Shown piece by piece: positions 1 through 32,854 of a DNA stretch of 32,854 nt (within the stretch, counting starts at the first letter, position 1; the number at the start of each line of letters is the position of its first letter). The stretch comes from a virus. Lineage: Duplodnaviria > Heunggongvirae > Uroviricota > Caudoviricetes. The notes under the pieces were generated by a model. That model saw nothing but the letters and a program-made list of their open reading frames with translations, was not told the DNA's origin and made no database searches. The stretch is taken from the IMG/VR virus record IMGVR_UViG_2703718859_000017. One strand, 5' to 3'. The translations under genes were made by a program, and so were the position numbers.

Positions 1-417
1 ATGAGAGTAAGCCCCTACAATGAAAACGAATCTGTAATATTAATTTATTTGCATATTGATTCTTCTGTCAGAAATATAGTCATTGATTCCTTCAGTGAGG
101 TGGGGCTTCAGCCAACTGTGCCCCGTAACTTCTGCCTTGGATCTGGTGATGACAACATTGCCTCATTGATAGTATCTTTACTCAGGGCCAACTCTGTGCT
201 GGTACTGGAGGCGCTGAAGATGATTCTTTCAAGAAAAAAAATTGAAATTGAGGTTGTGCAAAGTGGAACGGCTGATAATCCTGAGACTATTACAAAAATA
301 AAGGTTTCACGCCCGGAGGATCTTGAAGCGTGTGGTGTTATCGTGGAAAAAATTTGTGCTATTCATGCAAAATCAGTTAATACCACTGCCAGTAACGACC
401 ACAATAAATACAACTGA
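1..417 (+). CDS. Partial CDS (5' end outside window), hypothetical protein; AT-rich relative to the prophage
   Basis: ORF track 1..417 is open from the window edge and stops at 415-417. Composition is visibly AT-rich. No recognisable motif. Confidence 0.3.
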   Translation: MRVSPYNENESVILIYLHIDSSVRNIVIDSFSEVGLQPTVPRNFCLGSGDDNIASLIVSLLRANSVLVLEALKMILSRKKIEIEVVQSGTADNPETITKIKVSRPEDLEACGVIVEKICAIHAKSVNTTASNDHNKYN

Positions 418-424
418 ATAAAAA

Positions 425-442
425 GGCCCGCATGTCGCGGGC
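425..442 (-). terminator. GC-rich hairpin (6-bp stem GCCCGC/GCGGGC, 5-nt loop) followed by a T-run on the minus strand; candidate intrinsic terminator
   Basis: Read directly: ggcccgcatgtcgcgggc flanked by an A-run on plus, which is a U-run on the minus-strand RNA. Confidence 0.35.
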
Positions 443-908
443 AAATACGTCTGTAATCCAACGGAGAAAGGGTGCCATATCGACCGAACCCGGCAACCGG
501 ATAGCGGGGGCTTTCACCCCCGCTGCGGTTTCTTACTGTTTACACTGCAAGAACGCCGCAAATTCTGACCACATGATGTTAAGCCTGAACTCACACGGTG
601 ACTTGTGTATCATCCAGACAATCATCAAAATAGTTATGCATAAAATGCTCACTATGATCGTTTTTTGCGGCATAGCGCTTGACTCCTTTTACAGGGAGGC
701 GCTAACCTTCCACTTGCGAGGTAGATGGGTTAGGGCCTCGGGTTAAACAAATGTTTGACTCGGGGCCTTTCCACATCCGGCCTTCAGGTAATCCTTCCAG
801 CCGTCAGCCGAAAGGCACCCGCGCGTAATTTACCTTTTACGTCCGTTACGTGCAACGGATGACGTGGCTGTTTTTCCTTCCCCTTCGCCATCCTTTTTCG
901 GAGCAGTT

Positions 909-1129
909 GTGCAAAAGTGTGCAAAAGTGATTTTTGCTGCCACTCCCCGCCAGGCCGCGCCAGTTCTGGCTTTCCTGATTTTTTCGTTTTCGTTGTCGGA
1001 TCCTTTTTCAGATCTTCGATCGTGACGTAATTTTAAAAATCTCTTGTTATTCAGTGCATTAAAATTTTTCGGGATCCTCAGAAAGCCGGAGTTTTTGCAC
1101 ACTTTTGCAAAACCTTGCACAAAGTGCAA
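909..1129. repeat. 17-bp perfect inverted repeat pair (TGCAAAAGTGTGCAAAA at 910-926; reverse complement at 1093-1109), with tandem GTGCAAAAGT x2 at 909-928 and palindrome TTGCAC-AAA-GTGCAA at 1115-1129
   Basis: Read directly from the sequence. Coordinates anchored to ORF-track start 1105 (TTG). No convincing ORF between the repeats. Confidence 0.5.
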
Positions 1130-1244
1130 AACCATTCAGAAGGGAAAACCTCAGTAATGGCGCGCCCTGGCGGGGTGTTTTGCACCCCTTTCGATTTGCA
1201 AAATTTATCGTACACAAATACCGGAGGCGTGTGCGGGGTAGCGC

Positions 1245-1412
1245 CGATTACGTCACTTTACGCGTTACGTCGCCGCCGAAAATTTCCGGCCATTTGCGGC
1301 GATTTTGGGGCGCAGAAATCGTTTTCTGATGTCAGGGGATCGAATCGGGCTGGCGGGGTTATCTCTTCGTTACGTGGCGTTACGCGACGTTTTACGTGGG
1401 GATTACGTGGGG
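1245..1412. repeat. Cluster of TTACGYG / ACGTAA motifs, including four direct copies at about 11-bp spacing in 1369-1412; iteron-like array
   Basis: Read directly: cgttacgtggcg, ttacgcgacg, tttacgtgggg, attacgtggggcg. Further copies near 1247-1270, 1020-1030 and 825-850. Confidence 0.45.
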
Positions 1413-1498
1413 CGTTTCGTCCATCTTTTTTTCTGCTGCGGACGGTTTTTTCGTGGTGAGTGATGTCCGGTGATGAATATTTTTTATTATCGGGGGGA

Positions 1499-1523
1499 TA
1501 AAAAAGGCCACATTGCGCGGCCT
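1499..1523 (-). terminator. Candidate intrinsic terminator just downstream of the last tail-operon gene (AGGCC stem, 9-nt loop, then T6 on minus strand)
   Basis: Reverse complement reads aggccgcgcaatgtggcc followed by ttttttat, directly after the stop at 1538-1540. Confidence 0.4.
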
Positions 1524-1537
1524 GTTAAAATGAATAA

Positions 1538-3211
1538 CTATTCGATTATTGGCGAATATTTATTTTTTAGCTGGCGGCACTCCTGAGCGACCTGGCTGAA
1601 CTGTGCGGCCTGCGGAGACGTGCCCGTTTTTGGGTGGGTATGTGATGCTGTAATATCTGCCAGCTCTTCCACCACATCGGCAAGGTCCGTCAGCATGGTC
1701 AGTACATTAATGCCCTCGTTTCCCAGCTTCACCGTATCGCCAACCAGCTTCTGCGCCAGCGCAATACTGTGACGGACGCCCTTAATCTTTTCGGTAAGGC
1801 TGCCGCCCACGGTGTCCAGGGTGTCGCCTTCCACGTCGCGCTCACAGGTACCGGCAACCACCATCATGTGTCCGCCCGTGCTGATGCTGTAGCTCTCTTC
1901 AGTGATATGGGTGACCGCGCCAGCCTGAAGCGTGGATACGCCCAGGACGGTGGTTGTGTCGGTTGCCTGTATGGTGGTCTCCCGGCTGGTCAGGCTCCGC
2001 GTTTCCTCGTCTGCGCTCACCACGCGCTCGCGTGATGTCTCCTGTATCCGCTGGTCTGTCTGGCGCTCCCAGTCTCCGGCGACCGTCACGCGCTGCGATA
2101 CGCCGTCGCGCTGTTGCTGCAACTGCTCGCCCGGCTTCACGTCGGGCAGATTGTGGCCCTCTGCCATTATCTGGCGGATGAAGGGCTTATCCGCCCGGCC
2201 TTCCACAAATCCCACTTCCACCAGGGTTCCGGGCGGCGGGAACTGGAACATGCCGGACTCACTGCCCGCCATGGGAACGGGGAGGGGAACGGCGTTATAA
2301 ACGGGCGTATCCGCTGCCGGGTTGCCGTTCTCGTCAAGCAGCTGGAGATTCACCGCGTAGCGGGGTCTGAACGGGTCGGCAATATTGCCCGCGCTGACGG
2401 CTTCGGTCGGCGCCTCAACACGTGCCAGTTTGGGCAGGTGAAGCCCTGATGCCAGTTCAGGGAAGGCCTTTTCAGCCTGGCGACGGAAAGGGGACTTCTG
2501 GAGGGGAGCGCCGGTGGCTTTATTGCGCGGTGTCCACGTGATGGTCATGTTGTCATCTTCCAGCATGACCATCGTCAGGCGCTGACCGTTCACCTCCACA
2601 CCCGGTCGCAGCGTCTGAATCATCGGGAGGGTCATACTGTGCCCGCCCGTTGATGCCTGGCTGAACTCGTGCGGGATGGTGACGGGGCGACCGGAAAACA
2701 TCCCCTGCGCGGCAGCAGCGGCCATAATGCCGCCGTCCGGTAACGGATGCCAGATGTAATCCGGTACGGAGAAAATACGCCCCAGACTGGCCAGCAGTTC
2801 GTAGCCCGTGCCGCTGTGTGTGAAATGCGGAACGGGTCTGTCAGTGTAAGCCGCGTTGTCCGGCAGGATGATTTCCAGCCCGCTGGTCTCACTCAGCCAC
2901 TGTGTGACCGTGCGCATTGTCGGGTGCTGAAATGAACAGGGGAAGGGGTGATCAAGGATCCCCGCCATTTCACGAATCAGAAGCCGCACCGAGCCGTTTT
3001 CAGCGGGCTGGCTGCGTTCAACGTATCCGGTAAACCAGCGCACCAGGTCGTTTCCGTATCCGATATCGAGACGAACGGGGCGCCCGGTGTAGTTCTGCTC
3101 TGTTCTGGCCGTGATAAATCCGCGTCCGCACGCGTTCAGCTCAAGCATGACGGAACAACTGACCAGCTGAATGGTGTCGTTACCCAGTAACAGACGTTTA
3201 GTGGGGTTCAT
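1538..3211 (-). CDS. Tail-operon distal protein (557 aa); possible baseplate hub/spike-like component, function not established
   Basis: ORF track. Last gene of the tail operon before the terminator. C-terminal half has repetitive beta-rich character; no hub or spike gene is otherwise recognisable in the tail module. Identity is inference. Confidence 0.3.
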   Translation of the reverse strand: MNPTKRLLLGNDTIQLVSCSVMLELNACGRGFITARTEQNYTGRPVRLDIGYGNDLVRWFTGYVERSQPAENGSVRLLIREMAGILDHPFPCSFQHPTMRTVTQWLSETSGLEIILPDNAAYTDRPVPHFTHSGTGYELLASLGRIFSVPDYIWHPLPDGGIMAAAAAQGMFSGRPVTIPHEFSQASTGGHSMTLPMIQTLRPGVEVNGQRLTMVMLEDDNMTITWTPRNKATGAPLQKSPFRRQAEKAFPELASGLHLPKLARVEAPTEAVSAGNIADPFRPRYAVNLQLLDENGNPAADTPVYNAVPLPVPMAGSESGMFQFPPPGTLVEVGFVEGRADKPFIRQIMAEGHNLPDVKPGEQLQQQRDGVSQRVTVAGDWERQTDQRIQETSRERVVSADEETRSLTSRETTIQATDTTTVLGVSTLQAGAVTHITEESYSISTGGHMMVVAGTCERDVEGDTLDTVGGSLTEKIKGVRHSIALAQKLVGDTVKLGNEGINVLTMLTDLADVVEELADITASHTHPKTGTSPQAAQFSQVAQECRQLKNKYSPIIE

Positions 3212-3213
3212 GG

Positions 3214-3756
3214 TTACTCCAGTGCATCATTGACGGGTTTGAGGACCTTTTCTTCGAACCAGGTCATTTTCTCCGGTGTTTCGTCGGCCACGGTCCCGCC
3301 TTTTGCGCCGGGCGTCTGCGGCGTCTGTTTACGGCTGCTGCCGGGGGTGGCGCGTGCCTGGCGTTTTTCCGGTACGCTTCGTCTTTCGCGTAATGTGAAG
3401 CTGACCTGCCAGGCGAGGCGGTCGGTCTGCTGCTGTGCGTCTATCTGCCCGGAAAATGTCCCTTCACGAAAGTTAATGGCGGCAGCGGTGGCGTTTGCGA
3501 TACGGTAAACTTTCAGGGCACCGTCCCCGGTGGTGGCAGAGGCCAGCTGGAAAATGCGCTGAAGGGCCCGCTCATTGTCAAAGGTGATCATCCCGGTTAC
3601 GCGAAGCTCTTTGGCCTTGATGCCCTGCTCGGCGTTCGCGGTGCTCGATGTCTGACCGGACTGGTCCTTTTCCTGGAACTGCATCGAGGGCGAAATCACC
3701 ATGTTCTGCATGAAAATACCCTCACCATCAAGGGCGAGCAGTGCGGTCTGGCTCAT
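3214..3756 (-). CDS. Hypothetical tail-module protein (180 aa)
   Basis: ORF track. Co-oriented and tightly packed with tail genes. Start may be the internal Met at 3711. Confidence 0.3.
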   Translation of the reverse strand: MSQTALLALDGEGIFMQNMVISPSMQFQEKDQSGQTSSTANAEQGIKAKELRVTGMITFDNERALQRIFQLASATTGDGALKVYRIANATAAAINFREGTFSGQIDAQQQTDRLAWQVSFTLRERRSVPEKRQARATPGSSRKQTPQTPGAKGGTVADETPEKMTWFEEKVLKPVNDALE

Positions 3757-4453
3757 GGATCATTTTCCCCAGTTCGGTTAATGAGTCTGCCGCCAGGAGT
3801 GCGGCCACAGTATGTACGGCGGTCGGTGCCGGGATATCCTTCACCATGGCCGCCGCTGCGGCGCGGTGATACCCCCGGTACTGAAATACCCAGGCCTGCG
3901 CCTTCTGTTCTGCCAGTGTTCTGATCCCCTCTTCCAGTCCGGCAAGTGCGCCAGCCCGTCTGCTGATAAAGCGGCTTATCTGGCGGCGAAGCCCTGCGGC
4001 ATCCGGGCGTTGTGCTGCCAGCTGCCTGGCCTGTGCTGCACGGGCGGCACTGACTGCGCTGCGTATTGTGGAAACGGAAAGATGCACAGGTGCGGGCAGG
4101 GTGTCGGTGGTGATCGGGATTTGCATTTTGTCAGTGCTCAGACTGGCGGCAGCCTGTGCCATGCGCTGTGCCTGCGTGAATACCGGCACGGGCAGAACGG
4201 TGGTCAGTGCCGCCATTGACTGTATAAAAAGATCGTGGGTGTTTTCGGCAATCATGATAATGGTCACGTCGCCGGATGCACGGCTTCCGGCCATTTTCCC
4301 GGCCAGCCAGTTTATGGCGTTCGGAGGGCTTAAATATATCCCCGATTCTTCATATCGTCCCAGCCCGTAAGTCCACGGTGTGACGGGGATGACGGAACAG
4401 CTCAGCGGGGGCATGTCAGCGCTGACGCTGATTGTTTTTCTTGTCCACGTCAT
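3728..4453 (-). CDS. Hypothetical protein (241 aa) immediately downstream of the tail fiber assembly gene
   Basis: ORF track. Ala-rich, no recognisable motif. Sits where P2 has its Z/fun locus after gene G. Confidence 0.3.
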   Translation of the reverse strand: MTWTRKTISVSADMPPLSCSVIPVTPWTYGLGRYEESGIYLSPPNAINWLAGKMAGSRASGDVTIIMIAENTHDLFIQSMAALTTVLPVPVFTQAQRMAQAAASLSTDKMQIPITTDTLPAPVHLSVSTIRSAVSAARAAQARQLAAQRPDAAGLRRQISRFISRRAGALAGLEEGIRTLAEQKAQAWVFQYRGYHRAAAAAMVKDIPAPTAVHTVAALLAADSLTELGKMIHEPDRTARP

Positions 4454-4464
4454 GGTGCCTCCGG

Positions 4465-5061
4465 TCAGCCTGCGTGATGATCCGGCGAAGGGGATTCAGG
4501 CCAGACAATATCCGGCGCGTTGCCCGTGTCTGTCCGGTTCAGTAATACCCGGTATTTTTTCCACAGGGGAAGCAGGGCGCTTTCATCGTCGGTCGCCATA
4601 TTTAAATCCACGGCATCCTGGAGGATGTTTATTGTATTTGTTGCTTCCTGTATTAATTCCCGTTTTTTGTTCTCCGCCTCGCTCACCCGGTAAGCCTGTT
4701 CTGCTGCTTCATCCTTAACCCATGATGAACCATCCCACCGGCAGAACTCCCCGTCCGGTTTTATTTCTGTCACGTTTTCCGGTAACGGGCCCGGCTCAGT
4801 AATCAGTAAGGTGCTCCCCGACTCCAGACGCCAGACGGCTTTACCCCGGTGATCTTCCATGAGGTGCCAGGCGTTTTCATCCTCATCAAAGATAGCCACG
4901 TGTCCTTCAGGAATGTCAGGCGGGGCAATGTCCGTTGAGTGCGCAGGCAGTCCGGTATGCGGAGGGATCCAGGCATCGCCTTCGCCGATAAATTCATTTG
5001 TTCCGGCTGACAGGTTGTAGATTTTAATTGTCTGTGGGTGTTCGCTCATTTTAAAGGTCAT
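4465..5061 (-). CDS. G: Tail fiber assembly protein (P2 gpG / Tfa-like)
   Basis: ORF track 198 aa. Start overlaps the fiber gene stop by 1 nt. Position and size match the Tfa chaperone that follows the fiber gene in P2-like phages (recalled). Confidence 0.65.
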
Positions 5062-7121
5062 TATGCAAGCCTCACGATGTAGTTAAATGCGATGTTTTTG
5101 ACGGTGTTTTCCGCATTACCGGTGGGGTTAATGGTCAGGCCGTGGCCATGTTGACCCAGTGCGAGCGTGTGGATGTGTTCGCCAATGCTTACCGAATGTG
5201 TGTGTTCCGAAACTCTGGCGATCAGGTTCGCCCCGGAGCCCGGCCCGTATGCGGTCCAGTCACTGCTGCCTTCCGGTGACGCGGTGGCGGTTCTTAATGA
5301 TATTGTTGCGCTGAACGGCCCCGCGCTGTTTGTTGTTTTTGTGCCGTAATTGAAGGATGAGGTCGTTTTTGTGCCAAGGTCAGTATTTGAGACGCTCCCT
5401 CCGTGGGTGTGCGATTTGATGCCGTCCTGCTCCTGTGACAATACCGCACGACCGCTGGCAGGTTTTCCCTTGATTGTCCAGCCACGCATATCCGGGATAC
5501 GACCATCCGGATAGGCTTTTGCCAGCAGGGGATATCGTGCTTTATCGAATGTCTGCCCCACCATGATGGCGTAACCGGCAGGTGGGGTGTCTGACGGCCA
5601 CGGCAGGGGAACGCCTGCGGGTAACAACTCACTTGCAGGCAGTGCGCCGATGTCCTGTGGTGTGGGTTTGTTTTTGTCCGTGTAAGTGCGGTACCAGATG
5701 GTGCTTTTCCCTTTATTTAAAACAACCCCGGTGAACTGTGTGCGGAGGTACATGTCGGCAGGGTTTGGGCTTTCGAGACCTGTCGTGATCCTGATGATCC
5801 CCCCGTTGATGTCGCCTGATACTTCGATAAGGCAGCCTCCAAGGCAGATATCACCATAGCCCGTATCAGTGAGCACGCTGTGCCGGGAAAGTGAAATATT
5901 GGCTTTGAATATCCAGAGTCCTGGTCTGAAGGCGCCACGTTCATTCAGCCATTCCACGAATTGTTCTGTTGTCCAGCGTTGCCCTGCTTCACCCACGTAC
6001 CCGTCTTTTGCATAAACGCGTGGTGCGCCCACGTTGATCAGGAACAGCTCCTTGTTGGGGATGTCCTCACCATTGCGGTTTTTCGCAAGCCGACCATCGG
6101 CGTTGTCCATGGCGATCTTTATAGCCTTTGGCGTGGCTGCCTGTGTCTCTGATGTACTGGTGGTGGCGCTGCTTAACTGTGTGAAGCCCTTTTCTTTCAG
6201 CGTTGCGTCCGGGTGGTTGCGTGATTTCTCGTGTTTTTTCAGAGCGTCCAGCCAGCGGCGTTCTTCCGGCGTTCCTCTGGGGCGCAGGTCAGTCACGTTG
6301 CCGTCTTCATCAATGTCAGCAAGGGCAAAAAAATATTGCCGGGCGGCCTCCTTCCTGTGTGCTTCCAGCAGGATCTCTTCCGTGGCGGCGGGGTCGGCCA
6401 TGATAATATCGTGCTCCACCGTCCATTCACTGGTGAGCGTACCGGTCCACCATACTGTCAGCCAGATACGGGACGGGAAGTCTGGCGTGGTCAGCGGTAT
6501 GTCTTCGGTCAGCTCTGCGCGTAATCCCTCCACGTAACCGGTCCCTTTGCAGAGTGACCATCTTTCGCCTTTTTTAACCAGCCAGCCGTCCCCAAAGAAT
6601 GCAGCGTTACCGTAAATATCGATGTTTTCCCGGCGCTGGCGCTCGTCCATGGCCGCCAGGCGTGCCGTGAAGTCTATCTGCCAGGTCTGCGCCGGGGTGG
6701 TGATACCTGTGGCTTCCTTCGCACCGCTGTACTCCATGAGCATGGAACGGACCAGCACATTACCTTCGTTACCGTTGTGGGTTCTGATTTTTTTCTGTGT
6801 GGGGGCGTGAACAATCATGGCCAGCGTGCTGGTTGCTTTGCTGACCAGTCCCACCCAGTTAAATTCAAAATCACCCAGCTCTGCCCCCAGGGTGACCGAA
6901 TAAACCACGGCATTCTCATTCACCACGCCGGTTTTGCCAACGGCCTGGCGGTGAACAATCTGATCTTCAGGTGGCAGGGTTTCGTCGGGGGATACCGGTG
7001 TTTCCGGGTTGAGGTCCGGGACGTTTGCAAAAACAAACTCATCCAGCACAACGGGGGTGCCTTCCGCCGCCTGCTGTGCCTTGAGCCGGATAAAGGCGCT
7101 GGTAATTACAGATTTCGCCAT
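5061..7121 (-). CDS. H: Tail fiber protein (P2 gpH-like)
   Basis: 686 aa. Contains [34 protein letters not shown], closely matching the remembered conserved P2 gpH region. His-rich HxH C-terminal segment ([25 protein letters not shown]). Confidence 0.8.
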
Positions 7122-7143
7122 AAAGTCATACTCCTTCAGTCAT

Positions 7144-7692
7144 TCACTCTGCCCTGGCCGTCCAGCAGATATACTCCCCTTCGTATGCGCCATAATGGAT
7201 GATGAAGGGGTTAAGGGTTTCCACCTCAAAACGGTAACGGCGGCATGTCCTGCCATATTTGCGGATGATCTCCAGAAGAAGATCGCTGTTGTCGGCTATC
7301 TGGCTGTCTGTCACCTGCACCAGGATCACATCCCAGTCCACGCCGGGCTTGCGCTCCTGCAACTCCACATGTCCAATGCCCAGCCGTTCAAAAATGGCAA
7401 TAAATCCTGCCACCTCTCCGGCGTCCTGTGCATTGACAAAGGCGTGGGCGATACGGCGGCGGTACAGTGATGTGGGTTCACCTTTAAAACGGGTGATGTC
7501 CCGCTCCCATGCCAGTAAATCAAGTACGGGCTCTGCACATGTCATGGGGTCAAACTGGCGCACGGGCCAGGTGATCCATTCCCATACGCGGGACCAGAAC
7601 GCCTGCGCGGCCCGCAGCAGTTTGTCGGGTTCCCCCCTGTCCATCCAGGAGGGCAGTTTCAGCGAGCGAAGTCGCTGCAAAAAGTCATTCAA
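7144..7692 (-). CDS. I: Baseplate/tail protein, P2 gpI-like
   Basis: 182 aa ORF between the J-like gene and the fiber gene. Size and position match P2 gpI; assignment from recall. Confidence 0.55.
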   Translation of the reverse strand: MNDFLQRLRSLKLPSWMDRGEPDKLLRAAQAFWSRVWEWITWPVRQFDPMTCAEPVLDLLAWERDITRFKGEPTSLYRRRIAHAFVNAQDAGEVAGFIAIFERLGIGHVELQERKPGVDWDVILVQVTDSQIADNSDLLLEIIRKYGRTCRRYRFEVETLNPFIIHYGAYEGEYICWTARAE

Positions 7693-8869
7693 TGACCACC
7701 TCCACTGTCAGGGATTCGAGCCGTGGCACGGCCAGATCGCTGATGATGTCTTCCAGTGAAAACTGAACCGAAGCCACCACCGGGAAGGTCTGATGAATTT
7801 CCTTGCCCAGCGTGGAAAACGAAAAGCGCGAATAGGGCCAGACTTTTTTCACATTAAAGCGGGCGTTCTCCCGAAAAGCGCAGCGTATCAGGTCGCTGAT
7901 ATCCTGTTTCAGCCCTTCCGCGCCGTCCGGTGGCAGGGTGGTTGAGCTTCTGATGTATACGGTGACGTCCAGACGGTGACGCGTCTCCGGCATGGCGAAA
8001 CACTGCAAATCATCCCCGTGTCCGTGGTGCCCCTCTTCGTTGATGTAGCGGTTGACTGCTTCAATGAAAGGGGCAGAGGCCTCGCCGCTGTCCAGTAACA
8101 GGTAGGCGTTGGCCGTTCCCGGTCCTCTCGGGGCGTCGTGCTGAAAGTAGATCCGGTCGATGCTCAGGCCTGCCACGCTGGCGATAAGTCCCCGGTAGAC
8201 GGCGTCCGTGTGGTAACTGCTCACGAGGTTAAACTGGTTGCGTATTCTGTCGCGCAGTTCGTCGTCGCTTTCCTCATCGGCACCCGGTACGGTCAGCCAG
8301 TCTTCCCGGTTCACCACGGATGCAATGCCGGGAATGGCAACGGGAAGGATACGGAAGTACCCCGGAGCGAGGTTGTGCCCGCTGCCTTCGGTGGTGGCTT
8401 CCACGGGAACGGATGCGCCGCTTTTACCGCTGCTGATAAGCGTTTCCTCCGTGACGGCCATGCTGTATATCACGCCGTTAATTCTGGCGGTCTGGACGAT
8501 GGTCCCTTCGGGGATGAGAACATCATCATTTGCCCTGGTTTTGGCAAACCAGATCACGCCACTGGCCTTACTGGCCGGTTTTGGGGTGATGTTGACGTCG
8601 TGCGCATGAAGCAGAAGAAGTGACCGGTCAGCCGTGGCGACAAACATACCGGGCAGCACAACGTCAACCAGCGCATCACGCAGCCACTGAACGGGTCGTA
8701 TGACAATGGTCAGAATGAGCCGCCAGAAGGGACTCATGGGCGAGGTGTTGGTGATGAGTCCGGTTTTCTGTACATCCTCATGAAAGAGGGTGGCGATCTC
8801 TTCTTCTGTTTCCGGCATACCGCTTTCACGGAATACCTGATTAAAATCAACGTCCGGTTTCCCTTTCAT
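7685..8869 (-). CDS. J: Baseplate J-like protein
   Basis: 394 aa ORF downstream of the gp25/W-like ORF and upstream of I/H/G. Contains an acidic DDELRDRIRN stretch that resembles remembered baseplate J proteins. Confidence 0.55.
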   Translation of the reverse strand: MKGKPDVDFNQVFRESGMPETEEEIATLFHEDVQKTGLITNTSPMSPFWRLILTIVIRPVQWLRDALVDVVLPGMFVATADRSLLLLHAHDVNITPKPASKASGVIWFAKTRANDDVLIPEGTIVQTARINGVIYSMAVTEETLISSGKSGASVPVEATTEGSGHNLAPGYFRILPVAIPGIASVVNREDWLTVPGADEESDDELRDRIRNQFNLVSSYHTDAVYRGLIASVAGLSIDRIYFQHDAPRGPGTANAYLLLDSGEASAPFIEAVNRYINEEGHHGHGDDLQCFAMPETRHRLDVTVYIRSSTTLPPDGAEGLKQDISDLIRCAFRENARFNVKKVWPYSRFSFSTLGKEIHQTFPVVASVQFSLEDIISDLAVPRLESLTVEVVIE

Positions 8870-9197
8870 AGTTCACCCTGGTGTTTATGCGTCCAAAATC
8901 CTGTGTCTCTGCCGTCACATGCAGCCTGCCCGGTGCCTCTTCGTTAATGAACACCGTCCCCGGAACCAGCCGTTCATCATCCTCAACCAGGAGGATAAGC
9001 CGGGTAATGATGTCGCTGCGCAGCGTCGGGCTGCGTTCGCCGATAAGCAGGGCGGCGATCCCGCTTTCGATAATGCTGTGCACCACGTCCTGGCCGATGC
9101 TGACCCGGTTATCACATCGCTGTGGCTCGTTGCCGCTGTTCAGCGTAAAACTGCCGTCAGTGATAAGCATGTCGATGTAAAGCGATGGCGTGTTCAT
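8847..9197 (-). CDS. Small baseplate protein, possibly gp25/GpW-like
   Basis: ORF track 8847..9218. Likely ATG at 9197 overlaps the tape-measure stop (ATGA). Contains a GER-containing segment; weak resemblance only. Confidence 0.3.
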   Translation of the reverse strand: MNTPSLYIDMLITDGSFTLNSGNEPQRCDNRVSIGQDVVHSIIESGIAALLIGERSPTLRSDIITRLILLVEDDERLVPGTVFINEEAPGRLHVTAETQDFGRINTRVNYERETGR

Positions 9198-11380
9198 CCC
9201 GCGTAAAGCTCCGTCCATTCATCCAGTTGCCCCGGCGTCATCGGGTTCTGCGTGTTGATTGTCAGATTGCCGAACGTCCGGCTGTTGTCGATACGGGTTG
9301 AGGTGTCCGTGCGTATCTGGTTGCGTATGCCTCCGGGTGGCAGCTCTGCGCTGATGCGGTTGCCTGCCAGTGCCGGGACGGCGGTTTCTGCAATCTGCGG
9401 AGGTACGGTGCTGCCTGTTGCGCCCCGCGTCATGGTGTTCACCTGCTCCGTGGGCTTCATGTCGATACTGATACCGGGGATTTTGTTCAGCTTTTCCGCA
9501 AGCCAGTTCCACGTCCGGTTAAACGAGTTTTTAATGACGTTCCATAAGTCCCCGAAGACGTTACCGATGATCCCCGCCATTTTCCGGAAGGATTCGACCG
9601 GGGCGGTCGGGTCAAATGCAGCCACCACGTCCTGCCACCCTCTGATGACGATGGCGAAGATGTCGATCAGGGTTCTGATCACGCTGATAACCACCTCCAG
9701 CGCGGGGGATATCAGGCTTACCGCTGCGGCCACCACGCGACCGCATGTTTCCCCGGCACGGGTGACGCTGTTCATCTGTCCCGTGGTCAGCTGTACCGGT
9801 GCAAACAGATCGGAGAAGGCACTGAACAGTGTTTTTATGCCCTGCCATACCGGGGCCAGCGCCCGGGCAATGTCACCGAACGCGGCAGTCACCGGGCTCA
9901 TGGCGTCCAGTGCGCTGGTAAAACCATCAATAAAGCCGCGAATAAAGGCTTTGATGGGCTGCCAGAACTTAATGGCCACCACCACCAGAGCAGCGATGGC
10001 GGCGGCAACCAGGAGGACCGGGGCGCTCATGGTCAGAAACGACACGCCCGCCAGACGCGCGGCAAGACTGGTGGCAATGATGGCACTGCGTACTTTTGTG
10101 AGTGCAAGCGTGTACAGACTCCAGGCTGCCCTGGCGCCCTTTATGATGGCCTTATGGCCTTCCATGATGAAGCTGAACACACCCAGCACGATGTTCGTGA
10201 CCGCACCGGCTGCGCCCAGCGCCAGCATGGTCAGCGTGATGTAACCCAGCCAGCGGGCGATGTTCGGGAACATGTTCAGCCAGCGCACGAACGTCGCGCC
10301 GATATCGGCAAAACGGCCAGCCAGTGGTGCGAGAATGGGGTAGAGGGCGTTACCGATGGCGGCCCGGATGTTGTAGAAGGAGGCCACAAGGCGGTCCCAC
10401 GGGTCGGTCATGGCTTCCGCCATTTCCGTGGCACGCTTCATGCCGTCATTACGCCCCAGCGCTGATATGCTCCGGTTAAGCATTTCCTGCTGTCCCCAGA
10501 GTTTTTTAATCACGTCCGCGCCACTGCCGAAGGCGTCATCCAGCGCCTGTTGTGCCGCCACGTTACCCTCAATGTTCCTGCCGAACCTCGCCTGCAGACG
10601 GTCGAGGATGTCACCCATGGGTAAAATCTTCCCGGTGGCATCGACAAAACTCATCCCCATTTTTTGTGCGGCAGCGGGGGCACTGCGCAGGAATTCCTCA
10701 TAGATGCCCGATGCCTCGGTGCCCATGGTCCGTGACAGGGTGCCCAGTATGGCAAACTGCTCTGCCATGCTGACGCCAAAATCCGCGCCCGCGTTTTTGG
10801 TGCCCTCAATAAGCTCCTGCATGGTGCTCATTTCCACACCGAACTGCTGAACCATCCACGCGGTTTTACCTGCCAGATCTTCAGCAAACCCCACGGCACC
10901 CATGGCAGAAAACTCACTGCGGAAACGGGCACCCATGGCGGCAAGGTAGCCGCTCGCCTCTTCGCTGCTGACGCGGGTAGCCACGGCCAGGGTGCTGGTT
11001 GCTGCCGTCACACGGGGTAAATCCCCGTCGCTCAGTCCGTCCAGTGCGCCGCGAATATGCCATGCGGAACGGATGATCTCCGTGGAAGACTGACCGAATG
11101 CGGTCCCCAGTTTCATGGCCTGCGTGGTGAGGGCGGTCAGCGCCTGCGCCCCGACGCCTTTGGCCTCAAGCTCGCCCAGCGCCTTCTGCATCTCCCACGC
11201 CGGATCCATCGCGGCGCGGATACCTTCGGCCACGCCCCACAGTCCGGCCACACCCACACCGATACGCGCGAACGCGCCCTGCGAGCGTTCGGCGAATCCC
11301 GTCACGGATTCCTGAACCTGCCGCAGCGGGCGGGTAAGCTGGTCTGTCAGATTGATAATGAAATCCAGCTGGCTGGCCAT
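9194..11380 (-). CDS. T: Tail tape measure protein
   Basis: 728 aa with long hydrophobic internal segments. Immediately downstream of the E/E' chaperone pair; ATG sits right after the E' stop. Confidence 0.8.
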   Translation of the reverse strand: MASQLDFIINLTDQLTRPLRQVQESVTGFAERSQGAFARIGVGVAGLWGVAEGIRAAMDPAWEMQKALGELEAKGVGAQALTALTTQAMKLGTAFGQSSTEIIRSAWHIRGALDGLSDGDLPRVTAATSTLAVATRVSSEEASGYLAAMGARFRSEFSAMGAVGFAEDLAGKTAWMVQQFGVEMSTMQELIEGTKNAGADFGVSMAEQFAILGTLSRTMGTEASGIYEEFLRSAPAAAQKMGMSFVDATGKILPMGDILDRLQARFGRNIEGNVAAQQALDDAFGSGADVIKKLWGQQEMLNRSISALGRNDGMKRATEMAEAMTDPWDRLVASFYNIRAAIGNALYPILAPLAGRFADIGATFVRWLNMFPNIARWLGYITLTMLALGAAGAVTNIVLGVFSFIMEGHKAIIKGARAAWSLYTLALTKVRSAIIATSLAARLAGVSFLTMSAPVLLVAAAIAALVVVAIKFWQPIKAFIRGFIDGFTSALDAMSPVTAAFGDIARALAPVWQGIKTLFSAFSDLFAPVQLTTGQMNSVTRAGETCGRVVAAAVSLISPALEVVISVIRTLIDIFAIVIRGWQDVVAAFDPTAPVESFRKMAGIIGNVFGDLWNVIKNSFNRTWNWLAEKLNKIPGISIDMKPTEQVNTMTRGATGSTVPPQIAETAVPALAGNRISAELPPGGIRNQIRTDTSTRIDNSRTFGNLTINTQNPMTPGQLDEWTELYAG

Positions 11381-11381
11381 G

Positions 11382-11845
11382 TCACCTTCCGTTAAATGCG
11401 ATCGCTATACCTTCAGCGGTCTTGTTGGCGCGGGTACGGGCAAAATATTCATCCAGCCAGATGGCACGGGCGATGCTCTCTTCGTCGTCCGGCTCTCCGG
11501 GGAGGTAGTGACGCCGCAATGCCAGATACTGCTCAAGGGGATTGCGGCGGATGCTTTCGACCCGCGCGGTCAGTTTTTTAACTCAATCTCCAGTTTCGGG
11601 GAGTAAACCTCGTTAATCTTCTCGACGATCTGCATCTCACAGCCCGGATAACGCGCAATCAGGTCAGCCAGTGCGTCGCGGCTGGCAGGTGTCACGATGC
11701 GGTTAAGATAGGTGCTCATCGGCGCCACCTTGTTGGTCATCGTGATTTCGTTGATGAGGTTGTTAAATGCCGTTTTGTTCGGTTCAAAGCTCAGGGTTAC
11801 GCCCGCAACGGACAGGATGATGGTGCCGGTGTTCTTCGTGGTCAT
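11382..11845 (-). CDS. Tail assembly chaperone E+E' (-1 programmed frameshift product)
   Basis: Manual translation in the -1 frame from the slippery site gives an open extension of about 60 codons, ending at TGA 11382-11384 just before the tape-measure ATG (11380). Confidence 0.5.
11570..11845 (-). CDS. E: Tail assembly chaperone E (zero-frame product)
   Basis: 91 aa ORF ending ...KLEIELKN with slippery heptamer A_AAA_AAC at its 3' end. Conserved position before the tape measure gene. Confidence 0.6.
   Translation of the reverse strand: MTTKNTGTIILSVAGVTLSFEPNKTAFNNLINEITMTNKVAPMSTYLNRIVTPASRDALADLIARYPGCEMQIVEKINEVYSPKLEIELKN
11573..11579 (-). promoter_or_regulatory. -1 ribosomal frameshift slippery heptamer A_AAA_AAC
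   Basis: Minus strand reads TTA AAA AAC TGA at the end of E. X_XXY_YYZ heptamer seen directly. Confidence 0.5.
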
Positions 11846-12135
11846 TGCAGTTTCTCCGTGTTTCGTATGGTTTCCACCAGGCTGTTATGCCTGGCGGCGC
11901 ATTCGGTGTAGCGGCTCGTGAGGGTTCGCAGTGCCGCATCAAAATCAGCGCCCGTCGGGCCTGCCAGTCTCGGCAGTGTCTTCGGGCATTCCGCCAGCTG
12001 GTTTTCCTGCCAGGGTACGCTCAGCGGCTTCAGCACGGGCGTTGAACAGCCGGACGTAATCATCAGTAGCGCACACATTGCGGAATACCGGGCGGACGGT
12101 TTCCGTGTGAATAACGCGTTCAGTGTGAATTTCAT
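11842..12135 (-). CDS. o-spanin (outer-membrane lipoprotein; lipobox LMITSGC)
   Basis: 97 aa ORF in an alternate frame overlapping the 3' part of the i-spanin gene and extending beyond it. Lipobox with Cys followed by a Pro-rich segment. Confidence 0.5.
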   Translation of the reverse strand: MKFTLNALFTRKPSARYSAMCALLMITSGCSTPVLKPLSVPWQENQLAECPKTLPRLAGPTGADFDAALRTLTSRYTECAARHNSLVETIRNTEKLQ

Positions 12136-12331
12136 TGCCCTTTAACGCCTCCAGCCGTTTTTCCAGTATGCGGGCGGACTGCTGCCCGGCTTCTGTTACC
12201 GCACGTCGCGTGGCTTCCATGGCTTCCTGTTCGGCAAGCGCCACCCTGGCGTCATGCCAGTCATGGGCCAGCCAGCCCGCCCACATGGCGGCAAAGAGGA
12301 TCACCAGGCAGCCCGCCACCTGTTTCATCAT
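11945..12331 (-). CDS. i-spanin (N-terminal transmembrane helix plus coiled-coil)
   Basis: 128 aa. N-terminal hydrophobic helix VAGCLVILFAAMWAGWLA, then charged helical region. Start overlaps the endolysin stop. Confidence 0.5.
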   Translation of the reverse strand: MMKQVAGCLVILFAAMWAGWLAHDWHDARVALAEQEAMEATRRAVTEAGQQSARILEKRLEALKGNEIHTERVIHTETVRPVFRNVCATDDYVRLFNARAEAAERTLAGKPAGGMPEDTAETGRPDGR

Positions 12332-12666
12332 TTCACCCCGTTGTGCTCAAGGCTGAAATGATTGCCGTCTGCCCGGCTGAAGCGTCCGCCCCATGTGCCG
12401 CCGATGGATTCCCAGTATTCCCCCAGCGGCCTGTAGGCGTCGGTATCGGCCTGGTATTCGCCGTTAATGAACAGGTTGAAGTCCACCGCGAGGCGCAGCG
12501 TGTGAAGGCTGTTGCGAATGCCTTTTCCGCTTTTCGCATTCAGTGCGGCCTGCTCCGGCGTGCGGTATGCCTCGCCGAAGGTCAGGCGATAGCCGTGCTC
12601 CTGTGCCCAGTGGATGAGATCGGCAATCATGACGGCAAACAGTTGTTGTTTTTCGCTCAGTTTCAT
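12328..12666 (-). CDS. Endolysin, peptidase M15-type zinc peptidase (L-Ala-D-Glu / D-Ala-D-Ala peptidase family)
   Basis: 112 aa with SLHTLRLAVD and DGNHFSLEH motifs that resemble the remembered H-x6-D...H zinc site of M15 peptidases. Sits between holin/MTase and spanins. Confidence 0.55.
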   Translation of the reverse strand: MKLSEKQQLFAVMIADLIHWAQEHGYRLTFGEAYRTPEQAALNAKSGKGIRNSLHTLRLAVDFNLFINGEYQADTDAYRPLGEYWESIGGTWGGRFSRADGNHFSLEHNGVK

Positions 12667-13418
12667 CAGTCACTCCTCTGTTCCGTCCCCGTAAGACGCG
12701 CCTGTGCCACGCTGAAATAGTGGGCGTTCAGTTCAATACCCGTAAAACGGCAGCCCCGGCGAAGGGCGGCCACGCCCGTGGTGCCGGACCCCATAAACGG
12801 ATCGAGGATCAGCCCTCCGGGTTCACACACGCGCACAAGCTCATCCATCAACGATTCCGGTTTACCTGTCGGGTGCTGTTTCTCCTGTGGGCGTGTGTGG
12901 TGCGTGATGCAGCCGTCGAACGGCCCGGAAGGGGATTTGCCCAGCGCGCCTTTACTGCCCCAGACCACATATTCGCACTGGTGACGAAAATAACCGGTAT
13001 GCGGTGTTCTTGAGGCCCGTCCCTTGTTCCATGCCACGATCCCCCGCCAGGTAAAGCCGGCGGCCTGGAATGCGTCCGTCAGCGCGGGCAACTGCCGCCA
13101 GTCGGTGAAGACCAGGGCGTAACCACCGGGTCGTACCGTGCGCCATGCCTGTGTCATCCACAGATGCGTCCAGTATTCCCATGAACGGGCGTCCATGTTC
13201 TCGCCTTCGAAGCCTTCAAAGCGGTGAAGATCTTCATCGTTGATGTATTTGGCGTGGCTGCCCTGGCATGTCCGCCCCGCCTTGTGTGTGGCACCTGAAC
13301 TGTATGGCGGGTCTGTGATGAGCGCGTCCACACTGTTTTCCGGCAGCATCCGCAGAACGTCATGCGCCTGCGCGTGATACAGGCTCAGGGAAGGCGAAAT
13401 GTAAGGCTTATGGGTCAT
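12666..13418 (-). CDS. DNA methyltransferase (N6-adenine or N4-cytosine, beta-class); orphan, no adjacent restriction enzyme
   Basis: 250 aa with ITDPPYSSG (catalytic DPPY motif) near the N-terminus and LDPFMGSGTTG (AdoMet-binding FxGxG) near the C-terminus. Overlaps the holin stop and endolysin start. Confidence 0.8.
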   Translation of the reverse strand: MTHKPYISPSLSLYHAQAHDVLRMLPENSVDALITDPPYSSGATHKAGRTCQGSHAKYINDEDLHRFEGFEGENMDARSWEYWTHLWMTQAWRTVRPGGYALVFTDWRQLPALTDAFQAAGFTWRGIVAWNKGRASRTPHTGYFRHQCEYVVWGSKGALGKSPSGPFDGCITHHTRPQEKQHPTGKPESLMDELVRVCEPGGLILDPFMGSGTTGVAALRRGCRFTGIELNAHYFSVAQARLTGTEQRSD

Positions 13419-13713
13419 TTCTGCGTTCCTTCTGCTTCAGGTAGCGGTCTGCCAGACGGCAAAAGCATTCTTCAATAAAGGCGCTGCCCATAATGCCCAG
13501 CGCGCACGCCAGACCGACCACAACCAGCTCCGGCATGTCAGGAAATTTAAACAGCGGAATGGCGGCAACCGGTGCCACGGCAGAGCCCATAATCATTCGC
13601 CCGATAAGCAGACGGGCTGTGATGCGATCGCGGCTCACCATGAGACGCCCCAGCCCGATGGCAGCACCGATGATAATCAGTTTTGCCAGGAGTGAAGTCT
13701 GACCGTCCGGCAT
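13408..13713 (-). CDS. Holin-like membrane protein (three predicted TM segments, charged C-terminus)
   Basis: 101 aa ORF with hydrophobic segments LLAKLIIIGAAIGLG, GSAVAPVAAIPLF, LVVVGLACALGIMGSAFI and a C-terminal KQKERRND tail. First gene of the lysis cluster. Confidence 0.45.
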   Translation of the reverse strand: MPDGQTSLLAKLIIIGAAIGLGRLMVSRDRITARLLIGRMIMGSAVAPVAAIPLFKFPDMPELVVVGLACALGIMGSAFIEECFCRLADRYLKQKERRNDP

Positions 13714-13717
13714 GGCA

Positions 13718-14179
13718 TCACCCCTTCAGATCGCGGGTGTCACGGGCTGACAGGTAGGGCACGCCGTCAATGCTGATAAAGTCCGGGCTTGTGACCATGA
13801 ACTTGATTTTTTTCGTGGTCTTTCCGGCTTCGCCTGCGCTGATGTTCACCACGTCCGACAACATGGGGACGCAGCCGAATACCTCGATTTTTTCCTCCTC
13901 GCTGCCGTTGTTGGCATAAAAGAGAAAATCCTTTTCAGGAATGGCACGCCACGACCCCGCAGAGCGGGCCACAGCACCAAACTTTTTAAAGTTCTGCGCG
14001 TCGACTTCCACCTCCACATCGGCAGAAACAGAACCACGGGTGTAGCCGTTCGGCACGCCGCGCGTCTGTGCCACGGCGCTGTTGTCGGTGATGGTGACGG
14101 TGGCGCTTTCCACGTGGATCATGATCCCGTCGTAGTTGATATCAAACGCGCCGCCGCTGATACGTTCATTTCCGGCCAT
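13718..14179 (-). CDS. Putative tail tube protein
   Basis: ORF track 13718..14209. Likely start at the Met at 14179, just after the sheath stop. About 150 aa following the sheath-sized gene; assignment by order and size. Confidence 0.45.
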   Translation of the reverse strand: MAGNERISGGAFDINYDGIMIHVESATVTITDNSAVAQTRGVPNGYTRGSVSADVEVEVDAQNFKKFGAVARSAGSWRAIPEKDFLFYANNGSEEEKIEVFGCVPMLSDVVNISAGEAGKTTKKIKFMVTSPDFISIDGVPYLSARDTRDLKG

Positions 14180-14180
14180 G

Positions 14181-15326
14181 TCAGATCTCCAGTGCTGTGT
14201 CGAGTTCAATACTTACGCCAATGGCTTTTGCGCTCTCGTAGGGGCGTACCACAATGTAAATCTGCACGTGTGTACTGCTGGTCCAGACGATGGTGATATC
14301 CCCGTCCTGTGGCGGTTTAACCTCGCCGGGGAACGGTACGCCGTTAATCTCCGTGGCGAGCGCCATTTCACGCAGCGTGCGGCTGAAATATGTCTGGCTG
14401 GCGGCAATGCTGCCCGGTGTGCTGTTGAGTGCGCGATCTGCAAGGCGGGCAATGGCGCGCAGACGTACACGGCGGGAGACTTTATCCACCACGCGCACGT
14501 TTTCGATGACCTGGTAATCGCCCCCCTCCACATCAAGGGTGCGTCCGTCTGACCAGTAGAGCCCGTCGAAATCGTGATACCACATGGGCACGCTGAAGCG
14601 TTTGCCTTCCAGCGAGCGCAGCGTGGCCAGCTCAAGGGGCTGTTTCTTGCCGTCCTGCGGGATCTCATCGTTACCCATCGCCACCAGGGCACCGGTTGCC
14701 ACACGTGCCGGACTGTCCGCAACGGTGACGGAAGGATTACAGAGACGGCCCGCCAGTACGCCGGGCTCATTTCCCCATAAGCGGGGAACCACCATCACGC
14801 CAGGTGCTGCCACGCCGTCCTGTATGGCACTGATGCGGGTGACGTATGCCGCCCATGCCTCATCCTTGCCCGGTCCGGCCACGCACAGCATGAACCAGAC
14901 AAAACGGCCATAAGCGGACTGAAGCAGGGCGCGGGTTTCGGTGGCGCGGTTAACGGCATCTTTGGCCGTGATGTCAATGGCAATCACCACGCCCTCGGCA
15001 GAAGCAATGGTCTGCGCTTTTTTCACCGCGTCCACCCATGCGGCGTTAGCGTCGCCGCCCTCCGGTGCCGGGGGTTTGGGTTCAGACAGAACGTGAACAT
15101 AGGCAAACCAGTTCTGGCCACCGTTGGCGATTGCGGCGGTAAGCGTGGATTTAAGCAGGCTTTCATCCGGTCCCAGCACGTCGTCCAGGTCGGTCTCAGG
15201 GGAGACGGAAAGGGTGTTACCTGTGTTCTTTTTGCCATAGCCCACAAAAAGCAGCGTGCGCTCCACTTCACGGGTGGCACCGTTGAAACGGTTCTGATGG
15301 CTTACGGTTACATTCGGCCAGCTCAC
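14181..15326 (-). CDS. Putative tail sheath protein
   Basis: 381 aa ORF directly upstream of the tube-sized gene and downstream of tail-completion-like genes. Assignment by gene order and size, not a recognised motif. Confidence 0.45.
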   Translation of the reverse strand: MSWPNVTVSHQNRFNGATREVERTLLFVGYGKKNTGNTLSVSPETDLDDVLGPDESLLKSTLTAAIANGGQNWFAYVHVLSEPKPPAPEGGDANAAWVDAVKKAQTIASAEGVVIAIDITAKDAVNRATETRALLQSAYGRFVWFMLCVAGPGKDEAWAAYVTRISAIQDGVAAPGVMVVPRLWGNEPGVLAGRLCNPSVTVADSPARVATGALVAMGNDEIPQDGKKQPLELATLRSLEGKRFSVPMWYHDFDGLYWSDGRTLDVEGGDYQVIENVRVVDKVSRRVRLRAIARLADRALNSTPGSIAASQTYFSRTLREMALATEINGVPFPGEVKPPQDGDITIVWTSSTHVQIYIVVRPYESAKAIGVSIELDTALEI

Positions 15327-15337
15327 GGTGTGACTCC

Positions 15338-16048
15338 TTATCTGATATCCTGTGCGTCAACGTCCAGGCCGTAGCCCATTGCGTTCATCTGGCGTGCCAG
15401 GATGTGTGAAAATTCTTCGTTTGTTACCCCCAGAAAGACGCGCGACGGAAGGGTAATGGTCCATGTCCGGGCCTTCTGCTGACGTGGTCCGGCGATAATC
15501 TGATCTTCCATAACGGTGATCAGCAACCCGGCCTGCGCCCGCGAAAGCGTTAACAGGTATTTCATGGATGCTTTCCGCCAGCGCCCCTTCTGACGTACCT
15601 TAAAGCCCAGCTCCCGCAGTCGTTTTGCCTGTCGGCGGGTGGCGGTCTGTCCGCTCTGGTCCTGACCGCTGAAGCTGTCAGCACTGACCCGGATTTCTGC
15701 GCCGTTGTGGTGAACCCAGCCCACGGCACCGGCACTGATGCGGCTCCTGCCACTGGTGTGATTGCCGTTACGGAAATAAACCTTTACGGCATCCTGTCCG
15801 GGCATCTCACGGACCGCCAGAAGACGCGGCAGCTTTCTGAACATTTTCCCCTTGCCGCGTTTCCGGGGTGCCCATGCTGTGCCGTCCGGCGCGGTCTGAT
15901 CGCGCTGATGGCGTCTGGCTGCGGCGATAATGCCGTGCCGGGCAATACGCCATAACAGGCGACGGCGTTTTTTTGGTGGCAGATCCAGAGACTGAAGCAT
16001 CGCCTGCGCTTCTGCCAGCTGCTGCGGGTTCAGCTGGCCGCTTATCAT
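15338..16048 (-). CDS. Virion morphogenesis / tail completion protein (P2 gpS-like, tentative)
   Basis: 236 aa ORF following the R-like gene. Assignment by position. Confidence 0.35.
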   Translation of the reverse strand: MISGQLNPQQLAEAQAMLQSLDLPPKKRRRLLWRIARHGIIAAARRHQRDQTAPDGTAWAPRKRGKGKMFRKLPRLLAVREMPGQDAVKVYFRNGNHTSGRSRISAGAVGWVHHNGAEIRVSADSFSGQDQSGQTATRRQAKRLRELGFKVRQKGRWRKASMKYLLTLSRAQAGLLITVMEDQIIAGPRQQKARTWTITLPSRVFLGVTNEEFSHILARQMNAMGYGLDVDAQDIR

Positions 16049-16518
16049 TCGCGGCTCCTGCTGACAAACAGCTCCATGGTTTCCGCCGTCCAGATTTCAG
16101 GGTTAACCAGTGTCCAGCGTTTTCCCCTGTACGGAACGGGGCCGTCTTCCTGCACCCGGATGATCAGCGGGTCAGCCAGTCCCACCGTGATATCGAGAAG
16201 GCACGAATCCTCATCGTTAAACTGCGGGTCGACGTTCACATCCTCCGGGCGGAATTCCTCCCTCAGCGGGTCCGCGTGCTCTTCCAGCCAGGCCATGACC
16301 AGCGCGTAAACCAGCCCCGGTGAGTATTTGCGGAACGGGAAGTTATCCCATGCAATCACGCCGGTGTACGTCATCACGCCCATGCGGATCTGGTCGTTAC
16401 CCAGCGCCTTCTGACTGCGGATAAGCTGCGCGTCTTCCTGACTGCTCATGAAGAACTGCATGGCGTCAGGCGGCAGATTTTCGGTAATGAAGGCGGTCAG
16501 GCTTTCCAGCTGGTTCAT
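16045..16518 (-). CDS. Tail completion protein (P2 gpR-like, tentative)
   Basis: 157 aa ORF immediately after head completion gene L. Size matches P2 gpR (recalled as about 155 aa). Confidence 0.4.
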   Translation of the reverse strand: MNQLESLTAFITENLPPDAMQFFMSSQEDAQLIRSQKALGNDQIRMGVMTYTGVIAWDNFPFRKYSPGLVYALVMAWLEEHADPLREEFRPEDVNVDPQFNDEDSCLLDITVGLADPLIIRVQEDGPVPYRGKRWTLVNPEIWTAETMELFVSRSRE

Positions 16519-16988
16519 ATAATGTGCACTCCCGCGCGTCTGTGCCCCAGCATGTTACGCATGACCAGCGAGGCTTCAGCCAGTAAGGTGGCGCGTGTGT
16601 CCTCGCTTTCCTGCCCTGGATAGGTTTCACGGCGACCAATGGTGGCGAACTCGCCCATAAGATCGGCCTTGGCACGGGCATAAACGGCCTTTTTGTACTG
16701 TGCGACCAGCTGGGTTTCATCGCCCAGCCTGGCCCCCGGTACGTCTGCGGCGCGTTCATGCCCCTGCGCCTTCCAGTGCGCCACAACCGGCGCCAGCGTG
16801 GTGTTTACCTCGGCCACTGCGGCAAGCAGCGCCATGGCCGCCGTGTCGTCGGGTAAATCAGCCGGAAGCGTGCGTGACCCCTGAAGCTCAGCCAGATCAA
16901 GGTCCGGCCAGAACGGCTCGCCGTTTGTCACCGTCTGCGGTGTGGATTTCAGCGGTTTACCGCTGACGCTGAAGCTCGGTTCGCTCAT
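16515..16988 (-). CDS. L: Head completion/stabilization protein (P2 gpL-like)
   Basis: ORF track 16515..17039. Preferred ATG at 16988 with a GAGG-like SD. Directly downstream of the small terminase gene, as in P2. Confidence 0.65.
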   Translation of the reverse strand: MSEPSFSVSGKPLKSTPQTVTNGEPFWPDLDLAELQGSRTLPADLPDDTAAMALLAAVAEVNTTLAPVVAHWKAQGHERAADVPGARLGDETQLVAQYKKAVYARAKADLMGEFATIGRRETYPGQESEDTRATLLAEASLVMRNMLGHRRAGVHII

Positions 16989-17095
16989 GACGTGCCTCAT
17001 ATGAATAAAAAGGCGGGCTGTCCGGGATTCCACGGCCATACAGTTTCCGTCACTGATGCCTCCTCCCGCGCCCGCCCGGCCCTGCGGGTAGTCGT

Positions 17096-17794
17096 TTACG
17101 CTGCATTAAGGGCGCTGATGCGTGCCCTGATGCGCGCCCTGATACTTTTTACGCCAGCGGTACGGCTCAGTGCTGCCGCCTGTGCCAGGTATGCGTCTGC
17201 CTTTTCCAGTACGGCAGTATCATTAATCGCGGTGGCTCTCGGTTTGCCCGCCTCGTCGCGCAGAAGATACAGCCCGGCAAATCTGAACCACTTCGCGCGG
17301 ATTTCCTCATGCAGTCGCCACGTGGTGGTGACGTTCCTGAAGGTGCGCGAAAAATACGGCTCTATGCTGTGTCCGGCCTCGCTGTTGTCGGTGGCCCACT
17401 GCAGCACCGTGTCGGCCACGAAGGCGGGCAGGGTGCTGCGGAAGTTGTCCGGCGTGGCCTGGCCTTCACTGATGGCAATGTCTGCCCAGTCAAGGGCGCG
17501 ACTCAGGTCGCCCGTGTCGAACAGCCAGATGATGCAGTACACCAGTACCGGGCAGGCGTGGCGCTTTCCGTCAGCGATATAGCGCTCCGCGACGGGCAGC
17601 CAGCGCGGCAGGAGAATGTCGTGCTTGAACGCCAGCCGCTCTTCGCGGACAGGAAGACTGCGCAGCCGTGCCACATCGCGATCAAGCTCCGCGCGTAACA
17701 GGTGGAAGCTGACCGGGGAGGCCGTCAGCGCTTCCCGGCGTTCGAGTGCCTCCTGTGTGCGGATTTTCGCCCGGTGTCGCTGGCAGGGTGTCAT
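17096..17794 (-). CDS. M: Terminase small (endonuclease) subunit, P2 gpM-like
   Basis: 232 aa ORF between capsid N and head completion L. P2 head-gene order O-N-M-L is conserved. Confidence 0.7.
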   Translation of the reverse strand: MTPCQRHRAKIRTQEALERREALTASPVSFHLLRAELDRDVARLRSLPVREERLAFKHDILLPRWLPVAERYIADGKRHACPVLVYCIIWLFDTGDLSRALDWADIAISEGQATPDNFRSTLPAFVADTVLQWATDNSEAGHSIEPYFSRTFRNVTTTWRLHEEIRAKWFRFAGLYLLRDEAGKPRATAINDTAVLEKADAYLAQAAALSRTAGVKSIRARIRARISALNAA

Positions 17795-17811
17795 TGCGCC
17801 GCCCTCTGTGC

Positions 17812-18840
17812 TTATGCGCCGCCAGGTGCGGGCTCTTCTGCCGCTTCTGCGCCCTTGATGGTCAGCTTGTCGTAGGCCGCGTAAATTTCGTCGTGCTCCA
17901 CGGCGTAACCTTCCATGCGCAGATAGTTGTTTTCAAAACGCTTGCGATCGTCGTTCCACTCCGCACGGCGCTGACGGGTGCCGCGCTGCGTGTAGATGTG
18001 AAGGTTTGCCAGCGTGGTGACAATCAGGCGTCCTTCCGGCATGAACGGCGGGGTGTATGCTGTCAGCCCGGCGATCTGGCGACCGATAAGCTGCGCGGCC
18101 ACTTTTTCCGTGGGGGCGTCGATGGCGTTAAGCAGCGTCACCTTGTCCTGTGCCACAAGATCGGGCGCAACCAGTACCACCAGATCCGGATGACCGCGAT
18201 ACGACTCATCAATGAGGGTGTGCACGAGGTCTGCCACGGCTGCATCCAGCCCGATAAAGTCGCCACCCTTGCCCAGCGTCGGGCCAGCCTCCACGATCTG
18301 TTTTGCGCTGCGGCCTTTGACGATGGCATGCCAGCCGGTGTTGACGTCCTCGCCGCTTTTGTTGGTTACCGGGTCGGTATCTTCGGCCACGCTGGTACCG
18401 TTAAAGGCAATGCGCAGGATATCCAGCGCGATCTGTCTGTTAACAAAATTCTGAATGCGGTTAAAGAACTCGTTTTCACCGCCTGCGTTTGCCCAGGTGA
18501 CCAGTGTGGTGTACAGGAGGTGGGCACCGGAATCGGTTTCAGCCAGCTTGTATTCATTCCCGGTAACACCCAGCGGAAGGGTGAAGCGGGCATTTTTTTT
18601 ACGTCCGGTATGGAGGCCCGGAACGCCGGTGGTGACCACCTGGCCTGTCACCTGTTCAACATCCAGCACGTTCGGCAGTTTTGATAAAAACTCGTCGGAG
18701 TGCATGATGGCGTCACGCAGCGCGGTCTCCTTCGGGTCAGACAGCGCAAAATAGCGTGTGACGTCGTCAACTCCGTTTGCCGCACCCAGCCCGGCAGCGT
18801 ACTTACGAAGCAGTGATTCGGTTTTCTGGTTCAGTTGCAT
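17812..18840 (-). CDS. N: Major capsid protein, P2 gpN-like
   Basis: 342 aa. Motifs GKGGDFIGLDA and HPDLVVLVAPDL correspond to remembered P2 gpN segments. Confidence 0.85.
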   Translation of the reverse strand: MQLNQKTESLLRKYAAGLGAANGVDDVTRYFALSDPKETALRDAIMHSDEFLSKLPNVLDVEQVTGQVVTTGVPGLHTGRKKNARFTLPLGVTGNEYKLAETDSGAHLLYTTLVTWANAGGENEFFNRIQNFVNRQIALDILRIAFNGTSVAEDTDPVTNKSGEDVNTGWHAIVKGRSAKQIVEAGPTLGKGGDFIGLDAAVADLVHTLIDESYRGHPDLVVLVAPDLVAQDKVTLLNAIDAPTEKVAAQLIGRQIAGLTAYTPPFMPEGRLIVTTLANLHIYTQRGTRQRRAEWNDDRKRFENNYLRMEGYAVEHDEIYAAYDKLTIKGAEAAEEPAPGGA

Positions 18841-18851
18841 GTTGCGTATCC

Positions 18852-19901
18852 TTAAACAAAGTCAAACGGTTTTTCGCTTTCTGCCGGTGCGCCAGCCGGG
18901 CGCGGCGTGATGCCGGTGGCTGACAGCTTCGTGGTCAGGTCGTTAAGTTTTTCGGCAATGGCTTTGATTTCTTCTTTGTCGGTGTCGTCCCGGCGACGGG
19001 CGGCAAAGCGGCGGTAACGTTCGCCTTTTTCCGGTGTGATGGTGCTGAAGGCTTTGATGGCGTCTTCCAGCTTCGCTTTTGCAGCGGTAAAGGTTTCGGC
19101 CTTAACCTCGTCTTCCGGGGCGGCTTTCACTTCTTCTGCCAGCTCTGCCACCTCTGCGGCGGCGTCGGCGATTTCGGCGGCGATTTCCGCGACTTCGGCT
19201 TTTGCTTCTTCCGGCGTGTCTGCTGTGCCCTCGCCAGCGGCAGTGGCGCTGCCGCCTTCCACCAGGGTGATCAGCTTTTCAAGCAGTGCTTTAATTTCGT
19301 CCATTTTTGCGTCCTCGCCTGTATCAGGCTTACTGGTATCGGTGTTGTCGGTCTGTCCTGCGCTGAACAGGCGTTTCAGGAATGATTCAGGTTTACGGGG
19401 GGCCGGGGAGGTGTCCGGTGACAGGCTGCCCAGCGTGAACGTCTGGCAGTTCGCCCGCTGTGCCGTGTATTCCTCGTTGTTCAGAGTGAAGCGGATTTTT
19501 TCCGTCCCCAGACTGGCAGGGATATCCGTCACCGCCACGCCCAGGAGATAGTCGCGTCCGCTCCGGGCGAAGTTCTCCACTATCTCGGCGGATGTGAACA
19601 GCTTCTGCCCCAGTCTGTTGGCTTCAATCAGGTACTGGTTAGGGACCAGCCGTGCGTAGAGGCGGGTTTTACCGTCCTCGCCGGTTTCCGCTTTCAGTGA
19701 GTCCACTTCACCCAGATTACTGGTGTACTGGCGGTGTCCGATTTCTTCCTCATGCCAGGGCCACAGCAGCGCCGTGTAGGTGTTGCGGGAATAGGTTTCA
19801 GCGGCATCAGTCAGCCACTGCGGATCAATTTCGCGGCCGTCAACGGTCGGTCCTGATGTGGCGATACATATCCAGTCGGTCATCAACGTTGGCTGCGGCA
19901 T
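18852..19901 (-). CDS. O: Capsid scaffolding protein, P2 gpO-like
   Basis: ORF track 18852..20093. Preferred ATG at 19901 with an AAGAGG SD. C-terminal Ala/Glu-rich coiled-coil region typical of scaffolds. Divergent from P. Confidence 0.75.
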   Translation of the reverse strand: MPQPTLMTDWICIATSGPTVDGREIDPQWLTDAAETYSRNTYTALLWPWHEEEIGHRQYTSNLGEVDSLKAETGEDGKTRLYARLVPNQYLIEANRLGQKLFTSAEIVENFARSGRDYLLGVAVTDIPASLGTEKIRFTLNNEEYTAQRANCQTFTLGSLSPDTSPAPRKPESFLKRLFSAGQTDNTDTSKPDTGEDAKMDEIKALLEKLITLVEGGSATAAGEGTADTPEEAKAEVAEIAAEIADAAAEVAELAEEVKAAPEDEVKAETFTAAKAKLEDAIKAFSTITPEKGERYRRFAARRRDDTDKEEIKAIAEKLNDLTTKLSATGITPRPAGAPAESEKPFDFV

Positions 19902-19980
19902 CGTGGCCTCTTTTACGTGAAAATCTGAAGAACTCCGGTGAGTGTCGGGATTTTTACAGCGGGGGGCTACTGGCTGAATT

Positions 19981-20020
19981 CGGCTGTCTTCGGATAACGC
20001 GGGATAACCGAACACAGCCG
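19981..20020. promoter_or_regulatory. 40-bp imperfect dyad-symmetry element (16/20 matching half-site positions) in the divergent O/P late promoter region
   Basis: Read directly: cggctgtcttcggataacgc | gggataaccgaacacagccg. Lies 27 bp upstream of the P start. Contains TGT...ACA ends. Confidence 0.35.
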
Positions 20021-20046
20021 AAATTTTCTGCCTGAATGCGGGCCGG

Positions 20047-21873
20047 ATGCGCCGCCATAATGGGCGCATGGCTAAATATTCTGACGAAATCAAAGAGGCG
20101 GCGCGATCGCTTTACCTGAAGCGGTGGCACCCCCGCGATATTGCGGCGGAACTCGGTATTCCGCCGCGCACGGTTTACCACTGGTGTGATGTGGGGCAGT
20201 GGGCTGCCCTGCTGCCCGCTGAATCCGTTGAGGACGTGATCGCCCGGCGTATTGATGTTCTGACCGGACGGGAGGGCAAGACAGAGTGTGAACTTGCCGA
20301 ACTGCGTGAACTTATCGCGCAGCACGTGAAGATCATCGCCCAGAAAAACAAACATGCTGAAAGGATGGCGGAAATTGCCGCCCTGCGTCCGGCAGGGTAT
20401 GAGGACGGCGCGGCTGCGGGGACCTGCGGCGGGGGAGAAGGGAAAAAGCGGCGCTACCGGAAAAACGACGTTTCCGGACTGACTGCTGAAATGCTGGATG
20501 AATGGGCGCGTAAAAATCTTTATGCCTACCAGCTGCACTGCCGCGAGAACCGGCACCGTGAGCGCCGTTTCATCCTCAAGAGCCGCCAGATCGGCATGAC
20601 CTGGTATTTTGCATGGGAGGCGTTCGAAGATGCGGTGGTGACTGGTGATAACCAGATTTTCTTTTCTGCGTCACGGGTACAGGCGGAAATCTTTCGTGAA
20701 TATATTATTAACTTCGCCCTGCAGTTCGGGATCACGCTCACGGGTAAGCATATCCGTCTGAGCAATGGTGCAATGCTGCGTTTCCTGTCCACCAATGCCA
20801 GTACCGCCCAGGGATTTAACGGCCACCTTTACGGCGATGAGGTGTTCTGGATCCCAAAATTCACGCGACTGCATGAAGTGGCCTCGGCAATGGCGACCCA
20901 CGACAAATACCGCACGACGTATTTTTCCACACCCAGCGCCAAAACCCACCAGGCTTATCTGGTCTGGAATGGTGACGACTGGCGCGGGGATGATCCGGCG
21001 CGTCGTGCTGTTGAGTTTCCGAAAGAAAGCGCGATGCGTGTGGGCTGTGAATGCCCTGACGGGATCTGGCGCTACATTATCCGGCTGGAAGAGGCGGTGG
21101 CGGGTGGCCTGTCTGCACGGGTTGATATTGAACGTATCAGGAACCGCTACAACCCGACCACTTACGCGATGCTGTACGGCTGCGAGTTTGTTGACAGCAA
21201 GGATGCGGTATTTAAGTTCTCCGAACTGGTCAGGTGTGAGGTGGAGATGGAGACGTGGGGTGACTACGATCCCACGGCGGCACGTCCGTTCGGCAATCGT
21301 GAGGTGTGGGCGGGCTTTGACCCGTCAAGGTCCGGGGATAATTCCACGTTTGTGATTGTGGCCCCGCCTGTCCATGAGGGCGAGCGGTTCCGTGTGCTCG
21401 CTGTCTGGCAGTGGCAGGGATTTAACTTCACCTGGCAGGCCGATCAGATCCGCGAACTGATGCAGCGCTTTAACATTACCTATATCGGCATAGATATCAC
21501 CGGTATCGGGAAAGGGGTGTTTGATATCGTCAGTCGCTTTGCGCCACGTGAGGCTAACGCCATTCTTTACAGCGTGGAGAGCAAAAACCGCCTGGTGATG
21601 AAAATGATAGACGTGGTGGCCCATAAGCGTATCGAGTGGGCGAAAGACGCCATTGATGAGGCCAGCCGTGAACGCACGGAGATCCCCGCGTCGTTCATGT
21701 CCATACGCCGCACCACCACAAAAAGCGGTAACGCGCTGACGTTCGTGGCGGAACGGTCGGATGTTACGGGGCATGCGGATGTGTTTTTTGCCATTTCGCA
21801 CGCCGTGATTAATGAGCCTGTAGATTATGACTATGAACGCCCGTCCACATGGGCCTTCGGGAAAGCCGCATGA
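20047..21873 (+). CDS. P: Terminase large (ATPase) subunit, P2 gpP-like
   Basis: 608 aa ORF divergent from O and followed by the portal gene with an ATGA overlap. Alternative start at 20068. Confidence 0.85.
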   Translation: MRRHNGRMAKYSDEIKEAARSLYLKRWHPRDIAAELGIPPRTVYHWCDVGQWAALLPAESVEDVIARRIDVLTGREGKTECELAELRELIAQHVKIIAQKNKHAERMAEIAALRPAGYEDGAAAGTCGGGEGKKRRYRKNDVSGLTAEMLDEWARKNLYAYQLHCRENRHRERRFILKSRQIGMTWYFAWEAFEDAVVTGDNQIFFSASRVQAEIFREYIINFALQFGITLTGKHIRLSNGAMLRFLSTNASTAQGFNGHLYGDEVFWIPKFTRLHEVASAMATHDKYRTTYFSTPSAKTHQAYLVWNGDDWRGDDPARRAVEFPKESAMRVGCECPDGIWRYIIRLEEAVAGGLSARVDIERIRNRYNPTTYAMLYGCEFVDSKDAVFKFSELVRCEVEMETWGDYDPTAARPFGNREVWAGFDPSRSGDNSTFVIVAPPVHEGERFRVLAVWQWQGFNFTWQADQIRELMQRFNITYIGIDITGIGKGVFDIVSRFAPREANAILYSVESKNRLVMKMIDVVAHKRIEWAKDAIDEASRERTEIPASFMSIRRTTTKSGNALTFVAERSDVTGHADVFFAISHAVINEPVDYDYERPSTWAFGKAA

Positions 21874-22922
21874 GCAAGAAACGCAGAAACAAAACGTCAC
21901 GCGTGACGAAAAAAGCATTCACGCCCGCACGTGGCAGCACAATCACGTTTGGTCAGCCTGAACCGGTGCTGACCACCGGCACGGACTACCATAACATCTG
22001 GTATGACAACGAACACAACCACTGGCAGCTGCCGATTAACCGCCTGGCACTGGCGCAGCTCCCGAACCTTAACGCCCAGCACGGTGGGGTGCTGTATGCC
22101 CGCCGTAACATGGTGGCGGGGGGCTATACCGGTGGTGGCCTCACAACGGACCAGATGGAACAGGCGGTATTTGACTACCTGTTGTTCGGCGATCTCGCCC
22201 TGCTCAAGGTGCGTAACGTATTCGGCGACGTCGTGGCACTTGAGCCGCTTCCGTCGCTGTATCTCCGGCGCCGCAAAACCGGTGAGTTCGTGGTGCTTCA
22301 GGAAGGTCCCGCGCTGGTCTATACGCCGGAAGATATTATCTTTCTGCGGATGTATGATCCGCGTCAGCAAATTTACGGGCTGCCGGATTATATCGGTGGC
22401 ATTCACTCGGCGCTGCTGAACAGCGAGGCCAGCCTTTTTCGTCGCCGTTACTACAACAACGGGGCGCATATGGGGTTTTTGCTGTATACGAACGACCCGG
22501 GGATCACCACGGAGATGGAGGATGAGATCCGCGAGAAGGTGGCGGAGTCTAAGGGGCTGGGAAATTTCCGCAATCTGTACATCAACATCCCCAAAGGTTC
22601 GCCGGATGGAGTGAAAATTATTCCGATTGGTGAGGTGAGCGCCAAGGATGAATTTTCAAACATCAAGGGGATCAGCGCCCAGGATGTGTTTACGGCACAC
22701 CGCTTTCCTGCCGGTCTTGCGGGGATCATCCCCACGAACGGAGCCACCATCCCTAACCCGGAAACGACGCGTGAAACGTACCGCAAGGATGAGGTGATAC
22801 CGCTTCAGCGTAAAATCATGAACGCCGTGAACAGCGATCCCGATATACCGGAACACCTTTATCTTTGTTTTGATGTGGAAGCCGGGCATGTGGCGGAAGA
22901 AAAAGCGGTACCGGTCGGGTAA
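21870..22922 (+). CDS. Q: Portal protein, P2 gpQ-like
   Basis: ORF track 21849..22922. ATG at 21870 overlaps the terminase stop. About 350 aa, matching P2 gpQ. Confidence 0.8.
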   Translation: MSKKRRNKTSRVTKKAFTPARGSTITFGQPEPVLTTGTDYHNIWYDNEHNHWQLPINRLALAQLPNLNAQHGGVLYARRNMVAGGYTGGGLTTDQMEQAVFDYLLFGDLALLKVRNVFGDVVALEPLPSLYLRRRKTGEFVVLQEGPALVYTPEDIIFLRMYDPRQQIYGLPDYIGGIHSALLNSEASLFRRRYYNNGAHMGFLLYTNDPGITTEMEDEIREKVAESKGLGNFRNLYINIPKGSPDGVKIIPIGEVSAKDEFSNIKGISAQDVFTAHRFPAGLAGIIPTNGATIPNPETTRETYRKDEVIPLQRKIMNAVNSDPDIPEHLYLCFDVEAGHVAEEKAVPVG

Positions 22923-22959
22923 AATGTCCTCCCCTGGGTACGTGTTATCGGGAGGTAAG

Positions 22960-23223
22960 ATGCGGATTTTTAAAGCCCGGTGTCCTGACTGTGGCGCACC
23001 TGCTGTCATCCGGAAGACAGACTGGAAAACCCCTGAACTTGCGGATCTGTACTGTGCATGCAGTGATGTCGAATGCGGGCATACCTTCGTCTGTACGATG
23101 ACCTTTTCCCATACCCTCAGCCCCGGCGCCCGCTCCGGTCGCAATATGGTGAAGTTTCTTGTTGATGCCATGCGCCCGGAAGATCGCCGGTATGCACTTG
23201 AACTTCTGTCGCGGCGTTCCTGA
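22960..23223 (+). CDS. ogr: Ogr/Delta-family zinc-finger late transcription activator
   Basis: 87 aa from ATG 22960 (GGAGG SD at 22951-22955). Cys pattern C-X2-C-X22-C-X4-C (CPDC ... CSDVEC) matches the Ogr zinc finger. Confidence 0.75.
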   Translation: MRIFKARCPDCGAPAVIRKTDWKTPELADLYCACSDVECGHTFVCTMTFSHTLSPGARSGRNMVKFLVDAMRPEDRRYALELLSRRS

Positions 23224-23250
23224 CGCGCTTCGCTTGTCTGCTGCTTCGCC

Positions 23251-23273
23251 GGGGCAAAAAGAATTTTTGCCCC
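23251..23273. terminator. Perfect 10-bp stem hairpin GGGGCAAAAA-GAA-TTTTTGCCCC between convergent ogr and accessory ORF; candidate bidirectional terminator
   Basis: Read directly in the 62-bp gap between the ogr stop (23223) and the minus-strand ORF stop (23286). Confidence 0.4.
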
Positions 23274-23285
23274 GACTCACCAGCT

Positions 23286-23849
23286 TCATGAAAAATCTGG
23301 TACTGAATACAGAGGCGTAACCTGAAATCCGTTACACTTCCAGGACTGCGCTATATCTGGTGACTGCGTGATGGCGGGTAACGGGATTCTGTCATTCCAG
23401 GTCACCCATGCCTTTGGCTCAGAGGTCAGAATCATTAACGCAATGCGGTAACTTTGTAGCCTGGCCTCATCATCCTCTGAAAGCCCGAACGGGATATCTG
23501 ATTTTACCTCATCCATCTGTTCGATTTTCTTCCCTAAAAATACCGCGAGGAAGTTTCTGCTCTCCTGGCATAAGGCCATTTCCGGTATTGTGTACAGTGA
23601 TTCAACATGTCGGCCTGCACGGTTCCAGGCTTTCACAGCGACATCGTGTCGTGTAATGTCGAAAGAAAGACTTTCTTTGCCCGGAGTGGGTGATCTCCAT
23701 GCTACCGCCTTTGCGGTAAGTGCCTCCAGTGTAATACGGTGTACGCATAAGCGCATGAGGGTGTCATCGTCAGAAATCTCCTGTGTGTTCATTTTTTCAA
23801 GCTGCTCAATTTCATGGAGGTTATATTTTTTTAGTTGTCTTCTTTTCAT
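23286..23849 (-). CDS. Hypothetical accessory protein (187 aa), AT-rich
   Basis: ORF track 23286..23903. Preferred ATG at 23849 with an AAGGAAA SD. No recognisable motif. Lower GC than neighbouring phage core. Confidence 0.4.
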   Translation of the reverse strand: MKRRQLKKYNLHEIEQLEKMNTQEISDDDTLMRLCVHRITLEALTAKAVAWRSPTPGKESLSFDITRHDVAVKAWNRAGRHVESLYTIPEMALCQESRNFLAVFLGKKIEQMDEVKSDIPFGLSEDDEARLQSYRIALMILTSEPKAWVTWNDRIPLPAITQSPDIAQSWKCNGFQVTPLYSVPDFS

Positions 23850-23865
23850 ATGTTTTTCCTTTCGG

Positions 23866-24030
23866 TCACGAGAGTAACCAGATAACTGCAACGGTTGCCG
23901 CATAAATTCTGGCGATAAAGCCTGCTGTGAAGTGGCGAAACGGGTTTTCCCACGTCAGGAATGCCATTAAAGCAATCCATGCAATGGTAAAAATCAGTGC
24001 GCCCTTAACGGCGATAAACAGTTCGTTCAT
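23866..24030 (-). CDS. Small hydrophobic protein (54 aa, two predicted TM helices)
   Basis: Manual translation MNELFIAVKGALIFTIAWIALMAFLTWENPFRHFTAGFIARIYAATVAVIWLLS; AAGGAGA SD 7 nt upstream. Below the ORF-track size cut-off. Confidence 0.4.
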   Translation of the reverse strand: MNELFIAVKGALIFTIAWIALMAFLTWENPFRHFTAGFIARIYAATVAVIWLLS

Positions 24031-24103
24031 TGTGGTGTTCTCCTTTGTGTGTCGGGCGAATGAATTGCGTTGCGGTGAAAAAATCGGGCGCGTCAGTGCG
24101 GCC

Positions 24104-24259
24104 TTACTGCTGACGGCGTTCCCGGAGTTCGGTCAGTGCTGCAAGTAAATTCTCCCACCACGTTTCTTCCACGACCGGGTTTTGTCGTGAAAGCAGCTGC
24201 TGTGCCGACTCAATCATTTTCGTAAGCTCCCTGTCGCTGATCCTCCTGGTGTCGTTCAT
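24104..24259 (-). CDS. Small hypothetical protein (51 aa from internal ATG)
   Basis: ORF track 24104..24298. ATG at 24259 has a strong AAGGAG SD; the upstream ATG has none. Confidence 0.35.
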   Translation of the reverse strand: MNDTRRISDRELTKMIESAQQLLSRQNPVVEETWWENLLAALTELRERRQQ

Positions 24260-24307
24260 TGTGCGCTCCTTTAGTTGGCTGTTTCTGGTCATGTTCATGG
24301 TCTTTGT

Positions 24308-24712
24308 TTACCTGCGTGATTGTCTGCCAGCGGCTGAATGCACATAGCGGGCAATTGCCGCTTTGCGGTTAATCGTGACCAGTGTTCTGGTGAGTTCTGC
24401 GTTGTGTTTGTGTGCCTGCTCTTCGTGGTACTGCCGCATGATTTTTCCGGCAGGCGTGAGCGGCTCCGGCTCTCCGGGCGGACGGCGCGGACGAACGGCG
24501 ACAAGCCAGCTGCGGTTGGTGCTGTCCGGTCGTCCGTTGAGTATGTCGGTGATGATGGCCGTGGTGGTGCGATCGGGACTGACGACCGTGATTTCCAGCT
24601 CATCGCCCGGTTGTGGTCCCATGGCAATGTTGTTCAGGGTCAGTAAGGGCGTGCGCTGGCGCATCATTTCGTCAAAGCGCTGGCGCTGCATGGCGCAATA
24701 AAAGCGGGTCAT
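24308..24712 (-). CDS. Hypothetical protein (134 aa) translationally coupled to the 3' end of gene A
   Basis: ORF track. Start overlaps the A stop. Occupies the position of P2 orf91. Confidence 0.4.
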   Translation of the reverse strand: MTRFYCAMQRQRFDEMMRQRTPLLTLNNIAMGPQPGDELEITVVSPDRTTTAIITDILNGRPDSTNRSWLVAVRPRRPPGEPEPLTPAGKIMRQYHEEQAHKHNAELTRTLVTINRKAAIARYVHSAAGRQSRR

Positions 24713-27228
24713 TGTGGCGCCTCCGTATTCGGTGCGGGAGTGATATCAATGCGGCGGGTGCTGTCATTCCAGTACGCGGTGCGCCCGTCAGCCAGGCGCA
24801 CGCGGGCACCGTGACGGACGGAAACGACGGCGCTTTCATGCAGCTGCACGCCCAGCGCATCAAGCTCACGGGTGATTTGTGCGGTGATGTGTGGCTCAGC
24901 GGTCAGTGCGACACTCACGCGAACGCCGCCAGCGGGCGCACTGATGCCGCCGTTTTTCACGGTTTCCGTGTCAGGTGGCGGGTTTTTCAGCTGCCTGGTG
25001 AGTTGTTTTCGCTCTGTGGGGGTCAGTGACCTTAACCATTCACCCAAATCACCTTCCGGCAGGGTAAGTCGCTGCTCCCTGCGTCCGTCCGGCTGCCTTT
25101 CTGGCGGGTCGTTTATGGTCAGATTCTGGTCAGGGGGACAGTTATTGCCACGAGTCCAAGGTGCGGCAAAGCCGCACTCAACGTCAAAACCCTCGTCCGT
25201 GCGGTCTTCGTTTTCCGGCTTGCGTCTGACCAGTTTCCAGGTGTCCGGGTGGGTGCATATGGTGTAGCGCTCCCCGAGTGACGGGGCGCGGACGCCGTAA
25301 ATGCGTTGCGGGAATTCGCCGTAGTCGTTGGCCTCTTCGGCAGTTTCGTATGCGGTGCGGACCAGGTACGTGTTGCGGGGAATGAGCACACCACCCTGGC
25401 GGGTGATATAGGTGGCAAAACATCCCACGTCGGCGGCGGCCAGTATGGCGTCAATGTCGTCATGGTCCAGACGCTGCGGGGCAGTCGGGTTACGGGCCAT
25501 CTGCCCGGCAAGGCGGCGGAGTTCGCGCCATACCTGGCGGGGCGGGATACCGAAGAACTGGAACTGGCGGATGCGGTGAAGGGCCGCCCAGCCGATGGCG
25601 TTCTCCACGGTTTCGGCCATGGTTTTGCCTGATTCCTTATCGACGTAAGGTTTGCCGGTTTTCGGGTCATTCCCCATGAAGGCGCTGGCGTCCAGGTTCT
25701 TACCGATATAGGTCGCGATATAGCTTGCCGGTGTGCCTTTTGCCGGGTCGATTTTTTCGCATTTAAAACGCGGGGAGATATCATCACCCAGCTCTGCGCG
25801 GTCCTCCCTGATGGCGGCGTTGCGCATGATTTCAGTGATACGGGCTTCGTTTTCCGGGCTGGTGAATACCAGCATGTGCCAGTGCGGTGTACCGTCGTGG
25901 TGGGGCTCTACTGTGCGCACGCCGTACCAGCCCAGCCCGGCCTTGTTGATGGCCTTGCGGACGGCGGCGAAAAAGCGGTAAACCAGATAATCACTGGCAT
26001 CACGTACCGTTGCCCCGCAGTATTTCGGGTTCAGACTGCCGTCATCGTTCACGCTGTGAAAACGGGAAGGGGCTGTGACGGTGACGAAAAACGCCACGTC
26101 GCCGCGTGCTTCGGCGACCTGCTCCATCCCCCGGACGCAGGCCATCATCTCGTTACGGCGGTTACGCGGATTAGAGAGACCTGCCCAGTAGATATCCTCA
26201 AGGCTGAACCGTTCTCCTTCTTCGTTCTCGATGTCCCAGGCCTTCAGAAAATCGCGGGTGCGCTGGCGTTTTTCGCGCCAGTCCAGTAACGCTTCATGGC
26301 TGATATATATCGATGTCTTACGTGACACCAGACCTGCGGCGCGTAACAGCTCTTCACGCCAGATGTCCCGGAGGTGTCTTAACTGACTGTTCCACCATGT
26401 CGCACAGGAAAGGCGCATGACCGCACCCGGCACCTGTTCCGGGTCGGGGGCGGTGCGGCGGTCGGGCCTGATTTCCAGCGACGGCCAGCAGGGTGGCGTG
26501 ATACCCAGTTTTAACGCCATGTGTGCCAGTGGCTGGTAGGTCAGTAACCAGGTGAACAGGTCATCGTCACCCCTGCCGGTCTTTTCGATGACCTCATCAC
26601 ATGCGCGCTCCAGTGCGGTGGAAAACGCGGTGGCGGTCAGGGTGGCAAGGCGCTGGATTTCGTCACGGCTCAGCTGCGGCAGCATAAGCAGTTCATCCAG
26701 CCGTTCGCGTGCGGCGGTGGCCTTAAAGGCCGGGGTGGCAAAGCGTTCATTCACACGGGCGATACGTTTCAGGCGGGCACGCAGCCCGTGACGAACGAAG
26801 TTATCCGCCGCGTATGCGCTGTTGTTCTTAAGCCCTTCCCGGCGTGCGCTCTCCTGTTTGCGGCTCAGGCGTGCCAGGTCACGGATGAGCGGACCGGCAA
26901 GAAACGGCGGAAGGGCGCGCAGCTCTGCCATGGCTTCAGATACCAGTGTTGGCGGATTCTCGTGTTTGTGCCGCGCCAGTTTTTCCAGCCTGATCCGACG
27001 CTCTTCGTCGTGGTGAAGATGCGAATTAATTCGCTTGCCTTCGTCTGTGTTTGTCAGGAAGTCGACGGTCTCTTCATCCAGTCTTGCATCAATGCGAATG
27101 TCTTCGTTGATGTAGCTCTGAATGGCCTGGCGTAATGCGGTTGGTTGCGCTCTGCCGAACGTTTCAGGATCGATAACCGGTAGCGGGGCGTTCCACGGGT
27201 ACGCCAGCTGTGCATTGTGGTCACTCAT
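24709..27228 (-). CDS. A: Rolling-circle replication initiator (P2 gpA-like HUH endonuclease)
   Basis: ORF track 24709..27237 begins GTG; ATG at 27228 overlaps the upstream ORF stop (ATGA). Contains TPHWHMLVF (HUH motif) and YIATYIGK (active-site tyrosines). About 840 aa. Confidence 0.85.
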   Translation of the reverse strand: MSDHNAQLAYPWNAPLPVIDPETFGRAQPTALRQAIQSYINEDIRIDARLDEETVDFLTNTDEGKRINSHLHHDEERRIRLEKLARHKHENPPTLVSEAMAELRALPPFLAGPLIRDLARLSRKQESARREGLKNNSAYAADNFVRHGLRARLKRIARVNERFATPAFKATAARERLDELLMLPQLSRDEIQRLATLTATAFSTALERACDEVIEKTGRGDDDLFTWLLTYQPLAHMALKLGITPPCWPSLEIRPDRRTAPDPEQVPGAVMRLSCATWWNSQLRHLRDIWREELLRAAGLVSRKTSIYISHEALLDWREKRQRTRDFLKAWDIENEEGERFSLEDIYWAGLSNPRNRRNEMMACVRGMEQVAEARGDVAFFVTVTAPSRFHSVNDDGSLNPKYCGATVRDASDYLVYRFFAAVRKAINKAGLGWYGVRTVEPHHDGTPHWHMLVFTSPENEARITEIMRNAAIREDRAELGDDISPRFKCEKIDPAKGTPASYIATYIGKNLDASAFMGNDPKTGKPYVDKESGKTMAETVENAIGWAALHRIRQFQFFGIPPRQVWRELRRLAGQMARNPTAPQRLDHDDIDAILAAADVGCFATYITRQGGVLIPRNTYLVRTAYETAEEANDYGEFPQRIYGVRAPSLGERYTICTHPDTWKLVRRKPENEDRTDEGFDVECGFAAPWTRGNNCPPDQNLTINDPPERQPDGRREQRLTLPEGDLGEWLRSLTPTERKQLTRQLKNPPPDTETVKNGGISAPAGGVRVSVALTAEPHITAQITRELDALGVQLHESAVVSVRHGARVRLADGRTAYWNDSTRRIDITPAPNTEAPQ

Positions 27229-27641
27229 GCGTCGCACTCCCCGGCAGTCGCCGCCTGAAACGCCGCGCGGTACAGCACGAGAAGGCGCTGGTATTCACCG
27301 ATAAAGTCTTCTGCGGTGTATATGCCTTTCACGGCCACGCTGTGCGTTGTCATTTCCAGCACAAGCGCCATCTCTGACGACGACCAGTTGATGGCGGTGC
27401 TGTCGGTTCCGTTGATGTGAAATAAACCAAAACCATCACCATCACCTTTCACGTCCACGCGGTAACGGTCGTCAACGGTGAAGGAGAAATCCCCGTATGT
27501 GGTGACGCGTCTGGTGGCCTGTTTACAGGCGCGGCGGTAATAGTCGTGCCAGTCGTTCAGGCGGGAAGCCAGCCGGGGATCCACTGCCCACATCCAGTTA
27601 AAAAAGTCCTGAATATCTGAAAGTCCCTTAACGCTCTTCAT
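27225..27641 (-). CDS. Hypothetical protein (138 aa) coupled to the start of A
   Basis: ORF track. Stop overlaps the A start codon. No recognisable motif. Confidence 0.45.
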   Translation of the reverse strand: MKSVKGLSDIQDFFNWMWAVDPRLASRLNDWHDYYRRACKQATRRVTTYGDFSFTVDDRYRVDVKGDGDGFGLFHINGTDSTAINWSSSEMALVLEMTTHSVAVKGIYTAEDFIGEYQRLLVLYRAAFQAATAGECDA

Positions 27642-27709
27642 GAGAACCTCCGGTAACAGACGTGCGGAAGCCTCCCGCGCACGGGTGCGGGATGGCTTCA
27701 GGATGTTGT

Positions 27710-27937
27710 TTAGTGGTGGTGTTGCTGGTTGATAAGGTCCTGCAGTTCTGCCAGGTCATCCGCCAGGTAGCTGAAGACGGCGGCGTAATACCCGGCAGCG
27801 ATACCATCGTTAAGTCGGTGTAATGCGTTTGACTGCATGATGAAGGTGACAGATGCAGCCCGATGGAGTCTGCGGTTGATTTCAGTGCGGATGTGAAGAC
27901 GCTCAGCGCGGGCGCGCTGTTGTTTGCGGTTTGCCAT
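27710..27937 (-). CDS. Small basic hypothetical protein (75 aa)
   Basis: ORF track. ATG 27937 with AAGAGG SD. The SD overlaps the 3' arm of a 9-bp perfect stem in the upstream structured element. Confidence 0.45.
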   Translation of the reverse strand: MANRKQQRARAERLHIRTEINRRLHRAASVTFIMQSNALHRLNDGIAAGYYAAVFSYLADDLAELQDLINQQHHH

Positions 27938-28257
27938 GGTGTTTGGCCTCTTGTAGTAAGTTCTGAAAACTCACCAACCCGAGGTTCCAAGCTCAGGGTG
28001 GCGAGACGTACAGGGTTGGAACTACCGGCTACAAGAGATCCCGGCCCGACCGAAGTCGGCCCCGTACGCCCCGCCATAATTCTGACGCGAAAAAGACGTG
28101 GCGATACAGTACGCACAAAAAAACCGCTGGCGCGGTTGTGCGCTCTTGTAGTCGGCGGGGTTCCAATCCCGGCACCCGTTTTATGAGGTGCGGGAAAACT
28201 GTAACCCGACCAGGCGAACGCTGGCAAGCGGTTTTTTTGTGTGTGCATGATGATCAC
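27938..28257. other. Structured GC-rich intergenic element with nested inverted and direct repeats (CTCTTGTAG at 27948-27956 and 28143-28151, reverse complement at 28029-28037; GGTTCCAA at 27983-27990 and 28159-28166, reverse complement at 28016-28022); candidate cis-regulatory RNA or ncRNA
   Basis: Read directly from the sequence. The only track ORF here (27628..28257, 209 aa) is low-complexity and judged spurious. Confidence 0.4.
28117..28137 (-). terminator. Intrinsic terminator on the minus strand inside the structured element (stem AACCGC/GCGGTT, loop GCCA, then U-run)
   Basis: Minus strand reads aaccgcgccagcggtt followed by ttttt, about 120 nt downstream of the ORF183 stop. Confidence 0.45.
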
Positions 28258-28809
28258 TCAGTCCGGTAACAGTTCAGAGAGCACGGCGTCAGCCGCGGTG
28301 CGGCGGTGGTAGAGATGCCGTACTGTGCTAATGGTGAGTTTCATCTGCTGCGTACTGTTGATGTGCTCTGCTATCATGACGAATGTCATGTGCTGTTCAT
28401 CACGTAGTTCTGTCACCAGTTCCACCAGGCGATCGCTGTGTCTGGCGTTGGGGTGTAGCTCCCCGCATTTTTGTAGACTAAAACCGCGCTTATTCAGGTG
28501 TGCTTTTACTGTGCGATCGGTACATCCCAGCCCGTTCGCCAGTTCCTTCGCTGTTCTGGTGTGGCGGTTTTTGATGAGAATGGTGATTTCTTTTCTGCTC
28601 AGCACCTTTCTCTTGCGGCCAATCAATCCACGATTACGTAAAACATGAATTCTGTTCATAACTGCGCTACTGGTTCGTTGAATTCGTTCAGCCATCTGAT
28701 GTGTGTTGTGTTCCTGATAAAGCGAGATGAGTAACTGATCTTCCTGCTGTGTCCACGCCTTCACATGTGCCGGGGCTTTGCCCGGTATTCCCATTGGTGT
28801 AAGTCTCAT
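28258..28809 (-). CDS. Putative DNA-binding protein with three helix-turn-helix-like repeats (183 aa)
   Basis: ORF track. Three similar segments containing ...RTVKAHL..., ...SAVMNRIHVL..., ...STVRHLY... typical of HTH recognition helices. Function unknown. Confidence 0.4.
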   Translation of the reverse strand: MRLTPMGIPGKAPAHVKAWTQQEDQLLISLYQEHNTHQMAERIQRTSSAVMNRIHVLRNRGLIGRKRKVLSRKEITILIKNRHTRTAKELANGLGCTDRTVKAHLNKRGFSLQKCGELHPNARHSDRLVELVTELRDEQHMTFVMIAEHINSTQQMKLTISTVRHLYHRRTAADAVLSELLPD

Positions 28810-28835
28810 CGCGATAACCTCCGTTACTGTTTCGG

Positions 28836-29087
28836 TTATTCGGTCGGGTTCAGGGTATAATCAATGGCGTTTTCAATACGGCGTTTAAGGTCCCGGTGGA
28901 TCTCACCTGGTGTTACTGGTGCGCCAGGACCGCTCAGCGTTGCCGTGAAGTCGTCGATTTCCTCCAGTAACAGATTGCGGAGTGCGGCGATGTGGTGGCG
29001 TGCGTCTTTACCGGGTTTACGTGCGTTGGTGGTGTACTTGCTGATCATGGCCGCAGCTCTCCGTGGGCTTGTGTTTCTGATTTCCAT
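28836..29087 (-). CDS. Hypothetical early-region protein (83 aa)
   Basis: ORF track; co-oriented with the early operon. Confidence 0.35.
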   Translation of the reverse strand: MEIRNTSPRRAAAMISKYTTNARKPGKDARHHIAALRNLLLEEIDDFTATLSGPGAPVTPGEIHRDLKRRIENAIDYTLNPTE

Positions 29088-29296
29088 GCCCCTCTGATGG
29101 CCGTTACTTCGCGAACGGTACTGGCAATCGCGGTGATTTGTGTGCCGTCAGCCAGATGGATGTAGAGATAATCAGCATCTGACGGGCACGGCGTGGTCGT
29201 TGTGATTAAATAACTTTCCACCATGAACTCGCGGCCCGCGGCATCGGTGAAATGCGTCAGCAGGGTTCGTCTTGTGGCGGTAAATATGCTGTTCAT
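29045..29296 (-). CDS. Hypothetical early-region protein (about 83 aa from internal ATG)
   Basis: ORF track 29045..29311; the Met at 29296 avoids overlap with the upstream ORF. Confidence 0.3.
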   Translation of the reverse strand: MNSIFTATRRTLLTHFTDAAGREFMVESYLITTTTPCPSDADYLYIHLADGTQITAIASTVREVTAIRGAWKSETQAHGELRP

Positions 29297-29307
29297 CGTT
29301 CTGCCCC

Positions 29308-29586
29308 TCACGCTGAAAACTGGCCGGACTGTGCCCGGAGTTCTGCCAGTTCGCGCTCGAGGCGCAGGTTTTTCATATAGAGTTCACTGATGGTCTGTTT
29401 TGCTGTCACCATTGCCATGCTTTGCATTTGCAGGGCCATGTAAGTAGCAAAATGCTTGTCTTTATCTATTTCTGATATTCTTTCATCCAGTACATTGGTT
29501 ATTTCAGTCAGCGTTTTTTGCGTCAATTCAATATGCGCCGGGTCGGTAAATAGTTTGTTTATTTCTGTAGGTGTATTGGTGCTCAT
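29308..29586 (-). CDS. Hypothetical early-region protein (92 aa), AT-rich
   Basis: ORF track. Coiled-coil-like C-terminus (LRLERELAELRAQ). Confidence 0.35.
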   Translation of the reverse strand: MSTNTPTEINKLFTDPAHIELTQKTLTEITNVLDERISEIDKDKHFATYMALQMQSMAMVTAKQTISELYMKNLRLERELAELRAQSGQFSA

Positions 29587-29665
29587 AGCTGTTTCTCCGT
29601 TTTTGGATTGAGTGAAGCCCTCCGCAGATGCGGATGGTTTTAATGTTTTCTGTCCGGTTGGTTAT

Positions 29666-29791
29666 TTATTTACGGCGTTCTTCGCCAGTAAATAAAGATT
29701 CGATATTTTTCAGCGCTTCGATAATTCGCATAATGCCAATCGCCATAAGCACGGAAATAATCAGAATCACCCATGAAAGAAATACGCTCAT
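29666..29791 (-). CDS. Small membrane peptide (41 aa), translationally coupled to upstream ORF
   Basis: Manual translation MSVFLSWVILIISVLMAIGIMRIIEALKNIESLFTGEERRK. ATG overlaps the stop of ORF 29788..30030 (ATGA). Coordinates anchored to the plus-strand track ORF 29628..29867. Confidence 0.35.
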   Translation of the reverse strand: MSVFLSWVILIISVLMAIGIMRIIEALKNIESLFTGEERRK

Positions 29792-30030
29792 GCTGCATTC
29801 CCAAGTGCGTATGGCTCAATATGTACTCCGCATTCTGCATCACGAACAAGCTCAGACAGCTCATTGAGAGCATCCAGATCGTCAGCGTAAAAAGCTGCGT
29901 CATACAGGCTGCGAATTGCTCTGGTCAGTGAGTCTCTTGCTGCATGTTCTGCGGCAACTCCTGACATACTCAGGCGAAAGTTAAAGCGCTCAAGGGCTTT
30001 ATTGATGAGAACCTTATATTCTTTGTCCAT
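29788..30030 (-). CDS. Hypothetical early-region protein (80 aa)
   Basis: ORF track. Confidence 0.35.
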   Translation of the reverse strand: MDKEYKVLINKALERFNFRLSMSGVAAEHAARDSLTRAIRSLYDAAFYADDLDALNELSELVRDAECGVHIEPYALGNAA

Positions 30031-30050
30031 TGTATTTCCCCGGAAAACAA

Positions 30051-30305
30051 TTAAACAAAATCGCTTAATGATTTACCTGATTCAATCTTCTCTATCGTGT
30101 CTTCAATAGCCATGTATGCGGCGTAATCGCCTGCGAGGTCGGCGCATTTCTGTAGCCCCTGTAATGCGCTGATGATATCTTCTTTTGCTTCCCATAAAGG
30201 TTTTGCTGTATTTAGTGCATTACGGGCATTATTAGCTATGAGCCGGTGTATGATAATTGTGTAGGCTGATGCTATCTCTGCCATGTCTTTTGTCGTTGTT
30301 GCCAT
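30051..30305 (-). CDS. Hypothetical early-region protein (84 aa)
   Basis: ORF track. Confidence 0.35.
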   Translation of the reverse strand: MATTTKDMAEIASAYTIIIHRLIANNARNALNTAKPLWEAKEDIISALQGLQKCADLAGDYAAYMAIEDTIEKIESGKSLSDFV

Positions 30306-30308
30306 GTA

Positions 30309-30644
30309 TTAATTCCCCCATGGATGCTGAAAACTGCGACCGCTGATTAACCGGTCTGCCGTTCTTAATGCTTCGTGCAGGGTGAAATCCTGCCCGAACT
30401 GCTCATCTCCGCGAGTCAGGGAGTAACAGGTATTTCCGGTAATCGGGTTGCGTGCGCCTCTGTGTATGACAATTCCGGCATCATTAATCAGCCAGGTGTG
30501 TTTACCGGTTTGTTTAACCAGATGCCCGTCAGGTGTGGCGTGCGTTTCCTGCAGGCTGTAGTGCGAGTTGCTGCGTGATGCGCTGGTTGAGAAACGGTTA
30601 GCGTGGCGTTCTGTGCCGCTGCGGAAGTTGCGTCGCTGTGTCAT
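30309..30644 (-). CDS. Hypothetical early-region protein (111 aa)
   Basis: ORF track; in the position of 186/P2 early accessory genes. Confidence 0.35.
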   Translation of the reverse strand: MTQRRNFRSGTERHANRFSTSASRSNSHYSLQETHATPDGHLVKQTGKHTWLINDAGIVIHRGARNPITGNTCYSLTRGDEQFGQDFTLHEALRTADRLISGRSFQHPWGN

Positions 30645-30696
30645 ATCGGAAAAACCCGCTTAAGTTAAAAGAATTGAAATAACGGTGTATTGGCAT

Positions 30697-30927
30697 TTAT
30701 GCCCAGTTGTCTTTTCTTATTACTGTTTCATTCTGAAATCCTGTCTGCTCCATTGCATTTTTTAAGGACTCTTCTGTTTCAAATGTCACAACGATGCAAT
30801 GGGTCGGGTAATGGAAATACAAATCGTTGCCAGCCCGAACAATGGCATCTAAGTTCTGATTACAGATTATTACTGAAGCGTCGTCGCTTATTTTTATTCT
30901 TTGTCTGATTTCCGTGTGTTTAATCAT
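30697..30927 (-). CDS. Hypothetical early-region protein (76 aa), AT-rich
   Basis: ORF track; first gene downstream of cox. Confidence 0.35.
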   Translation of the reverse strand: MIKHTEIRQRIKISDDASVIICNQNLDAIVRAGNDLYFHYPTHCIVVTFETEESLKNAMEQTGFQNETVIRKDNWA

Positions 30928-30957
30928 CTTGCCCCTCCAATGATTGCCAGTTCTATA

Positions 30958-31383
30958 TCACGCAGCTTTTTTACTGATGCGTTTATTCCGTGAACCAGCT
31001 GCTGGCTTAAATAAAAAAAGTCGGTTTTCCCATTCGTGCCATTCTTGCGGTGCGTTTTCAGTGAGTCGATCGCAGGCTTCATCCCACGCTTTCCGGTTGA
31101 TGTAGAGTTCGGCGTTTCCGCCAGGCTTGAGAGGGTCCGCCATGTACACAGCGGGTAATTTCCCTGCTTTTGCCATGCTCACGATGGCGTCAACGGTCTT
31201 GCCGATATACATCGCAAACCCTTCTTTTGACAGGAGATGAGAAGGGTTTTGTGAAAGCCGGATTTCCTGGCGTTCAGGGGCTTTGCGGCCGGTCTTCAGG
31301 TGTTCTGCTTCCGATATCTCTGACTGGTGATCGCATCGTGTGCCACAAAGTGACTCCGGCGCGTTTTGAGTGCTTTCTTGCAT
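30958..31383 (-). CDS. cox: Cox-like excisionase/early repressor (C-terminal 84 aa is Cox-like; N-terminal extension uncertain)
   Basis: ORF track 30958..31422 begins GTG. ATG at 31383 has a strong GGAGGA SD; alternative ATG at 31212 has a GAAGGG SD. The segment MYIGKTVDAIVSMAKAGKLPAV aligns with remembered P2 Cox (FAKLIGKSTGAVRRMIDKGKLPV). Confidence 0.6.
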   Translation of the reverse strand: MQESTQNAPESLCGTRCDHQSEISEAEHLKTGRKAPERQEIRLSQNPSHLLSKEGFAMYIGKTVDAIVSMAKAGKLPAVYMADPLKPGGNAELYINRKAWDEACDRLTENAPQEWHEWENRLFLFKPAAGSRNKRISKKAA

Positions 31384-31498
31384 CTGATATCCTCCGCCAT
31401 TGGTGCTTTTTCTAATTGGCACTATTTGGAACCACTTAGAACATTTTGTTTGCTGTTCATATGTGGTGTTAATCTACACATATGTAGGAGTTTGTCAA
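31384..31498. promoter_or_regulatory. Lysis-lysogeny switch region between divergent cox and C starts (expected Pe/Pc promoters and C operators)
   Basis: 115-bp AT-rich gap between the divergent cox and C start codons. Repeated CATATGT-like elements visible. By analogy to P2; promoters not mapped. Confidence 0.45.
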
Positions 31499-31792
31499 AT
31501 GGATATTCCTCAAAAAATTCGCGTCATGCGTAAATCTGAAGATCTCACTCAGCGGGAATTCGCTGATATGATTGGAATTTCTTATTCTGCTCTGACCAGT
31601 TATGAGTATGGTCGTAACCTTCCTGGCCTTGAGATCACCATCAAGCTTTTCAAGCATCCTAGATTTTCTAAATACCGTGACTGGTTTTTGTTCGATGAGG
31701 TCGAACCAAAGGCCGGGCAGGTGGTACCGGCTCTCGCACACATTGGGCAAAGCGAAGCGGAATCATCCCACTCCGGCAAGAAGACTGGTTAA
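31499..31792 (+). CDS. C: Immunity repressor C (P2 C-like)
   Basis: 97 aa from ATG 31499 with GGAG SD. Segments RVMRKSEDLTQREFADMIGISYSALTSYEYGR and VPALAHIGQSEAESSHSGKKTG match the remembered P2 C protein closely. Confidence 0.8.
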   Translation: MDIPQKIRVMRKSEDLTQREFADMIGISYSALTSYEYGRNLPGLEITIKLFKHPRFSKYRDWFLFDEVEPKAGQVVPALAHIGQSEAESSHSGKKTG

Positions 31793-31858
31793 CGGTCCAT
31801 CTGGCCTTTATTTCTCAAAATTGTGATCAAGATGATGTTTTCATTGGGGGGCTTCCTT

Positions 31859-32854
31859 ATGTCGATTAAGAAGCTCGCTGATGGCAAATACTGTGTGGAC
31901 GTGCGGCCTGCTGGATCTGAAGGAAGAAGATTTCGGCGGCGATTTCCTACCCGTGGTGAAGCGGCGATGTATGAACGCCATGTTCTGACTCATTATCACG
32001 ATAAGGACTGGGTCGAAAAACCTATTGAACGTAAAGCGTTAAGCGATCTTCTGGAACTGTGGTGGGTGTACCACGGTAAGAATCATCGTTATGGCGCGAT
32101 GAATCGGGTCAGAATTGAAGCGGTTCTTCGTGATATGCAAGAGCTTGGTATTAACAGAAGTGACCACTTAACCCGAAAAAATATTATCAGATATCGCCTT
32201 GAATTAATGAATCGCGGAATTAAGCAGTCAACGGTAAATCGTTATTGTGCAATGATGAGCGGTTTCTTTGAAAAGCTGATTGATGTTGAAGAGTTTGTGG
32301 GTGATAACCCGTTTCACGAGATACGCAAGCTAACAATTAATCAGCCGGAAATGGCTTATCTTGCACATGATGATATTCCCAGGCTAACCGCACTTTTATC
32401 TGGCGATAATCTTAAGGCTGTATTGTTAAGCCTGGCTACAGGCGGGCGCTGGGGTGAAGTTGCCAATATTAAAGGTGAACACATAATTGGTGGGAAGGTT
32501 ATTTTCATGGAGACAAAGAATGGATCGCGGCGGGTTATTCCTATAGCTAAAGATCTTGAATCTCTGATTAAAGTCAAAGCGACGGGAAGATTAATGAACC
32601 CCAGTTATGCGATAGTCAGAAGTGCAATAAGGACTGTGCGGCCTGATTTACCAGTCGGTCAGTCTGTGCATGTTTTACGGCACACATTCGCAACTCATTT
32701 CATGATAAATGGAGGGAACATTATTACCCTTCAGCGTATTTTAGGGCACAGCACAATTCAGCAGACAATGACCTATGCGCACTTTGCACCTGATTATCTC
32801 CAGGACGCGGTAAGGTTCAATCCGGTTGCGGAGTTGTCCAGATTTTGCCCATAA
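31859..32854 (+). CDS. int: Tyrosine integrase (P2 Int-like)
   Basis: 331 aa from ATG 31859 (MSIKKLADGKYCVDVRP...). C-terminal HVLRHTFATHFMINGGNIITLQRILGHSTIQQTMTYAHFAPDYLQDA carries the R/H-x-x-R/Y catalytic box and matches remembered P2 Int. Stop is the last codon of the window. Confidence 0.9.
   Translation: MSIKKLADGKYCVDVRPAGSEGRRFRRRFPTRGEAAMYERHVLTHYHDKDWVEKPIERKALSDLLELWWVYHGKNHRYGAMNRVRIEAVLRDMQELGINRSDHLTRKNIIRYRLELMNRGIKQSTVNRYCAMMSGFFEKLIDVEEFVGDNPFHEIRKLTINQPEMAYLAHDDIPRLTALLSGDNLKAVLLSLATGGRWGEVANIKGEHIIGGKVIFMETKNGSRRVIPIAKDLESLIKVKATGRLMNPSYAIVRSAIRTVRPDLPVGQSVHVLRHTFATHFMINGGNIITLQRILGHSTIQQTMTYAHFAPDYLQDAVRFNPVAELSRFCP

Follow-up and report, generated by a model that had tools for sequence, protein, structure and literature searches.

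Why should a perfect 17-bp inverted repeat stand in non-coding DNA near one end of a viral sequence, and what might read it? The window analysed here, meaning the whole stretch of 32,854 nucleotides, contains TGCAAAAGTGTGCAAAA at 910-926 on the plus strand and its exact reverse complement at 1093-1109, with the arms 166 bp apart, as an earlier note on this DNA had described. These two are the sole matches in the window even when three mismatches are allowed (chance expectation 0.10), and a repeat finder extends the arms to 21 nt at 95% (906-926 and 1093-1113). The same note had reported a tandem and a palindrome, and both are there: two tandem copies of the 10-bp unit GTGCAAAAGT fill 909-928, and 1115-1129 reads TTGCAC-AAA-GTGCAA. 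Around this repeat the repeat finder places an outer, larger one, in which 942-968 pairs with 1152-1178 (27 nt at 85%). The short words that make up the repeats are concentrated at the same place; all five copies of GTGCAAAA in the 32.8-kb window fall in 909-1185, and 9 of its 25 copies of TTTGCA lie inside 908-1203. The view that no credible open reading frame lies between the arms is essentially correct, given that the mechanical ORFs over the region (830-1135 on the minus strand, 101 aa; 1115-1459 on the plus strand) have no Pfam match and that no ORF is kept in position or frame among relatives.

The window carries an integrated HP1/P2-like prophage, with an integrase, a gpA replication protein, a P2-type capsid and terminase set and homologs of HP1 ORF34 and orf35. 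The ORF34 homolog is the upstream neighbour of the baseplate gene, and the tail genes lie on the minus strand. The parts of the prophage needed here are:
31823-32854, integrase
24709-27237, gpA-type replication nickase
22960-23223, plus strand, Ogr/Delta zinc-finger gene, directly after the portal gene (37 bp), in the position that cos occupies in P2
17.1-22.9 kb, P2-type capsid, scaffold, portal and terminase genes
1538-3211, minus strand, baseplate protein of 557 aa, homolog of HP1 orf35 (protein homology) and last late gene
1505-1523, minus strand, terminator-like hairpin closing the tail operon, kept at the same position in relatives
466-834, minus strand, hok/sok-type toxin-antisense locus with a Hok-like ORF at 533-673, common to many other E. 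coli prophages

To our knowledge, ogr is not usually described in HP1-like phages. Elsewhere in this prophage, Rfam places a C4 antisense RNA (83 bits, 27994-28081) and isrK (69 bits, 28117-28191) side by side on the minus strand, in the 5' part of a mechanical ORF at 27628-28257 that has weak similarity to Ash/regulator proteins. By sequence, this locus is similar to the c4-controlled antirepressor modules of P1/P7 type, here in an HP1-like prophage; the ORF start has probably been called wrongly.

The late operon and the cargo gene are separated by about 700 bp of non-coding DNA, and the repeats sit there. A DNA comparison of 835-1540 with sequenced phages gave no match, and the sole plasmid match was a 1.2-Mb E. 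coli record. A promoter scan of 400-1700 found none. No Rfam match overlaps the repeats, and the only signal is the sok match next door, which falls below threshold (48 bits versus 59). Relatives fetched via the baseplate protein comprised 80 IMG/VR loci at 58-100% protein identity. Downstream of the baseplate gene they share a non-coding element of about 350 bp (window positions ~888-1255) that contains short T-rich boxes, and conservation ends abruptly past the last box. In E. coli the element occurs at 34 places in 31 of 5426 genomes, with at most two copies per genome, and it follows a phage baseplate gene in every context inspected. The 17-bp repeat itself is present in relatives only as an imperfect two-box repeat, which matches at 12-17 of 18 positions and is on average modestly above shuffled controls. 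Judged by these alignments, the conserved feature is the position of the boxes and not the perfect repeat.

Such a distribution bears directly on the idea, raised in the earlier note, that the arms terminate a small non-autonomous transposable element, and on the related one that the region is a structured RNA or a regulatory region for hok. A perfect 17-bp inverted repeat with no ORF inside and hok/sok beside it would suit either reading. However, the low copy number and the constant place after the baseplate gene are not those of a MITE, and the arms are imperfect in the very relatives that keep the box positions relative to cosN, the predicted cutting site described below. The element is also kept where the cargo is not hok, and neither an Rfam match nor a promoter-like site marks it as RNA or regulatory DNA. 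We find these explanations barely credible.

The repeats had further been placed where the distal prophage boundary should lie, and on this point comparison of junctions in related E. coli genomes gave a different answer. Where the boundary is visible it is about 1 kb or more further left, past hok/sok and other cargo. In E. coli Z1323MEC0001 the same prophage sits between serS and dmsA, with the crossover in the serS terminator (shared CCTGCGGG) and TGTCCA arm repeats at both prophage junctions, and in JNEC-KY202 a window-type left end abuts ytfP about 300 bp to the left of window position 1. By these junctions the repeats are about 1 kb inside the prophage. Cargo is inserted between the box array and att (hok/sok here, AbiH elsewhere) and never between the array and cosN, and it measures 0.9-1.4 kb in this lineage and in AbiH-carrying relatives. 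The hok/sok locus at 466-834 is 79-93% identical to Hok/Gef-annotated loci in Stx phages and P2-like prophages.

The contents of this cos-att slot vary. In the window (1-834) it holds a 138-aa ORF of no known function (phrog_14142) and hok, in Z1323MEC0001 two tandem hok loci, and in SI7-like prophages beside yegQ an AbiH-family abortive-infection gene; the loci compared include L031 6310-7275 and L114 4431-5396. The otherwise near-identical Z1323MEC0001 prophage also has, between ogr and the replication gene, a gene for a YafO-family toxin (L108 15592-16023), and that interval is another variable cargo position.

The proximity to att makes it reasonable to ask whether the boxes are accessory sites of an attP arm, bound by integrase, Cox or a bending protein. 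All HP1-like phages have cos beside attP, and no more than about 80 bp separate the end of the array from the integrase arm repeats in SI7. Against this, the array is intact inside integrated prophages and is held apart from att by the cargo just described. Moreover, the integrase arm motif is a different one (TGTGGAC/TGTCCA) that sits at both junctions, and the immunity/cox switch region has no boxes. An attP role is therefore highly improbable.

The position of the element instead recalls the packaging site of HP1. The HP1 record annotates cosL at 1-9, attP at 251-694 and int at 698-1711, and cos of HP1 and HP2 adjoins attP, not the portal gene as in P2 (Lavigne et al., PMC2771037). The gene order of the window, with the end of the baseplate gene at 1538, the element at 888-1415 and int at the other prophage end, is that of HP1, phiO18P and SI7, which places the element between the orf35-homolog gene and attP/int on the circular map. 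In the virion-sequenced relatives (HP1, HP2, K139, F108, phiO18P, ESSI-2 and SW5) the orf35 homolog ends 160-220 bp from a record end. At the corresponding place the window contains:
1241 to 1226, minus strand, predicted cosN (the cohesive end, a staggered nick), 16-mer CTACCCCGCACACGCC, by homology to annotated phage ends
1248-1272, minus strand, proximal ACGTAA repeats directly upstream of cosN, which here read GTGACGTAATCGGCG up to cosN and in relatives GGACGGAAACGGCG
1370-1408, minus strand, ACGTAA direct repeats in a distal cluster (TTACGT on the plus strand at 1370, 1392 and 1403), on the right-genome-end side of cosN

The cohesive end is identified chiefly through phiO18P, the record of which annotates CTCATCCGCTCCCGCC as both cosL and cosR, at both of its ends. 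CTACCCCGCACACGCC is identical to this 16-nt end at 11 of 16 positions, and the flanks are conserved: CACGGAA repeats lie upstream of the phiO18P end and TGCGGG, TTTTTTGCAAAAG and CCAGACCGCGCCAG follow in that order downstream, the same architecture as in the window. Among the 80 related loci the consensus 16-mer CTACACCGCACCCGCC, with which the conserved element begins, is exact in 65, even though identity in the neighbouring protein is no more than about 60%. In the window and its close kin the sequence is CTACCCCGCACACGCC, which matches the otherwise invariant Salmonella/Cronobacter 16-mer at 14 of 16 positions. Several phage records break at this very sequence. In that of Cronobacter phage ESSI-2, CTACACCGCACCCGC, comprising 15 nt of the 16-mer, is duplicated at both ends; the record of Salmonella phage SW5 ends in GGCGCTACACCGC and starts with GCACCCGCC, so that the break falls inside the 16-mer with a 2-nt overlap; and the SI7 assembly is permuted and is without exactly 7 nt, CTACACC, of the 16-mer (L101 1975-1990, MK972712.1). 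The apparent overhang accordingly differs by record, from a 7-nt gap in SI7 and a 15-nt duplication in ESSI-2 to 16 nt in phiO18P and positions 1-9 in HP1. Another relative, PV94, has 16-nt 5' overhangs (PMC3986222). The cohesive end is handled inconsistently in the records of SI7 (MK972712.1), SW5 (MK972713.1) and ESSI-2 (HQ110083.1), none of which annotates cos, and the SI7/SW5 paper is silent on genome termini.

The repeats that precede the cut are equally concentrated. Six of the ten window matches to TTACGTSR lie in 1023-1410, while 2.5 are expected for the whole window, and ACGGAA/ACGTAA repeats have the same place and orientation in relatives and in HP1, which has both forms upstream of its right end. 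The window further encodes the cognate P2/HP1-type terminase. Taken together, sequence homology gives good support to the region being the cos of an integrated HP1-like, P2-related prophage. It shares with the cos of HP1, HP2, phiO18P and PV94 the position after an orf35-type baseplate gene and before attP/int, a cohesive end homologous to the 16 nt of phiO18P, ACG(G/T)AA repeats preceding the cut and, roughly 40 bp in from the left end, a T-rich box. Its cosN departs from that of phiO18P at 5 of 16 positions and from the Salmonella/Cronobacter consensus at 2 of 16, and its boxes read TTTGCA, as against TTTCA(G) in HP1 and ESSI-2.

A cos of the P2 type was sought beside the portal gene and rejected. 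The cos of P2 is the 19-nt end GGCGAGGCGGGGAAAGCAC, which is absent from the window even at three mismatches, and the ogr-like gene takes the place that adjoins the portal gene in P2. The likeness to P2, 186 and P4 lies in the related terminase family (gpM, gpP) and in the capsid module.

On the other side of cosN the repeats are part of a longer array. Proceeding away from the cut, its components are:
1194-1203 and 1178-1185, unstranded, boxes ATTTGCAAAA and TTTTGCAC at +40 and +57 from cosN (alignment with relatives)
1158-1174, unstranded, proximal copy of a GC-rich motif, GGCGCGCCCTGGCGGGG, with its inverted partner at 945-961
1093-1131, unstranded, four TTTGCA-type boxes with TGCA cores at 1096, 1106, 1116 and 1125, spaced 10, 10 and 9 (repeat finder)
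998-1080, unstranded, A+T-rich centre with four GATC (999, 1011, 1018 and 1073) and one inverted ACGTAA (1025-1030)
945-961, unstranded, distal inverted copy of the GC-rich motif, CCCCGCCAGGCCGCGCC (repeat finder, alignment)
908-928, unstranded, distal two-box arm, GTGCAAAAGT twice, which is the left arm of the 17-mer repeat, at about +318 from cosN (repeat finder, motif search)
888-899, minus strand, AAAAAGGAT motif at the end of the conserved element, where the sequence conservation of relatives ends (alignment)

The right arm of the 17-mer repeat (1093-1109) and the palindrome (1115-1129) both belong to the four-box cluster, the TGCA cores of which are in helical phase. The minus strand reads, in order, baseplate gene, terminator, ACGTAA direct repeats, cosN and an array of about 330 bp, which itself consists of two boxes, the GC-rich motif, four phased boxes, the A+T-rich GATC spacer, the inverted GC-rich motif and two inverted boxes. 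The GC-rich motif of 1158-1174 is kept in phiO18P and in both of the lineages described below, and GGATC and CACGATC of the A+T-rich centre are conserved in relatives.

Hypothetical proteins are annotated over the array in RefSeq/GenBank, namely at 830-1135 (minus strand) in the window, at 20401-20691 in L001, at 5783-6118 in L111 and at 20497-20661 and 20831-21037 in SI7. Because they have no family match and their frames are not conserved in relatives, they are probably spurious. The GATC sites form a cluster of four within 78 bp (999-1076), whereas the window as a whole has one per 281 bp on average, and relatives keep two of the positions. With an N6-adenine methylase gene in the phage (12666-13418) and genes for Dam-family enzymes in relatives, the arrangement recalls how Dam controls P1 pac. 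Two other readings of the boxes were judged by eye and set aside, a sigma-54 promoter, for which the spacing of TTGCAC-N-TTGCA is one base short, and PurR-, Cra- or CytR-like operators, for which the half-site arrangement and central bases misfit the consensus sequences.

The box comparison covered 62 distinct related sequences, with positions anchored on cosN. Boxes occur at +40, at +57, four times between +106 and +152 (the four phased boxes of the window lie around +112 to +141) and in a distal set at +296 to +335. The sequences fall into two types that use the same positions. Type A, with TTGCA boxes, comprises 22 of the 62, namely this phage and the Salmonella SI7-like Irrigatiovirus group; the other 40, type B, are the Cronobacter ESSI-2-like Seongnamvirus group and have TTTCA(G) boxes. 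The types hardly mix, as each sequence has on average 9.0 (A) or 7.3 (B) boxes of its own type versus 0.5 or 0.6 of the other. At +40, 22/22 type-A and 38/40 type-B sequences have a box, and a distal box is found in 22/22 and 37/40, respectively; both lineages have about four boxes in +106 to +152, and in both the distal boxes face the opposite way from the proximal ones. The types do not differ in cosN or in the GC-rich motifs. The ACGTAA motif (ACGGAA in relatives) also differs between lineages, the upstream repeats and the inverted spacer copy at 1025-1030 having changed together. A further 118 loci with the exact 16-mer comprised 106 of type B, 5 of type A, 1 ambiguous but B-like and 6 chance matches in coding DNA. 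HP1 has TTTTTTCAG at about +38, and phiO18P has a TTTTGCAAAAG box at +35.

The one notable property of this cos site is, on these alignments, the two-state box specificity behind an invariant cosN. The protein-binding architecture proposed in the earlier note is thereby borne out indirectly, from sequence patterns: the boxes are clustered and 10-bp phased, their positions are kept in more than 60 sequences and they switch in concert between lineages. That about eight sites change together while cosN and the architecture stay constant points to a phage-encoded reader that co-evolves with the sites.

The same switch weighs on the notion that the array is a replication origin or DnaA cluster, with DnaA-like or iteron repeats around an A+T-rich, GATC-rich unwinding region. 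The relaxed DnaA-box consensus is TTWTNCACA, and TTTTGCACA fits it three times (908-916, 918-926 and 1093-1101), while the centre is A+T-rich with its four GATC. In addition, unrelated viral contigs have ACTTTTGCACA arrays directly after primase-helicase genes. These IMG/VR contigs (L005 3146-3360, L018 2800-2945 and L015 3810-4075) hold 5-8 ACTTTTGCACA or GTGCAAAAGT iterons, which in L005 and L018 immediately follow a gene for a primase-helicase of about 730-750 aa; they look origin-like, and the motif fits the relaxed DnaA consensus. They were, however, retrieved by searching with this 17-mer, so that the resemblance was selected for. Relatives conserve the core TTTGCA(A/G) and not CACA, and TTTCAG takes its place in the sister lineage, so that the conservation is not that of a host DnaA site. 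Furthermore, no initiator gene is adjacent, and the phage replicates via a gpA-type nickase, the origin of which lies within gene A (PMC3986222). We consider an origin very unlikely.

A phage-encoded reader could be sought in the terminase itself, and two subunits are candidates:
17096-17794, minus strand, small terminase subunit of the P2 gpM family (Pfam Phage_term_smal, E=9e-36), candidate box reader
20047-21873, plus strand, large terminase subunit with an N-terminal gpP-like helix-turn-helix (Pfam), predicted cosN nuclease and candidate box reader

The large subunit matches Terminase_5, Terminase_6N and Terminase_6C in Pfam. In the small subunit, residues 1-45 are about 65% identical within type A and 30-41% identical between types, whereas the rest of the protein is 60-70% identical. 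The recognition helix of the large subunit reads PPRT[IV]YHWxDVG in most genomes of the type-A clade, with close variants in a minority, and NxR[IP][IV]YYWA[EQ]K in ESSI-2, HP1, phiO18P and one type-B contig. PhiO18P is a partial exception, as its +35 box is accompanied by a type-B-like helix. When cos type was paired with terminase across IMG/VR contigs, both subunits tracked the lineage, with one type-B contig pairable, and no informative box/terminase recombinant was found among the paired contigs. Because this covariation follows phylogeny, it is no proof of contact and does not separate the small subunit from the large.

Our preferred reading, which we consider probable on the sequence comparisons, is that the repeats are a cosB-like array for terminase recognition and looping in the cos of an HP1-like prophage. 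Because the subunit differences follow phylogeny, with phiO18P in part an exception, we infer rather than conclude that the boxes are bound by terminase, that the spacer forms a loop and that packaging starts from the left end. The side of cosN that carries the array would become the left end of the virion DNA. By analogy with lambda cosB, a DNA-binding domain of terminase would be present in several copies, bound to the phased boxes along a single helical face; it would belong to the small subunit (its N-terminus) or to the large one (its N-terminal helix-turn-helix). Looping or wrapping of the spacer of about 165 bp would then join the proximal and the distal inverted box sets, and the resulting complex would place the nuclease of the large subunit on cosN and may remain on the new left end, from which packaging would start.

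Alternatively, the region could be cos and yet have its boxes read by a non-terminase protein, a phage or host architectural factor acting at the left end in end protection, circularisation after injection or Dam/GATC-timed packaging as at P1 pac. The clustered GATC sites, the conserved GGATC/CGATC positions and the phage N6-adenine methylase suggest methylation control, and the ACG(G/T)AA repeats, which are kept from HP1 to the E. coli phages and stand on either side of cosN, could be the true terminase sites. A conserved host protein is nevertheless hard to reconcile with a concerted change from TTTGCA to TTTCAG in phages whose enteric hosts are closely related. The boxes are confined to this part of the phage genome, and we know of no further DNA-binding protein required for cos cleavage in P2-like phages. 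We regard a non-terminase reader as unlikely. Rather doubtful, too, is a more elaborate version in which the array would be a distinct, lineage-switchable left-end module, for example a large looped complex (about eight sites and a loop of about 165 bp) that couples Dam methylation of the central GATC sites or lineage-specific DnaA binding to the timing of cos cleavage or to post-injection events; in that case the N-terminal helix-turn-helix of the large subunit, and not the small subunit, would determine packaging specificity.

The preferred reading, a cosB-like terminase array, has its closest parallel in lambda cosB (R3-I1-R2-R1), which likewise has its repeated sites to one side of cosN, some of them in inverted orientation beyond a spacer. 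Here about eight boxes extend from +40 to +330 and the distal pair is inverted. In lambda the inverted R sites surround an IHF bend (PMC4669245), whereas the IHF consensus WATCAANNNNTTR has no match in the spacer (930-1090) at up to one mismatch. Lambda cosB is also smaller, 120 bp with three R sites compared with about 330 bp and about eight boxes, and lambda terminase is unrelated to the P2 gpM/gpP type encoded here, the candidate box binder. Lambda and phage 21 have identical cosN and cosQ but differ in cosB and in the recognition helix of the small subunit (PMC4669245), and types A and B resemble this pair in having the same cosN and different accessory sites, matched by differences in terminase segments. 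In N15 an inverted accessory site lies about 200 bp from R3 (PMC4669245). Its 'simple' cosB resembles the present array in having a proximal site and an inverted copy about 170-200 bp away, proposed to be accessory in N15, but N15 rR2 is inside the small-subunit gene, while here both arms are non-coding, have two boxes each and belong to a larger array. As far as we could find, a phased, inverted box array appears not to have been described for HP1-like phages.

In kind the feature is an ordinary one, probably the cosB-like part of an HP1-type cos site. Its recognition explains 700 bp of seemingly empty DNA in a prophage family of E. coli, Salmonella and Cronobacter, and corrects hypothetical-protein annotations that lie over a packaging site. 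With the position of cos fixed, genomes of the family can be oriented, virion ends predicted and satellites that might hijack the terminase spotted, and the cos-att interval is seen to be a cargo slot. DNA recognition by P2/HP1-type terminases is poorly understood, and two box types behind one cutting site provide a natural system for their packaging specificity.

Follow-up and report, generated by a model that had tools for sequence, protein, structure and literature searches.

TTACGYG repeats beside the last late gene of an HP1-like Escherichia coli prophage are probably part of its cos site

The TTACGYG repeats in the window (the whole stretch of viral DNA that was analysed, 32,854 nt) most plausibly belong to a packaging (cos) site of the HP1-like type, in which they would be terminase recognition repeats as in lambda cosB. 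We assign this reading a probability of roughly 70%. The repeats are enriched over expectation, they stand at fixed distances from a cosN core that is conserved in the family, and the same window encodes P2-type terminase subunits. We infer that a terminase subunit binds the repeats and that this binding drives cos cleavage. Cos sites of this sort, flanked by recognition repeats, are well known, and the window adds a case.

The window is an HP1-like prophage (Peduoviridae, P2 family) read in reverse. It encodes an integrase (31823–32854), a P2 gpA-type 'nicking at origin' protein (24709–27237, 23 kb from the repeats), the portal and large terminase proteins (20047–22922), and P2-type capsid, small terminase, and head-completion proteins (16515–18840), together with tape measure and baseplate proteins. 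The last late (tail/baseplate) gene (1538–3211, minus strand) encodes a homolog of HP1 orf35 with 557 residues, which matches PHROG 2258 ('baseplate protein') over its full length with an E value of 2.8e-241. In tblastn searches, this protein is 38% identical to HP1 orf35 over the full length and 58–67% identical to the counterparts in ESSI-2 and SI7, and the corresponding last genes of HP2, F108, phiO18P, and others match as well. Between this gene and the repeats, a terminator scan located the intrinsic terminator of the late operon (1505–1523, minus strand), which has an 8-bp stem followed by a T run, and an equivalent hairpin occupies the same place in relatives. The repeats are bordered on the other side by a hok/sok cassette (420–830) composed of a Hok ORF (533–673, minus strand) and a sok RNA (662–820, minus strand, an Rfam match below the gathering score). 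The cassette is 79–89% identical to hok loci of Stx2 phages, with homology ending at position 833, and in sister prophages such cassettes are found singly or as tandems of two or three (two in L001, three in L002).

The stretch 830–1540 is present in about 12 complete E. coli genomes (96.6–98.7% identical), in prophages at different chromosomal sites, and one to three hok cassettes separate it from the prophage end. Since the integration sites vary and the hok cassettes come before the prophage end, the cos/repeat region is internal to the phage and contains no junction. In the phage collection, 830–1540 had no blastn match at 65% identity or above, and only the hok part (465–833) matched Stx phages. 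The Rfam search returned sok and weak sub-threshold matches, none of them over the repeats, and a promoter scan of 400–1600 gave zero sites. A cargo ORF of 138 residues at 1–417 has a weak PHROG match, and strain 154 carries an unrelated BRCT-domain protein (L001, 6922–8118); this position beside cos, with hok cassettes on one side and the prophage end on the other, seems to be a variable 'moron' slot.

We then counted the motif. TTACGYG occurs 22 times in the window, compared with 7.2 ± 2.6 expected from dinucleotide-preserving shuffles, none of which (0 of 100) reached 22. The scan that the original prediction had proposed therefore comes out above expectation. Seven of the 22 copies lie within 822–1409. 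A slightly broader form, SRCGTAA, which is the reverse complement of TTACGYS, was used for regional counts. The region 820–1420 (601 nt) holds 11 of the 40 matches in the window, with 0.44 expected from first-order Markov simulations based on the region's own dinucleotide content and 0.54 expected from the density of matches elsewhere in the window (Poisson P about 1e-11). The original prediction had described four direct copies about 11 bp apart in 1369–1412, and these are indeed present, starting at 1370, 1380, 1392, and 1403. Its further sites at 1247–1270, 1020–1030, and 825–850 all exist as well, except that 1020–1030 holds a single copy in the opposite orientation. The copies are hereafter referred to as array A (1370–1421), array B (1248–1271), array C (822–866), and the far-side copy.

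As had been predicted, the stretch is non-coding. The ORFs at 830–1135 (minus strand), 1105–1329 (plus strand), and 1115–1459 (plus strand) have no Pfam match and are intact only in near-identical prophages, on which grounds a coding sequence was rejected. When the two overlapping plus-strand ORFs were used in tblastn, the matches covered only the conserved cos core, and did so in both frames, which points to constraint on the DNA. A RefSeq 'hypothetical protein' of L001 and L002, WP_224083737.1, spans the cos region (830–1120, minus strand). It is probably a spurious call, having no family match and being conserved in near-identical prophages only. SI7 gp25 and gp26 are likewise placed in the equivalent non-coding region.

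We assembled loci with a homolog of the 557-residue protein from species-representative bacterial genomes (26 loci) and from IMG/VR (80 loci). In each of the approximately 80 distinct downstream sequences, which come from Enterobacterales genomes and IMG/VR, CTACACCGCACCCGCC is present with TGC after it. Aside from single substitutions in L022 and SI7, CTACACCGCACCCGCC is invariant, and its flanks vary freely. The same sequence constitutes the terminal redundancy of the linear ESSI-2 record (CTACACCGCACCCGC(C), 15–16 nt, at both ends), about 185 nt beyond the homolog. The annotated left cohesive end (cos) of HP1 lies 192 nt beyond the orf35 stop, with attP starting 250 nt further, and the 16-nt cosR/cosL annotated by the depositor of phiO18P, CTCATCCGCTCCCGCC, lies about 200 nt beyond the homolog. 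The predicted cosN core of the window, CTACCCCGCACACGCC (1226–1241, minus strand), aligns with phiO18P cosL/cosR and HP1 cos. It is identical to the relatives' CTACACCGCACCCGCC at 14 of 16 positions and thus departs at two from a sequence that is otherwise invariant. The distance from the stop codon of the orf35 homolog to the predicted core is 297 nt (about 170 to 850 nt in relatives). The landmarks following the core are also those of relatives, namely a T-rich TTTTGCA segment and then the GC-rich element CACCCCGCCAGGGCGCGCC (1159–1177, minus strand; inverted partner at 945–963), which corresponds to the family's CCGCCAGCCCGCGCC element. This element is conserved about 57 nt beyond cosN, and its alignment columns are conserved across 69 relatives.

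Counted from the end of the cosN core, array B (minus strand) has GACGTAA at -46, CGCGTAA at -39, and GACGTAA at -29. On the plus strand, these copies read TTACGTC (1248–1254), TTACGCG (1258–1264), and TTACGTC (1265–1271). The far-side copy, GTGACGTAAT (1022–1031, plus strand), is inverted, lies 195 nt beyond cosN, and is followed by GATC; its 7-mer is GACGTAA at 1024–1030, with ATTACGTCACGATC and ATTACGTCAC as longer spellings. Many relatives have a [CGT]ACG[GT]AA copy starting at -46 and/or -29 from the core end (for example, cagACGGAAgcggatccagGACGGAAacggcg followed by CTACACC...), and other groups of relatives have GACAAAA or CACGAAA at -46 and -29. In many, a single inverted copy begins at +197, as a rule with GATC after it; in the SI7-like group it reads TTTCCGTCACGATC. 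Because the -46, -29, and +195 copies of the window match the positions of the relatives' copies, TTACGTC is the lineage's T-variant, and TTACGYG the lineage's form, of a family-wide cos-flanking repeat. Judged from these alignments, the copies of array B are positional homologs of the GACGGAA, GACAAAA, and CACGGAA repeats.

The layout extends to more distant phages. In HP1, the final 45 nt of the right end hold CACGGAA, CACGTAA, and CACGGAA; two more copies lie further out, and a far-side copy, TTTTCCGTG, is found about 215 nt into the left end. Three repeat copies abut cos in F108, which has TTTTACGTGG about 235 nt beyond. In phiO18P, three CCACGG copies are found at -59, -46, and -29, and the inverted TTTCCGTGG lies beyond cos. 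The inverted far copy of HP1, F108, and phiO18P is at about +215 to +235. K139 has CACGTAA and CACGGAA ahead of the core. Like the window, the HP1-like phages HP1 (Haemophilus), phiO18P (Aeromonas), ESSI-2 (Cronobacter), SI7 (Salmonella), K139 (Vibrio), and F108 (Pasteurella) have cos just past an orf35-type last late gene, with a homologous C-rich core (14/16 between the window and the enterobacterial consensus), repeats at -29 and -46, an inverted copy about 200 bp beyond, and the TTTTGCA/TTTTTCAG and CCGCCAG..GCGCC elements. The window differs from these relatives in its two core substitutions, the extra copy at -39, the added arrays A and C, and the hok/sok cassette and cargo gene inserted between cos and the attachment site. 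It also has GACGTAA at both proximal and far positions, whereas most enterobacterial relatives have GACGGAA or GACAAAA.

The near and far copies tend to agree in their variants. Specifically, SI7-like phages combine GACGGAA with TTTCCGTCAC, the window combines GACGTAA with ATTACGTCAC, and L121 and L124 combine GACGTAA with TTACGTGA; the far copies of the window, L121, and L124 all fit TTACGTSA. The agreement is not strict, since the far site of some GACAAAA-type phages reads TTTTACGTG. Neither the cos-flanking repeats nor the -46/-29/+197 layout is annotated in the related public records examined. We found no published account of cos-flanking repeats of HP1, K139, or P2 in the searchable literature, which did not include the original HP1 and K139 genome papers. 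A scan of viral contigs with CACGTAANNNNCACGTAA yielded chance matches only, the pattern being too unspecific.

A second repeat family, whose positions are as well conserved as those of the first, accompanies the cos core. TGCAAAA(G) repeats at 906–929 and 1093–1135, on both strands, bracket an AT-rich stretch with a cluster of GATC sites, and TGCAAAA amounts to eight copies within 340 nt in both orientations when those at 1178–1205 are included. The TGCAAAA form is shared by the window and SI7-like phages, and most other relatives have TTTTTCAG/CTGAAAAG at the same places; between lineages, all copies switch variant together. The TGCAAAA/TTTTTCAG family could be the site of a second cos-binding protein or of one terminase subunit. 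It could equally be this family, and not TTACGYG, that is the terminase site.

The two candidates for binding the repeats are a P2 gpM-type small terminase subunit (17096–17794, minus strand; Pfam PF05944, E = 8.9e-36) and a P2 gpP-type large terminase (20047–21873, plus strand; Pfam Terminase_6N, Terminase_6C, Terminase_5, and HTH_23). The N-terminal 70 or so residues of the gpP-like protein match the Terminase_5 (residues 14–69) and HTH_23 helix-turn-helix models, and this protein would be the nuclease that cuts cosN. The N-terminus of the gpM-like protein is mildly more divergent from SI7 and ESSI-2 (54–59% versus about 70% identity), a difference that is not diagnostic. A search of solved structures with the gpM-like and gpP-like proteins gave no useful homolog. 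By analogy with lambda cosB, terminase would bind the repeats cooperatively, through the gpM-like small subunit, the gpP-like N-terminal helix-turn-helix, or both. Two or three direct repeats (-29, -39, and -46) abut the predicted cosN on the side of the last tail gene, and the inverted copy stands across cosN from them at a distance of 195 bp. Once bound, terminase would set its large-subunit nuclease on cosN (1226–1241) for a staggered cut and would then stay on the cut DNA end so that packaging starts there. To this arrangement, the lineage has added a helically phased array of four to five copies some 110–180 bp further out (1370–1421) and a smaller cluster at 822–866. The original prediction had taken the phased layout to mean an array for a DNA-binding protein, possibly a regulator. 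The phasing holds, and the most plausible binder is terminase rather than a transcription regulator or a replication initiator.

[quoted passage not shown] A consensus scan for IHF sites (WATCAANNNNTTR) found no match in 830–1530 with one mismatch allowed, and the lambda architecture is therefore not copied in the window. The likeness lies in short repeated recognition sequences beside a nicking site. In lambda, three TerS-binding R sequences adjoin cosN, and the small subunit bound to them positions the large-subunit nuclease for staggered nicks, after which the enzyme keeps that end (PMC4669245). N15 cosB has one critical R3 and an inverted accessory rR2 about 200 bp away (PMC4669245), and this remote inverted rR2 is much like the +195 copy of the window. 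Unlike in the lambda/N15 architecture, cosN lies between the remote inverted copy and the proximal repeats in the window. The window's repeats are direct 7-mers at a spacing of 17 nt or 10–12 nt, and their binding is a prediction, in contrast to those of lambda and N15. The small subunits also differ, since lambda gpNu1 has a winged helix-turn-helix, whereas the gpM/PF05944 protein belongs to an unrelated sequence class. P2, 186, and P4 share with the window homologous terminase genes (gpM and gpP) and a cohesive end with a related CCCCGCC core; the P2 cohesive end is GGCGAGGCGGGGAAAGCAC, whose reverse complement contains TTTCCCCGCC. Unlike that of the window, P2 cos adjoins the portal gene Q and yields 19-nt ends. 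A by-eye comparison of its C-rich-strand side revealed no ACG(G/T)AA direct-repeat array, only two GACGG in the other orientation.

Array A is located between the late-operon terminator and the cos core, in the same orientation as array B (minus strand). It is composed of four exact CACGTAA/CGCGTAA copies and a degenerate GACGAAA. On the plus strand, the exact copies read TTACGTG (1370–1376), TTACGCG (1380–1386), TTACGTG (1392–1398), and TTACGTG (1403–1409), with spacings of 10, 12, and 11 nt, and the degenerate fifth is TTTCGTC (1415–1421). It adjoins a second copy of the CCCCGCCAGCCCG element (1346–1367, minus strand), which is seen only in the near-identical E. coli lineage and may represent either a degenerate cos-like core or another '+57 element' copy. 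The direct repeat CTGGCGGGGT is found at 1350–1359 and at 1167–1176. Array C abuts the hok/sok cassette and has copies on both strands, with CACGTCA, CACGTAA, and GACGTAA on the minus strand and one inverted CGCGTAA. On the plus strand, these are TTACGTC (837–843), TTACGTG (846–852), the inverted CGCGTAA (822–828), and the degenerate TGACGTG (860–866). Array C cannot be aligned with divergent relatives. No more distant relative has array A or array C, not even L119, L121, L122, L124, and L125, which are divergent IMG/VR contigs with the GACGTAA variant at -29; the two arrays are therefore dispensable for packaging in the family. Both are lineage-specific additions and would be either accessory binding sites or what is left of a partly duplicated cos region.

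How much of the repeat set is functional bears on the main reading. It may be that only the -29, -46, and +195 copies work, and that array A, array C, and the CCCCGCCAGCCCG element beside array A are functionless leftovers of partial duplication or recombination in the cos region. Confinement of arrays A and C to near-identical E. coli prophages and IMG/VR contigs would fit such an origin, as would the second cos-region element copy CTGGCGGGGT after array A, which is what a local duplication would leave. The uniform 10–12-nt copies of array A are, however, more regular than a decayed duplicate of the 17-nt-spaced array B should be. Its copies are also intact across the approximately 12 E. coli genomes, where the sole substitution inside a copy, in L123, turns TTACGTG into TTACGCG, another allowed variant. 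We consider the relic explanation rather unlikely. Spacing by one helical turn, a single orientation, and preserved copies slightly favour a functional array A, although the E. coli prophages are too alike to decide, and arrays A and C may still be relics of a partial duplication.

In another reading, the repeats are bound by a protein other than terminase. Response regulators typically recognise direct repeats set one helical turn apart, and GTAAC-N5-GTAAC inside array A resembles the CpxR box, GTAAA-N5-GTAAA. A non-terminase architectural or regulatory factor of host or phage, such as an OmpR/CpxR-type response regulator, would then shape the cos region or control neighbouring transcription, for example from the hok promoter near array C. 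Array C does sit where the hok promoter should be, and the TGCAAAA family could be the true terminase site. The family equivalents GACGGAA and GACAAAA nevertheless lack GTAA and still keep the same distance to cosN. Moreover, the repeat differs between phage lineages although their hosts overlap, which points to a phage-encoded specificity protein. A scan of the whole window for TTACGYG/SRCGTAA found no cluster in the lysis-lysogeny switch region or ahead of the late operons. In view of the lineage-dependent repeat at a constant cosN distance and the lack of clusters at the switch and the late promoters, we disfavour a regulator and consider it distinctly unlikely.

The possibility of origin iterons, also raised by the original prediction, is not supported. 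What speaks for a replication origin is that the motifs are phased direct repeats, that three TTTTGCACA (908, 918, and 1093) fit the relaxed DnaA-box pattern TTWTNCACA, and that the region has a stretch of 36% GC (1001–1100) and four GATC sites (999–1076). The repeats are, however, tied to cosN across the family, at -46, -29, and +195/+197 from the cohesive-end core. No iteron-type Rep gene is beside the array, whose flanking genes are hok and the baseplate gene. The window has a single initiator, the P2 gpA-type rolling-circle nickase noted above, and P2 gpA acts at an origin inside its own gene. DnaA-box-like sequences are missing from the equivalent 340 nt of 71 of 79 distinct sequences, so the resemblance seems peculiar to the window's lineage; the matches look like a by-product of the TGCAAAA repeats. 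An origin is accordingly very improbable, and the region can be dropped as a lead to a hidden one. Least probable of all, at a level we regard as close to negligible, is that the repeats are integrase arm-type or Cox/excisionase sites of the attachment site. Integrase arm-type sites are short direct repeats, and in HP1 and SI7 attP is only a few hundred bp beyond cos. The prophage end here is more than 1 kb away, past one to three hok cassettes and cargo genes, and the arm-type repeats by the junctions and the integrase are of the TGGAC type (ATGGACGTTATCTGGACAC in L002, GTGTGGACGCTTTGTGGACAC in SI7, and GGTGGACGCTAAGTGGACAC in ESSI-2). An integrase arm-site identity was rejected for TTACGYG on the grounds that the arm repeats of this lineage are of that other type.

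Returning to the cos reading, it places the predicted cos of the E. coli HP1-like prophage group at 1226–1241 and proposes a cos architecture for the whole HP1-like branch of Peduoviridae, in which direct copies stand at -46 and -29 and the inverted one at about +197. These positions may be used for correcting genome ends and judging the packaging competence of prophages, for designing cos-plasmid or transduction tools, and for predicting which phages or satellites share a terminase. A further step, which we think is unlikely, would be that the E. coli lineage has evolved a new packaging specificity, with all cos-flanking repeats switched to GACGTAA from GACGGAA or GACAAAA, two changes in the core, and a second phased loading platform of four to five sites beside a cos-like element. 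If true, the new specificity could shield the phage against satellite piracy or cross-packaging by its HP1-like relatives; alternatively, array A would be a decoy or a regulatory sink for terminase.

Several smaller features are found around the repeats. On the plus strand, 1410–1422 form a small hairpin that has a T run (GGGCGTTTCGTCC ATCTTTTTTT); it opposes the late-operon terminator, overlaps the degenerate fifth copy of array A, and could stop transcription entering from the cos side. A long-range inverted repeat, CCCCGCCAGGCCGCGCCAG / GGCGCGCCCTGGCGGGGTG, pairs 945–963 with 1159–1177 (27 nt at 85%). The approximately 180 nt that it brackets include the AT-rich stretch, the GATC cluster, and the far-side repeat, and ESSI-2 has a similar inverted pair. 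Directly beside the far-side inverted repeat are three GATC sites within 23 nt (999–1021); 1073–1076 holds a fourth. Relatives keep a GATC directly after the far-side copy (…CGTCACGATC…), and SI7 and ESSI-2 encode DNA methyltransferases. The GATC sites beside the far-side repeat hint at methylation-sensitive binding.

What the first reader, a model, noticed from the sequence alone, without database searches (positions are those of the whole stretch)
1538..4453. Three unassigned distal tail-operon ORFs; hub and spike functions otherwise missing
No recognisable baseplate hub (gpD/gp27-like) or spike (gpV/gp5-like) gene sits in the usual places, yet a contractile tail needs both. The only unassigned tail-operon genes are the 241-, 180- and 557-aa ORFs after the fiber assembly gene. 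The 557-aa protein has a repetitive beta-rich C-terminal half and could be a fused hub-spike. Alternatively the 241-aa ORF sits in the Z/fun-equivalent position and could be cargo.
Basis: inference. Interest (0 to 1): 0.5.

Follow-up and report, generated by a model that had tools for sequence, protein, structure and literature searches.

The report
Fused hub-spike of HP1-type prophage tail
The last three genes of this E. coli prophage's tail operon are the phage HP1 orf33-34-35 set; the 557-aa protein is a baseplate hub fused to the piercing spike, as already noted for HP1, while the 241-aa protein is a conserved partner with a confidently predicted fold that matches no known structure.

Summary
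The three ORFs are real, on the minus strand at exactly the stated coordinates. They end the late tail operon of an HP1-type (not P2-order) myovirus prophage in E. coli.

**557 aa (HP1 orf35 orthologue): a fused hub-spike.
- Residues about 260-500 match the VgrG OB-fold and the T4 gp5 beta-helix by profile.
- The C-terminus carries an HxH motif found in 120 of 120 homologues, like the iron cage of P2 gpV.
- No other hub or spike gene exists in the window.
- This fusion was already noted for HP1 in a 2023 paper.

**180 aa: an HP1_ORF34 "baseplate complex protein" (Pfam).**
- It sits just upstream of the hub, as gpU does in P2.
- I could not reproduce gpU homology (hhalign probability below 1%).

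**241 aa (HP1 orf33 family): not Z/fun-like cargo.**
- It is translationally coupled, has the same GC as its neighbours, and is syntenic in every intact orf33-carrying locus examined.
- It has no defence or enzyme signature.
- A homologue was detected, weakly, in ACA1 virions.
- Its AlphaFold model is very confident (pLDDT 93.6) yet has no neighbour in the PDB or BFVD.

Overall this is an ordinary new member of a known module with one unexplained protein.

The parts
1538..3211 (-). 557-aa fused baseplate hub-central spike (orthologue of HP1 orf35, 38% identity; VgrG-like architecture)
2462..3211 (-). Hub domain, residues about 1-250 (gp27 / Mu gp44 / P2 gpD fold, minimal version)
2174..2434 (-). 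OB-fold domain of the spike, residues about 260-346
   Evidence: Pfam Phage_base_V at 310-345, E 0.0025, below threshold. TIGR01646 VgrG at 313-362, weak. VgrG chains 8qja, 9jg8 and 8gra at E 1.5e-4 to 5.8e-4 over profile positions 293-521. Beta strands in the model.
1712..2164 (-). Triple-stranded beta-helix region of the spike, residues about 350-500 (boundaries approximate)
   Evidence: The A1 profile matches the T4 gp5 C-terminal beta-helix (4jiv and others) at E 1.3e-6, profile positions 419-506. The monomer AF2 model is below pLDDT 50 here, as expected for an intertwined trimer. This segment is about 85 residues shorter in the orf33-less marine clade.
1541..1705 (-). C-terminal apex region, residues 503-557: helix, HxH, helix. 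The HTH motif at residues 524-526 is nt 1634-1642.
   Evidence: H524 and H526 are invariant in the 53-sequence alignment. HxH occurs in the last 80 aa of 120 of 120 homologues and in HP1, K139, phi3 and ACA2. P2 gpV carries LHTHKHPG at 195-197. The HxH iron cage of gpV is described in bioRxiv 10.1101/2023.02.25.529910. AF2 pLDDT is 74-88.
3214..3756 (-). 180-aa HP1_ORF34-family 'baseplate complex protein'; candidate gpU-like tube initiator or hub adaptor (role inferred, not shown)
   Evidence: PF25759 E 5.2e-54, 183 bits against a cut-off of 27. phrog_1398. Found directly upstream of the hub gene in 8 of 8 diverse phages, as U precedes D in P2. Published HHpred link to PF06995 is flagged uncertain. 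hhalign here is negative.
3728..4453 (-). 241-aa HP1 orf33-family protein; conserved accessory tail or baseplate protein with no known fold relative
1505..1523 (-). Intrinsic terminator closing the late tail operon (8-bp stem with 5 GC pairs, then a T-run)
   Evidence: K139 has an annotated terminator, T39, at the same place after orf39.
7144..9218 (-). Rest of the baseplate wedge module: DUF2590 (gpW-like candidate) 8847-9218, Baseplate_J 7685-8869, Tail_P2_I 7144-7692
   Evidence: Pfam and PHROG hits.

Best explanation
The three genes are the distal central-hub module of an HP1-type contractile tail.

**557 aa.** Three copies of its N-terminal 250 residues would form the gp27/gpD-like hub that adapts the 6-fold tube to the 3-fold spike. 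The rest forms an OB-fold, an intertwined beta-helix and a His-caged (HxH) apex. That is the rigid needle driven through the outer membrane when the sheath contracts. The architecture is that of VgrG, Afp8 or Pvc8, placed in a phage.

**180 aa.** The ORF34-family protein is encoded immediately upstream, with translational coupling. It is most likely the protein layer between hub and tube or wedges, the gpU-equivalent. This is inferred.

**241 aa.** The orf33-family protein is most likely a low-copy, non-enzymatic structural accessory of this central complex. This is also inferred.

Shown here: the fold of the hub, the profile similarity of the spike, motif conservation, synteny and operon structure. 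Inferred: oligomeric states, metal binding, and the roles of the 180-aa and 241-aa proteins.
For: **557 aa**
- The family profile hits the T4 gp5 beta-helix at E 1.3e-6 and VgrG at E 1.5e-4 to 5.8e-4.
- HxH is invariant and matches the P2 gpV motif whose function is described in the paper read.
- The two halves are separate adjacent genes in six other HP1-type phages. ACA2 annotates them as gpD-like protein and cell-puncturing device.
- The literature states the fusion for HP1, and both halves were found in ACA1 virions.
- There is no other hub or spike in the window.

**180 aa**
- PF25759 at 183 bits.
- Universal, and always directly 5' of the hub gene, parallel to the P2 U-D order.

**241 aa**
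- Coupled, conserved and syntenic.
- Confident model.
- The conserved residues are hydrophobic, Gly, Pro or Ala plus a few Lys, Arg, Asn and Ser. No Asp, Glu, His or Cys is conserved.
- No PADLOC hit.
- Mass-spectrometry detection of the ACA1 homologue.
Against: - Sequence-level membership in the classical families fails. Pfam Phage_GPD was not detected. Phage_base_V scores 18.6 bits against a cut-off of 23.8. hhalign against P2 gpD gives 0.4% probability.
- The spike part of the AF2 monomer is low confidence, so the beta-helix and apex rest on profiles and motifs, not on a model.
- gpU homology of the 180-aa protein was not reproduced: hhalign probability 0.08-0.2% with profiles of up to 198 and 80 sequences. 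ACA1 gp47 was not detected in virions.
- The virion evidence for orf33 is only 2 spectra at 6% coverage, in a distant homologue (16% identity by HHpred).
- orf33 is absent from a whole marine clade of otherwise complete HP1-type tails, so it is not a core part.
Confidence: 0.85

Rival explanations
1. The 241-aa protein is not a virion component but an assembly factor (a chaperone for the hub-spike trimer or for fibre attachment). It acts during morphogenesis and is then discarded.
For: It lies between the fibre chaperone gene and the hub module. It evolves faster than its neighbours: 37-53% identity where orf35 is 59-67%. It is dispensable in one clade. Virion mass-spectrometry support is minimal. 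It matches none of the roughly 30 solved baseplates that the hub model hit.
Against: It was detected in ACA1 virions at a spectral count equal to gpJ and gpV. It is a compact, well-packed predicted fold with a long helical hairpin. Neither point is decisive.
Confidence: 0.3
2. The 241-aa ORF is accessory cargo or a moron, like P2 Z/fun: a lysogenic-conversion or defence gene sitting in the tail operon.
For: It has no Pfam domain. The family is narrow.
Against: It has no promoter or terminator of its own. It has a GGAGG ribosome-binding site 11 nt after the tfa stop, and its 3' end overlaps the next gene by 29 nt. GC is 0.59-0.60, like the operon. It is conserved in the same slot in HP1, K139, phi3, ACA2 and all enterobacterial relatives. 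It has no PADLOC hit and no conserved catalytic-type residues. A homologue was seen in virions.
Confidence: 0.04
3. The 180-aa ORF34 protein is not a gpU-type tube initiator. It is a different inner-baseplate protein specific to HP1-type tails, and the first tube-like ring is provided in some other way.
For: hhalign against gpU profiles is negative. There is no PDB sequence relative. The published HHpred link is flagged uncertain and the protein was not detected in ACA1 virions.
Against: The adjacency to the hub gene is universal and mirrors P2 U-D. The core is of similar size, about 125-130 aa. By my reading of the sequences, the order of predicted strand and helix segments is similar to gpU. 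The best, though non-significant, hhalign alignments put equivalent segments in register. Pfam's curators call it a baseplate complex protein.
Confidence: 0.3
4. The 557-aa protein is only a long spike or fibre-like protein, and the hub is missing (defective prophage) or encoded outside the window.
For: No Pfam hub family was detected by sequence.
Confidence: 0.02

Closest known systems
Haemophilus phage HP1 orf33-orf34-orf35 (also K139 orf37-39; Salmonella phage SI7; Cronobacter phage ESSI-2)
   Same: Same three genes in the same order at the 3' end of the tail operon, followed by a terminator and the prophage end. Identity to HP1 is 38% (orf35), 43% (orf34) and 27% (orf33). The 557-aa protein is 66% identical to its SI7 homologue.
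   Different: Only sequence divergence and host. None of these proteins has been characterised experimentally in any member.
P2 gpD (hub) plus gpV (iron-loaded spike); pyocin R2 PA0628 plus PA0616
   Different: In P2 these are two genes in two different operons (V leads the baseplate operon; D ends the F operon). Here they form one polypeptide. The hub is about 250 aa against 387 aa. Sequence similarity is undetectable. About 30 residues (a predicted helix) follow the HxH here, against about 14 in gpV.
VgrG of type VI secretion; Afp8 and Pvc8 of extracellular contractile injection systems
   Different: It is not a VgrG family member: TIGR01646 scores 17.8 bits against a cut-off of 121.8. The context is a phage virion. 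The tip is a built-in HxH apex rather than a separate PAAR protein. No PAAR-like gene was found in the window.
Pseudoalteromonas phages ACA1 and ACA2 gp46-gp49 (PMC10612066)
   Same: Same module, annotated by HHpred as HP1 orf33 homologue, gpU?, gpD and gpV, with virion mass-spectrometry data.
   Different: Hub and spike are separate genes there. The fibre module is DGR-based.
P2 gpU (PF06995), tail tube initiator
   Same: The gene lies immediately 5' of the hub gene. Similar size.
   Different: No significant sequence or profile similarity was found here.
P2 Z/fun (non-essential cargo after the fibre genes)
   Same: Rough map position after the fibre and chaperone genes.
   Different: The 241-aa gene is coupled, conserved, matched in GC and probably virion-associated.

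Membership tests
HP1 orf35 family (phrog_2258 'baseplate protein') | Full-length profile match | tested here: met
   E 2.8e-241, residues 1-557 against profile 1-544 of 544. 38% identity to HP1 orf35 over 100% of its length.
gp27 / Mu gp44 / P2 gpD baseplate hub | Hub fold (tandem tube-like domains adapting 6-fold to 3-fold symmetry) | tested here: met
gp27 / Mu gp44 / P2 gpD baseplate hub | Sequence membership (Pfam Phage_GPD or detectable homology to P2 gpD) | tested here: not met
   No Pfam hit at E<=0.01. hhalign against P2 gpD gives 0.4% probability. Only phrog_196 at E 2e-5.
gpV / gp5 central spike | OB-fold domain (PF04717) | tested here: inconclusive
   18.6 bits against a cut-off of 23.8, residues 310-345. 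Supported by VgrG profile alignments spanning this region.
gpV / gp5 central spike | Triple-stranded beta-helix | tested here: met
   The family profile hits the T4 gp5 C-terminal helix chains at E 1.3e-6 to 4e-5. The trimeric structure itself was not modelled.
gpV-type iron-loaded apex | Conserved C-terminal HxH motif forming a His cage | tested here: met
   The motif is present and invariant.
gpV-type iron-loaded apex | Metal binding | not testable with these tools
   No tool here measures or models metal binding. It needs ICP-MS or anomalous diffraction on the purified trimer.
T6SS VgrG (TIGR01646) | Score above the family cut-off, and a T6SS gene context | tested here: not met
   17.8 bits against 121.8. 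The neighbours are phage tail genes.
HP1_ORF34 (PF25759) | Profile match above the gathering score | tested here: met
   183 bits against 27, residues 7-179 against profile 3-175 of 180. All 54 aligned homologues match.
P2 gpU tube initiator (PF06995) | Sequence or profile similarity to gpU | tested here: not met
   No Pfam hit even at E<=10 in 54 members. hhalign probability 0.2%, 0.08% and 0.16%. The profiles are shallow (Neff about 3), so this is weak negative evidence.
P2 gpU tube initiator (PF06995) | Tube-protein-like fold forming a hexamer between tube and hub | not tested
HP1 orf33 family (phrog_1677) | Profile match and a conserved slot between the fibre genes and orf34 | tested here: met
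   E 3.8e-59. The HMM finds HP1 orf33, K139 orf37, an unannotated phi3 ORF and ACA2 gp46 in the same slot.
Moron or cargo gene (P2 Z/fun-like) | Autonomous promoter or terminator, atypical composition, patchy presence, non-structural domain | tested here: not met
   No promoter or terminator of its own. GC equals that of the operon. Present in every intact locus of its clade. No Pfam or PADLOC domain.

The most novel reading that the evidence does not exclude
The orf33-family protein (241 aa) is a genuine virion component with a fold not yet seen in any solved or catalogued phage structure. It would form an extra layer of the central hub-spike complex specific to HP1-type tails. Its presence goes with a spike beta-helix about 85 residues longer, so it may clasp or sheathe the extended spike through its roughly 45 Å helical hairpin. 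If so, HP1-type baseplates contain a part with no counterpart in the P2, Mu, T4, pyocin or T6SS parts list.
Probability: 0.3. Interest if true: 0.5.

Novelty: new member of a known kind. Interest (0 to 1): 0.3.

Why it matters
**Practical value.** RefSeq calls the 557-aa and 241-aa proteins 'hypothetical' in E. coli. ORF34 homologues are mislabelled 'adenine glycosylase' or 'nucleoid DNA-binding protein' in phage records. A correct parts list shows that this rare E. coli prophage (12 of 5,426 complete genomes) encodes a complete contractile tail.

**Biological value.** HP1-type tails are a deep sister lineage of P2 tails, and no baseplate structure exists for them.
- The phage-encoded, VgrG-like fused hub-spike with a built-in HxH tip is a compact model for how hub and spike genes fuse and split. 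Both states occur within this family.
- orf33 is a tractable candidate for a new baseplate component.

None of this overturns current understanding.

Tried and rejected
- **Single-sequence and shallow-profile comparisons.** hhalign of the ORF34 family against P2 gpU, and of the orf35 family against P2 gpD, gave nothing.
- **Deeper profiles.** Enlarging both profiles to 198 and 80 sequences from IMG/VR loci did not help.
- **Viral-contig scans for gpU diversity.** The scan seeded with P2 gpU returned only 98-100% identical copies and was wasted.
- **PDB sequence searches.** Profile searches against PDB sequences for the 180-aa and 241-aa families found only chance hits.
- **AFDB50 fold search.** It was unavailable. 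The last fold-search job went to BFVD, which returned nothing.
- **Fusion proteins.** I looked for informative fusions among orf33 relatives (P0282, P0289, P0351, P0383). They look like deletion or assembly chimeras of neighbouring genes or low-complexity matches, so I dropped them.
- **Literature.** Searches for ORF34/PF25759, for K139 orf37-39 and for an HP1-type baseplate structure found nothing usable. Vibrio phage XM1 has a different gene set and is not HP1-type.
- **Link between orf33 and spike length.** It looks striking: 75 of 75 loci with orf33 have a long spike, against 2 of 54 without it, of which one is a decayed remnant and one sits just over the threshold. An NJ tree shows that all orf33-less phages form one clade. 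The pattern therefore reflects a single loss event, and I treat it as a lead only.
Full report
**What the window is**

The window holds an almost complete prophage. Its late genes run on the minus strand, from the head completion gene (16515-17039) down to 1538. The gene order is:
- head completion (GPL), gpR-like, gpS-like
- sheath (DUF2586) and tube (Phage_HP1_Orf24)
- holin, DNA methyltransferase, M15 endolysin, Rz/Rz1
- tail assembly chaperone and tape measure
- DUF2590, Baseplate_J, Tail_P2_I
- tail fibre and Caudo_TAP fibre-assembly protein
- the three ORFs of the finding

The head genes, terminase and portal, replication protein, regulators and integrase fill the rest. This is the gene order of Haemophilus phage HP1, not of P2. 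The DNA is 99% identical to a prophage next to serS and the hok/gef genes in 12 of 5,426 complete E. coli genomes. There the 557-aa and 241-aa proteins are annotated 'hypothetical protein' and the 180-aa protein 'baseplate complex protein'. The closest named phages are Salmonella SI7 (66% identity for the 557-aa protein), Cronobacter ESSI-2, Yersinia vB_YenM_324, then Aeromonas phiO18P, HP1/HP2, Pasteurella F108 and Vibrio K139 (36-42%).

**The observation**

The three ORFs are exactly as described: 3728-4453 (241 aa), 3214-3756 (180 aa) and 1538-3211 (557 aa), all on the minus strand. They are packed and coupled:
- The tfa stop is followed by GGAGG and, 4 nt later, the 241-aa ATG.
- The 241-aa and 180-aa ORFs overlap by 29 nt.
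- The 180-aa TAA is followed by 2 nt and the 557-aa ATG, with GGAG 5 nt upstream.
- A stem-loop plus T-run (1523-1505) follows the 557-aa stop.
- No sigma-70-like promoter lies anywhere in 900-5200.

GC is 0.59-0.62 across them, like the rest of the late operon. It drops to 0.46-0.52 beyond the terminator. No other ORF in the window has a hub or spike signature.

**The 557-aa protein is a fused hub and spike**

Sequence libraries give a full-length match to phrog_2258 ('baseplate protein', E 2.8e-241). There is a partial match of residues 242-556 to phrog_4011, a family of stand-alone proteins of about 315 aa. There is a weak match of residues 25-128 to phrog_196 ('baseplate hub'). Sub-threshold hits to the Phage_base_V OB domain and to the VgrG model also appear.

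An AlphaFold2 monomer model built on 53 homologues is fairly confident for residues 1-250 and 500-557. It is poor for 348-496. That is expected if this stretch folds only as an intertwined trimer.

- Mu gp44 (15.3)
- phiCD508, A-1(L), diffocin and E217 hubs
- the pyocin R2 hub, the P2 gpD homologue (13.6)
- natural hub-spike fusions: a VgrG-OB protein of a contractile injection system (14.7), a Pvc8-type protein (13.1), Afp8 (11.4) and VgrG1 (10.0)

A profile of the family searched against PDB sequences hits the T4 gp5 C-terminal beta-helix (E 1.3e-6, profile positions 419-506). It also hits three VgrG proteins across the OB-fold and helix (E 1.5e-4 to 5.8e-4, positions 293-521).

The C-terminus carries SHTHPKTG. 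His524 and His526 are invariant in the alignment. An HxH occurs in the last 80 residues of all 120 homologues retrieved and in HP1, K139, phi3 and ACA2. P2 gpV has LHTHKHPG at the equivalent place. In gpV this motif forms the histidine cage that holds the iron ion of the membrane-attacking apex (bioRxiv 10.1101/2023.02.25.529910).

In six other HP1-type phages (Canoevirus 1.202.O, ACA2, phi3, SMHB1, PV94, C5a) the two halves are separate adjacent genes, split at about residue 230-240.

[quoted passage not shown] It also reports both ACA1 halves in virions by mass spectrometry (PMC10612066).

Classical sequence membership is not met: no Phage_GPD hit, Phage_base_V below its cut-off, VgrG model at 17.8 against 121.8 bits, and hhalign against P2 gpD at 0.4%. 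This agrees with the published view that HP1-type and P2-type tail modules diverged very deeply.

**The 180-aa protein**

It is a clear member of Pfam PF25759, 'Bacteriophage HP1 ORF34 baseplate complex protein' (183 bits). Its core of about 130 residues is conserved. A variable, low-complexity linker follows, then a conserved C-terminal WFExKVLKPVNDAL peptide.

An ORF34 homologue lies immediately upstream of the hub gene in all eight diverse HP1-type phages examined. This is the same arrangement as U-D in P2 and its relatives. The ACA paper reports an HHpred link to the gpU family at 15% identity. It marks the link as uncertain and did not detect the protein in virions.

I could not reproduce the link. 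Pfam scans of 54 members at E<=10 show no gpU hit. hhalign of increasingly deep ORF34 and gpU alignments gives probabilities of 0.08-0.2%. There is no PDB relative by sequence. The role of tube initiator or hub adaptor is my inference from position, size and pattern.

**The 241-aa protein**

It matches phrog_1677 (E 3.8e-59) and no Pfam, NCBIfam or PADLOC model. A search of 1.84 billion representative proteins finds only 239 clusters. These are mostly 230-250 or 290-300 aa.

It occupies the same slot in HP1 (orf33), K139 (orf37), phi3 (unannotated), ACA2 (gp46) and all the enterobacterial relatives with enough flank. It diverges faster than its neighbours.

With an 80-sequence alignment, AlphaFold2 gives a very confident model (pLDDT 93.6, pTM 0.81). 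The model is a mixed alpha/beta body built from both termini, plus a long helical hairpin (helices 128-147 and 152-182).

The model has no structural neighbour:
- None of the many baseplate entries that the hub model hit appears in its list.
- Foldseek against BFVD gives nothing better than E 1.1.

The family's conserved positions are hydrophobic, Gly, Pro or Ala plus a few Lys, Arg, Asn and Ser. No Asp, Glu, His or Cys is conserved, which argues against an enzyme. The ACA1 homologue gave 2 spectra in purified virions, the same count as gpJ and gpV. Together with the operon structure, this rules out the Z/fun-like cargo reading for practical purposes.

I favour a low-copy structural accessory of the central complex. 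An assembly factor is the main rival.

**Distribution and a lead**

I judged 129 HP1-type loci that had enough flank.
- ORF34, hub and spike are universal.
- orf33 is present in 75 loci and absent in 54.
- Every orf33-containing locus has the long spike. 52 of the 54 orf33-less loci have a spike about 85 residues shorter in the beta-helix. The two exceptions are a decayed remnant and a borderline case.

A neighbour-joining tree of ORF34 plus hub sequences shows that all orf33-less phages form one marine Vibrio, Pseudoalteromonas and Salinivibrio clade. The fused genes form another clade, with phi3 and ACA2 (split, long spike, orf33 present) branching separately. The association therefore rests on one loss event and one fusion event. 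It is a lead, not evidence.

**Verdict**

The finding is a correct deduction about an ordinary module that is already described at the annotation level. The hub and spike are not missing. They are fused in the last gene of an HP1-type tail operon, preceded by the family's ORF34 baseplate protein and the orf33 protein. The only unexplained element is orf33: it is conserved, probably virion-associated, confidently folded, and unlike any structure searched.

Noticed in passing
window 11382-11845 (- strand): The 91-aa tail assembly chaperone (11570-11845) ends with the slippery run A_AAA_AAC just before its stop. The -1 frame stays open to 11382, 2 nt before the tape-measure ATG at 11380. This looks like a gpE/E'-type programmed frameshift.
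   Followed up: partly
window 12666-13418 (- strand): A 250-aa N6/N4 DNA methyltransferase (Pfam N6_N4_Mtase; PADLOC MTase_II E 7e-62) sits inside the lysis cassette, between the holin and the M15 endolysin, in the middle of the late operon. No partner restriction enzyme was seen.
   Followed up: partly
window 22945-23903 (- strand): Two overlapping orphan ORFs (114 and 205 aa) lie between the portal gene and the replication module. GC is about 0.49-0.50 against 0.56-0.62 around them. They have no Pfam, PHROG or PADLOC hit. They are a better candidate for a moron or cargo locus than the 241-aa gene.
   Followed up: partly
L083 4428-4964; L086 3888-6678; record OM095401.1: Public records mislabel or omit this module. 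ORF34 homologues are called 'adenine glycosylase' (Canoevirus gp39, vB_YenM_324) or 'nucleoid DNA-binding protein' (phi3 gp33). The phi3 orf33 and hub homologues are not annotated at all.
   Followed up: yes
L083 6352-6549; L084 7677-7847: In phages with a split spike, a small ORF (65 and 56 aa) follows the spike gene. Canoevirus has a short spike with no HxH; ACA2 has a long spike with an HxH. Whether the small ORF is a separate spike-tip protein was not examined.
   Followed up: no
L001 9661-11727 (E. coli N51): In the 99%-identical prophage of strain N51 the tail-fibre gene is annotated as two pseudogene fragments. Across relatives, the fibre and its chaperone are the most variable part of the module: 83-99% identity among otherwise 98-100% identical copies.
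   Followed up: no
window 1-1500: Beyond the operon terminator the sequence is lower in GC (0.46-0.52). It holds only short ORFs without family hits, apart from a weak phrog_14142 match at 1-417. In strain N51 the corresponding flank carries three hok/gef toxin genes and serS. The prophage end and attachment site were not mapped.
   Followed up: no

Follow-up and report, generated by a model that had tools for sequence, protein, structure and literature searches.

Orphan methylases carried by phages, their silence in the lysogen and their role in escaping restriction are already well known; a Burkholderia phage methylase studied by Smith and Jeddeloh in 2005 reportedly acts only on excised phage DNA. 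Prophages of E. coli O104:H4 encode M.EcoGII and M.EcoGI, two adenine methyltransferases without sequence specificity. The former, a prophage beta-class enzyme, is silent in lysogens and harmful if constitutively expressed; it can keep many restriction enzymes from cutting, and its presumed role is to overcome restriction (PMC5778455). Beta-class enzymes work as dimers (PMC7544214), and include M.BceJIV (8URK), an orphan m6A enzyme recognising GTWWAC.

Among phages of the P2 family, HP1, K139 and SI7 carry their lysis genes in the order tube-holin-endolysin-Rz, between tail tube and tape measure, with the holin gene directly adjacent to the endolysin gene. The window (the whole stretch of 32,854 nucleotides analysed here) has the same gene order and cassette position, but a methylase gene stands between holin and endolysin. 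HP1 and K139 also encode methylases, but these are unrelated and belong to the early replication operon. The closest isolated phages are the Salmonella phages SI7, SW3 and SW5 (Peduoviridae, Irrigatiovirus), in which sheath, tube, holin, M15 endolysin, Rz, chaperone and tape measure follow one another with no methylase, and in which holin and endolysin overlap each other. The methylase gene of the window and its landmarks are as follows.

12666 to 13418, minus strand: coding sequence of the orphan beta-class DNA amino-methyltransferase (open reading frame with ATG start and TGA stop; 250 aa, 753 nt)
13302 to 13313, minus strand: motif IV, DPPY, catalytic, residues 36-39 (direct sequence reading)
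12858 to 12875, minus strand: HPTGKP, motif X-like AdoMet-binding region, residues 182-187 (alignment to 'HPTQKP' of CcrM)
12774 to 12797, minus strand: motif I, FMGSGTTG, AdoMet binding, residues 208-215 (direct sequence reading)
12715 to 13335, minus strand: methylase core, to which DNA homology with relatives placed elsewhere is confined (blastn)

The feature is an intact beta-class amino-methyltransferase gene. Its motifs run in the order IV (DPPY), X and then I, which is the beta-class order, and the protein scores 97.8 bits on Pfam PF01555 (N6_N4_Mtase; E=1.2e-27), for which the cutoff is 26.7, and also matches the PHROG family phrog_67, 'DNA methyltransferase' (E=3e-70). The PADLOC model MTase_II, for Type II methyltransferases, is matched over the full length (E=7e-62), a label that is a sequence-only call. 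The gene is already known to the databases, RefSeq naming the product 'DNA-methyltransferase' (protein accessions WP_000149053 and WP_054626680). In an alignment of 30 family sequences that includes the window protein itself, the family is tightly conserved in DPPYSSG, DWRQLP, HTGYFRHQCEY, K.H.TGKP and DPFMGS; DPPYSSG, H182, K186, P187, D206, P207, F208, G210 and S211 are invariant, and at every invariant column, DPPYSSG and DPFMGSG included, the window protein agrees with the family. An AlphaFold2 model built from this alignment has a pLDDT of 86.5 and a pTM of 0.87, and shows the Rossmann-like methyltransferase fold of solved beta-class enzymes. Foldseek places CcrM at the top of its matches (E about 1e-18 to 2e-18, TM 0.74), followed by rotifer N4CMT, M.BceJIV, M1.HpyAVI, TTHA0409, MboIIA, PvuII and RsrI; the solved structures nearest by sequence are again CcrM, M.BceJIV and M1.HpyAVI (PDB sequence search, E ~1e-21).

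These matches bear on the chemistry of the enzyme. Typically m6A enzymes carry DPPY in motif IV, while m4C enzymes usually have SPPY or SPPF. With DPPY in place, and with the best matches, CcrM, M.BceJIV and M1.HpyAVI, all being m6A enzymes, the methylase is most probably specific for N6-adenine. That it modifies N4-cytosine instead seems improbable, although PF01555 holds enzymes of both kinds, and rotifer N4CMT and M.PvuII are also found among the sequence and structure matches. CcrM, whose target is GANTC, and M.BceJIV and M1.HpyAVI share the fold and motifs of the window methylase at an identity of only about 23-26%, and are chromosomal regulators or parts of restriction-modification systems; their targets (GANTC, GTWWAC and GAGG) are not transferable to the window enzyme. 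Searches of the accessible literature turned up no methylome-assigned motif for its subfamily, and neither activity nor expression measurements for the protein and its close relatives.

The genes around the methylase form a run of late genes on one strand.

13718 to 14179, minus strand: tail tube gene, HP1 Orf24 family (PF10772, E=3e-51; coordinates from the RefSeq annotation of a 99.7%-identical copy)
13408 to 13713, minus strand: holin, 101 aa (PF04550, E=1e-19; phrog_175, E=6e-31)
12328 to 12666, minus strand: Peptidase_M15_4 endolysin (PF13539, E=4e-10; phrog_1768, endolysin)
11945 to 12331, minus strand: Rz-like spanin, inner-membrane subunit (phrog_1152, E=5e-31)
11842 to 12135, minus strand: Rz1/LysC-like outer-membrane spanin lipoprotein (phrog_2425, E=9e-22; phrog_456; PF23793 LysC, weak)
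11570 to 11845, minus strand: tail assembly chaperone (PF10963, E=9e-31)
9194 to 11380, minus strand: tape measure (annotation of the 99.7%-identical copy)

The run reads sheath, tube, holin, methylase, endolysin, Rz/Rz1, chaperone and tape measure; holin, endolysin and Rz/Rz1 lie on the same strand as the methylase, and the order of the cassette is that of SI7, HP1 and K139. The Rz1/LysC-like frame overlaps Rz in another reading frame and its translation contains a lipobox-like LMITSGC, and a small DUF6890 frame lies with chaperone and tape measure (9194 to 11845), downstream in the same transcription unit. Holin stop and methylase start have 11 nt in common, ATGACCCATAA, with a Shine-Dalgarno sequence, AAGGA, 8 nt ahead of the methylase ATG; methylase stop and endolysin start have one base in common (TGATG). 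The first-pass annotation had described a beta-class amino-methyltransferase with DPPY and FxGSGTTG motifs, lying between a holin-like gene and an M15 endolysin and overlapping both. The open reading frame, the order of its motifs, the PF01555 match (E=1.2e-27) and the fold matches bear out the enzyme, and the domain assignments (PF04550, PF13539) together with overlaps of 11 nt and 1 nt bear out its position. A search of the accessible literature returned no description of a methylase located between holin and endolysin. Cargo near lysis modules does have a precedent, in the phage AbiF system adjoining a holin gene in C. difficile.

The genome in which this arrangement occurs is a nearly complete prophage of E. 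coli, of the HP1/Irrigatiovirus type within the P2 family (Peduoviridae). In strain JNEC-KY174 the prophage sits between serS and dmsA, and the annotation of that strain lists the P2-family genes for integrase, Cox, replication endonuclease, Ogr, portal, terminase and P2-type capsid, along with a DUF2586 sheath, an HP1-type baseplate and hok. The class is also backed by the Pfam families HP1_Orf24, HP1_ORF34 and Phage_Cox, and by synteny with SI7. A query of 2.8 kb around the methylase finds a full-length match in 12 of 5426 complete E. coli genomes, at 98.1-99.7% identity, and has no DNA-level match among deposited phages; strains 2013C-3033 and 04-00955 are lysogens as well. Between the window and the 99.7%-identical copy there are indels at the left end.

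A Type II restriction-modification system requires a paired restriction enzyme. Scanned with Pfam and PADLOC, the other non-structural open reading frames of the prophage gave no hit to a restriction enzyme or defence gene, and the 20-kb chromosomal flanks of the 99.7%-identical copy are annotated with housekeeping genes only and with no restriction enzyme; the required partner was thus found neither in the prophage scans nor in the annotated flanks. An open reading frame at 1538 to 3211 (557 aa) and its neighbours had been considered as a defence island or restriction enzyme, and were rejected: the large frames across 1538 to 4453 are homologs of the HP1 baseplate genes orf33-35. The earlier statement that no restriction partner is visible nearby therefore holds for the scanned frames and annotated flanks, and the methylase is an orphan (solitary) methyltransferase.

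A comparison with relatives that have no methylase defines the extent of what sets the window apart.

12667 to 13471, minus strand: segment absent from methylase-less relatives, comprising the last ~21 holin codons and the whole methylase gene (blastn against SI7)

The window can be aligned with SI7 DNA (79%) along the holin gene, whose product is 69% identical to that of SI7, until about position 13472, and again (75%) from exactly the endolysin ATG, position 12666, so that about 805 nt in the window stand against about 56 nt in SI7. The two endolysins align over their full length without gaps and with few substitutions. The empty-site arrangement also occurs in E. coli strains 2000-3039 and JB2, at 78% identity. 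Because the same cassette exists without a methylase in SI7 and in E. coli 2000-3039, the ~805 nt behave as a precise insertion. GC-content is flat across the segment, with no shift (0.55-0.62), and so gives no sign of foreign origin. The comparison suggests that the methylase gene arrived as cargo, inserted precisely and in frame between holin and endolysin.

If the in-frame insertion leaves lysis undisturbed, an inactive or decaying gene might be tolerated in this position as a passenger of no function. The termini of the protein are unusual: the 28 opening and 16 closing codons have no counterpart, at the DNA level, in any of the relatives examined. Position 16 is an alanine where at least 90% of the family has glycine (the region is still confidently folded in the AlphaFold2 model). 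Constraint is also looser than on either neighbour, pairwise pN/pS across eight E. coli copies being 0.36 for the methylase (over only 24 variable sites), 0.07 for the endolysin and 0 for the holin, the protein of which is identical in all eight. Nonetheless, pN/pS is below 1, none of the catalytic and AdoMet-binding motifs is lost, the AlphaFold2 model is of high confidence, the 753-nt frame is intact in every one of the eight copies and the exact protein is found on 414 contigs. The passenger explanation is weakened because the gene is both intact and prevalent, and we regard it as highly improbable.

The methylase belongs to a very large and mobile family of phage cargo genes, comprising at least 5927 database clusters (E<=1e-20) and including 1595 phage records. 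About 290 of the 5426 complete E. coli genomes harbour a relative that shares 65-74% nucleotide identity with the methylase core, and the listed members of the cluster to which the window protein belongs are, save for one Caudoviricetes metagenome assembly, named E. coli. In the nearest relatives the start of the methylase gene is overlapped by a preceding Mu-type Com zinc-ribbon gene. One, of Escherichia phage Chuche (73% identity), lies beside a hok-like gene near int, with Com upstream and overlapping its start; a relative in a Yersinia prophage (67%) lies after HP1-type baseplate genes in the order hok, Com, methylase; a Salmonella copy (65%) is likewise paired with Com; and that of Stenotrophomonas phage Smp131 (48%) follows the portal gene, with Com upstream. 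Burkholderia phage KS5 has Com and an N4/N6 methylase (gp20/gp21) within its tail operon. The methylases of Chuche, Smp131 and KS5 are members of the same family and, like that of the window, orphan cargo of P2-family phages, with expression probably restricted to the late phase; they differ in occupying other sites (near int, after portal, in the tail operon), each behind Com, whereas the window methylase overlaps the holin gene. A tblastn search of the window with four Com proteins revealed neither a Com gene nor a remnant (best E=0.06, nothing near the methylase).

Further relatives occur in Mu-like prophages. In those of E. coli a 56% identical methylase lies between DUF1804 and the large terminase gene (TerL). 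In those of Salmonella (cluster P0011), a version found on more than 1300 contigs, the methylase is 60% identical, likewise 250 aa long, and is flanked by holin and endolysin with ATGA overlaps at both ends and a spanin after the endolysin. The likeness ends there: the Salmonella cassette is built from Phage_holin_2_1 and a T4-type lysozyme, that of the window from Phage_holin_3_2 and an M15 peptidase, and DNA homology between the two is restricted to the methylase core (the core comparison covered the window and the Chuche, Yersinia, Salmonella Com-linked and Salmonella Mu-like loci). A neighbour-joining tree places Com-linked clades between the two lysis-embedded clades. Unrelated holins and endolysins, together with the intervening Com clades, suggest that the lysis-cassette position was reached at least twice; the placements in the window and in the Salmonella Mu-like prophages were thus probably acquired separately.

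To describe the neighbourhood of the family in bulk, 159 related loci were sampled from genomes and viral contigs, and the adjacent open reading frames on the same strand were classified by Pfam. Com is the commonest upstream neighbour family, at 12 of 145 sampled loci, and DUF1804 comes second with 7; lysins are adjacent to family methylases only about five times in all. Restriction enzyme families are absent from the 25 commonest neighbour families on either side.

The recurrence of the lysis-cassette position in two unrelated phage types might be taken to mean that methylation regulates the phage itself (the timing of late genes, lysis or packaging) instead of protecting it from restriction, and regulation is a known function of orphan beta-class enzymes, among them CcrM and M.BceJIV. 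Yet HP1 and K139 have no methylase at the holin/endolysin site, and SI7 and the prophage of E. coli 2000-3039 possess the cassette without one. A regulatory role is weakened because closely related phages do without the gene, and the many unrelated sites occupied across the family are what one expects of a movable accessory gene but not of a hard-wired regulator. We consider regulation very unlikely. Of the two roles suggested in the first-pass annotation, protection from restriction is better supported than epigenetic control, and nothing was found that specifically favours the latter. The gene is an ordinary phage anti-restriction gene by type; its position is unusual yet recurring.

If the methylase protects phage DNA, then the timing of its production is of interest. 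Gene gaps in the cassette run are 4 nt or less, or are replaced by overlaps, and the 4 nt between the tail tube gene and the holin leave no room for a promoter. A scan for sigma-70 promoters and terminators between 9 and 21 kb gave hits at or below chance, with none on the coding strand near the cassette. The P2 Ogr-type late promoter motif TGT-N12-ACA occurs 7 times against 6.6 expected, a count so near expectation that the motif is uninformative. The window methylase, then, shows no sign of a dedicated promoter, terminator or Com activator. A hairpin burying the ribosome binding site and AUG is predicted; it is no better than in shuffled sequence (z=-1.2; z=-1.25 at the Salmonella locus), and was dropped as a sign of translational coupling because z is not significant in either locus. 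In K139, which has the same layout, the region from scaffold gene to baseplate is annotated as a single late operon.

Position within the late run, overlapping start and stop codons and the lack of a promoter of its own together suggest that the methylase would be produced along with the holin, and solely while the late operon is active. On this model the gene would be transcribed solely with the late operon and translated by ribosomes that finish the holin; replicated phage DNA would be methylated just before packaging, progeny would thereby resist restriction in the next host, and the chromosome of the lysogen would stay unmodified. Both the repeated late-only placement of the family elsewhere (behind Com, in the KS5 tail operon, between DUF1804 and TerL, and in the lysis cassette of Salmonella Mu-like prophages) and the precedent of M.EcoGII support the proposed timing, and family comparison strengthens the case for late methylation of phage DNA before packaging.

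Late-only placement has a second possible explanation. The enzyme could have low specificity or none and poison the host much as M.EcoGII or Mu Mom does, in which case linkage to holin or Com would confine the harm to the last minutes of the cell. In Mu, Com holds the toxic mom gene in check at the level of translation, and the nearest relatives of the window methylase are under Com; the lack of restriction enzymes among the commonest neighbours of the family points the same way, as does the short region, of about 30 residues, between catalytic core and motif X. M.EcoGII demonstrates that a prophage beta-class enzyme can be non-specific, deleterious if constitutive and silent in lysogens. Like the window methylase, M.EcoGII and M.EcoGI are beta-class, prophage-borne and orphan, with DPPY followed by FxGxG; M.EcoGII has 349 aa, however, against 250 aa, and the comparison is one of shared Pfam family, motifs and length alone, the link between the two being membership of that Pfam family. 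Beta-class enzymes of similar size, M1.HpyAVI and M.BceJIV (GTWWAC), are sequence-specific, and an ordinary site-specific anti-restriction methylase equally predicts late-only placement. We therefore think a toxic, non-specific enzyme rather unlikely. Its extended form, in which the 250-aa subfamily would be a compact counterpart of M.EcoGII, repeatedly and independently confined to the terminal phase by the Com gate or by holin-fused translation, is doubtful. M.EcoGIX, also considered as a relative, was ruled irrelevant: according to the literature it is plasmid-borne and single-strand-specific.

The explanation we favor, to which we assign a probability of about 0.7, is that the window carries an orphan beta-class methylase of the m6A type, inserted as cargo between holin and endolysin and made only late, that marks phage DNA against restriction; the activity of the enzyme is a prediction from its sequence.

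Phage-borne orphan methylases are a common and mostly uncharacterised means of restriction escape. The position of this gene, its recurrence in Mu-like phages and its presence/absence polymorphism are useful, not surprising: a single prophage lineage with and without the methylase amounts to a natural experiment, and the enzyme family appears to be controlled in at least three ways, by the Com gate, by embedding in a late operon and by coupling to a holin. Were the enzyme toxic, methylation and lysis would share one clock. Were it non-specific, an adenine methylase of 250 aa would be a useful tool; otherwise it is an ordinary accessory gene. Its target, once known, would annotate a family of thousands in enterobacterial prophages.

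The C-terminal ~21 residues of the holin (EECFCRLADRYLKQKERRNDP; window 13408..13471, minus strand) are encoded by DNA without homology to the holin tail of SI7, a Salmonella phage whose lysis cassette lacks the methylase. This new cytoplasmic tail of the holin arrived together with the methylase segment. Despite carrying a tail without homology to that of SI7, the holin protein is identical in all eight of the E. coli copies (8/8).

The methylase itself differs from that of the window by no more than one residue in the other copies (0–1 differences); the exception is E. coli Z1323MEC0001 (L173, 1367..2119), where there are 11 residue differences. Several of these changes are clustered, and the close spacing of A135C, S136A and T141P would fit an exchange with a divergent allele by recombination better than it fits point mutation.

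The tail-fibre gene is whole in the window (5061..7121; 686 aa). In JNEC-KY174, which carries a 99.7%-identical copy of the prophage, the same gene is broken into two annotated pseudogene fragments (L001, 13562..15622), and in O22:H8 strain 154 (L177) the sheath gene contains a frameshift. The split tail-fibre gene and the frameshifted sheath gene show that the prophage is defective in some copies, and the methylase ORF is nonetheless intact.

In the Vibrio phage K139 (L179), which shares the HP1-type tail and lysis layout, a gene for a DksA-like C4 zinc finger (21566..21775) separates the tail tube gene from the holin gene. It is a further small accessory or regulatory gene bordering an HP1-type lysis cassette, and its position at the cassette edge suggests that insertions recur at this boundary in phages of this type.

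The left end of the prophage contains a Hok/Gef-like toxin ORF accompanied by two further ORFs:

Window 1..417, plus strand: ORF of 138 aa, starting at window base 1, at the left edge beside hok
Window 432..746, plus strand: ORF of 104 aa, at the left edge beside hok
Window 533..673, minus strand: Hok/Gef-like toxin ORF of 46 aa (MPQKTIIVSILCITILMIVWMIHKSPCEFRLNIMWSEFAAFLQCKQ)

At the corresponding left end in JNEC-KY174 three Hok/Gef genes are annotated. In the window, ~12 kb separate the hok-like ORF from the methylase; in phage Chuche and one Yersinia prophage, Com (a Mu-type zinc-ribbon translational activator) and a related methylase stand immediately downstream of a hok-like gene. On the basis of this adjacency we consider hok and the methylase family to be frequent co-travellers.

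A 56%-identical methylase is found in Mu-like prophages of E. coli and belongs to a 90%-identity cluster of 440 member sequences. There, as in the region 3454..6383 of a contig of GCA_048114245.1 (L172), it has DUF1804, a small-terminase-like gene, on one side and the gene for the large terminase on the other, and in these prophages a lysis cassette comprising two holins and a GH108 gene is located just upstream of the arrangement. Placement between DUF1804 and the large terminase is a third way in which the methylase family is embedded in a late operon.

Follow-up and report, generated by a model that had tools for sequence, protein, structure and literature searches.

Ogr beside the portal, a conserved hairpin module between convergent operons, and a predicted tail-end cos core in a mosaic P2-family prophage

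Proteins of the Ogr/Delta family activate late genes through contact with the alpha subunit of RNA polymerase, and the late promoters of the P2-type Ogr and Delta proteins carry an activator box, TGT-N12-ACA, centred near -55. In P2 itself, ogr is the distal gene of a late transcript, placed after tail gene D where it adjoins attP and int, and it shares its terminator with the late F operon, while cos lies beside the portal gene Q; an earlier note on the DNA studied here had given this layout, and a check against P2 showed it to be correct. P88 also has its ogr, which is unannotated, after gpD as in P2. A different architecture is known from HP1 and HP2, in which cos adjoins attP and does not lie downstream of the portal gene (Lavigne 2009, PMC2771037); the HP1 record gives cosL at 1-9 and attP at 251-694. 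Further, an Ogr position beside the portal is already in print for Vibrio phage K139 and Salinivibrio prophage Smhb1 (PMC8537503), and in these phages, as in the prophage described here, a small Ogr/Delta-type gene follows the portal on the same strand and precedes the replication gene.

Here, we follow up the earlier note, which concerned positions 22923-23285 of a viral sequence (IMG/VR record IMGVR_UViG_2703718859_000017); the window, as we use the term, is the whole 32,854-nucleotide stretch that was analyzed. Over this stretch, the nearest published phages are Salmonella SW5, SW3, and SI7 (Irrigatiovirus), Escherichia ev239 (Evevirus), and Cronobacter ESSI-2. The late proteins are 48-86% identical to those of SW5 (TerL 76%, portal 76%, small terminase 68%) and, in collinear order, 27-58% identical to those of HP1 (TerL 47%, portal 52%), while TerL, portal, and small terminase are 36%, 31%, and 29% identical, respectively, to their P88 counterparts. 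The early half stands much closer to P88, with identities of 80% for int, 87% for Cox, 70% for C, and 53% for gpA. These protein identities to SW5, HP1, and P88 mark the window as a mosaic prophage of the P2 family (Peduoviridae), which joins a late half of HP1/K139/SI7 type to an early half, from int to gpA, that is P88-like. A near-identical prophage resides in Escherichia coli 2013C-3033, between serS and dmsA. The explanation that best accounts for the locus, to which we assign a probability of about 65%, combines this mosaic prophage with an ogr gene in the place typical of its lineage, a hairpin at an operon boundary, and a probable cos site of its own at 1223-1246.

The ogr-family gene occupies 22960-23223 on the plus strand and would encode 87 amino acids, with an ATG start at 22960, a TGA stop at 23221-23223, and a Shine-Dalgarno sequence (GGGAGG) at 22950-22955. 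It begins 37 nt after the stop codon (22922) of the gpQ-like portal gene (21849-22922, plus strand; Pfam PF04860, E 3e-14), which ends the run of structural genes in the late, rightward P-Q operon and is itself preceded by the large terminase gene (20047-21873, plus strand). The predicted product has the cysteine arrangement C8-X2-C11-X22-C34-X4-C39, i.e., the zinc-finger spacing of the family, and it matches the Pfam family PF04606 (Ogr_Delta) over profile positions 1-47 of 47 with 57.4 bits (E 1.3e-15; curated cut-off, 26.3 bits) as well as PHROG 603, “transcriptional regulator” (E 6e-30). The same gene in the 2013C-3033 prophage carries the PGAP label “ogr/Delta-like zinc finger family protein”. 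Pfam, PHROG, and cysteine spacing thus confirm what the earlier note had read from the letters, namely an Ogr-family gene right after Q and on the same strand. The C-X2-C-X22-C-X4-C motif is single in the six-frame translation of the window, and a second ogr was found neither in these six frames nor in the sequence flanking the near-identical prophage of E. coli. The product shares its Pfam family and its finger with P2 Ogr, 186 B, and P4 Delta and would, as is presumed for these proteins, activate late operons; its identity to P88 Ogr is 34%.

The earlier note had contrasted this placement with that in P2, and the two do differ, but among relatives it is normal. The order termL-portal-ogr on one strand was found in 95 of the 96 related loci that were recovered with the Ogr protein as query, usually with a replication gene next, on the other strand. 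The post-portal “transcriptional regulators” of SW5 and ev239 are Ogr_Delta proteins (E about 2e-17), orf13 of K139 is a zinc-finger regulator at the equivalent place for which the record predicts a promoter of its own (P13), and HP1 has, just 3′ of its portal gene, an unannotated and apparently frameshifted Ogr_Delta ORF that we regard as a remnant. Across SW5, ev239, K139, and HP1, an ogr beside the portal is a lineage rule, unlike the arrangement in P2; it is the rule for the HP1/K139/SI7 branch, and it was already known. K139 shares the HP1-type late-gene order with the window and departs from it in two details, as an extra small ORF (orf14) lies between its portal gene and orf13, and its ogr homologue overlaps a canonical rho-independent terminator (T12, opposite strand) rather than the 66-nt module described below.

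How ogr might be expressed in this position is suggested by a -10-like hexamer, TAAAAT (22920-22925, plus strand), that overlaps the portal stop codon. In essentially all of about 60 dereplicated related loci, the ogr ATG is preceded at 36-41 nt by a hexamer of the form [G/C/T]TAAA[A/C]T, whose spacing to the ATG is held although the flanks diverge. A strict scan for sigma-70 promoters and terminators called no ogr promoter, and the hexamer at 22920-22925 fits a candidate weak promoter of ogr's own. For the site at which Ogr may act, we propose as candidate activator box the dyad TTCGGATAACGCGGGATAACCGAA (19989-20012), in the divergent late-promoter region between the scaffold and terminase genes; dyads of the type TTCGGATA-N-TATCCGAA stand at the equivalent place in ev239, K139, HP1, and SW5, and the whole window has only two TCGG-N12-17-CCGA sites. 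The P2-type box TGT-N12-ACA occurs seven times in the window, a chance-level count, and not once in the scaffold/terminase intergenic region, which bears on site specificity and not on membership in the Ogr family. Under this scheme, the weak promoter would supply the first Ogr, which would then activate the divergent late promoters through the candidate box. With no terminator between portal and ogr, late transcripts begun at the terminase promoter should also run into ogr, and read-through of the P-Q transcript may in this manner create a positive feedback; in P2, ogr is likewise read through from the late F operon.

Downstream of ogr, a 62-nt gap separates the gene from a convergent cargo ORF (23286-23903, minus strand, 188-205 aa), and most of this gap is taken up by a hairpin, CGGGGCAAAAA-GAA-TTTTTGCCCCG (23250-23274), with an 11-bp stem and a GAA loop. 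It is the sole structured element in the gap, and its predicted fold (-17 kcal/mol, z = -4.0) is stable, as in the GC-rich hairpin of an intrinsic terminator; together with imperfect outer arms (23240-23260 and 23264-23284; 21 nt, 81% complementary), it forms the longest short-range inverted repeat of the whole window, ranked first. Rfam gave only a match to gyrA-RNA, which at 25 bits lies below the gathering score of 45 and was treated as chance. The hairpin is part of a conserved module of 66 nt (23220-23285), lying between the convergent ogr and cargo ORFs and composed of CTGAC, a 23-nt block GCGCTTCGCTTGTCTGCTGCTTC (23225-23247, plus strand), the hairpin, and ACTCACCAGCT. Exact copies of the 23-nt block are present in more than 120 IMG/VR contigs, and a 22-nt form without its first G, CGCTTCGCTTGTCTGCTGCTTC, was found in 76 metagenome contigs.

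Of 5426 complete E. coli genomes, 1151 carry the module, which has a close counterpart in another Peduoviridae lineage. In P88-like (Xuanwuvirus) phages, the sequence after the portal stop codon is 92-94% identical to the module over 66-68 nt, while the flanks are unrelated; the element has equal borders in both P88-like genera considered (Xuanwuvirus and Gemsvirus, again 92-94% identity over the 66 nt), and it differs in following the portal stop codon where the module of the window follows ogr. The stems are one compensated pair apart, with CAAAAA/TTTTTG in the window against CATAAA/TTTATG in the P88-like phages, i.e., A-T against T-A. The hairpin that the earlier note had described as conserved-looking is thus conserved, with a compensatory change in its stem. 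Two aspects of this conservation, the invariance of the 23-nt block and the 94%-identity island between unrelated flanks, are not explained by a terminator role. The borders of the module are sharp, with at least five left contexts, which include two portal types, an inserted 174-aa ORF, and two different ogr genes, and at least six right cargo contexts. Every inspected context has a portal gene upstream, and no satellites with the module that lacked portal or terminase were found. The cargo slot to its right is variable, as close relatives have other cargo or none there and the 2013C-3033 prophage has a MarR-family gene; the cargo ORF of the window itself gave no Pfam or PADLOC match and PHROG matches that were weak and uninformative. 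Literature searches for the module sequence found nothing.

Because P2 has its cos in the interval that corresponds to 22923-23285, the earlier note had proposed a possible cos region there, and a terminase cutting in or next to the hairpin would be the reading that follows. The module does lie where a P2-type cos would lie, between the portal gene and the replication-side accessory genes, and variable cargo on both sides recalls the surroundings of P2-family cos sites (PMC5694545). On its minus strand, GGTGAGTCGGGG (23270-23281) shares 11 of 12 bases, in P2 orientation, with the 5′ half of P2-family cohesive ends. Against this stands the late region itself: the position is one defined by P2 architecture and not by the architecture found here, and since the late region is of HP1 type, in which, as the terminase and portal of HP1/SI7 type also imply, cos adjoins attP, a cos beside the portal is not expected. 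Similar GC-rich 12-mers occur elsewhere, as four were found in the window where 1.05 were expected, one of them beside the 1223-1246 candidate. The earlier note had recognized no P2 cos-like motif by eye, and our searches agree, since the 19-nt cohesive end of P2 (close to GGCGAGGCGGGGAAAGCAC; 55-bp core) had no match with three or fewer mismatches in the window, its best local similarity being 12 of 19 bases at 23264-23282 (minus strand). Searches with the cohesive ends of P2, 186, and phiRSA1 (the last taken from PMC5694545) gave none within three mismatches, and looser 12-mer matches were not specific to the region.

One physical hint also came under scrutiny, namely an IMG/VR contig of the window's lineage that ends at 23247, directly before the hairpin, and then runs into a TruSeq adapter. 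The other end of this contig, which falls within the tail-fibre gene at window position 6612, carries the same adapter. Adapter junctions in this data set therefore mark the ends of fragments and not of genomes, and we rejected 23247 as a virion terminus. Scans for further adapter junctions returned only this contig, and none of the 76 metagenome contigs ends in the module. Relatives whose terminase is 76% identical have no trace of the module, and their virion records end elsewhere, at a core beyond the tail genes; in addition, no TGCA-type repeats flank the module. Given these observations, an own cos within 22923-23285 appears highly improbable, and the proposal is best understood as the P2 map transferred to a phage of HP1 type.

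The records of these relatives point to the opposite end of the late region, where the prophage's own packaging site is most likely an HP1-type cos with its predicted core at 1223-1246, 22 kb from the hairpin. The linear records of K139 and SW5 have both their ends in the interval that separates the last tail gene from int, and window positions 1093-1254 align, with E 2e-13, to the sequence across the joined ends of the SW5 record (end ...CTACACCGC, also given as ...CGGCGCTACACCGC; start GCACCCGCC). This homology emerges only with short words, as blastn of window 880-1540 against phages at word size 11 gave no match. Together with SW5, three further virion-derived records mark this place as a physical end: those of SI7 and SW3 run through the site and lack exactly seven nucleotides, CTACACC, whose equivalent in the window is 1235-1241, and that of ev239 stops at the base aligned with the SW5 start and continues into Nextera adapter. 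The K139 record, too, ends in sequence homologous to the core. Among 80 tail-end loci, 34 have an identical core, CGGCGCTACACCGCACCCGCCTGC, despite divergent flanks, and the variant of the window, CGGCGCTACCCCGCACACGCCTCC on the minus strand, which keeps 21 of 24 bases of the clade consensus and carries three substitutions, occurs in five more.

The setting of this candidate agrees as well. The core lies about 300 nt beyond an orf35-like tail gene (1538-3211), on its attP side, as in HP1, K139, and SW5. It is flanked by a cluster of TTTTGCA/TGCAAAA repeats (1092-1203), the second-ranked inverted repeat of the window, with a second such cluster at 907-926; TTTTGCAAA repeats similarly flank the left end of SW5, and the TGCA repeats of the window are found beside the 1223-1246 core only. 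The likeness to the HP1 cos and to the core of SI7, SW5, ev239, and K139 therefore comprises a place after the last tail gene, homology at 21 of 24 bases, and flanking repeats of TTTTGCA type. A difference lies in the distance to the prophage end, as over 1.2 kb of cargo, with a hok-like region among it, lies between the core and that end, while cos and attP are about 250 nt apart in HP1.

With the own cos most likely at the tail end, the module could still be a packaging signal of another phage, and two related proposals take this form. The first is that it is the cos of P88-like phages, brought along with the early region as a second, foreign cos that would be inert for the prophage's own terminase but might let a P88-like phage resident in the same cell package the DNA. 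In P88, the module fills the whole post-portal gap, which is the place equivalent to that of the P2 cos, and it combines a P2-like 12-mer with sharp borders and cargo on both sides; moreover, two independent mosaics, the lineage of the window and a second one (L207), join HP1-like late genes to P88-like early genes exactly at its left border, and about 21% of complete E. coli genomes harbour P88-like prophages. P88-like phages have, though, another candidate about 350 nt away, with TGCACAA repeats and a GC-rich core that resemble SI7-type cos flanks, and an 18-nt motif, TCAWAAAAATTKTGCAAA, is shared between this candidate and the SI7-type flank (z = 4.5); the P2 cos flank has TGCAT-type repeats, as judged by eye only. 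The only linear virion-derived P88-like record breaks in the TGCACAA region, and at the module itself none of the virion-derived P88-like records has an end, a deletion, or a duplication. This neighbouring TGCACAA region of P88 is absent from the window and from L207, both of which have the module. As the module and the TGCACAA region co-occur with nearly equal copy numbers, counts do not discriminate between them, and literature searches on the P88 cos found nothing. We consider a P88-like cos unlikely on this evidence, and if the module were one, it would be expected to be a foreign cos and not the one used by the HP1-type terminase of this prophage. The second proposal goes further, holding that a full-size temperate phage, which uses an HP1-type cos for its own packaging, has kept such a P88-like cos as a second packaging signal, and we view it as quite unlikely; if true, the prophage could be mobilised not only by its own terminase but also by the P88-like prophages that about a fifth of E. 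coli genomes contain.

A further alternative removes function altogether and sees in the module a mere recombination linker or scar, i.e., sequence shared at mosaic exchanges that does nothing in the phage. The island of identity between unrelated flanks, located exactly at mosaic joints, is what such a linker would leave, and some copies have outer arms that were converted into a perfect palindrome, suggesting that recombination or repair has acted there repeatedly. A sequence that is near-invariant across thousands of copies and keeps a compensatory change in its stem is less readily explained in this manner, and the module is the only possible stop signal between the convergent operons, so that we judge a functionless linker to be improbable.

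The reading we rank first, and consider most likely from the arrangement of the locus, is that the hairpin module is a terminator-like element at the operon boundary that also serves as a mosaic joint. It is placed first because late and early transcripts meet there, relatives have terminators there, and P2 has tQ. In almost all relatives, a canonical intrinsic terminator, with a GC stem and a T-run, stands after ogr at the position of the hairpin; tQ, the terminator of the P2 P-Q operon, and the terminators of the relatives hold the equal position, immediately past the final gene of the terminase-portal operon and facing convergent genes. The hairpin differs from these GC-stem terminators in having A/T runs within its stem, no U-tract, and a 23-nt leader. 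On neither strand does the stem lead into a U-tract, the next bases being ACTCACC (plus strand) and GCGAAGC (minus strand), and a consensus terminator scan did not call it; with no U-run and no scan call, we therefore infer termination at the hairpin from its position. In the proposed mechanism, the late P-Q-ogr transcript would meet the leftward early/cargo transcript at the module (23220-23285), which may act as a boundary element through termination or as an RNA 3′-end hairpin and would at the same time mark the recombination joint between the two mosaic halves.

Together, these results matter mainly as a correction, in that cos was most likely assigned wrongly to the region beside the portal, 1223-1246 being the better predicted site. 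The P2 map is not transferable to every P2-family prophage, since in the HP1/K139/SI7 branch ogr lies beside the portal and cos adjoins attP on the far side of the tail genes, and annotators who seek cos beside the portal in HP1-type prophages would search in the wrong place. As by-products, the analysis provides a cos prediction that is precise and applies to a widespread group of enterobacterial prophages, with a conserved 24-nt core and a 7-nt segment that is missing in two virion assemblies, and a discrete conserved element, 66 nt long and placed where late and early genes meet, that recurs at mosaic joints between two Peduoviridae lineages.

Homology to the ends of virion records from relatives with HP1-type late genes places a candidate HP1/SI7-type cos core, including a 7-nt segment at 1235-1241, at window 1223-1246; its flanking repeats occupy 907-926 and 1092-1203. 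The core corresponds to the exact end points of the records of Salmonella phage SW5 and Escherichia phage ev239, and its homologue is also the place where those of Salmonella phages SI7 and SW3 are without 7 nt. We therefore predict from this homology that the packaging site of the window phage lies at this core, 22 kb away from the ogr gene and its hairpin. The seven nucleotides, CTACACC, are missing from both "complete genome" records, SI7 (MK972712) and SW3 (MK972714), and are kept in SW5 and in every prophage copy; their absence probably represents a cohesive end lost during assembly. The ev239 RefSeq record (NC_049392) carries Nextera adapter sequence at its end, along with an index and a stretch of poly-A, and its first ~118 nt, which adjoin the cos core, look like a fold-back chimera. 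Separately, a 16.7-kb contig (IMGVR_UViG_3300018478_000024) has an identical TruSeq adapter on both ends, and adapter-capped ends in its data set mark library fragment ends, not genome termini.

For phage P88 (NC_026014), a conserved region with a TGCACAA repeat and a GGATCC palindrome (10885-11005), ~350 nt from the 66-nt hairpin-containing module, is an alternative candidate place for cos. The break in the linear P884B11 record falls exactly at this repeat region, with neither gap nor overlap, and the region is absent from the window. The hairpin itself varies, as its right arm has been converted in some copies (those after ogr at loci L005 and L006 and those of two P88-like contigs), which lengthens the palindrome to 21-bp arms (GCTGCTTCGCCGGGGCA...TGCCCCGGCGAAGCAGC); this extended form has arisen independently in both lineages.

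Upstream of ogr, the hexamer TAAAAT at window 22920-22925 overlaps the portal stop codon and is conserved 36-41 nt 5' of the gene in ~60 distinct related loci, and is probably the -10 element of a promoter specific to ogr. A dyad at 19989-20012 (TTCGGATAACGCGGGATAACCGAA), in the divergent scaffold/terminase promoter region, has equivalents (TTCGGATA...TATCCGAA) in ev239, Vibrio phage K139, HP1, and SW5, and is a candidate activator box for this branch's Ogr-like protein, different from the TGT-N12-ACA box of P2. The early region also has two Rfam matches above the gathering score, to the C4 antisense RNA (27994-28081, minus strand, 83 bits) and the Hfq-binding RNA isrK (28117-28191, minus strand, 69 bits), located inside an Ash-like ORF and immediately 5' of it.

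Unannotated ogr-type ORFs were found in other phages. In HP1 (NC_001697), an Ogr_Delta-type ORF lies directly 3' of the portal gene (~10447-10650, minus strand), and because its N-terminal CxxC is out of frame with the remainder, either the record contains a frameshift or the ORF is a pseudogene. P88 encodes ogr at ~34475-34720 (plus strand; Pfam Ogr_Delta, E 4e-14) after gpD, a position as in P2. The single exception to the terminase-portal-ogr order among the 96 related loci is in Serratia quinivorans (NZ_JBIEIU010000013). Its Ogr homologue (55% identity) precedes a gpA-like gene, with neither terminase nor portal found within 3 kb upstream, and the locus may represent either another gene arrangement or an element resembling a satellite. 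Within the replication gene gpA, a DNA segment (window 25136-25176; ~3720-3850 in related loci L010-L094) is very strongly conserved, reading GTACAGTTATTGACAGAACTCCAAGGGGCGGCGTTGCCGCC in relatives and diverged in the window. The segment may resemble the P2 ori nick sequence, and two independent contigs (L011 and L085) terminate at most 8 nt apart at it.

By its sequence, the prophage (window 1-32854 as a whole) is a mosaic. Its late genes are SI7/HP1-like (TerL 76% to SW5), the half with int, C, cox, and gpA resembles P88 (int 80%, Cox 87%), and the right-hand joint is at the 66-nt module. To the right of the module is a cargo slot (23286-23903, minus strand) holding an uncharacterized ORF of 188-205 aa; the cargo here differs among close relatives, as E. 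coli 2013C-3033 has a gene of the MarR family (26132-26458 of that prophage locus, L229) and IMG/VR relatives have an empty slot or other genes. Cargo is also present between cos and att, since window 432-746, in the interval that separates the predicted cos from the prophage end, is similar to the hok/gef region of P88, and the equivalent region of the E. coli relative (L229 2191-3529) contains three Hok/Gef family genes.

Follow-up and report, generated by a model that had tools for sequence, protein, structure and literature searches.

The interval between replication gene A and the cos-like site of this phage is built of two parts: ORF1 and ORF2 are conserved backbone, and ORF3 and ORF4 are low-GC, swappable cargo. 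The host element is a P88-like (Peduoviridae) E. coli prophage, and all positions refer to the stretch of 32,854 nucleotides that was analyzed (the window). ORF4 is a tandem duplication (a covalent pseudo-dimer) of one ~90-aa module. We propose, with about even confidence, that the early (Cox-to-A) operon ends, at its 3′ side, in this interval, where a conserved backbone is followed by a swappable low-GC module at cos, and that the interval supplies early accessory factors. The features reported for 23286 to 24712 in a preliminary description of this DNA are all present at the coordinates it gave, and together with their flanks they read as follows.

21849 to 22922, + strand: portal gene.
22960 to 23223, + strand: ogr/delta-type zinc-finger late activator, 87 aa (PF04606, 2.4e−15; RefSeq annotation).
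23220 to 23284, − strand: cos-like core, with the hairpin followed by GGCGAAGCAGCAGACAAGC at 23232 to 23250 as the putative cohesive end.
23251 to 23273: hairpin, GGGGCAAAAA-TTC-TTTTTGCCCC (−30.6 kcal/mol, z = −3.9).
23286 to 23849, − strand: ORF4, 187 aa (MKRR start in RefSeq and in the 32%-identical homologue P0004).
23866 to 24030, − strand: ORF3, 54 aa (AAAGGAG upstream; hydropathy profile).
24104 to 24259, − strand: ORF2, 51 aa (phrog_14672, 2e−29; AAGGAG 7 nt upstream).
24308 to 24712, − strand: ORF1, 134 aa (phrog_14984, 9e−66).
24709 to 27237, − strand: gene A, replication endonuclease, 842 aa (PF05840, 2.9e−107; phrog_91), the upstream anchor of the interval.

All four small ORFs look like real genes. 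They share one orientation between A on one side and the hairpin, ogr, and portal on the other, and substitutions between variants are mostly synonymous (three synonymous and no nonsynonymous changes, and four and one, in ORF3; four and three in ORF4; pN/pS of ~0.1 to 0.4 in ORF1). As had been noted before, ORF1 is coupled to A (its ATG overlaps the A stop codon as ATGA), ORF2 has a strong Shine-Dalgarno site, the hydropathy of ORF3 shows the two hydrophobic segments (residues ~4 to 26 and ~34 to 54) of a two-helix membrane peptide, and ORF4 is AT rich. The 51-aa start of ORF2 is better supported than the 64-aa ORF, since the phrog_14672 alignment starts at the methionine of the 51-aa form. 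Alternative starts giving 205-aa and 64-aa products were rejected; they have no Shine-Dalgarno site, and homologues begin at the shorter forms. The statement that the four proteins contain no recognizable motifs holds for Pfam, NCBIfam, and PADLOC, where scans with ORF1 to ORF4 gave nothing significant, and does not hold for PHROGs, which contain ORF1 and ORF2, or for fold and remote-homology searches. GC content is 46.7% in ORF3 and ORF4, 59.5% in ORF1, 59.9% in A, and 55.9% in the whole window. The lower GC ascribed to the interval is thus a property of ORF3 and ORF4, its only AT-rich genes, whose GC looks foreign, and not of ORF1.

ORF1 is a conserved backbone gene and not cargo. A homologue directly follows A in every locus examined, down to 56% identity of the A protein, and this speaks against the single cassette of the preliminary description. 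The homologues form 44 clusters, from E. coli in every case. The confident AlphaFold (AF2) model of ORF1 (pLDDT 86) has an ASCH/PUA-like β-domain (residues 1 to 75) and a long C-terminal helix (residues 87 to 133), and the former has the ASCH-type β-barrel fold of the ASCH/PUA-like superfamily. By predicted fold and by position only, ORF1 is the ASCH-fold counterpart of P2 orf91; the link is confined to these two features because an hhalign comparison of ORF1 profiles with P2 Orf91 was null (probability of 0.1%). ORF1 had no Pfam match at an E-value of ≤1, the ASCH and DUF3850 models included, and P2 Orf91 itself, as a positive control, matched both. The profile of the ORF1 alignment gave only chance matches to PDB sequences, a scan of genome contigs with this alignment recovered no relatives, and tblastn gave no match in 50,697 phage records. 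Compared with known ASCH/PUA-like domains (PDB 3iuw, the E. coli ac4C amidohydrolase YqfB, and the EVE/YTH readers), ORF1 adds a C-terminal helix of 47 residues. ORF2 is also backbone, a small protein conserved in this phage lineage, with 89 to 100% nucleotide identity across 13 related loci; its translation is coupled to that of a MarR-like gene in relatives.

The variation of the interval among related P2-like prophages, suggested earlier as a check, is confined to ORF3 and ORF4, with ORF1 and ORF2 conserved. Prophages that are >95% identical have four arrangements at this place (ORF3 with ORF4, ORF3 with a 72-aa ORF, a MarR-like gene, and ORF3 alone), with breakpoints at 23285/23286, 23786, and 24114. 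ORF3 and ORF4 are swapped, truncated, or deleted exactly at the neighboring conserved element. In locus L003, ORF4 is truncated and replaced, and in L010 it is deleted; variant B retains a decayed 5′ remnant of it, and L019 carries a YafO toxin in the equivalent slot. Of 5426 complete E. coli genomes, 3 carry the full cassette. ORF3 is a lineage-restricted orphan and part of this variable module, with only 3 clusters among 5.8 billion proteins and no tblastn match in the 50,697 phage records. It is missing from L004 and L013; L003 and L010 have it intact in the absence of ORF4, and L013 has an ORF4 homologue without ORF3. The membrane peptide-cytoplasmic protein pairing that had been supposed is therefore not obligate. 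The position of the module had been recognized correctly: with A on one side and the cos-like core and portal on the other, the interval corresponds to the A-to-cos region that has been published as the cos-proximal (gpA-gpQ) hotspot of P2-like phages (Rousset et al. 2022, PMC9122126). ORF3 and ORF4 are ordinary cargo in this already known hotspot; RefSeq accessions of these proteins are absent from the supplements of that study.

What kind of protein is ORF4? Its internal repeat has an E-value of 3e−9, and the repeat unit of ~90 aa consists of a helical hairpin and a β-β-α-β element in an AF2 model with a pLDDT of 90 and a pTM of 0.82. Residues ~100 to 185 and, more weakly, residues 1 to 90 show homology to the module at the N terminus of lambdoid early proteins of the Ea22/Eae/EaA type (33 to 47% identity; E-values down to 7e−12). 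A phmmer search found 21 proteins with E-values of 7e−12 to 6e−4 over ~75 to 90 aligned residues, and the homology spans the entire unit of helical hairpin plus EPxAW...PLY, with the invariant columns AL...P.AW...PLY. The invariant residues of ORF4 (A137, L138, P145, A147, P179, L180, and Y181) are hydrophobic or structural, and no conserved catalytic residues were seen in the alignment. The homologues carry the names Ea22, Eae, EaA, or DUF551-containing protein. ORF4 matches PHROGs 660, 60, and 5117 at 2e−5 to 4e−4 (its relatives at up to 1e−61), all of which are annotated as being of unknown function. Tblastn of ORF4 against the phage collection returned lambdoid-type records only, and an alignment-based scan of viral contigs found no relatives. 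In phage cdtI, the module is the N terminus of the last gene of the early left operon before xis. The two-unit protein of the ORF4 type is rare, with only two 50%-identity clusters among 1.84 billion representatives. In L013 (A protein 56% identical), a two-unit homologue 32% identical to ORF4 is the last gene before cos. Its translation is coupled to that of the ORF1 homologue, and a canonical terminator of its own lies ~100 bp upstream of the same hairpin.

The names of the homologues have to be read with care. DUF551 is present in only 2 of the 19 aligned relatives, as a separate C-terminal domain, and ORF4 has no match to the Pfam DUF551 model (PF04448). Pfam Ead_Ea22 (PF13935) matches neither ORF4 nor 18 relatives. 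Loci L015 to L017 have a different protein, of the Ead_Ea22 family, coupled to the ORF1 homologue, and BLASTP of ORF4 against that of L015 was null. The ORF4 alignment profile gave only chance matches to PDB sequences, and the C-terminal domain of lambda Ea22 (8DSX) was not among them. Published work reports that lambda Ea22 favors lysogeny (PMC7093339, PMC10834534). Because ORF4 matches neither Pfam Ead_Ea22, nor 8DSX, nor the L015 protein, this phenotype is not simply transferable to it. Fold searches of the PDB and BFVD with ORF4 gave no informative match, BFVD returning uncharacterized phage proteins only, and neither the model nor these searches pointed to a nuclease, NTPase, toxin, or sensor fold.

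The cassette was said to end at a perfect 10-bp hairpin. The hairpin is there, and it is part of the cos-like element rather than a terminator of the cassette. Judged from its sequence, the conserved ~62-bp element looks like a P2-family cos site: the cosR hairpin of P2 with GGCGAGGCGGGGAAAGCAC is a close parallel, as is the layout of a hairpin followed by GGCGAGGC. Across five diverged loci the core is invariant, and the stem shows a compensatory A/T swap; its identity is 92 to 94% in P88-like phages, and 1126 of the 5426 E. coli genomes contain it. The core pattern was found in the window and in 12 loci, and in each of these 13 sequences it has the A side on one flank and the portal side on the other. 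The ORF4 stop codon adjoins the core, which is the fixed boundary of the variable region, and ogr, convergent with ORF4, has its stop codon within it. The hairpin has no U-tract on either strand (GGCG or GACT follows), and a terminator scan made no call. Because of the missing U-tract and the conservation with cos, the hairpin was rejected as an intrinsic terminator of ORF4.

The genes from Cox (PF10743) to ORF4 form an unbroken run on the − strand, with a 10/12 promoter match upstream of cox (31498 to 31471). Between 22800 and 24900, a sigma-70 consensus scan, which weak or non-sigma-70 promoters would escape, found no match of at least 9/12. A relaxed scan gave only 8/12 matches with poor spacing, and the sole one upstream of ORF3 overlaps the ORF3 ATG. 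The ORF2-ORF3 gap has no stable structure and no terminator. There is no LexA box upstream of the ORFs (one site with one mismatch inside ORF4 is at chance level), and a search for Ogr-type TGT-N12-ACA sites found nothing in the interval. With all four ORFs on the A strand and no detected promoter, this group looks like the tail end of the early operon that runs from Cox to A. In P2 (NC_001895), tin and old lie on the strand opposite to A and have their own mapped transcript starts. The analogy with tin and old drawn in the preliminary description hence fails at the level of architecture.

We hypothesize that the four genes are made together with the replication genes after infection or induction and not in the repressed lysogen, because all of them lie on the A strand, no promoter of their own was detected, and no terminator precedes them. 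Most likely, these genes encode early-expressed accessory factors rather than an exclusion system expressed in the lysogen. ORF4 might bind a host or phage partner via its two copies of the EPxAW...PLY module and act as a dispensable early modulator, in host take-over, in biasing the lysis-lysogeny decision (as reported for lambda Ea22), or in counter-defence. ORF3 would act on its own as a small membrane factor.

The preliminary description took another view, namely that anti-phage defence or superinfection exclusion is the task of ORF3 and ORF4, or of the whole cassette, and that this cargo is the functional equal of P2 tin and old. We consider this unlikely, and the analysis turned up no sign of a defence role for the cassette. 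The site is the published cos-adjacent gpA-gpQ defence hotspot, which is rich in defence genes, and a fair share of its unknowns have proved or are predicted to be defensive: three of eight previously untested P2-hotspot systems gave protection (PMC9122126), and a 2026 preprint predicts 15 to 32% of unknown P2 hotspot proteins to be antiviral. However, PADLOC-DB v2 has no match at an E-value of ≤1 for ORF1 to ORF4 and none for the L013 homologue of ORF4 or the alternative cargo of sister prophages, and a literature search on Ea22-like proteins and defence yielded nothing relevant. The ORF3/ORF4 module is variable and low in GC, as defence cargo might be, and YafO is among the other occupants of the slot, but the relatives of ORF4 are "ea" proteins of early lytic operons in lambdoid phages and L013, and ORF4 has none of the folds listed above. 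A small membrane protein such as ORF3 could block DNA entry, yet it occurs independently of ORF4, and both are co-oriented with A and lack a detectable promoter, unlike old and tin.

A distinctly unlikely reading is that ORF4 is a new class of early effector, a covalently duplicated "ea" module standing alone that acts as a binder or decoy, with ORF3 as an independent new membrane effector. ORF4 might then inhibit a host immune or recombination protein, or be a promoter-less anti-phage factor that is on only during induction. If true, this would offer a first way into the function of a module that is common across lambdoid exo-xis/ea regions.

We find it improbable that ORF4 is not true cargo and serves, together with ORF1 and ORF2, as an accessory for replication or packaging that is tied to A and cos. 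The ORF4 homologue of L013 is coupled through the ORF1 homologue to A, and both it and ORF4 are the last gene before the cos-like core, but ORF4 is absent or replaced in otherwise intact-looking prophages with flanks >95% identical. Moreover, the two-unit protein is limited to two clusters among the 1.84 billion representatives, and the module is common in lambdoid phages that have different replication and packaging systems. It is also quite improbable that ORF3 and ORF4 are functionless, hitch-hiking remnants of illegitimate recombination beside cos. The rarity of the full cassette, the frequent loss, and the decayed 5′ piece of ORF4 in variant B would fit such remnants; however, both frames are intact and have good Shine-Dalgarno sites, synonymous changes exceed nonsynonymous ones, and the two-domain fold of ORF4 is predicted with confidence and persists at 32% identity. 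Finally, it is very improbable that ORF3 and ORF4 form a toxin-antitoxin or abortive-infection pair, in which a cytoplasmic protein checks a membrane-depolarizing peptide: a hydrophobic peptide does lie beside a soluble protein, 16 nt apart, and YafO is a toxin-antitoxin toxin in the equivalent slot of L019, but ORF3 remains intact, with mostly synonymous change, where ORF4 is truncated and replaced or deleted, L013 has the ORF4 homologue alone, and Pfam, NCBIfam, and PADLOC gave no match to a toxin-antitoxin family.

The cos-proximal A-Q interval is an established reservoir of anti-phage genes, yet this example shows that it should not be taken as a defence cassette throughout. Part of it is backbone, with an ASCH-fold protein that is coupled to A just as in P2, and its variable part here is built like early lytic accessory genes and not like tin and old. 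Characterizing ORF4 would shed light on a module common to many lambdoid phages, Stx phages included, and to some P2-like phages. The cos-like core provides a precise landmark to delimit cargo on either side of cos in P88-like prophages.

Like orf91-tin-old of P2 (NC_001895), the interval lies between A and cos with dispensable cargo in its distal part beside cos, and in both a hairpin directly precedes a GGCGA... sequence, in the window the putative cohesive end. The P2 cargo is Old (an ATPase-nuclease) and Tin, encoded opposite to A and transcribed from a mapped promoter of their own, whereas that of the window is a membrane peptide and a nonenzymatic repeat protein on the A strand with no promoter detected. 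In the window, ogr lies between portal and cos; the P2 record has no ogr annotated at the portal end. The lambdoid exo-xis/"ea" proteins (Ea22, P22-type Eae/EaA, cdtI orf35, and DUF551-containing proteins) share the ORF4 module, are also encoded distally in an early operon, and are mosaic and dispensable. ORF4 differs from them in that it has two copies of the module only, without a C-terminal DUF551 or GWNACRAAML-type domain, and resides in a P2-family phage. The closest sequenced phage backbone is that of P88 (Xuanwuvirus), which matches the window at ~78% nucleotide identity in A, the early region, and int. P88 has the same cos-like core by the portal side and also carries an Ead/Ea22-like gene in its early operon. 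Unlike the window, it has no ogr between portal and cos. Its interval has no homologues of ORF1 to ORF4, as judged by the tblastn searches with ORF1, ORF3, and ORF4 described above, and carries ParM, a partition protein, a zinc-finger protein, and small ORFs.

The window is an E. coli prophage of the P2 family (Peduoviridae), and the sequenced phages nearest to it are P88-like (Xuanwuvirus; ~78% nucleotide identity across the early region). An unbroken run of minus-strand genes links a Cox homologue (PF10743, ~31.4 kb) with the replication gene A by way of genes for DUF4761 and HTH proteins, and four ORFs follow straight after A on the same strand. The preliminary description of this interval was accurate as to its ORFs, hairpin, ogr and portal, all of which are confirmed at their coordinates. 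The features are:

31498-31471, match of 10/12 to the sigma-70 promoter consensus, upstream of cox
24709-27237, minus strand, replication endonuclease A (PF05840)
24308-24712, minus strand, ORF1, 134 aa; ATGA overlap with the stop codon of A
24104-24259, minus strand, ORF2, 51 aa; Shine-Dalgarno sequence AAGGAG
23866-24030, minus strand, ORF3, 54 aa; two hydrophobic segments
23286-23849, minus strand, ORF4, 187 aa
23251-23273, hairpin GGGGCAAAAA-TTC-TTTTTGCCCC, beyond ORF4
22960-23223, plus strand, ogr (PF04606), convergent with ORF4
21849-22922, plus strand, portal, beyond ogr

The four genes look real, because changes between variants of the ORFs are for the most part synonymous and the AlphaFold2 models of ORF4 (pLDDT 90) and ORF1 (pLDDT 86) are confident.

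The interval had been regarded as one cassette, which comparison with related prophage loci (L002 to L026) did not bear out: ORF1 and ORF2 are backbone and ORF3 and ORF4 are cargo. An ORF1 homologue lies directly after A in every locus examined, down to 47% identity in ORF1 and 56% in A, and its homologues form 44 clusters, E. coli in every case. ORF2 is kept in most loci examined, where its usual coupling partners are a MarR-like gene and an SSB. In contrast, ORF3 and ORF4 are swapped among near-identical prophages. The full arrangement was found in 3 of 5,426 complete E. coli genomes (98.5-98.7% identity), and prophages with 95-98% identical flanks display four arrangements:

Variant A, ORF3 and ORF4: the window, L002, L014
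Variant B, ORF3, a decayed 63-nt remnant of the ORF4 5' end and an unrelated 72-aa ORF: L003, L009
Variant C, a MarR-like gene in place of ORF3 and ORF4: L004 and five further genomes
Variant D, ORF3 without ORF4: L010

All replacements share a breakpoint at exactly 23285/23286; the remaining breakpoints are 23786 and 24114. The low GC content ascribed to the cassette applies to ORF3 and ORF4 (46.7%) but not to ORF1 (59.5%; A, 59.9%; whole window, 55.9%). In variant B the remnant (L003 2368-2431; L009 6865-6926) is 90% identical to ORF4, its start codon has changed from ATG to GTG, its frame decays and the 72-aa ORF comes next; the remnant shows that ORF4 was formerly there and was replaced by recombination, as opposed to never having been present. 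The same slot holds a 197-aa ORF and a YafO-family toxin in a sister prophage with an ORF1 homologue (L019 5599-6582), and a 208-aa ORF on the opposite strand, adjoining a coupled Ead_Ea22 gene, in L015-L017 (6054-6680); no PADLOC match was found for this alternative cargo. The best explanation of the interval, to which we give about even credence, is that a conserved backbone (ORF1, the orf91 counterpart, and ORF2) precedes an accessory module of the early operon that can be swapped.

ORF1 is the counterpart of P2 orf91 by position and fold, since orf91 is translationally coupled to A in P2 and its product matches Pfam DUF3850 and ASCH; no sequence-level link between ORF1 and P2 Orf91 was detectable. 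The sole match of ORF2 was phrog_14672, and ORF3 is an orphan (3 clusters among 5.8 billion proteins), a membrane peptide that may act independently.

ORF4 is an internal tandem duplication (residues 1-92 align with 93-187, E = 3e-9), and AlphaFold2 models each unit as a helical hairpin with a beta-beta-alpha-beta segment after it. When 1.84 billion representatives were searched exhaustively with HMMER, a single other cluster of full-length relatives (P0004, 32% identity) was recovered, along with 21 shorter matches; these are small proteins of lambdoid phages that have the ORF4 unit as their N-terminal module. Matches in tblastn were labeled Ea22, Eae, EaA or DUF551-containing, and the relatives belong to PHROGs 660, 60 and 5117, each annotated as function unknown. 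Structural residues occupy the invariant positions of the family (AL...P.AW...PLY), the alignment has no conserved catalytic residues, and ORF4 did not match Pfam Ead_Ea22, DUF551, the solved lambda Ea22 C-terminal domain or PADLOC. We hypothesize that ORF4 is a nonenzymatic binding protein of the lambdoid "ea" (Ea22/Eae/EaA) type. Lambda Ea22 has been reported to be pro-lysogenic (PMC7093339, PMC10834534), a phenotype not transferable to ORF4, which lacks the family-defining Ea22 domains. In both lambdoid and P2-like phages, proteins of the "ea" type are found repeatedly at the distal end of early operons. In L013, another P2-like prophage, which lacks ORF2 and ORF3, P0004 is coupled translationally to the ORF1 homologue and is likewise the last gene ahead of the same hairpin, ogr and portal, with its own canonical terminator ~100 bp short of the hairpin. 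The N terminus of phage cdtI orf35, the last early-left-operon gene ahead of xis, is formed by the module; in L015-L017 the ORF1 homologue has a different Ead_Ea22 protein as its coupled partner, and P88 too carries an Ea22-like gene within its early operon.

The likeness to tin/old proposed earlier does not extend to architecture. P2 carries tin and old on the opposite strand from A, with old-tin transcript starts mapped near cosR, an arrangement that allows expression in the lysogen, whereas ORF1 to ORF4 share the strand of A. A consensus scan of 22800-24900 gave no sigma-70 match of at least 9/12; upstream of ORF3 there is a single 8/12 match, which overlaps the ORF3 start codon. The 73-nt gap between ORF2 and ORF3 has no stable structure, and neither a LexA box nor an Ogr-type site was found ahead of ORF1 to ORF4. 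From these consensus-based arguments we infer that the four genes are transcribed through read-through from A, and their products would be made upon infection or induction, not from the repressed prophage. A lone LexA-box-like sequence with one mismatch, CTGGTACTGAATACAG (23297-23312, plus strand), lies inside the ORF4 3' end and is probably meaningless, as window-wide counts are at chance level.

The hairpin stands where it was described, at the cassette end, but is better assigned to a conserved cos-like core. P88-like phages share the 68 bp at 23218-23285 at 92-94% identity, and 1,126 of 5,426 E. coli genomes contain this stretch. Over five aligned loci, including L013 (A 56% identical), a core of ~62 bp is invariant except for a compensatory A/T swap in the stem. 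In all 13 sequences in which the core was found, the window and 12 loci, it separates the A side from the portal side. On the minus strand GGCGAAGCAGCAGACAAGC (23232-23250) immediately follows the stem, just as the P2 hairpin immediately precedes the 19-nt cohesive end GGCGAGGCGGGGAAAGCAC in the layout of cosR (hairpin, then GGCGA...), and no U-tract follows the hairpin. Hence, the hairpin is best read as part of cos, and the core (23220-23284) is probably the cos site, which would explain why this fixed boundary ends every cargo replacement. The core contains the stop codon of ogr, and in P88 the stop codon of portal. The ogr/delta late-activator gene is directly 3' of portal, on its strand and ahead of the core; this arrangement recurs in L013-L018 and is absent in P88, L005/L006, L019 and L021-L023, and the P2 record has no ogr annotated at the portal end. 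Some relatives carry an extra gene of 176 or 174 aa on the portal side (L021-L023 7431-7961; L025/L026 4412-4936), one of which was searched without a Pfam or PADLOC match. These genes suggest that a second cargo slot lies across cos from the first; in the window ogr fills it.

Could the cargo serve defense or superinfection exclusion, as first suggested? The locus is a proven hotspot, which gives this idea a real prior: 1,650 arrangements are catalogued and 3 of 8 unknown P2-hotspot systems tested were protective (PMC9122126), and antiviral activity is predicted for 15-32% of unknown P2 hotspot proteins (bioRxiv 10.64898/2026.02.27.708500). However, our analysis gave it no specific support and the architecture is unlike tin/old, so that we consider such a function doubtful. 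A toxin-antitoxin or Abi pair formed by the membrane peptide and the cytoplasmic protein is unlikely because each occurs without the other (ORF3 alone in L010, the ORF4 homologue without ORF3 in L013). A core role of ORF4 in replication or packaging is unlikely given its dispensability among near-identical prophages, and the selection signal and conserved fold make it unlikely that ORF3 and ORF4 are junk.

Upstream of A, inside or adjoining a 209-aa early ORF (27628-28257), lie two matches at the Rfam gathering level:

27994-28081, minus strand, C4 antisense RNA (RF01695, 83 bits)
28117-28191, minus strand, isrK (RF01394, 69 bits)

Around isrK are sites resembling a promoter (28227-28198) and a terminator (28137-28122). 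The region resembles a C4 immunity or antirepressor control module of the P1/P7 type, set within a P2-like early operon.

The hotspot is already known and uncharacterized cargo is common there; 19% of P2-like elements have no recognizable defense genes at this position (bioRxiv 10.64898/2026.02.27.708500). Our work separates backbone from cargo within the interval, equates ORF1 with orf91 through the ASCH fold, recognizes ORF4 as a tandem duplicate, and a rare one, of an "ea" module that is widespread and uncharacterized, and reassigns the hairpin to cos.

Follow-up and report, generated by a model that had tools for sequence, protein, structure and literature searches.

The window, i.e. the whole stretch of 32,854 nucleotides that was analysed, is a complete P2-family prophage. 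It has the genes for terminase, portal, P2-type major capsid, scaffold, baseplate and tail fibre, and it also encodes Cox, an integrase, a C repressor and a gpA-type replication nickase. The repressor, encoded at 31500-31792, is 45% identical to P2 C, and the P2 C repressor family is a known target of epsilon. Among sequenced phages, the prophage is most closely related to Citrobacter phage Shae_phiSM and Escherichia phage P88 of the genus Xuanwuvirus; P88 itself was recovered after treatment with mitomycin C (PMC5285337). We also considered a P4-like satellite, which would be small, carry psu, sid, delta and alpha and be devoid of capsid and tail genes, and rejected this identity as the window has its own structural genes.

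The element under study occupies 320 bp (27938-28257) and lies ahead of three minus-strand genes. The first of them is ORF75 (27710..27937), a homologue of the derepression (anti-repressor) protein epsilon of P4. ORF75 scored 27.6 bits against the Pfam family PF25738 ('Derepression'), barely above its cut-off of 27, the founding member P4 epsilon itself scoring 170 bits. In BLASTP, it was 32% identical to P4 epsilon over 50 aa (E = 6e-8), and its homologues are named 'derepression protein' in RefSeq; relatives were found at 2 loci in the species-representative genome collection. From its sequence, ORF75 resembles epsilon and is a candidate anti-repressor. Its RNA is C-rich and G-poor, with a C/G ratio of 1.4-3.6. 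The second gene, ORF138 (27225..27641), belongs to phrog_3237, a family to which no function is assigned, and the gene at this position varies among the relatives. The last one, replication endonuclease A of the P2 gpA family (24709..27228), matched Pfam Phage_GPA with 358.9 bits. The stop codon of ORF138 overlaps the likely start of A (ATGA, 27228..27225), which suggests translational coupling of these two genes.

The element is built around short repeats. By exact match, we found CTCTTGTAG exactly three times in the 32.8-kb window, always within the element (27948-27956, plus; 28029-28037, minus; 28143-28151, plus), with a chance expectation of ~0.05 occurrences. The preliminary description of this locus had reported such a 9-mer, twice in direct orientation with one reverse-complement copy in between, and we confirmed it at all three sites. 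It had claimed the same for the 8-mer GGTTCCAA; here both outer copies are exact, but the middle one matches at only 7 of the 8 positions. The 7-mer GTTCCAA shows the same direct/inverted/direct order as CTCTTGTAG, at 27984-27990 (plus), 28016-28022 (minus) and 28160-28166 (plus), while a fourth copy, close to cox (31426-31432), is no more than chance would give. When the 320 bp were shuffled 2000 times with the dinucleotides preserved, a 9-mer in direct/inverted/direct arrangement appeared in 0.05% of cases, and the four 7-mers observed in this layout were matched in none. The repeats of the element are therefore real and far beyond chance.

A covariance search against Rfam assigned them to known RNAs. 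Two families matched above their gathering scores, isrK (RF01394) with 69.1 bits and C4 (RF01695) with 83.3 bits; for these two and c4-a1b1 (RF03163), see Weinberg et al. 2010 (PMC2864571). Both matches are on the minus strand, which had already been proposed as the active one. The repeats are the defining parts of a known phage RNA switch, consisting of a C4 antisense RNA and an IsrK leader RNA. With the sites named as in the P1 genome annotation, the upstream copies are a1 and b1 in IsrK, the middle copies are the two exposed recognition segments of C4 (a' and b'), and the downstream copies are a2 and b2.

Upstream of the IsrK match, a consensus scan predicted a minus-strand leader promoter (28198..28238), having an A7 tract (28238..28232), a -35 hexamer TTGCCA (28227..28222) and a -10 hexamer TACAGT (28203..28198) separated by an 18-nt spacer. 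The -10 hexamer ends 7 nt ahead of the first IsrK nucleotide, and the leader is predicted to start at ~28191. This geometry is that of the annotated P1c4 promoter of P1. Hexamers, spacing and A-tract are (nearly) invariant in 14 related loci, despite the differing upstream genes of these loci. A LexA box (CTGT-N8-ACAG) was searched for throughout the window and none was found, and so SOS control of the module is without support.

The IsrK-family leader sRNA (28117..28191, minus) matched RF01394 along the entire model (positions 1-77 of 77; gathering score 50), the 3' intrinsic terminator being included in the match, and it is homologous to the seqA region of P4 and to the a1b1 leader of P1. 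Its parts follow in the order hairpin 1, hairpin 2 presenting a1, single-stranded b1 and terminator. Segment a1 (UUGGAAC, 28160..28166) is in the loop of hairpin 2 and complements a' of C4; b1 (CUACAAGAG, 28143..28151) complements b', and this pairing can be extended to 12 of 13 nt (28143-28155 with 28025-28037). The terminator (28117..28137), recovered by a consensus terminator scan, has the form AACCGC-GCCA-GCGGUU followed by a U run, with the stem at 28137..28122 and U7 behind it; it is also part of the Rfam isrK alignment and is invariant in the 14 relatives aligned. An intrinsic terminator had been noted before at this place. It is real and lies in the leader; however, it is situated inside the element itself, with the upstream repeats on one side and the middle copy on the other, and not ahead of the element, and it belongs to the IsrK-family sRNA carrying the upstream copies, which the preliminary description had missed. 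The stability of the isolated IsrK segment is unremarkable (z = -1.3). The window scored 21.5 bits on c4-a1b1, below the gathering score of 46.7; isrK covers the same nucleotides. Known IsrK traits are an own promoter, partial read-through of the terminator, activation of the long form by the short form in trans and Hfq binding, and of these functional traits a conserved promoter-like site was seen here.

The C4 antisense RNA (27994..28081, minus) is a homologue of P1 C4, the P4 CI RNA and Gifsy-1 STnc1160, and its match covers model positions 1-87 of 87 (E = 3.6e-15; gathering score 45). It consists of a long closing stem, a hairpin with UUCG, another hairpin that presents b', and a single-stranded junction with a'. 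Folded in isolation, the 88-nt segment adopts the family structure, with an MFE of -47.8 kcal/mol (z = -4.96), an energy equalled by 0 of 200 shuffles. In this predicted fold both recognition segments are unpaired, b' (CUCUUGUAG, 28029..28037) in the loop of hairpin 2 and a' (GUUCCAA, 28016..28022) in the 3' junction. In the consensus fold of 56 variants, compensatory changes were observed at 14 of the 24 pairs of the scaffold. C4 is thus an independently folding, conserved 88-nt antisense RNA that carries the recognition surface.

Pairing of these RNAs was also calculated. RNAcofold gave almost no energy gain for C4 with IsrK or for C4 with its target; the gain is small because loop-loop (pseudoknot-type) contacts are outside its model. 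The segment duplexes themselves have energies of ~ -13 to -14 kcal/mol at each of the four site pairs. In the MFE structure of the 267-nt leader, a1b1 pairs in cis with a'b', which partly disrupts the scaffold of C4, and so the cis conformer could dominate before processing. C4-type RNA of P1 and P4 is a stable, processed and trans-acting immunity factor, excised from a longer transcript in an RNase P-dependent manner. By analogy with these, a stable antisense RNA, which may act in trans, is the better explanation of the middle element. The earlier idea of a regulated leader stands as far as the anatomy, the strand, the pairings and the leaky terminator are concerned, but not in its framing as a cis-attenuator, as the middle element is a C4 RNA gene.

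The target sites are found immediately downstream. Segment a2 (UUGGAAC, 27984..27990, minus), the target of a', is located 4 nt past the C4 match. The target of b', b2 (CUACAAGAG, 27956..27948, minus), overlaps AAGAGG (27952..27947), the Shine-Dalgarno sequence of ORF75, which is 9 nt ahead of the ATG (27937); pairing of the middle copy with the downstream copy would indeed cover the ribosome-binding site, as had been proposed. The predicted fold also contains an a2-b2 hairpin of the mRNA itself (CCUC:GAGG), which may already mask the Shine-Dalgarno sequence. Further a- or b-type targets did not recur consistently at other places in the related loci.

Next, we analysed the co-variation of these segments. 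A 340-nt module was aligned from 14 P88-like (P2-like) loci and showed 87% identity overall. Hardly any change is seen in the promoter hexamers, the two RNA scaffolds, the terminator or the spacers, and the variation is concentrated in six patches, namely a1, b1, b', a', a2 and b2. For C4 with a2/b2, 98.2% of the alignment cells are paired, with double changes at 9 of 16 pairs and a covariation score of 0.651 as against a shuffle mean of 0.136; for C4 with a1/b1, the corresponding values are 99.6%, 10 of 16 pairs and 0.672 as against 0.135. The observed score was reached by 0 of 500 shuffles in either case. When the register of C4 with a2/b2 was slid, the score was at most 0.21 and 40-48% of the cells were paired. 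Taken helix by helix in the 14 loci, a1:a' is 99% paired with double changes at 4 of 7 pairs, b1:b' 100% (6 of 9), a2:a' 100% (4 of 7) and b2:b' 96.8% (5 of 9).

A wider sample was obtained by a pattern scan of viral contigs, which yielded 56 distinct C4 variants; among them, the b' loop occurs in 48 versions and the a' segment in 30. Exact complements of at least 7 nt to the locus' own a' or b' were present at fixed offsets on both sides in 35-55 of the 56 loci, whereas only 1-2% of cross-locus a'/b' pairings had such complements. The a and b parts are mixed and matched between otherwise near-identical modules; the relative P88 has CUGUAGUUG as b' and GUGGAAA as a'. The preliminary description had stated that the middle copy can pair with either flank, and had pointed to compensatory changes in related prophages as a check on this. 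The co-variation in the 14 loci and in the 56 C4 variants decides the point in favour of both pairings. Recognition segments and targets change together between relatives, as they do in P1 immI-type modules.

The order C4, epsilon-like gene, small ORF and gpA is kept in 14 viral contigs, which have at least 10 different a'/b' combinations among them. As the early regions of canonical P2 and 186 gave no Rfam match, it is the P88-like lineage that the cassette characterises. Of 5426 complete E. coli genomes, about 1220 contain sequence related to the module, the best match being 88.8% identical, and the exact a'/b' combination of the window was found in none of the species-representative genomes scanned. 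In the literature searched, we found no paper describing the module for P88-like phages. Delta was reported, in a survey of satellites of the P4 type, as the only P4-specific gene having clear homologues in P2-like phages, and used Pfam PF10554 (Phage_ASH) as its epsilon marker (PMC8628076).

Taken together, we are confident that the element is an RNA immunity and anti-repressor control module of the P1 immI, P4 CI-RNA and Gifsy-1 IsrK type, placed in the early operon of a P2-family phage. At this locus, we observed that the RNAs belong to the two families, that the recognition segments are exposed in the predicted fold and both complement and co-vary with their targets, that b2 overlaps the Shine-Dalgarno sequence, and that promoter and terminator are conserved; the identities of the genes were established as well. 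The element is not novel, in that it exceeds the curated thresholds of two Rfam families. Most likely, the module keeps the anti-repressor-like gene and the replication gene off.

It could do so in the following manner, in which we infer C4 processing, trans action, Rho polarity, the decoy role of IsrK and the anti-repressor activity of ORF75 from the characterised homologues of P1, P4 and Gifsy-1. The promoter at 28227..28198 would give a minus-strand leader starting from ~28191, and the intrinsic terminator (28137..28117) would stop most of the transcripts, producing a ~75-nt IsrK-like sRNA that displays a1 and b1. Transcripts reading through would carry the 88-nt C4, which, by analogy with P1 and P4, may be cut out as a stable RNA. 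Its b' (loop) and a' (junction) would then pair with b2 and a2 downstream in the mRNA, either in cis or in trans. Since b2 overlaps the Shine-Dalgarno sequence of ORF75, pairing at b2 would keep the ribosomes off this gene. The untranslated, C-rich ORF75 RNA would be expected to undergo Rho termination, and so ORF138 and the presumably translationally coupled A would be off as well. The prophage would thereby make neither the epsilon-like anti-repressor nor the replication initiator, and a superinfecting phage of the same a/b specificity would likewise be blocked. The a1/b1 sites of IsrK would act as decoy copies of the target, such that free IsrK would titrate C4 and turn translation on, constituting an RNA-level on-switch.

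We weighed this explanation against four others. A purely cis-acting leader switch, in which the choice of flank by the middle copy alone frees the ribosome-binding site of ORF75 and no trans-acting RNA is involved, would account for the MFE structure of the 267-nt leader, where a1/b1 pair with a'/b', and this pairing agrees with 'structure A', the inactive form of the read-through transcript in Gifsy-1, which is backed by experiment (PMC4825925). However, the same a1b1:a'b' pairing would free b2, which is the opposite of the Gifsy-1 off state. Moreover, C4 is an autonomous, very stable and covarying fold whose family members in P1 and P4 are processed and trans-acting, and hypervariable patches that are mixed and matched on near-identical modules are what is expected of trans-acting specificity determinants. 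We thus consider a switch acting exclusively in cis to be improbable. An output of the P4 type has a better chance, though we still hold it to be unlikely: C4, on nascent a1b1/a2b2, would mainly cause premature termination upstream of ORF75-ORF138-A, and the block of translation would be secondary. Such an output would fit with the P4 CI RNA belonging to the same Rfam family, with the same flanking sites and epsilon downstream, with the order of epsilon-like gene, small ORF and replication gene paralleling that of the P4 left operon, and with the C-richness of the ORF75 RNA. Nevertheless, b2 is directly on the Shine-Dalgarno sequence of ORF75, as in P1 icd, whereas P4 epsilon begins ~245 nt past the RNA, and a terminator scan of the minus strand between C4 and ORF75 found no terminator-like site. 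The two modes are not exclusive, and in P1 the translation block itself leads to Rho termination.

That the region codes for protein and that the repeats are incidental is hardly credible. There is indeed an open frame across the region (a 209-aa ORF, 28257..27628), Pfam Phage_ASH matches weakly (18.3 bits; cut-off 26), and RefSeq has an 'ash family protein' at homologous loci. However, patches that co-vary three ways as reverse complements cannot result from coding constraint, the region exceeds the thresholds of two RNA families, and the 209-aa ORF overlaps ORF75 in another frame. The Phage_ASH family, moreover, also matches a P4 CDS, 'cI', which lies over the gene for the CI RNA, and the P4 immunity factor is an RNA. 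We give equally little credence to the proposal of the preliminary description that a plus-strand antisense sRNA, ending at a hairpin plus T7 (~28219-28238), regulates the minus-strand transcript. A 4-bp stem followed by T7 does exist, and the plus strand of the region folds stably (z = -4.2), as the complement of any structured RNA would. This hairpin, however, did not pass the terminator scan, and on folding the local plus-strand structure was worse than its shuffles (z = +1.9). The stem is broken in 12 of 14 relatives, the A-tract and TTGCCA being invariant, which fits a minus-strand promoter; a consensus scan of 27600-29200 found no plus-strand promoter-like site, and the plus strand had no Rfam match above noise. 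The supposed terminator sequence is better explained as the A-tract and -35 hexamer of the minus-strand promoter. An IsrK/C4 module acting on ORF75 remains our preferred reading.

A more far-reaching reading, which we put forward tentatively as a possibility, is that the P88-like P2-family phages carry the RNA-immunity and epsilon cassette of satellite P4, and that IsrK/C4 gates an epsilon-like anti-repressor which would inactivate the phage's own P2 C-type repressor. If true, these P2-family phages would have an RNA-controlled route of induction, together with a second, RNA-specified immunity having many interchangeable a/b specificities. It would also suggest that the derepression weapon and CI-RNA immunity of P4 were exchanged with, or captured from, phages of the helper family.

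Apart from this, the results place two small-RNA genes and their targets where the public records are blank or filled with doubtful CDSs, such as the 'ash family protein', a hypothetical protein on the opposite strand of P88, and over-extended anti-repressor genes of Stx2 phages. They indicate that the RNA immunity cassette of P1, P4 and Gifsy-1 is also standard in one P2-family lineage, directly before the epsilon-like and replication genes. Near-identical scaffolds with swapped patches provide a natural series in which the evolution of antisense specificity, and with it that of heteroimmunity, can be studied. No new kind of regulator is revealed; the unusual aspect is the context only, i.e. 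a helper-type P2-family phage with a P4-style RNA immunity cassette before an epsilon homologue.

The architecture of the module is shared by P1 immI, the P4 CI-RNA immunity region and the Gifsy-1 isrK locus. In P1/P7 immI (c4 - icd - ant), the order of the parts is the same: a promoter at identical spacing from the leader, a leader whose a1 is presented by a hairpin loop and which also carries b1, a hairpin resembling a terminator, C4 exposing b' in a loop and a' in a junction, a2 a few nt past C4, b2 on the Shine-Dalgarno sequence of a first ORF of ~75 codons (icd), and effector genes downstream. The first ORF of the window is, however, unrelated to Icd, to which BLASTP found no similarity, and resembles P4 epsilon; ORF138 and replication gene A follow here in the place of ant1/ant2, and the host is an integrated P2-family phage, whereas P1 is a plasmid prophage. 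The P1 leader matches isrK weakly (35 bits, compared with 69 bits for the window), while the c4-a1b1 family gives 51 bits for P1, 48 for Gifsy-1 and 44 for P4, compared with 21.5 for the window.

P4 matches the same two families as the window, its CI RNA with 74.9 bits on C4 and its seqA region with 60.8 bits on isrK, in both cases above the threshold, and the order of the region is seqA - CI RNA/seqB - seqC - epsilon - orf151 - cnr - alpha. Like the P4 left operon, the window has an epsilon-family gene, a small ORF and a replication gene in this order. The control by CI RNA in P4 is described as premature transcription termination, and it is in the position of b2, on the Shine-Dalgarno sequence of the epsilon-like gene, that the window differs. 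ORF138 is unrelated to P4 orf151 (no similarity was found), the replication protein is a P2 gpA-type nickase and not an alpha primase-helicase, and the window, which has capsid and tail genes, represents a complete phage of the helper type, whereas P4 is a satellite.

In the Gifsy-1 locus (isrK - 'orf45'/STnc1160 - anrP - isrJ), isrK scored 79 bits and C4, which is the 'orf45'/STnc1160 segment, 69 bits 25 nt later, followed by anrP. An IsrK-family sRNA, a C4-family RNA within ~25-35 nt of it and then an anti-repressor-type gene are therefore common to both. Gifsy-1 IsrK has its own promoter and a leaky terminator, the counterparts of which are predicted in the window. Gifsy-1 is lambdoid and its target is the Rha/Ant-like AnrP, leading to AntQ expression, whereas the window is of the P2 family and the targets would be ORF75, ORF138 and A. 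The same module is also present in Stx2 phages and mEp460, with b2 on the Shine-Dalgarno sequence of a Rha-family regulator. Hershko-Shalev et al. 2016 treated the C4 segment of Gifsy-1 as a 45-codon ORF and emphasised activation by IsrK (PMC4825925). Their experiments revealed that some isrK transcripts read through the terminator, that the long RNA is translationally silent, in a conformer where the middle part of IsrK is paired to the segment downstream, and that short IsrK in trans activates translation and prophage induction (PMC4825925). The cis pairing in the MFE structure of the window, between the middle of IsrK and the C4 segment, matches this 'structure A' of Gifsy-1 (PMC4825925).

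The protein family Phage_ASH (Pfam PF10554) appears to have its source in the translated IsrK–C4–a2b2 RNA module. The 'cI' CDS of P4 (L158 8330-8521, minus strand), which overlies the CI RNA gene, scores 59.7 bits on PF10554. In the window, residues 19-101 (27955-28203, minus strand) of a 209-aa ORF match the same family at 18.3 bits, below threshold, and the matched part covers exactly isrK, C4 and b2. We also observed that 'ash family protein' is the RefSeq annotation at the homologous locus in E. coli genomes. PF10554 served as the 'epsilon' marker in a survey of P4 satellites (PMC8628076); the Pfam family of epsilon itself is PF25738, not PF10554.

Protein calls also run over the RNA genes at related phage loci. 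In Stx2a_WGPS2 and mEp460 (L003 and L004), a 383-aa CDS annotated as 'transcriptional regulator/antirepressor' (2155-3306) passes through the isrK (2515-2591) and C4 (2616-2703) genes. The Rha domain of this product starts downstream of an ATG at 2761, and b2 overlaps the Shine-Dalgarno of that ATG; the true start therefore probably lies ∼600 nt downstream of the annotated one. In P88 (L002), the 'hypothetical protein' SF19_gp13 (3556-3744, minus strand) spans both RNA genes, isrK and C4, on the opposite strand; a search for a Pfam match to it found none, and it is probably not a gene.

Comparison of the C4 recognition segments (a' and b') and their partners in the A1 alignment revealed that the a and b specificities occur in varying combinations among the loci (L001, L163, L153, L087 and L065). 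L001 has the a' of the window together with a different b', and the Salmonella locus L163 has the same b' with a different a'. The b' type CUUUGGUUG is combined with three different a' types among the loci, and at L065 a' is still matched by the mRNA target a2, no longer by the IsrK copy a1.

The a2–b2 mRNA interval (27941-27990, minus strand) folds as a conserved 9-bp hairpin, GGUGAGUUU/GAACUUACU; the excess of stability of the fold over shuffled sequences is not significant (z = −1.4). The prediction has the CCUC adjoining a2 paired to the Shine-Dalgarno GAGG of ORF75, so that this ribosome-binding site may be partly masked even without C4. A GC-rich hairpin, CAGCGC-GCCC-GCGCUG, is present inside ORF75 at codons 7-12 (27904-27919, minus strand), 18 nt downstream of the start codon; the relatives retain a hairpin at this position with differing sequences, for example CCGCG-CUAU-CGCGG.

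Downstream, the minus-strand reading frame of the replication gene A has its listed start at GTG 27237. The ATG at 27228, which is likely the true start, overlaps the ORF138 stop codon (ATGA; 27228..27225), and this overlap suggests translational coupling of ORF138 and A. A 4-nt overlap between A and the gene at the ORF138 position is likewise present in the E. coli homologue as annotated (L159). Directly upstream of the module is ORF183 (28258-28809, minus strand), a SANT/Myb-like HTH protein (phrog_323) found in some relatives only (L001, L073 and L130); P88 and others have unrelated genes at its position. The conserved cassette starts at ∼28247.

The window also contains a 21-nt inverted repeat (28111-28131 with 28224-28244; 90% complementary). 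Its segment A7CCGCUUGC, located just upstream of the −35 hexamer and overlapping it, shows complementarity to the IsrK terminator, in its 3′ half and U-tract. The segment would be present in RNA solely when transcripts arrive from upstream, from the early operon, and in such transcripts it might act as a competitor of the terminator; it may equally well represent no more than an UP-element-like A-tract. This A7CCGCUUGC segment is unchanged in 13 of the 14 relatives.

The Stx2-phage version of the module differs in being without this segment. In Gifsy-1, the region described as 'orf45'/STnc1160 in the IsrK study of that phage encodes a full-length C4-family RNA (L164 34131-34214, minus strand; 69 bits), and therefore the Gifsy-1 isrK locus is a P1 immI-type module.

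Follow-up and report, generated by a model that had tools for sequence, protein, structure and literature searches.

We begin with a question raised by a stretch of viral DNA of 32,854 nucleotides (IMG/VR record IMGVR_UViG_2703718859_000017, called the window below): what are the small open reading frames (ORFs) crowded into positions 28836-30927, between the cox gene and a gene for a helix-turn-helix (HTH) protein, and is the shortest of them, a hydrophobic frame of 41 amino acids, a gene with a role of its own? The original prediction described the set as early genes of a temperate phage, of the kind that often serve host takeover, anti-defence or exclusion.

The phage and its early operon

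The window is a P88-like prophage (Xuanwuvirus, P2 family) of a type that is common in E. coli. Its best named relative is phage P88, whose gene order matches that of the window. The relatives carry annotated cox, HTH, integrase and replication endonuclease genes, and in RefSeq their cox product is labelled "Cox family DNA-binding protein". In the window, an HTH_3 repressor ORF is found at 31400-31792 and the integrase ORF begins at 31823; the region has integrase and C upstream and gpA downstream. This is the arrangement of an early lytic operon of the P2 family (Peduoviridae), in which a Cox/Apl-type gene faces the repressor and integrase and the A gene is distal. A candidate Pe promoter (Table 1) lies before cox and faces the gene of the C repressor; this putative role is assigned from the layout of the P2 switch. 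The interval 28836-30927 is the promoter-proximal portion of the Pe early (lytic) operon, and the description of its ORFs as early genes agrees with their location, as a P2-type cox and a sigma-70-like candidate Pe both lie upstream of them. The gene for the 183-aa Myb/HTH protein that ends the interval is exchanged with a wHTH/MarR gene among the relatives.

We compare this layout with the two classical members of the family. The P2 operon follows the same logic, with cox first, then small ORFs, a stem-loop, more small ORFs and the replication gene A; in P2 the genes from orf78 to B precede a terminator, and orf80-83 also belong to the early operon. The P2 families B, DUF2732, DksA-like zinc finger and DUF5405 are nevertheless absent from the window, and only cox is held in common, at 35% identity. 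In phage 186, two small, overlapping and non-essential promoter-proximal genes, fil (75 aa, annotated as a cell-division inhibitor) and dhr (66 aa, annotated as an inhibitor of host DNA replication), follow apl-cII and precede the terminator tR1. Phage 186 and the window, both of the P2 family, therefore resemble each other in having small promoter-proximal early genes with a stem-loop boundary after them. The gene products do not share this resemblance: among the window proteins, cox alone matches early genes of P2 or 186. Fil belongs to PF10893 (84 bits), which none of the ten window proteins searched matches at E<=0.1. A resemblance of the DUF4761 protein to Fil or Orf78 was also considered, and it failed under BLAST and Pfam (DUF4761 versus Fil, BLAST E=2.4).

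Table 1. Features of the region and its borders, in window coordinates
Feature	Coordinates	Strand	Description and evidence
Candidate Pe	31471..31498	minus	sigma-70-like, TTGACA-16-TAGATT; consensus scan, 10/12 matches
cox	30958..31383	minus	141 aa, first gene of the early operon; PF10743 Phage_Cox E=1.1e-27, phrog_1831
orf76	30697..30927	minus	76 aa, cargo between cox and DUF4761; strong GGAGGGG ribosome-binding site
DUF4761 protein	30309..30644	minus	111 aa, backbone; PF15958
orf84	30051..30305	minus	84 aa, minority occupant of the variable DUF4761-DUF4754 slot
DUF4754 protein	29788..30030	minus	80 aa, acidic, backbone, upstream partner of the peptide; PF15946 E=3.2e-43
Peptide gene	29666..29791	minus	41 aa, predicted single-pass membrane peptide; ATGA start overlap with the DUF4754 stop
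Hairpin	29621..29634	.	5-bp stem, 4-nt loop, TCCGC-N4-GCGGA; in the 79-nt gap past the peptide gene
orf92	29308..29586	minus	92 aa, helical cargo, variable slot after the hairpin
orf83	29045..29296	minus	backbone; listed as 88 aa from GTG at 29311; phrog_3459 E=2e-4
orf70	28836..29048	minus	backbone; listed as 83 aa from ATG at 29087; phrog_4144 E=2.6e-11
Myb/HTH protein	28258..28809	minus	183 aa, DNA-binding, end of the interval; HTH_11, Myb_DNA-bind_6, phrog_323

Backbone genes and cargo slots

The small ORFs between cox and the HTH gene are all on the minus strand and at the positions first reported. The expected eight ORFs of 76-111 aa turn out to be seven, and the total reaches eight when the 41-aa ORF is included. 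The last two, listed at 29045-29311 (88 aa) and 28836-29087 (83 aa), most likely start at internal ATG codons and give products of 83 and 70 aa (Table 1), the forms that public databases hold. The AT-rich patches that had been remarked on are present, with a GC content of 37.7% in orf76, 38.1% in the peptide gene, 42.4% in orf84 and 44.1% in orf92 against 55.9% for the window. The set is beyond what chance would give, as each product has identical public copies on tens to at least 1000 contigs. The small ORFs, the 41-aa gene included, have already been predicted and deposited in public data, and are known rather than new; the description of the latter as unannotated does not hold, as PGAP has WP_063087977.1 and WP_000021703.1 in RefSeq, where the product bears the label "hypothetical protein".

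When the related loci are compared, the region is seen to be a conserved backbone (DUF4761; DUF4754 with the peptide; the families of orf83 and orf70) that is broken by three cargo slots, one past cox, one separating DUF4761 from DUF4754 and one past the hairpin. The two DUF proteins pass their Pfam gathering thresholds by a wide margin (DUF4761, 164.1 bits with a cut-off of 27 over model positions 1-99 of 105; DUF4754, 146.3 bits with a cut-off of 27 over residues 1-80 of 80). The orf83 family is present in 82 of 88 loci, with the exact 83-aa form on 607 contigs, and the orf70 family, annotated in its 70-aa form, in 70 of 88, with a start that is ATGA-coupled to orf83. The AlphaFold model of DUF4754 is a three-helix bundle (pLDDT 88) for which the PDB gives no structural neighbour at E<=0.001. 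Some database entries for "DUF4754" have 103-116 aa and could be taken for natural fusions of DUF4754 with the peptide; we reject this reading, as they are frameshifted assembly artefacts.

The slots of the window are occupied by rare, AT-rich genes. The DNA of orf76 is found in 4 of 5426 complete E. coli genomes, three of which leave it without annotation, and the exact protein occurs on 908 public contigs; its frame is open in a copy of 92% identity, with about as many synonymous as non-synonymous changes. No family in Pfam, PHROG, NCBIfam or PADLOC matches it. For orf84, which also has no family match in Pfam or PHROG, the count is 6 of 88 loci; most relatives have an unrelated 92-aa gene in this slot and in some it is empty. 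The orf92 gene occurs in 4 of 88 loci, and relatives have in its place nothing, an unrelated 105-aa or 138-aa gene, or a D12 Dam methyltransferase. Its sole match is a weak one to the PADLOC candidate PDC-M64B (E=3.7e-4, 18.9 bits). The idea that PDC-M64 is this operon was dropped, as the relatives' cargo genes do not match PDC-M64.

P88 itself illustrates what is kept and what is exchanged. Its genes gp04-gp07 (Xuanwuvirus P88, NC_026014) encode DUF4761, a hypothetical protein, DUF4754 and a "membrane protein". Order, families, the 4-nt overlap of DUF4754 with a small hydrophobic ORF, and the position past a 141-aa Cox are common to the two phages, as is the transmembrane (TM) core of the peptide, and the DUF4754 proteins are ~82% identical. 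In contrast, the P88 peptide has 37 aa and does not have the C-terminal ERRK end of the window peptide, an unrelated 92-aa gene stands in the place of orf84, orf76 and orf92 are missing, and the downstream cargo is a different one (an Ead/Ea22-like protein and a lipoprotein).

Can a function be read from any of these families? Searches of Pfam, PHROGs, NCBIfam and PADLOC with all ten proteins place the small ORFs only in DUF4761, DUF4754 and PHROGs that have no function. The earlier statement that the ORFs have no recognisable motifs is correct only in part: two of them belong to Pfam families and four to PHROG families, none with an assigned function. Against PADLOC-DB 2.0, the only matches besides that of orf92 are weak ones of HTH/CARF type for the 183-aa protein. 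PDB sequence searches with DUF4761, DUF4754, orf76 and orf92 return no significant match, and a search of the literature on DUF4754 and DUF4761, on P88 early genes and on P2-family anti-defence found nothing. Taken together, sequence, profile and structure searches tie none of these proteins to a characterised function.

The peptide gene and its border

We now consider whether the 41-aa ORF is a gene or a frame that is open by chance. It is short, AT-rich and preceded by a weak Shine-Dalgarno sequence, as a chance frame could be. The comparative data speak against this. Of the 170 related loci fetched, 168 have the core of the peptide, and the search for stops and frameshifts in relatives that had been proposed yields one frameshift and one truncation among 168 loci. 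Alone among the six frames, that of the peptide stays open in every one of the 38 distinct sequences from relatives. The ATGA overlap noted at the outset, with 4 nt shared with the DUF4754 stop, is kept at 88 of 88 loci checked. The ratio dN/dS is ~0.39 over the 38 distinct sequences and 0.22-0.38 at dS 0.6-1.1 in the 88-locus comparison, and is thus below 1 with saturating change at synonymous sites; being far above the 0.09 of DUF4754, it points to moderate constraint. The peptide is conserved even beside a DUF4754 of 34% identity, where length and overlap are unchanged and the peptide has 61% identity and 90% positives. All variants of full length, down to 78% identity, have 41 aa, and at least 1000 public contigs carry the peptide in identical form. 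Judged from these alignments, the ORF is a genuine, conserved and translationally coupled membrane-peptide gene, and the chance reading, to which we leave a negligible probability, is effectively refuted.

The hydrophobic character that was first noticed is confirmed by a best 19-residue Kyte-Doolittle mean of 2.74, starting at residue 3; Fil and Dhr of 186, with maxima of 1.26 and 0.49, have no clear TM helix. The P88-type peptides have 37-41 aa, the core MS(V/I)FxSW..LIISV..AIGI(M/V)RII and a start that overlaps the DUF4754 stop. An exhaustive profile search with the peptide (1.84 billion representatives) finds only its own tiny, narrow family. Programmed frameshifting at the overlap was considered and dropped, as the sequence has no slippery heptamer.

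Past the peptide gene, a hairpin separates the conserved module from a cargo slot. Over 20 distinct sequences its pairing is kept in 99% of cells, two of the five pairs have compensatory changes, and the loop is variable. A scan of the plus strand reads it as an intrinsic terminator that has a T tract, whereas on the operon strand there is no U tract, which makes it different from the boundary in 186, a true sense-strand terminator. Rfam has no family for the hairpin, and within 28836-30927 no RNA family is found at E<=1 beyond chance matches of snoRNA type.

Possible roles of the peptide

The peptide is predicted to be a single-pass inner-membrane protein. Its charged residues are all C-terminal to the hydrophobic helix, and by the positive-inside rule, the sole basis of the topology given here, the TM helix would span about residues 3-21 with the N-terminus outside, followed by an amphipathic cytoplasmic helix at 22-35 and a basic C-terminal end. 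Its synthesis would proceed by termination and reinitiation at the AUGA shared with the DUF4754 stop, aided by a weak GGGA/GGGG Shine-Dalgarno within the DUF4754 codons. During lytic growth or induction, the unusually conserved TM helix may self-associate or bind a host inner-membrane protein, and the consequence would be a transient change in envelope physiology (division, membrane energetics or proteolysis). The peptide gene would then correspond in position to fil and dhr, the non-essential, host-directed genes that follow apl-cII in 186, an analogy of position only, as BLAST finds no similarity to either. A function of the peptide that is directed at the host is our inference. To the whole reading, that is, a P88-like Pe operon of backbone genes and cargo slots with a lytic-phase membrane peptide that targets the host envelope, we assign a probability of about 0.4. 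A bolder version, which we consider doubtful, would make DUF4754 and the 37-41-aa peptide a two-gene, membrane-targeted module for host takeover or counter-defence, with the TM helix docking on a specific E. coli inner-membrane protein in the first minutes of lytic growth.

Other roles have to be weighed. The peptide might be no more than the anchor of a two-subunit phage complex: its amphipathic tail would bind the acidic DUF4754 bundle and so tether DUF4754 to the inner membrane, with the activity residing in DUF4754. The two genes are always adjacent, the 4-nt overlap favours coupled synthesis, the pair is retained even where DUF4754 has 34% identity, the modeled DUF4754 appears as a small, confident helical bundle, and the tail has a hydrophobic stripe (I23, I24, L27, I30, L33, F34) that can be read from the sequence. 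If the tail were the contact, however, it should vary together with DUF4754, and this is not observed: the tail of the window is nearest to that of the L097 lineage (DUF4754 34%) and less like that of P88 (82%). An alternative C-terminus, giving 45 aa, replaces the end of the tail in eight loci, which suggests that the tail is not strictly required, and a near-invariant TM sequence would be needless for a mere anchor. We regard this role as possible and tentative at best. A peptide that depolarises or permeabilises the inner membrane, in the manner of a type I toxin or a holin/antiholin, and so aids host shut-off or the timing of lysis, is another candidate. MgrB, AcrZ, MgtS and Blr, like Hok, TisB and Ldr, have ~30-50 aa, one TM helix and a short charged tail, as the peptide does; its size, its N-terminal hydrophobic helix and its charged C-terminus recall Hok, TisB, Ldr and the class III holins, and its gene is AT-rich. 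Library and exhaustive profile searches nevertheless detect no sequence relationship to those small regulators and toxins, and no toxin or holin family is matched in Pfam, PADLOC or NCBIfam even at E<=0.1. Small regulators and type I toxins are stand-alone and sRNA-regulated, whereas this peptide is phage-encoded, embedded in an operon and translationally coupled; no antisense RNA family is found, and antisense promoter-like sites (6, with 4.3 expected) are at chance level. Of the features of a type I toxin-antitoxin system, the small hydrophobic ORF is present, and a cognate antisense sRNA and an independent locus are not found. Nor is the peptide the holin, since a PF04550 holin of the phage itself is encoded in the late region, at 13408-13713, ~16 kb away. 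Early depolarisation would also cost the phage yield, and we give a toxin-like role a slim chance.

The small genes, including that of the peptide, could instead protect the lysogen by superinfection exclusion or defence, or act as anti-defence factors. The slots of relatives hold a Dam-type methyltransferase and an SPFH lipoprotein, typical cargo for self-protection or accessory use; orf92 has its weak PDC-M64B match; and the rarity and AT-richness of the cargo genes fit a recent acquisition. The location of the genes argues otherwise: downstream of the repressor-controlled Pe and with no convincing internal promoter, they are not expected to be expressed in the lysogen, as exclusion would require. 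Of the three functions named in the original prediction, takeover, anti-defence and exclusion, the last is for this reason the least likely in a repressor-controlled lytic operon, and the peptide is probably not a lysogen exclusion factor. PADLOC matches neither the backbone genes nor the relatives' cargo, and the backbone is near-universal in the phage group, which is unlike typical arms-race cargo. As a whole, the protective reading appears unlikely; an anti-defence role for orf76, orf84 and orf92 in lytic growth may apply.

With the genes already deposited and their function not assignable from these searches, the value of the locus as a discovery is small. P88-type prophages are very common in E. 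coli, and an early membrane peptide that is conserved in them is a reasonable target for studies of small proteins and of phage-host interaction. The mapped slots also indicate the sites at which accessory or counter-defence genes may be sought in the P88-type group. Of 5426 complete E. coli genomes, 1425 have the stretch of DUF4754 plus peptide at ~73% DNA identity, and the 37-aa form of the peptide is confirmed in the three of these that were checked, O157:H7, 55989 and a urinary isolate. Should these three prophages be representative, about one in four complete E. coli genomes would have the module in a P88-type prophage, O157:H7 and 55989 among them. A scan of genome contigs with DUF4754 gives a single locus, labelled Vagococcus, which is probably contaminated or mislabelled.

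The early operon and its small genes

The 32.9-kb window represents a prophage of the P2 family. Among named phages, Escherichia phage P88 (Xuanwuvirus, Peduoviridae) is nearest to it and shares its early gene order; complete E. coli genomes with near-identical prophages include JNEC-KY202 and O22:H8 strain 154. A sigma-70-like promoter candidate upstream of cox would, by analogy, occupy the site expected for the P2 early promoter Pe. The small ORFs of the original prediction are all found at their coordinates and all are co-oriented, but those of 76-111 aa, counted there as eight, number seven, with the 41-aa ORF (MSVFLSWVILIISVLMAIGIMRIIEALKNIESLFTGEERRK; "the peptide") in addition. As described there, this ORF starts within the ATGA that ends the 80-aa DUF4754 gene. 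Two ORFs probably start at internal ATGs, giving the 83-aa and 70-aa forms of the databases, and an ATGA also couples the 70-aa gene to the gene upstream of it. A purine-rich Shine-Dalgarno-like motif lies 6-14 nt upstream of every ORF, weak only for DUF4761 and the peptide. The AT-rich patches are genuine and match orf76 (37.7% GC), the peptide gene (38.1%), orf84 (42.4%) and orf92 (44.1%), against 55.9% for the whole window; the three other than the peptide gene are exactly the rare cargo genes.

Features of the early operon and related loci in the window
Feature	Position	Strand	Remarks
HTH repressor ORF and integrase	right end of window	+	
Promoter candidate	31498-31471	-	TTGACA-16-TAGATT
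cox, 141 aa	30958-31383	-	PF10743, E=1e-27
orf76	30697-30927	-	slot 1, after cox; orf76 in 3/88 loci
DUF4761 protein, 111 aa	30309-30644	-	backbone
orf84	30051-30305	-	slot 2, between DUF4761 and DUF4754; usually an unrelated 92-aa gene, orf84 in 6/88, or empty
DUF4754 protein, 80 aa	29788-30030	-	backbone
Peptide, 41 aa	29666-29791	-	backbone
Hairpin, 5 bp	29621-29634		TCCGC-N4-GCGGA; in 79-nt gap (29587-29665) after peptide gene
orf92	29308-29586	-	slot 3, after peptide gene; empty, orf92 (4/88), unrelated 105-aa/138-aa helical proteins, or D12 Dam methyltransferase
orf83	29045-29296	-	backbone
orf70	28836-29048	-	backbone
Myb/HTH protein, 183 aa	28258-28809	-	after the small ORFs
209-aa ORF	27628-28257		covers both RNAs
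isrK-type RNA	28117-28191	-	RF01394, 69 bits; adjoins C4 RNA
C4 antisense RNA	27994-28081	-	RF01695, 83 bits
75-aa "derepression protein" family homologue	27710-27937	-	PF25738 in relatives; RNAs just upstream
Replication endonuclease A	24709-27237	-	beyond Myb/HTH gene, two small RNA genes and 138-aa ORF
Holin	13408-13713	-	PF04550; late region
N6/N4 DNA methylase	12666-13418	-	PF01555; adjoins holin gene, late region

The region is an ordinary early accessory region, already deposited, of a very common prophage type. The peptide had been thought unannotated, which is incorrect: PGAP calls it a hypothetical protein in RefSeq (WP_063087977.1, WP_000021703.1), and its P88 counterpart, gp07, is labelled "membrane protein" in the RefSeq record, with "putative membrane protein" used in the records of other phages. 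A look-up of nine further proteins (all seven small ORFs, the 183-aa HTH protein, and the 138-aa ORF that lies upstream of gene A) finds an identical public sequence for each, under the labels hypothetical, DNA-binding/HTH, DUF4761 or DUF4754. Only orf76 tends to escape PGAP: its DNA is present in 4 of 5426 genomes, and of these four complete E. coli genomes three leave it without annotation and the fourth gives it as a 107-aa protein whose N-terminus differs.

Conservation of the peptide gene

Judged from sequence comparison, the 41-aa ORF is a real gene, and it is a conserved, coupled member of the repressor-controlled early operon. The identical peptide is found on at least 1000 public contigs, and every full-length variant, down to 78% identity, has 41 aa. 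Of 5426 complete E. coli genomes, 1425 carry DNA that matches the DUF4754-plus-peptide stretch at about 73% identity; the three of these prophages that were inspected (O157:H7, 55989 and a urinary isolate) have a 37-aa form annotated, again overlapping by 4 nt. Across the window and 87 fetched loci the ATGA overlap is retained in 88 of 88, and the peptide frame is the sole one of six that is stop-free in all 38 distinct sequences. Comparisons between the 41-aa and 37-aa forms give a dN/dS of 0.22-0.38 at dS 0.6-1.1; overall dN/dS is 0.39 for the peptide versus 0.09 for DUF4754.

Of 170 fetched loci, 168 contain the core of the peptide, and the remaining two end before reaching it. Stops or frameshifts in relatives had been proposed as the finding that would speak against the gene; the exceptions among the 170 loci are a single frameshift, a single truncation and eight copies of 45 aa whose C-terminus differs, and since frame, overlap and core are conserved across the loci, the gene survives this check. 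Two loci selected via DUF4761 (L097, L098) have an upstream 80-aa protein only 34% identical to the DUF4754 of the window (still PF15946, E=1.7e-10); a 41-aa peptide comes next, again with a 4-nt overlap, at 61% identity and 90% similarity to that of the window. The 45-aa version occurs in several independent relatives (eight of loci L007-L169; proteins P0292, P0293), with the last residues exchanged for ...FSL(M/A/V)NN.TNKT..; because only these are swapped, the extreme C-terminus is replaceable and the transmembrane helix is not. The sole contig-collection match for DUF4754, locus L003 (NZ_JBQPOM010000071.1, 226 kb), is labelled Vagococcus sp. WN89Y and carries an enterobacterial P88-type early region with a DUF4754 85% identical and a 37-aa peptide; this Gram-positive label is probably contamination or mislabelling.

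Possible roles of the peptide

No function can be assigned to the region by computation. The families matched in Pfam, PHROGs, NCBIfam and PADLOC are all function-less, and the one defence-related match, of orf92 to the candidate PDC-M64B (PADLOC, E=3.7e-4), is not seen for the cargo of relatives. No sequence relatives are found in the PDB, and DUF4754, predicted confidently as a three-helix bundle (pLDDT 88), has no PDB neighbour at E<=0.001. DUF4761 and DUF4754 are confined to prophages of Escherichia, Shigella, Salmonella and Citrobacter; a literature search finds them mentioned nowhere, and the P88 paper is silent on these genes. An exhaustive search of the peptide profile against 1.84 billion representative proteins gives 14 matches from Escherichia, Salmonella or Enterobacteriaceae, all unnamed and of its own family. 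When the early genes of P2 and 186 are compared with the window, cox is the sole resemblance. The DUF4754-peptide pair is the one modestly interesting lead, as an experimental target.

Hydrophobicity of the peptide reaches a maximum of 2.74 over 19 residues, and all charged residues lie C-terminal to this stretch. It is predicted from its sequence to be a single-pass inner-membrane protein with the N-terminus outside, as it is uncharged before the helix and carries R22, K28 and an RRK end after it; a hydrophobic stripe with i, i+3/4 spacing runs along the predicted cytoplasmic tail. We infer that during lytic growth the peptide may act through helix-helix contact, either with a host membrane protein or with itself, because the transmembrane segment is almost invariant besides Ile/Val/Leu swaps, and because its gene has the promoter-proximal position, ahead of a stem-loop boundary, that is held by the host-directed fil and dhr in phage 186. 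A serious rival has the peptide as a membrane anchor for DUF4754, its coupled partner; that the peptide is conserved while DUF4754 diverges, and that the tail does not co-vary with DUF4754, argues for helix-helix contact.

A role as lysis holin is rejected, the holin of the window being the PF04550 protein. The peptide also falls outside the definition of a type I toxin, because no antisense RNA is found and the locus is not independent. Exclusion in the lysogen is unlikely, since we find no convincing internal promoter, and an anti-defence role may apply mainly to the rare cargo genes orf76, orf84 and orf92.

Cargo slots, hairpin and RNA module

The anatomy of the region is obtained by clustering the ORFs of the 88 loci, in which the backbone consists of DUF4761 (80 loci), DUF4754 (88), the peptide (88) and the orf83 (82) and orf70 (70) families. 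In slot 1, orf76 has the same position in loci L001 and L002 and a strong ribosome-binding site; its frame is open in all copies, including one at 92% identity. The occupants of slot 2 (here orf84; 2402-2680 in L087; also L170 and L171) are a clean case of genes replacing one another at one site. The D12-class (Dam-type) adenine methyltransferase of slot 3 (324-339 aa, PF02086, E=2e-51) is found in L007 (5052-6026) and L008. Farther along the same operon, relatives carry as cargo a 276-aa SPFH/band-7 lipoprotein (L006, 4202-5032; L087, 4084-4914), labelled "lipoprotein / serine protease" in P88.

The hairpin is conserved and marks the border of the conserved module with the cargo slot. Across 20 distinct sequences the pairing holds in 99% of cells, with compensatory changes in two of the five pairs and a variable loop; no Rfam family matches it. 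A scan of the plus strand reads it as an intrinsic terminator with a T tract, the operon strand being without a U tract, and so by sequence it looks like a terminator of the antisense strand, whereas P2 (after orf78-B) and 186 (after fil-dhr) have a sense-strand terminator at the equivalent place.

The C4 RNA, the isrK-type RNA and the derepression protein homologue form a P1/P4-style antisense-RNA module within a P2-family early operon. The 209-aa ORF is probably spurious; at its position in relatives, PGAP annotates an "ash family" pseudogene.
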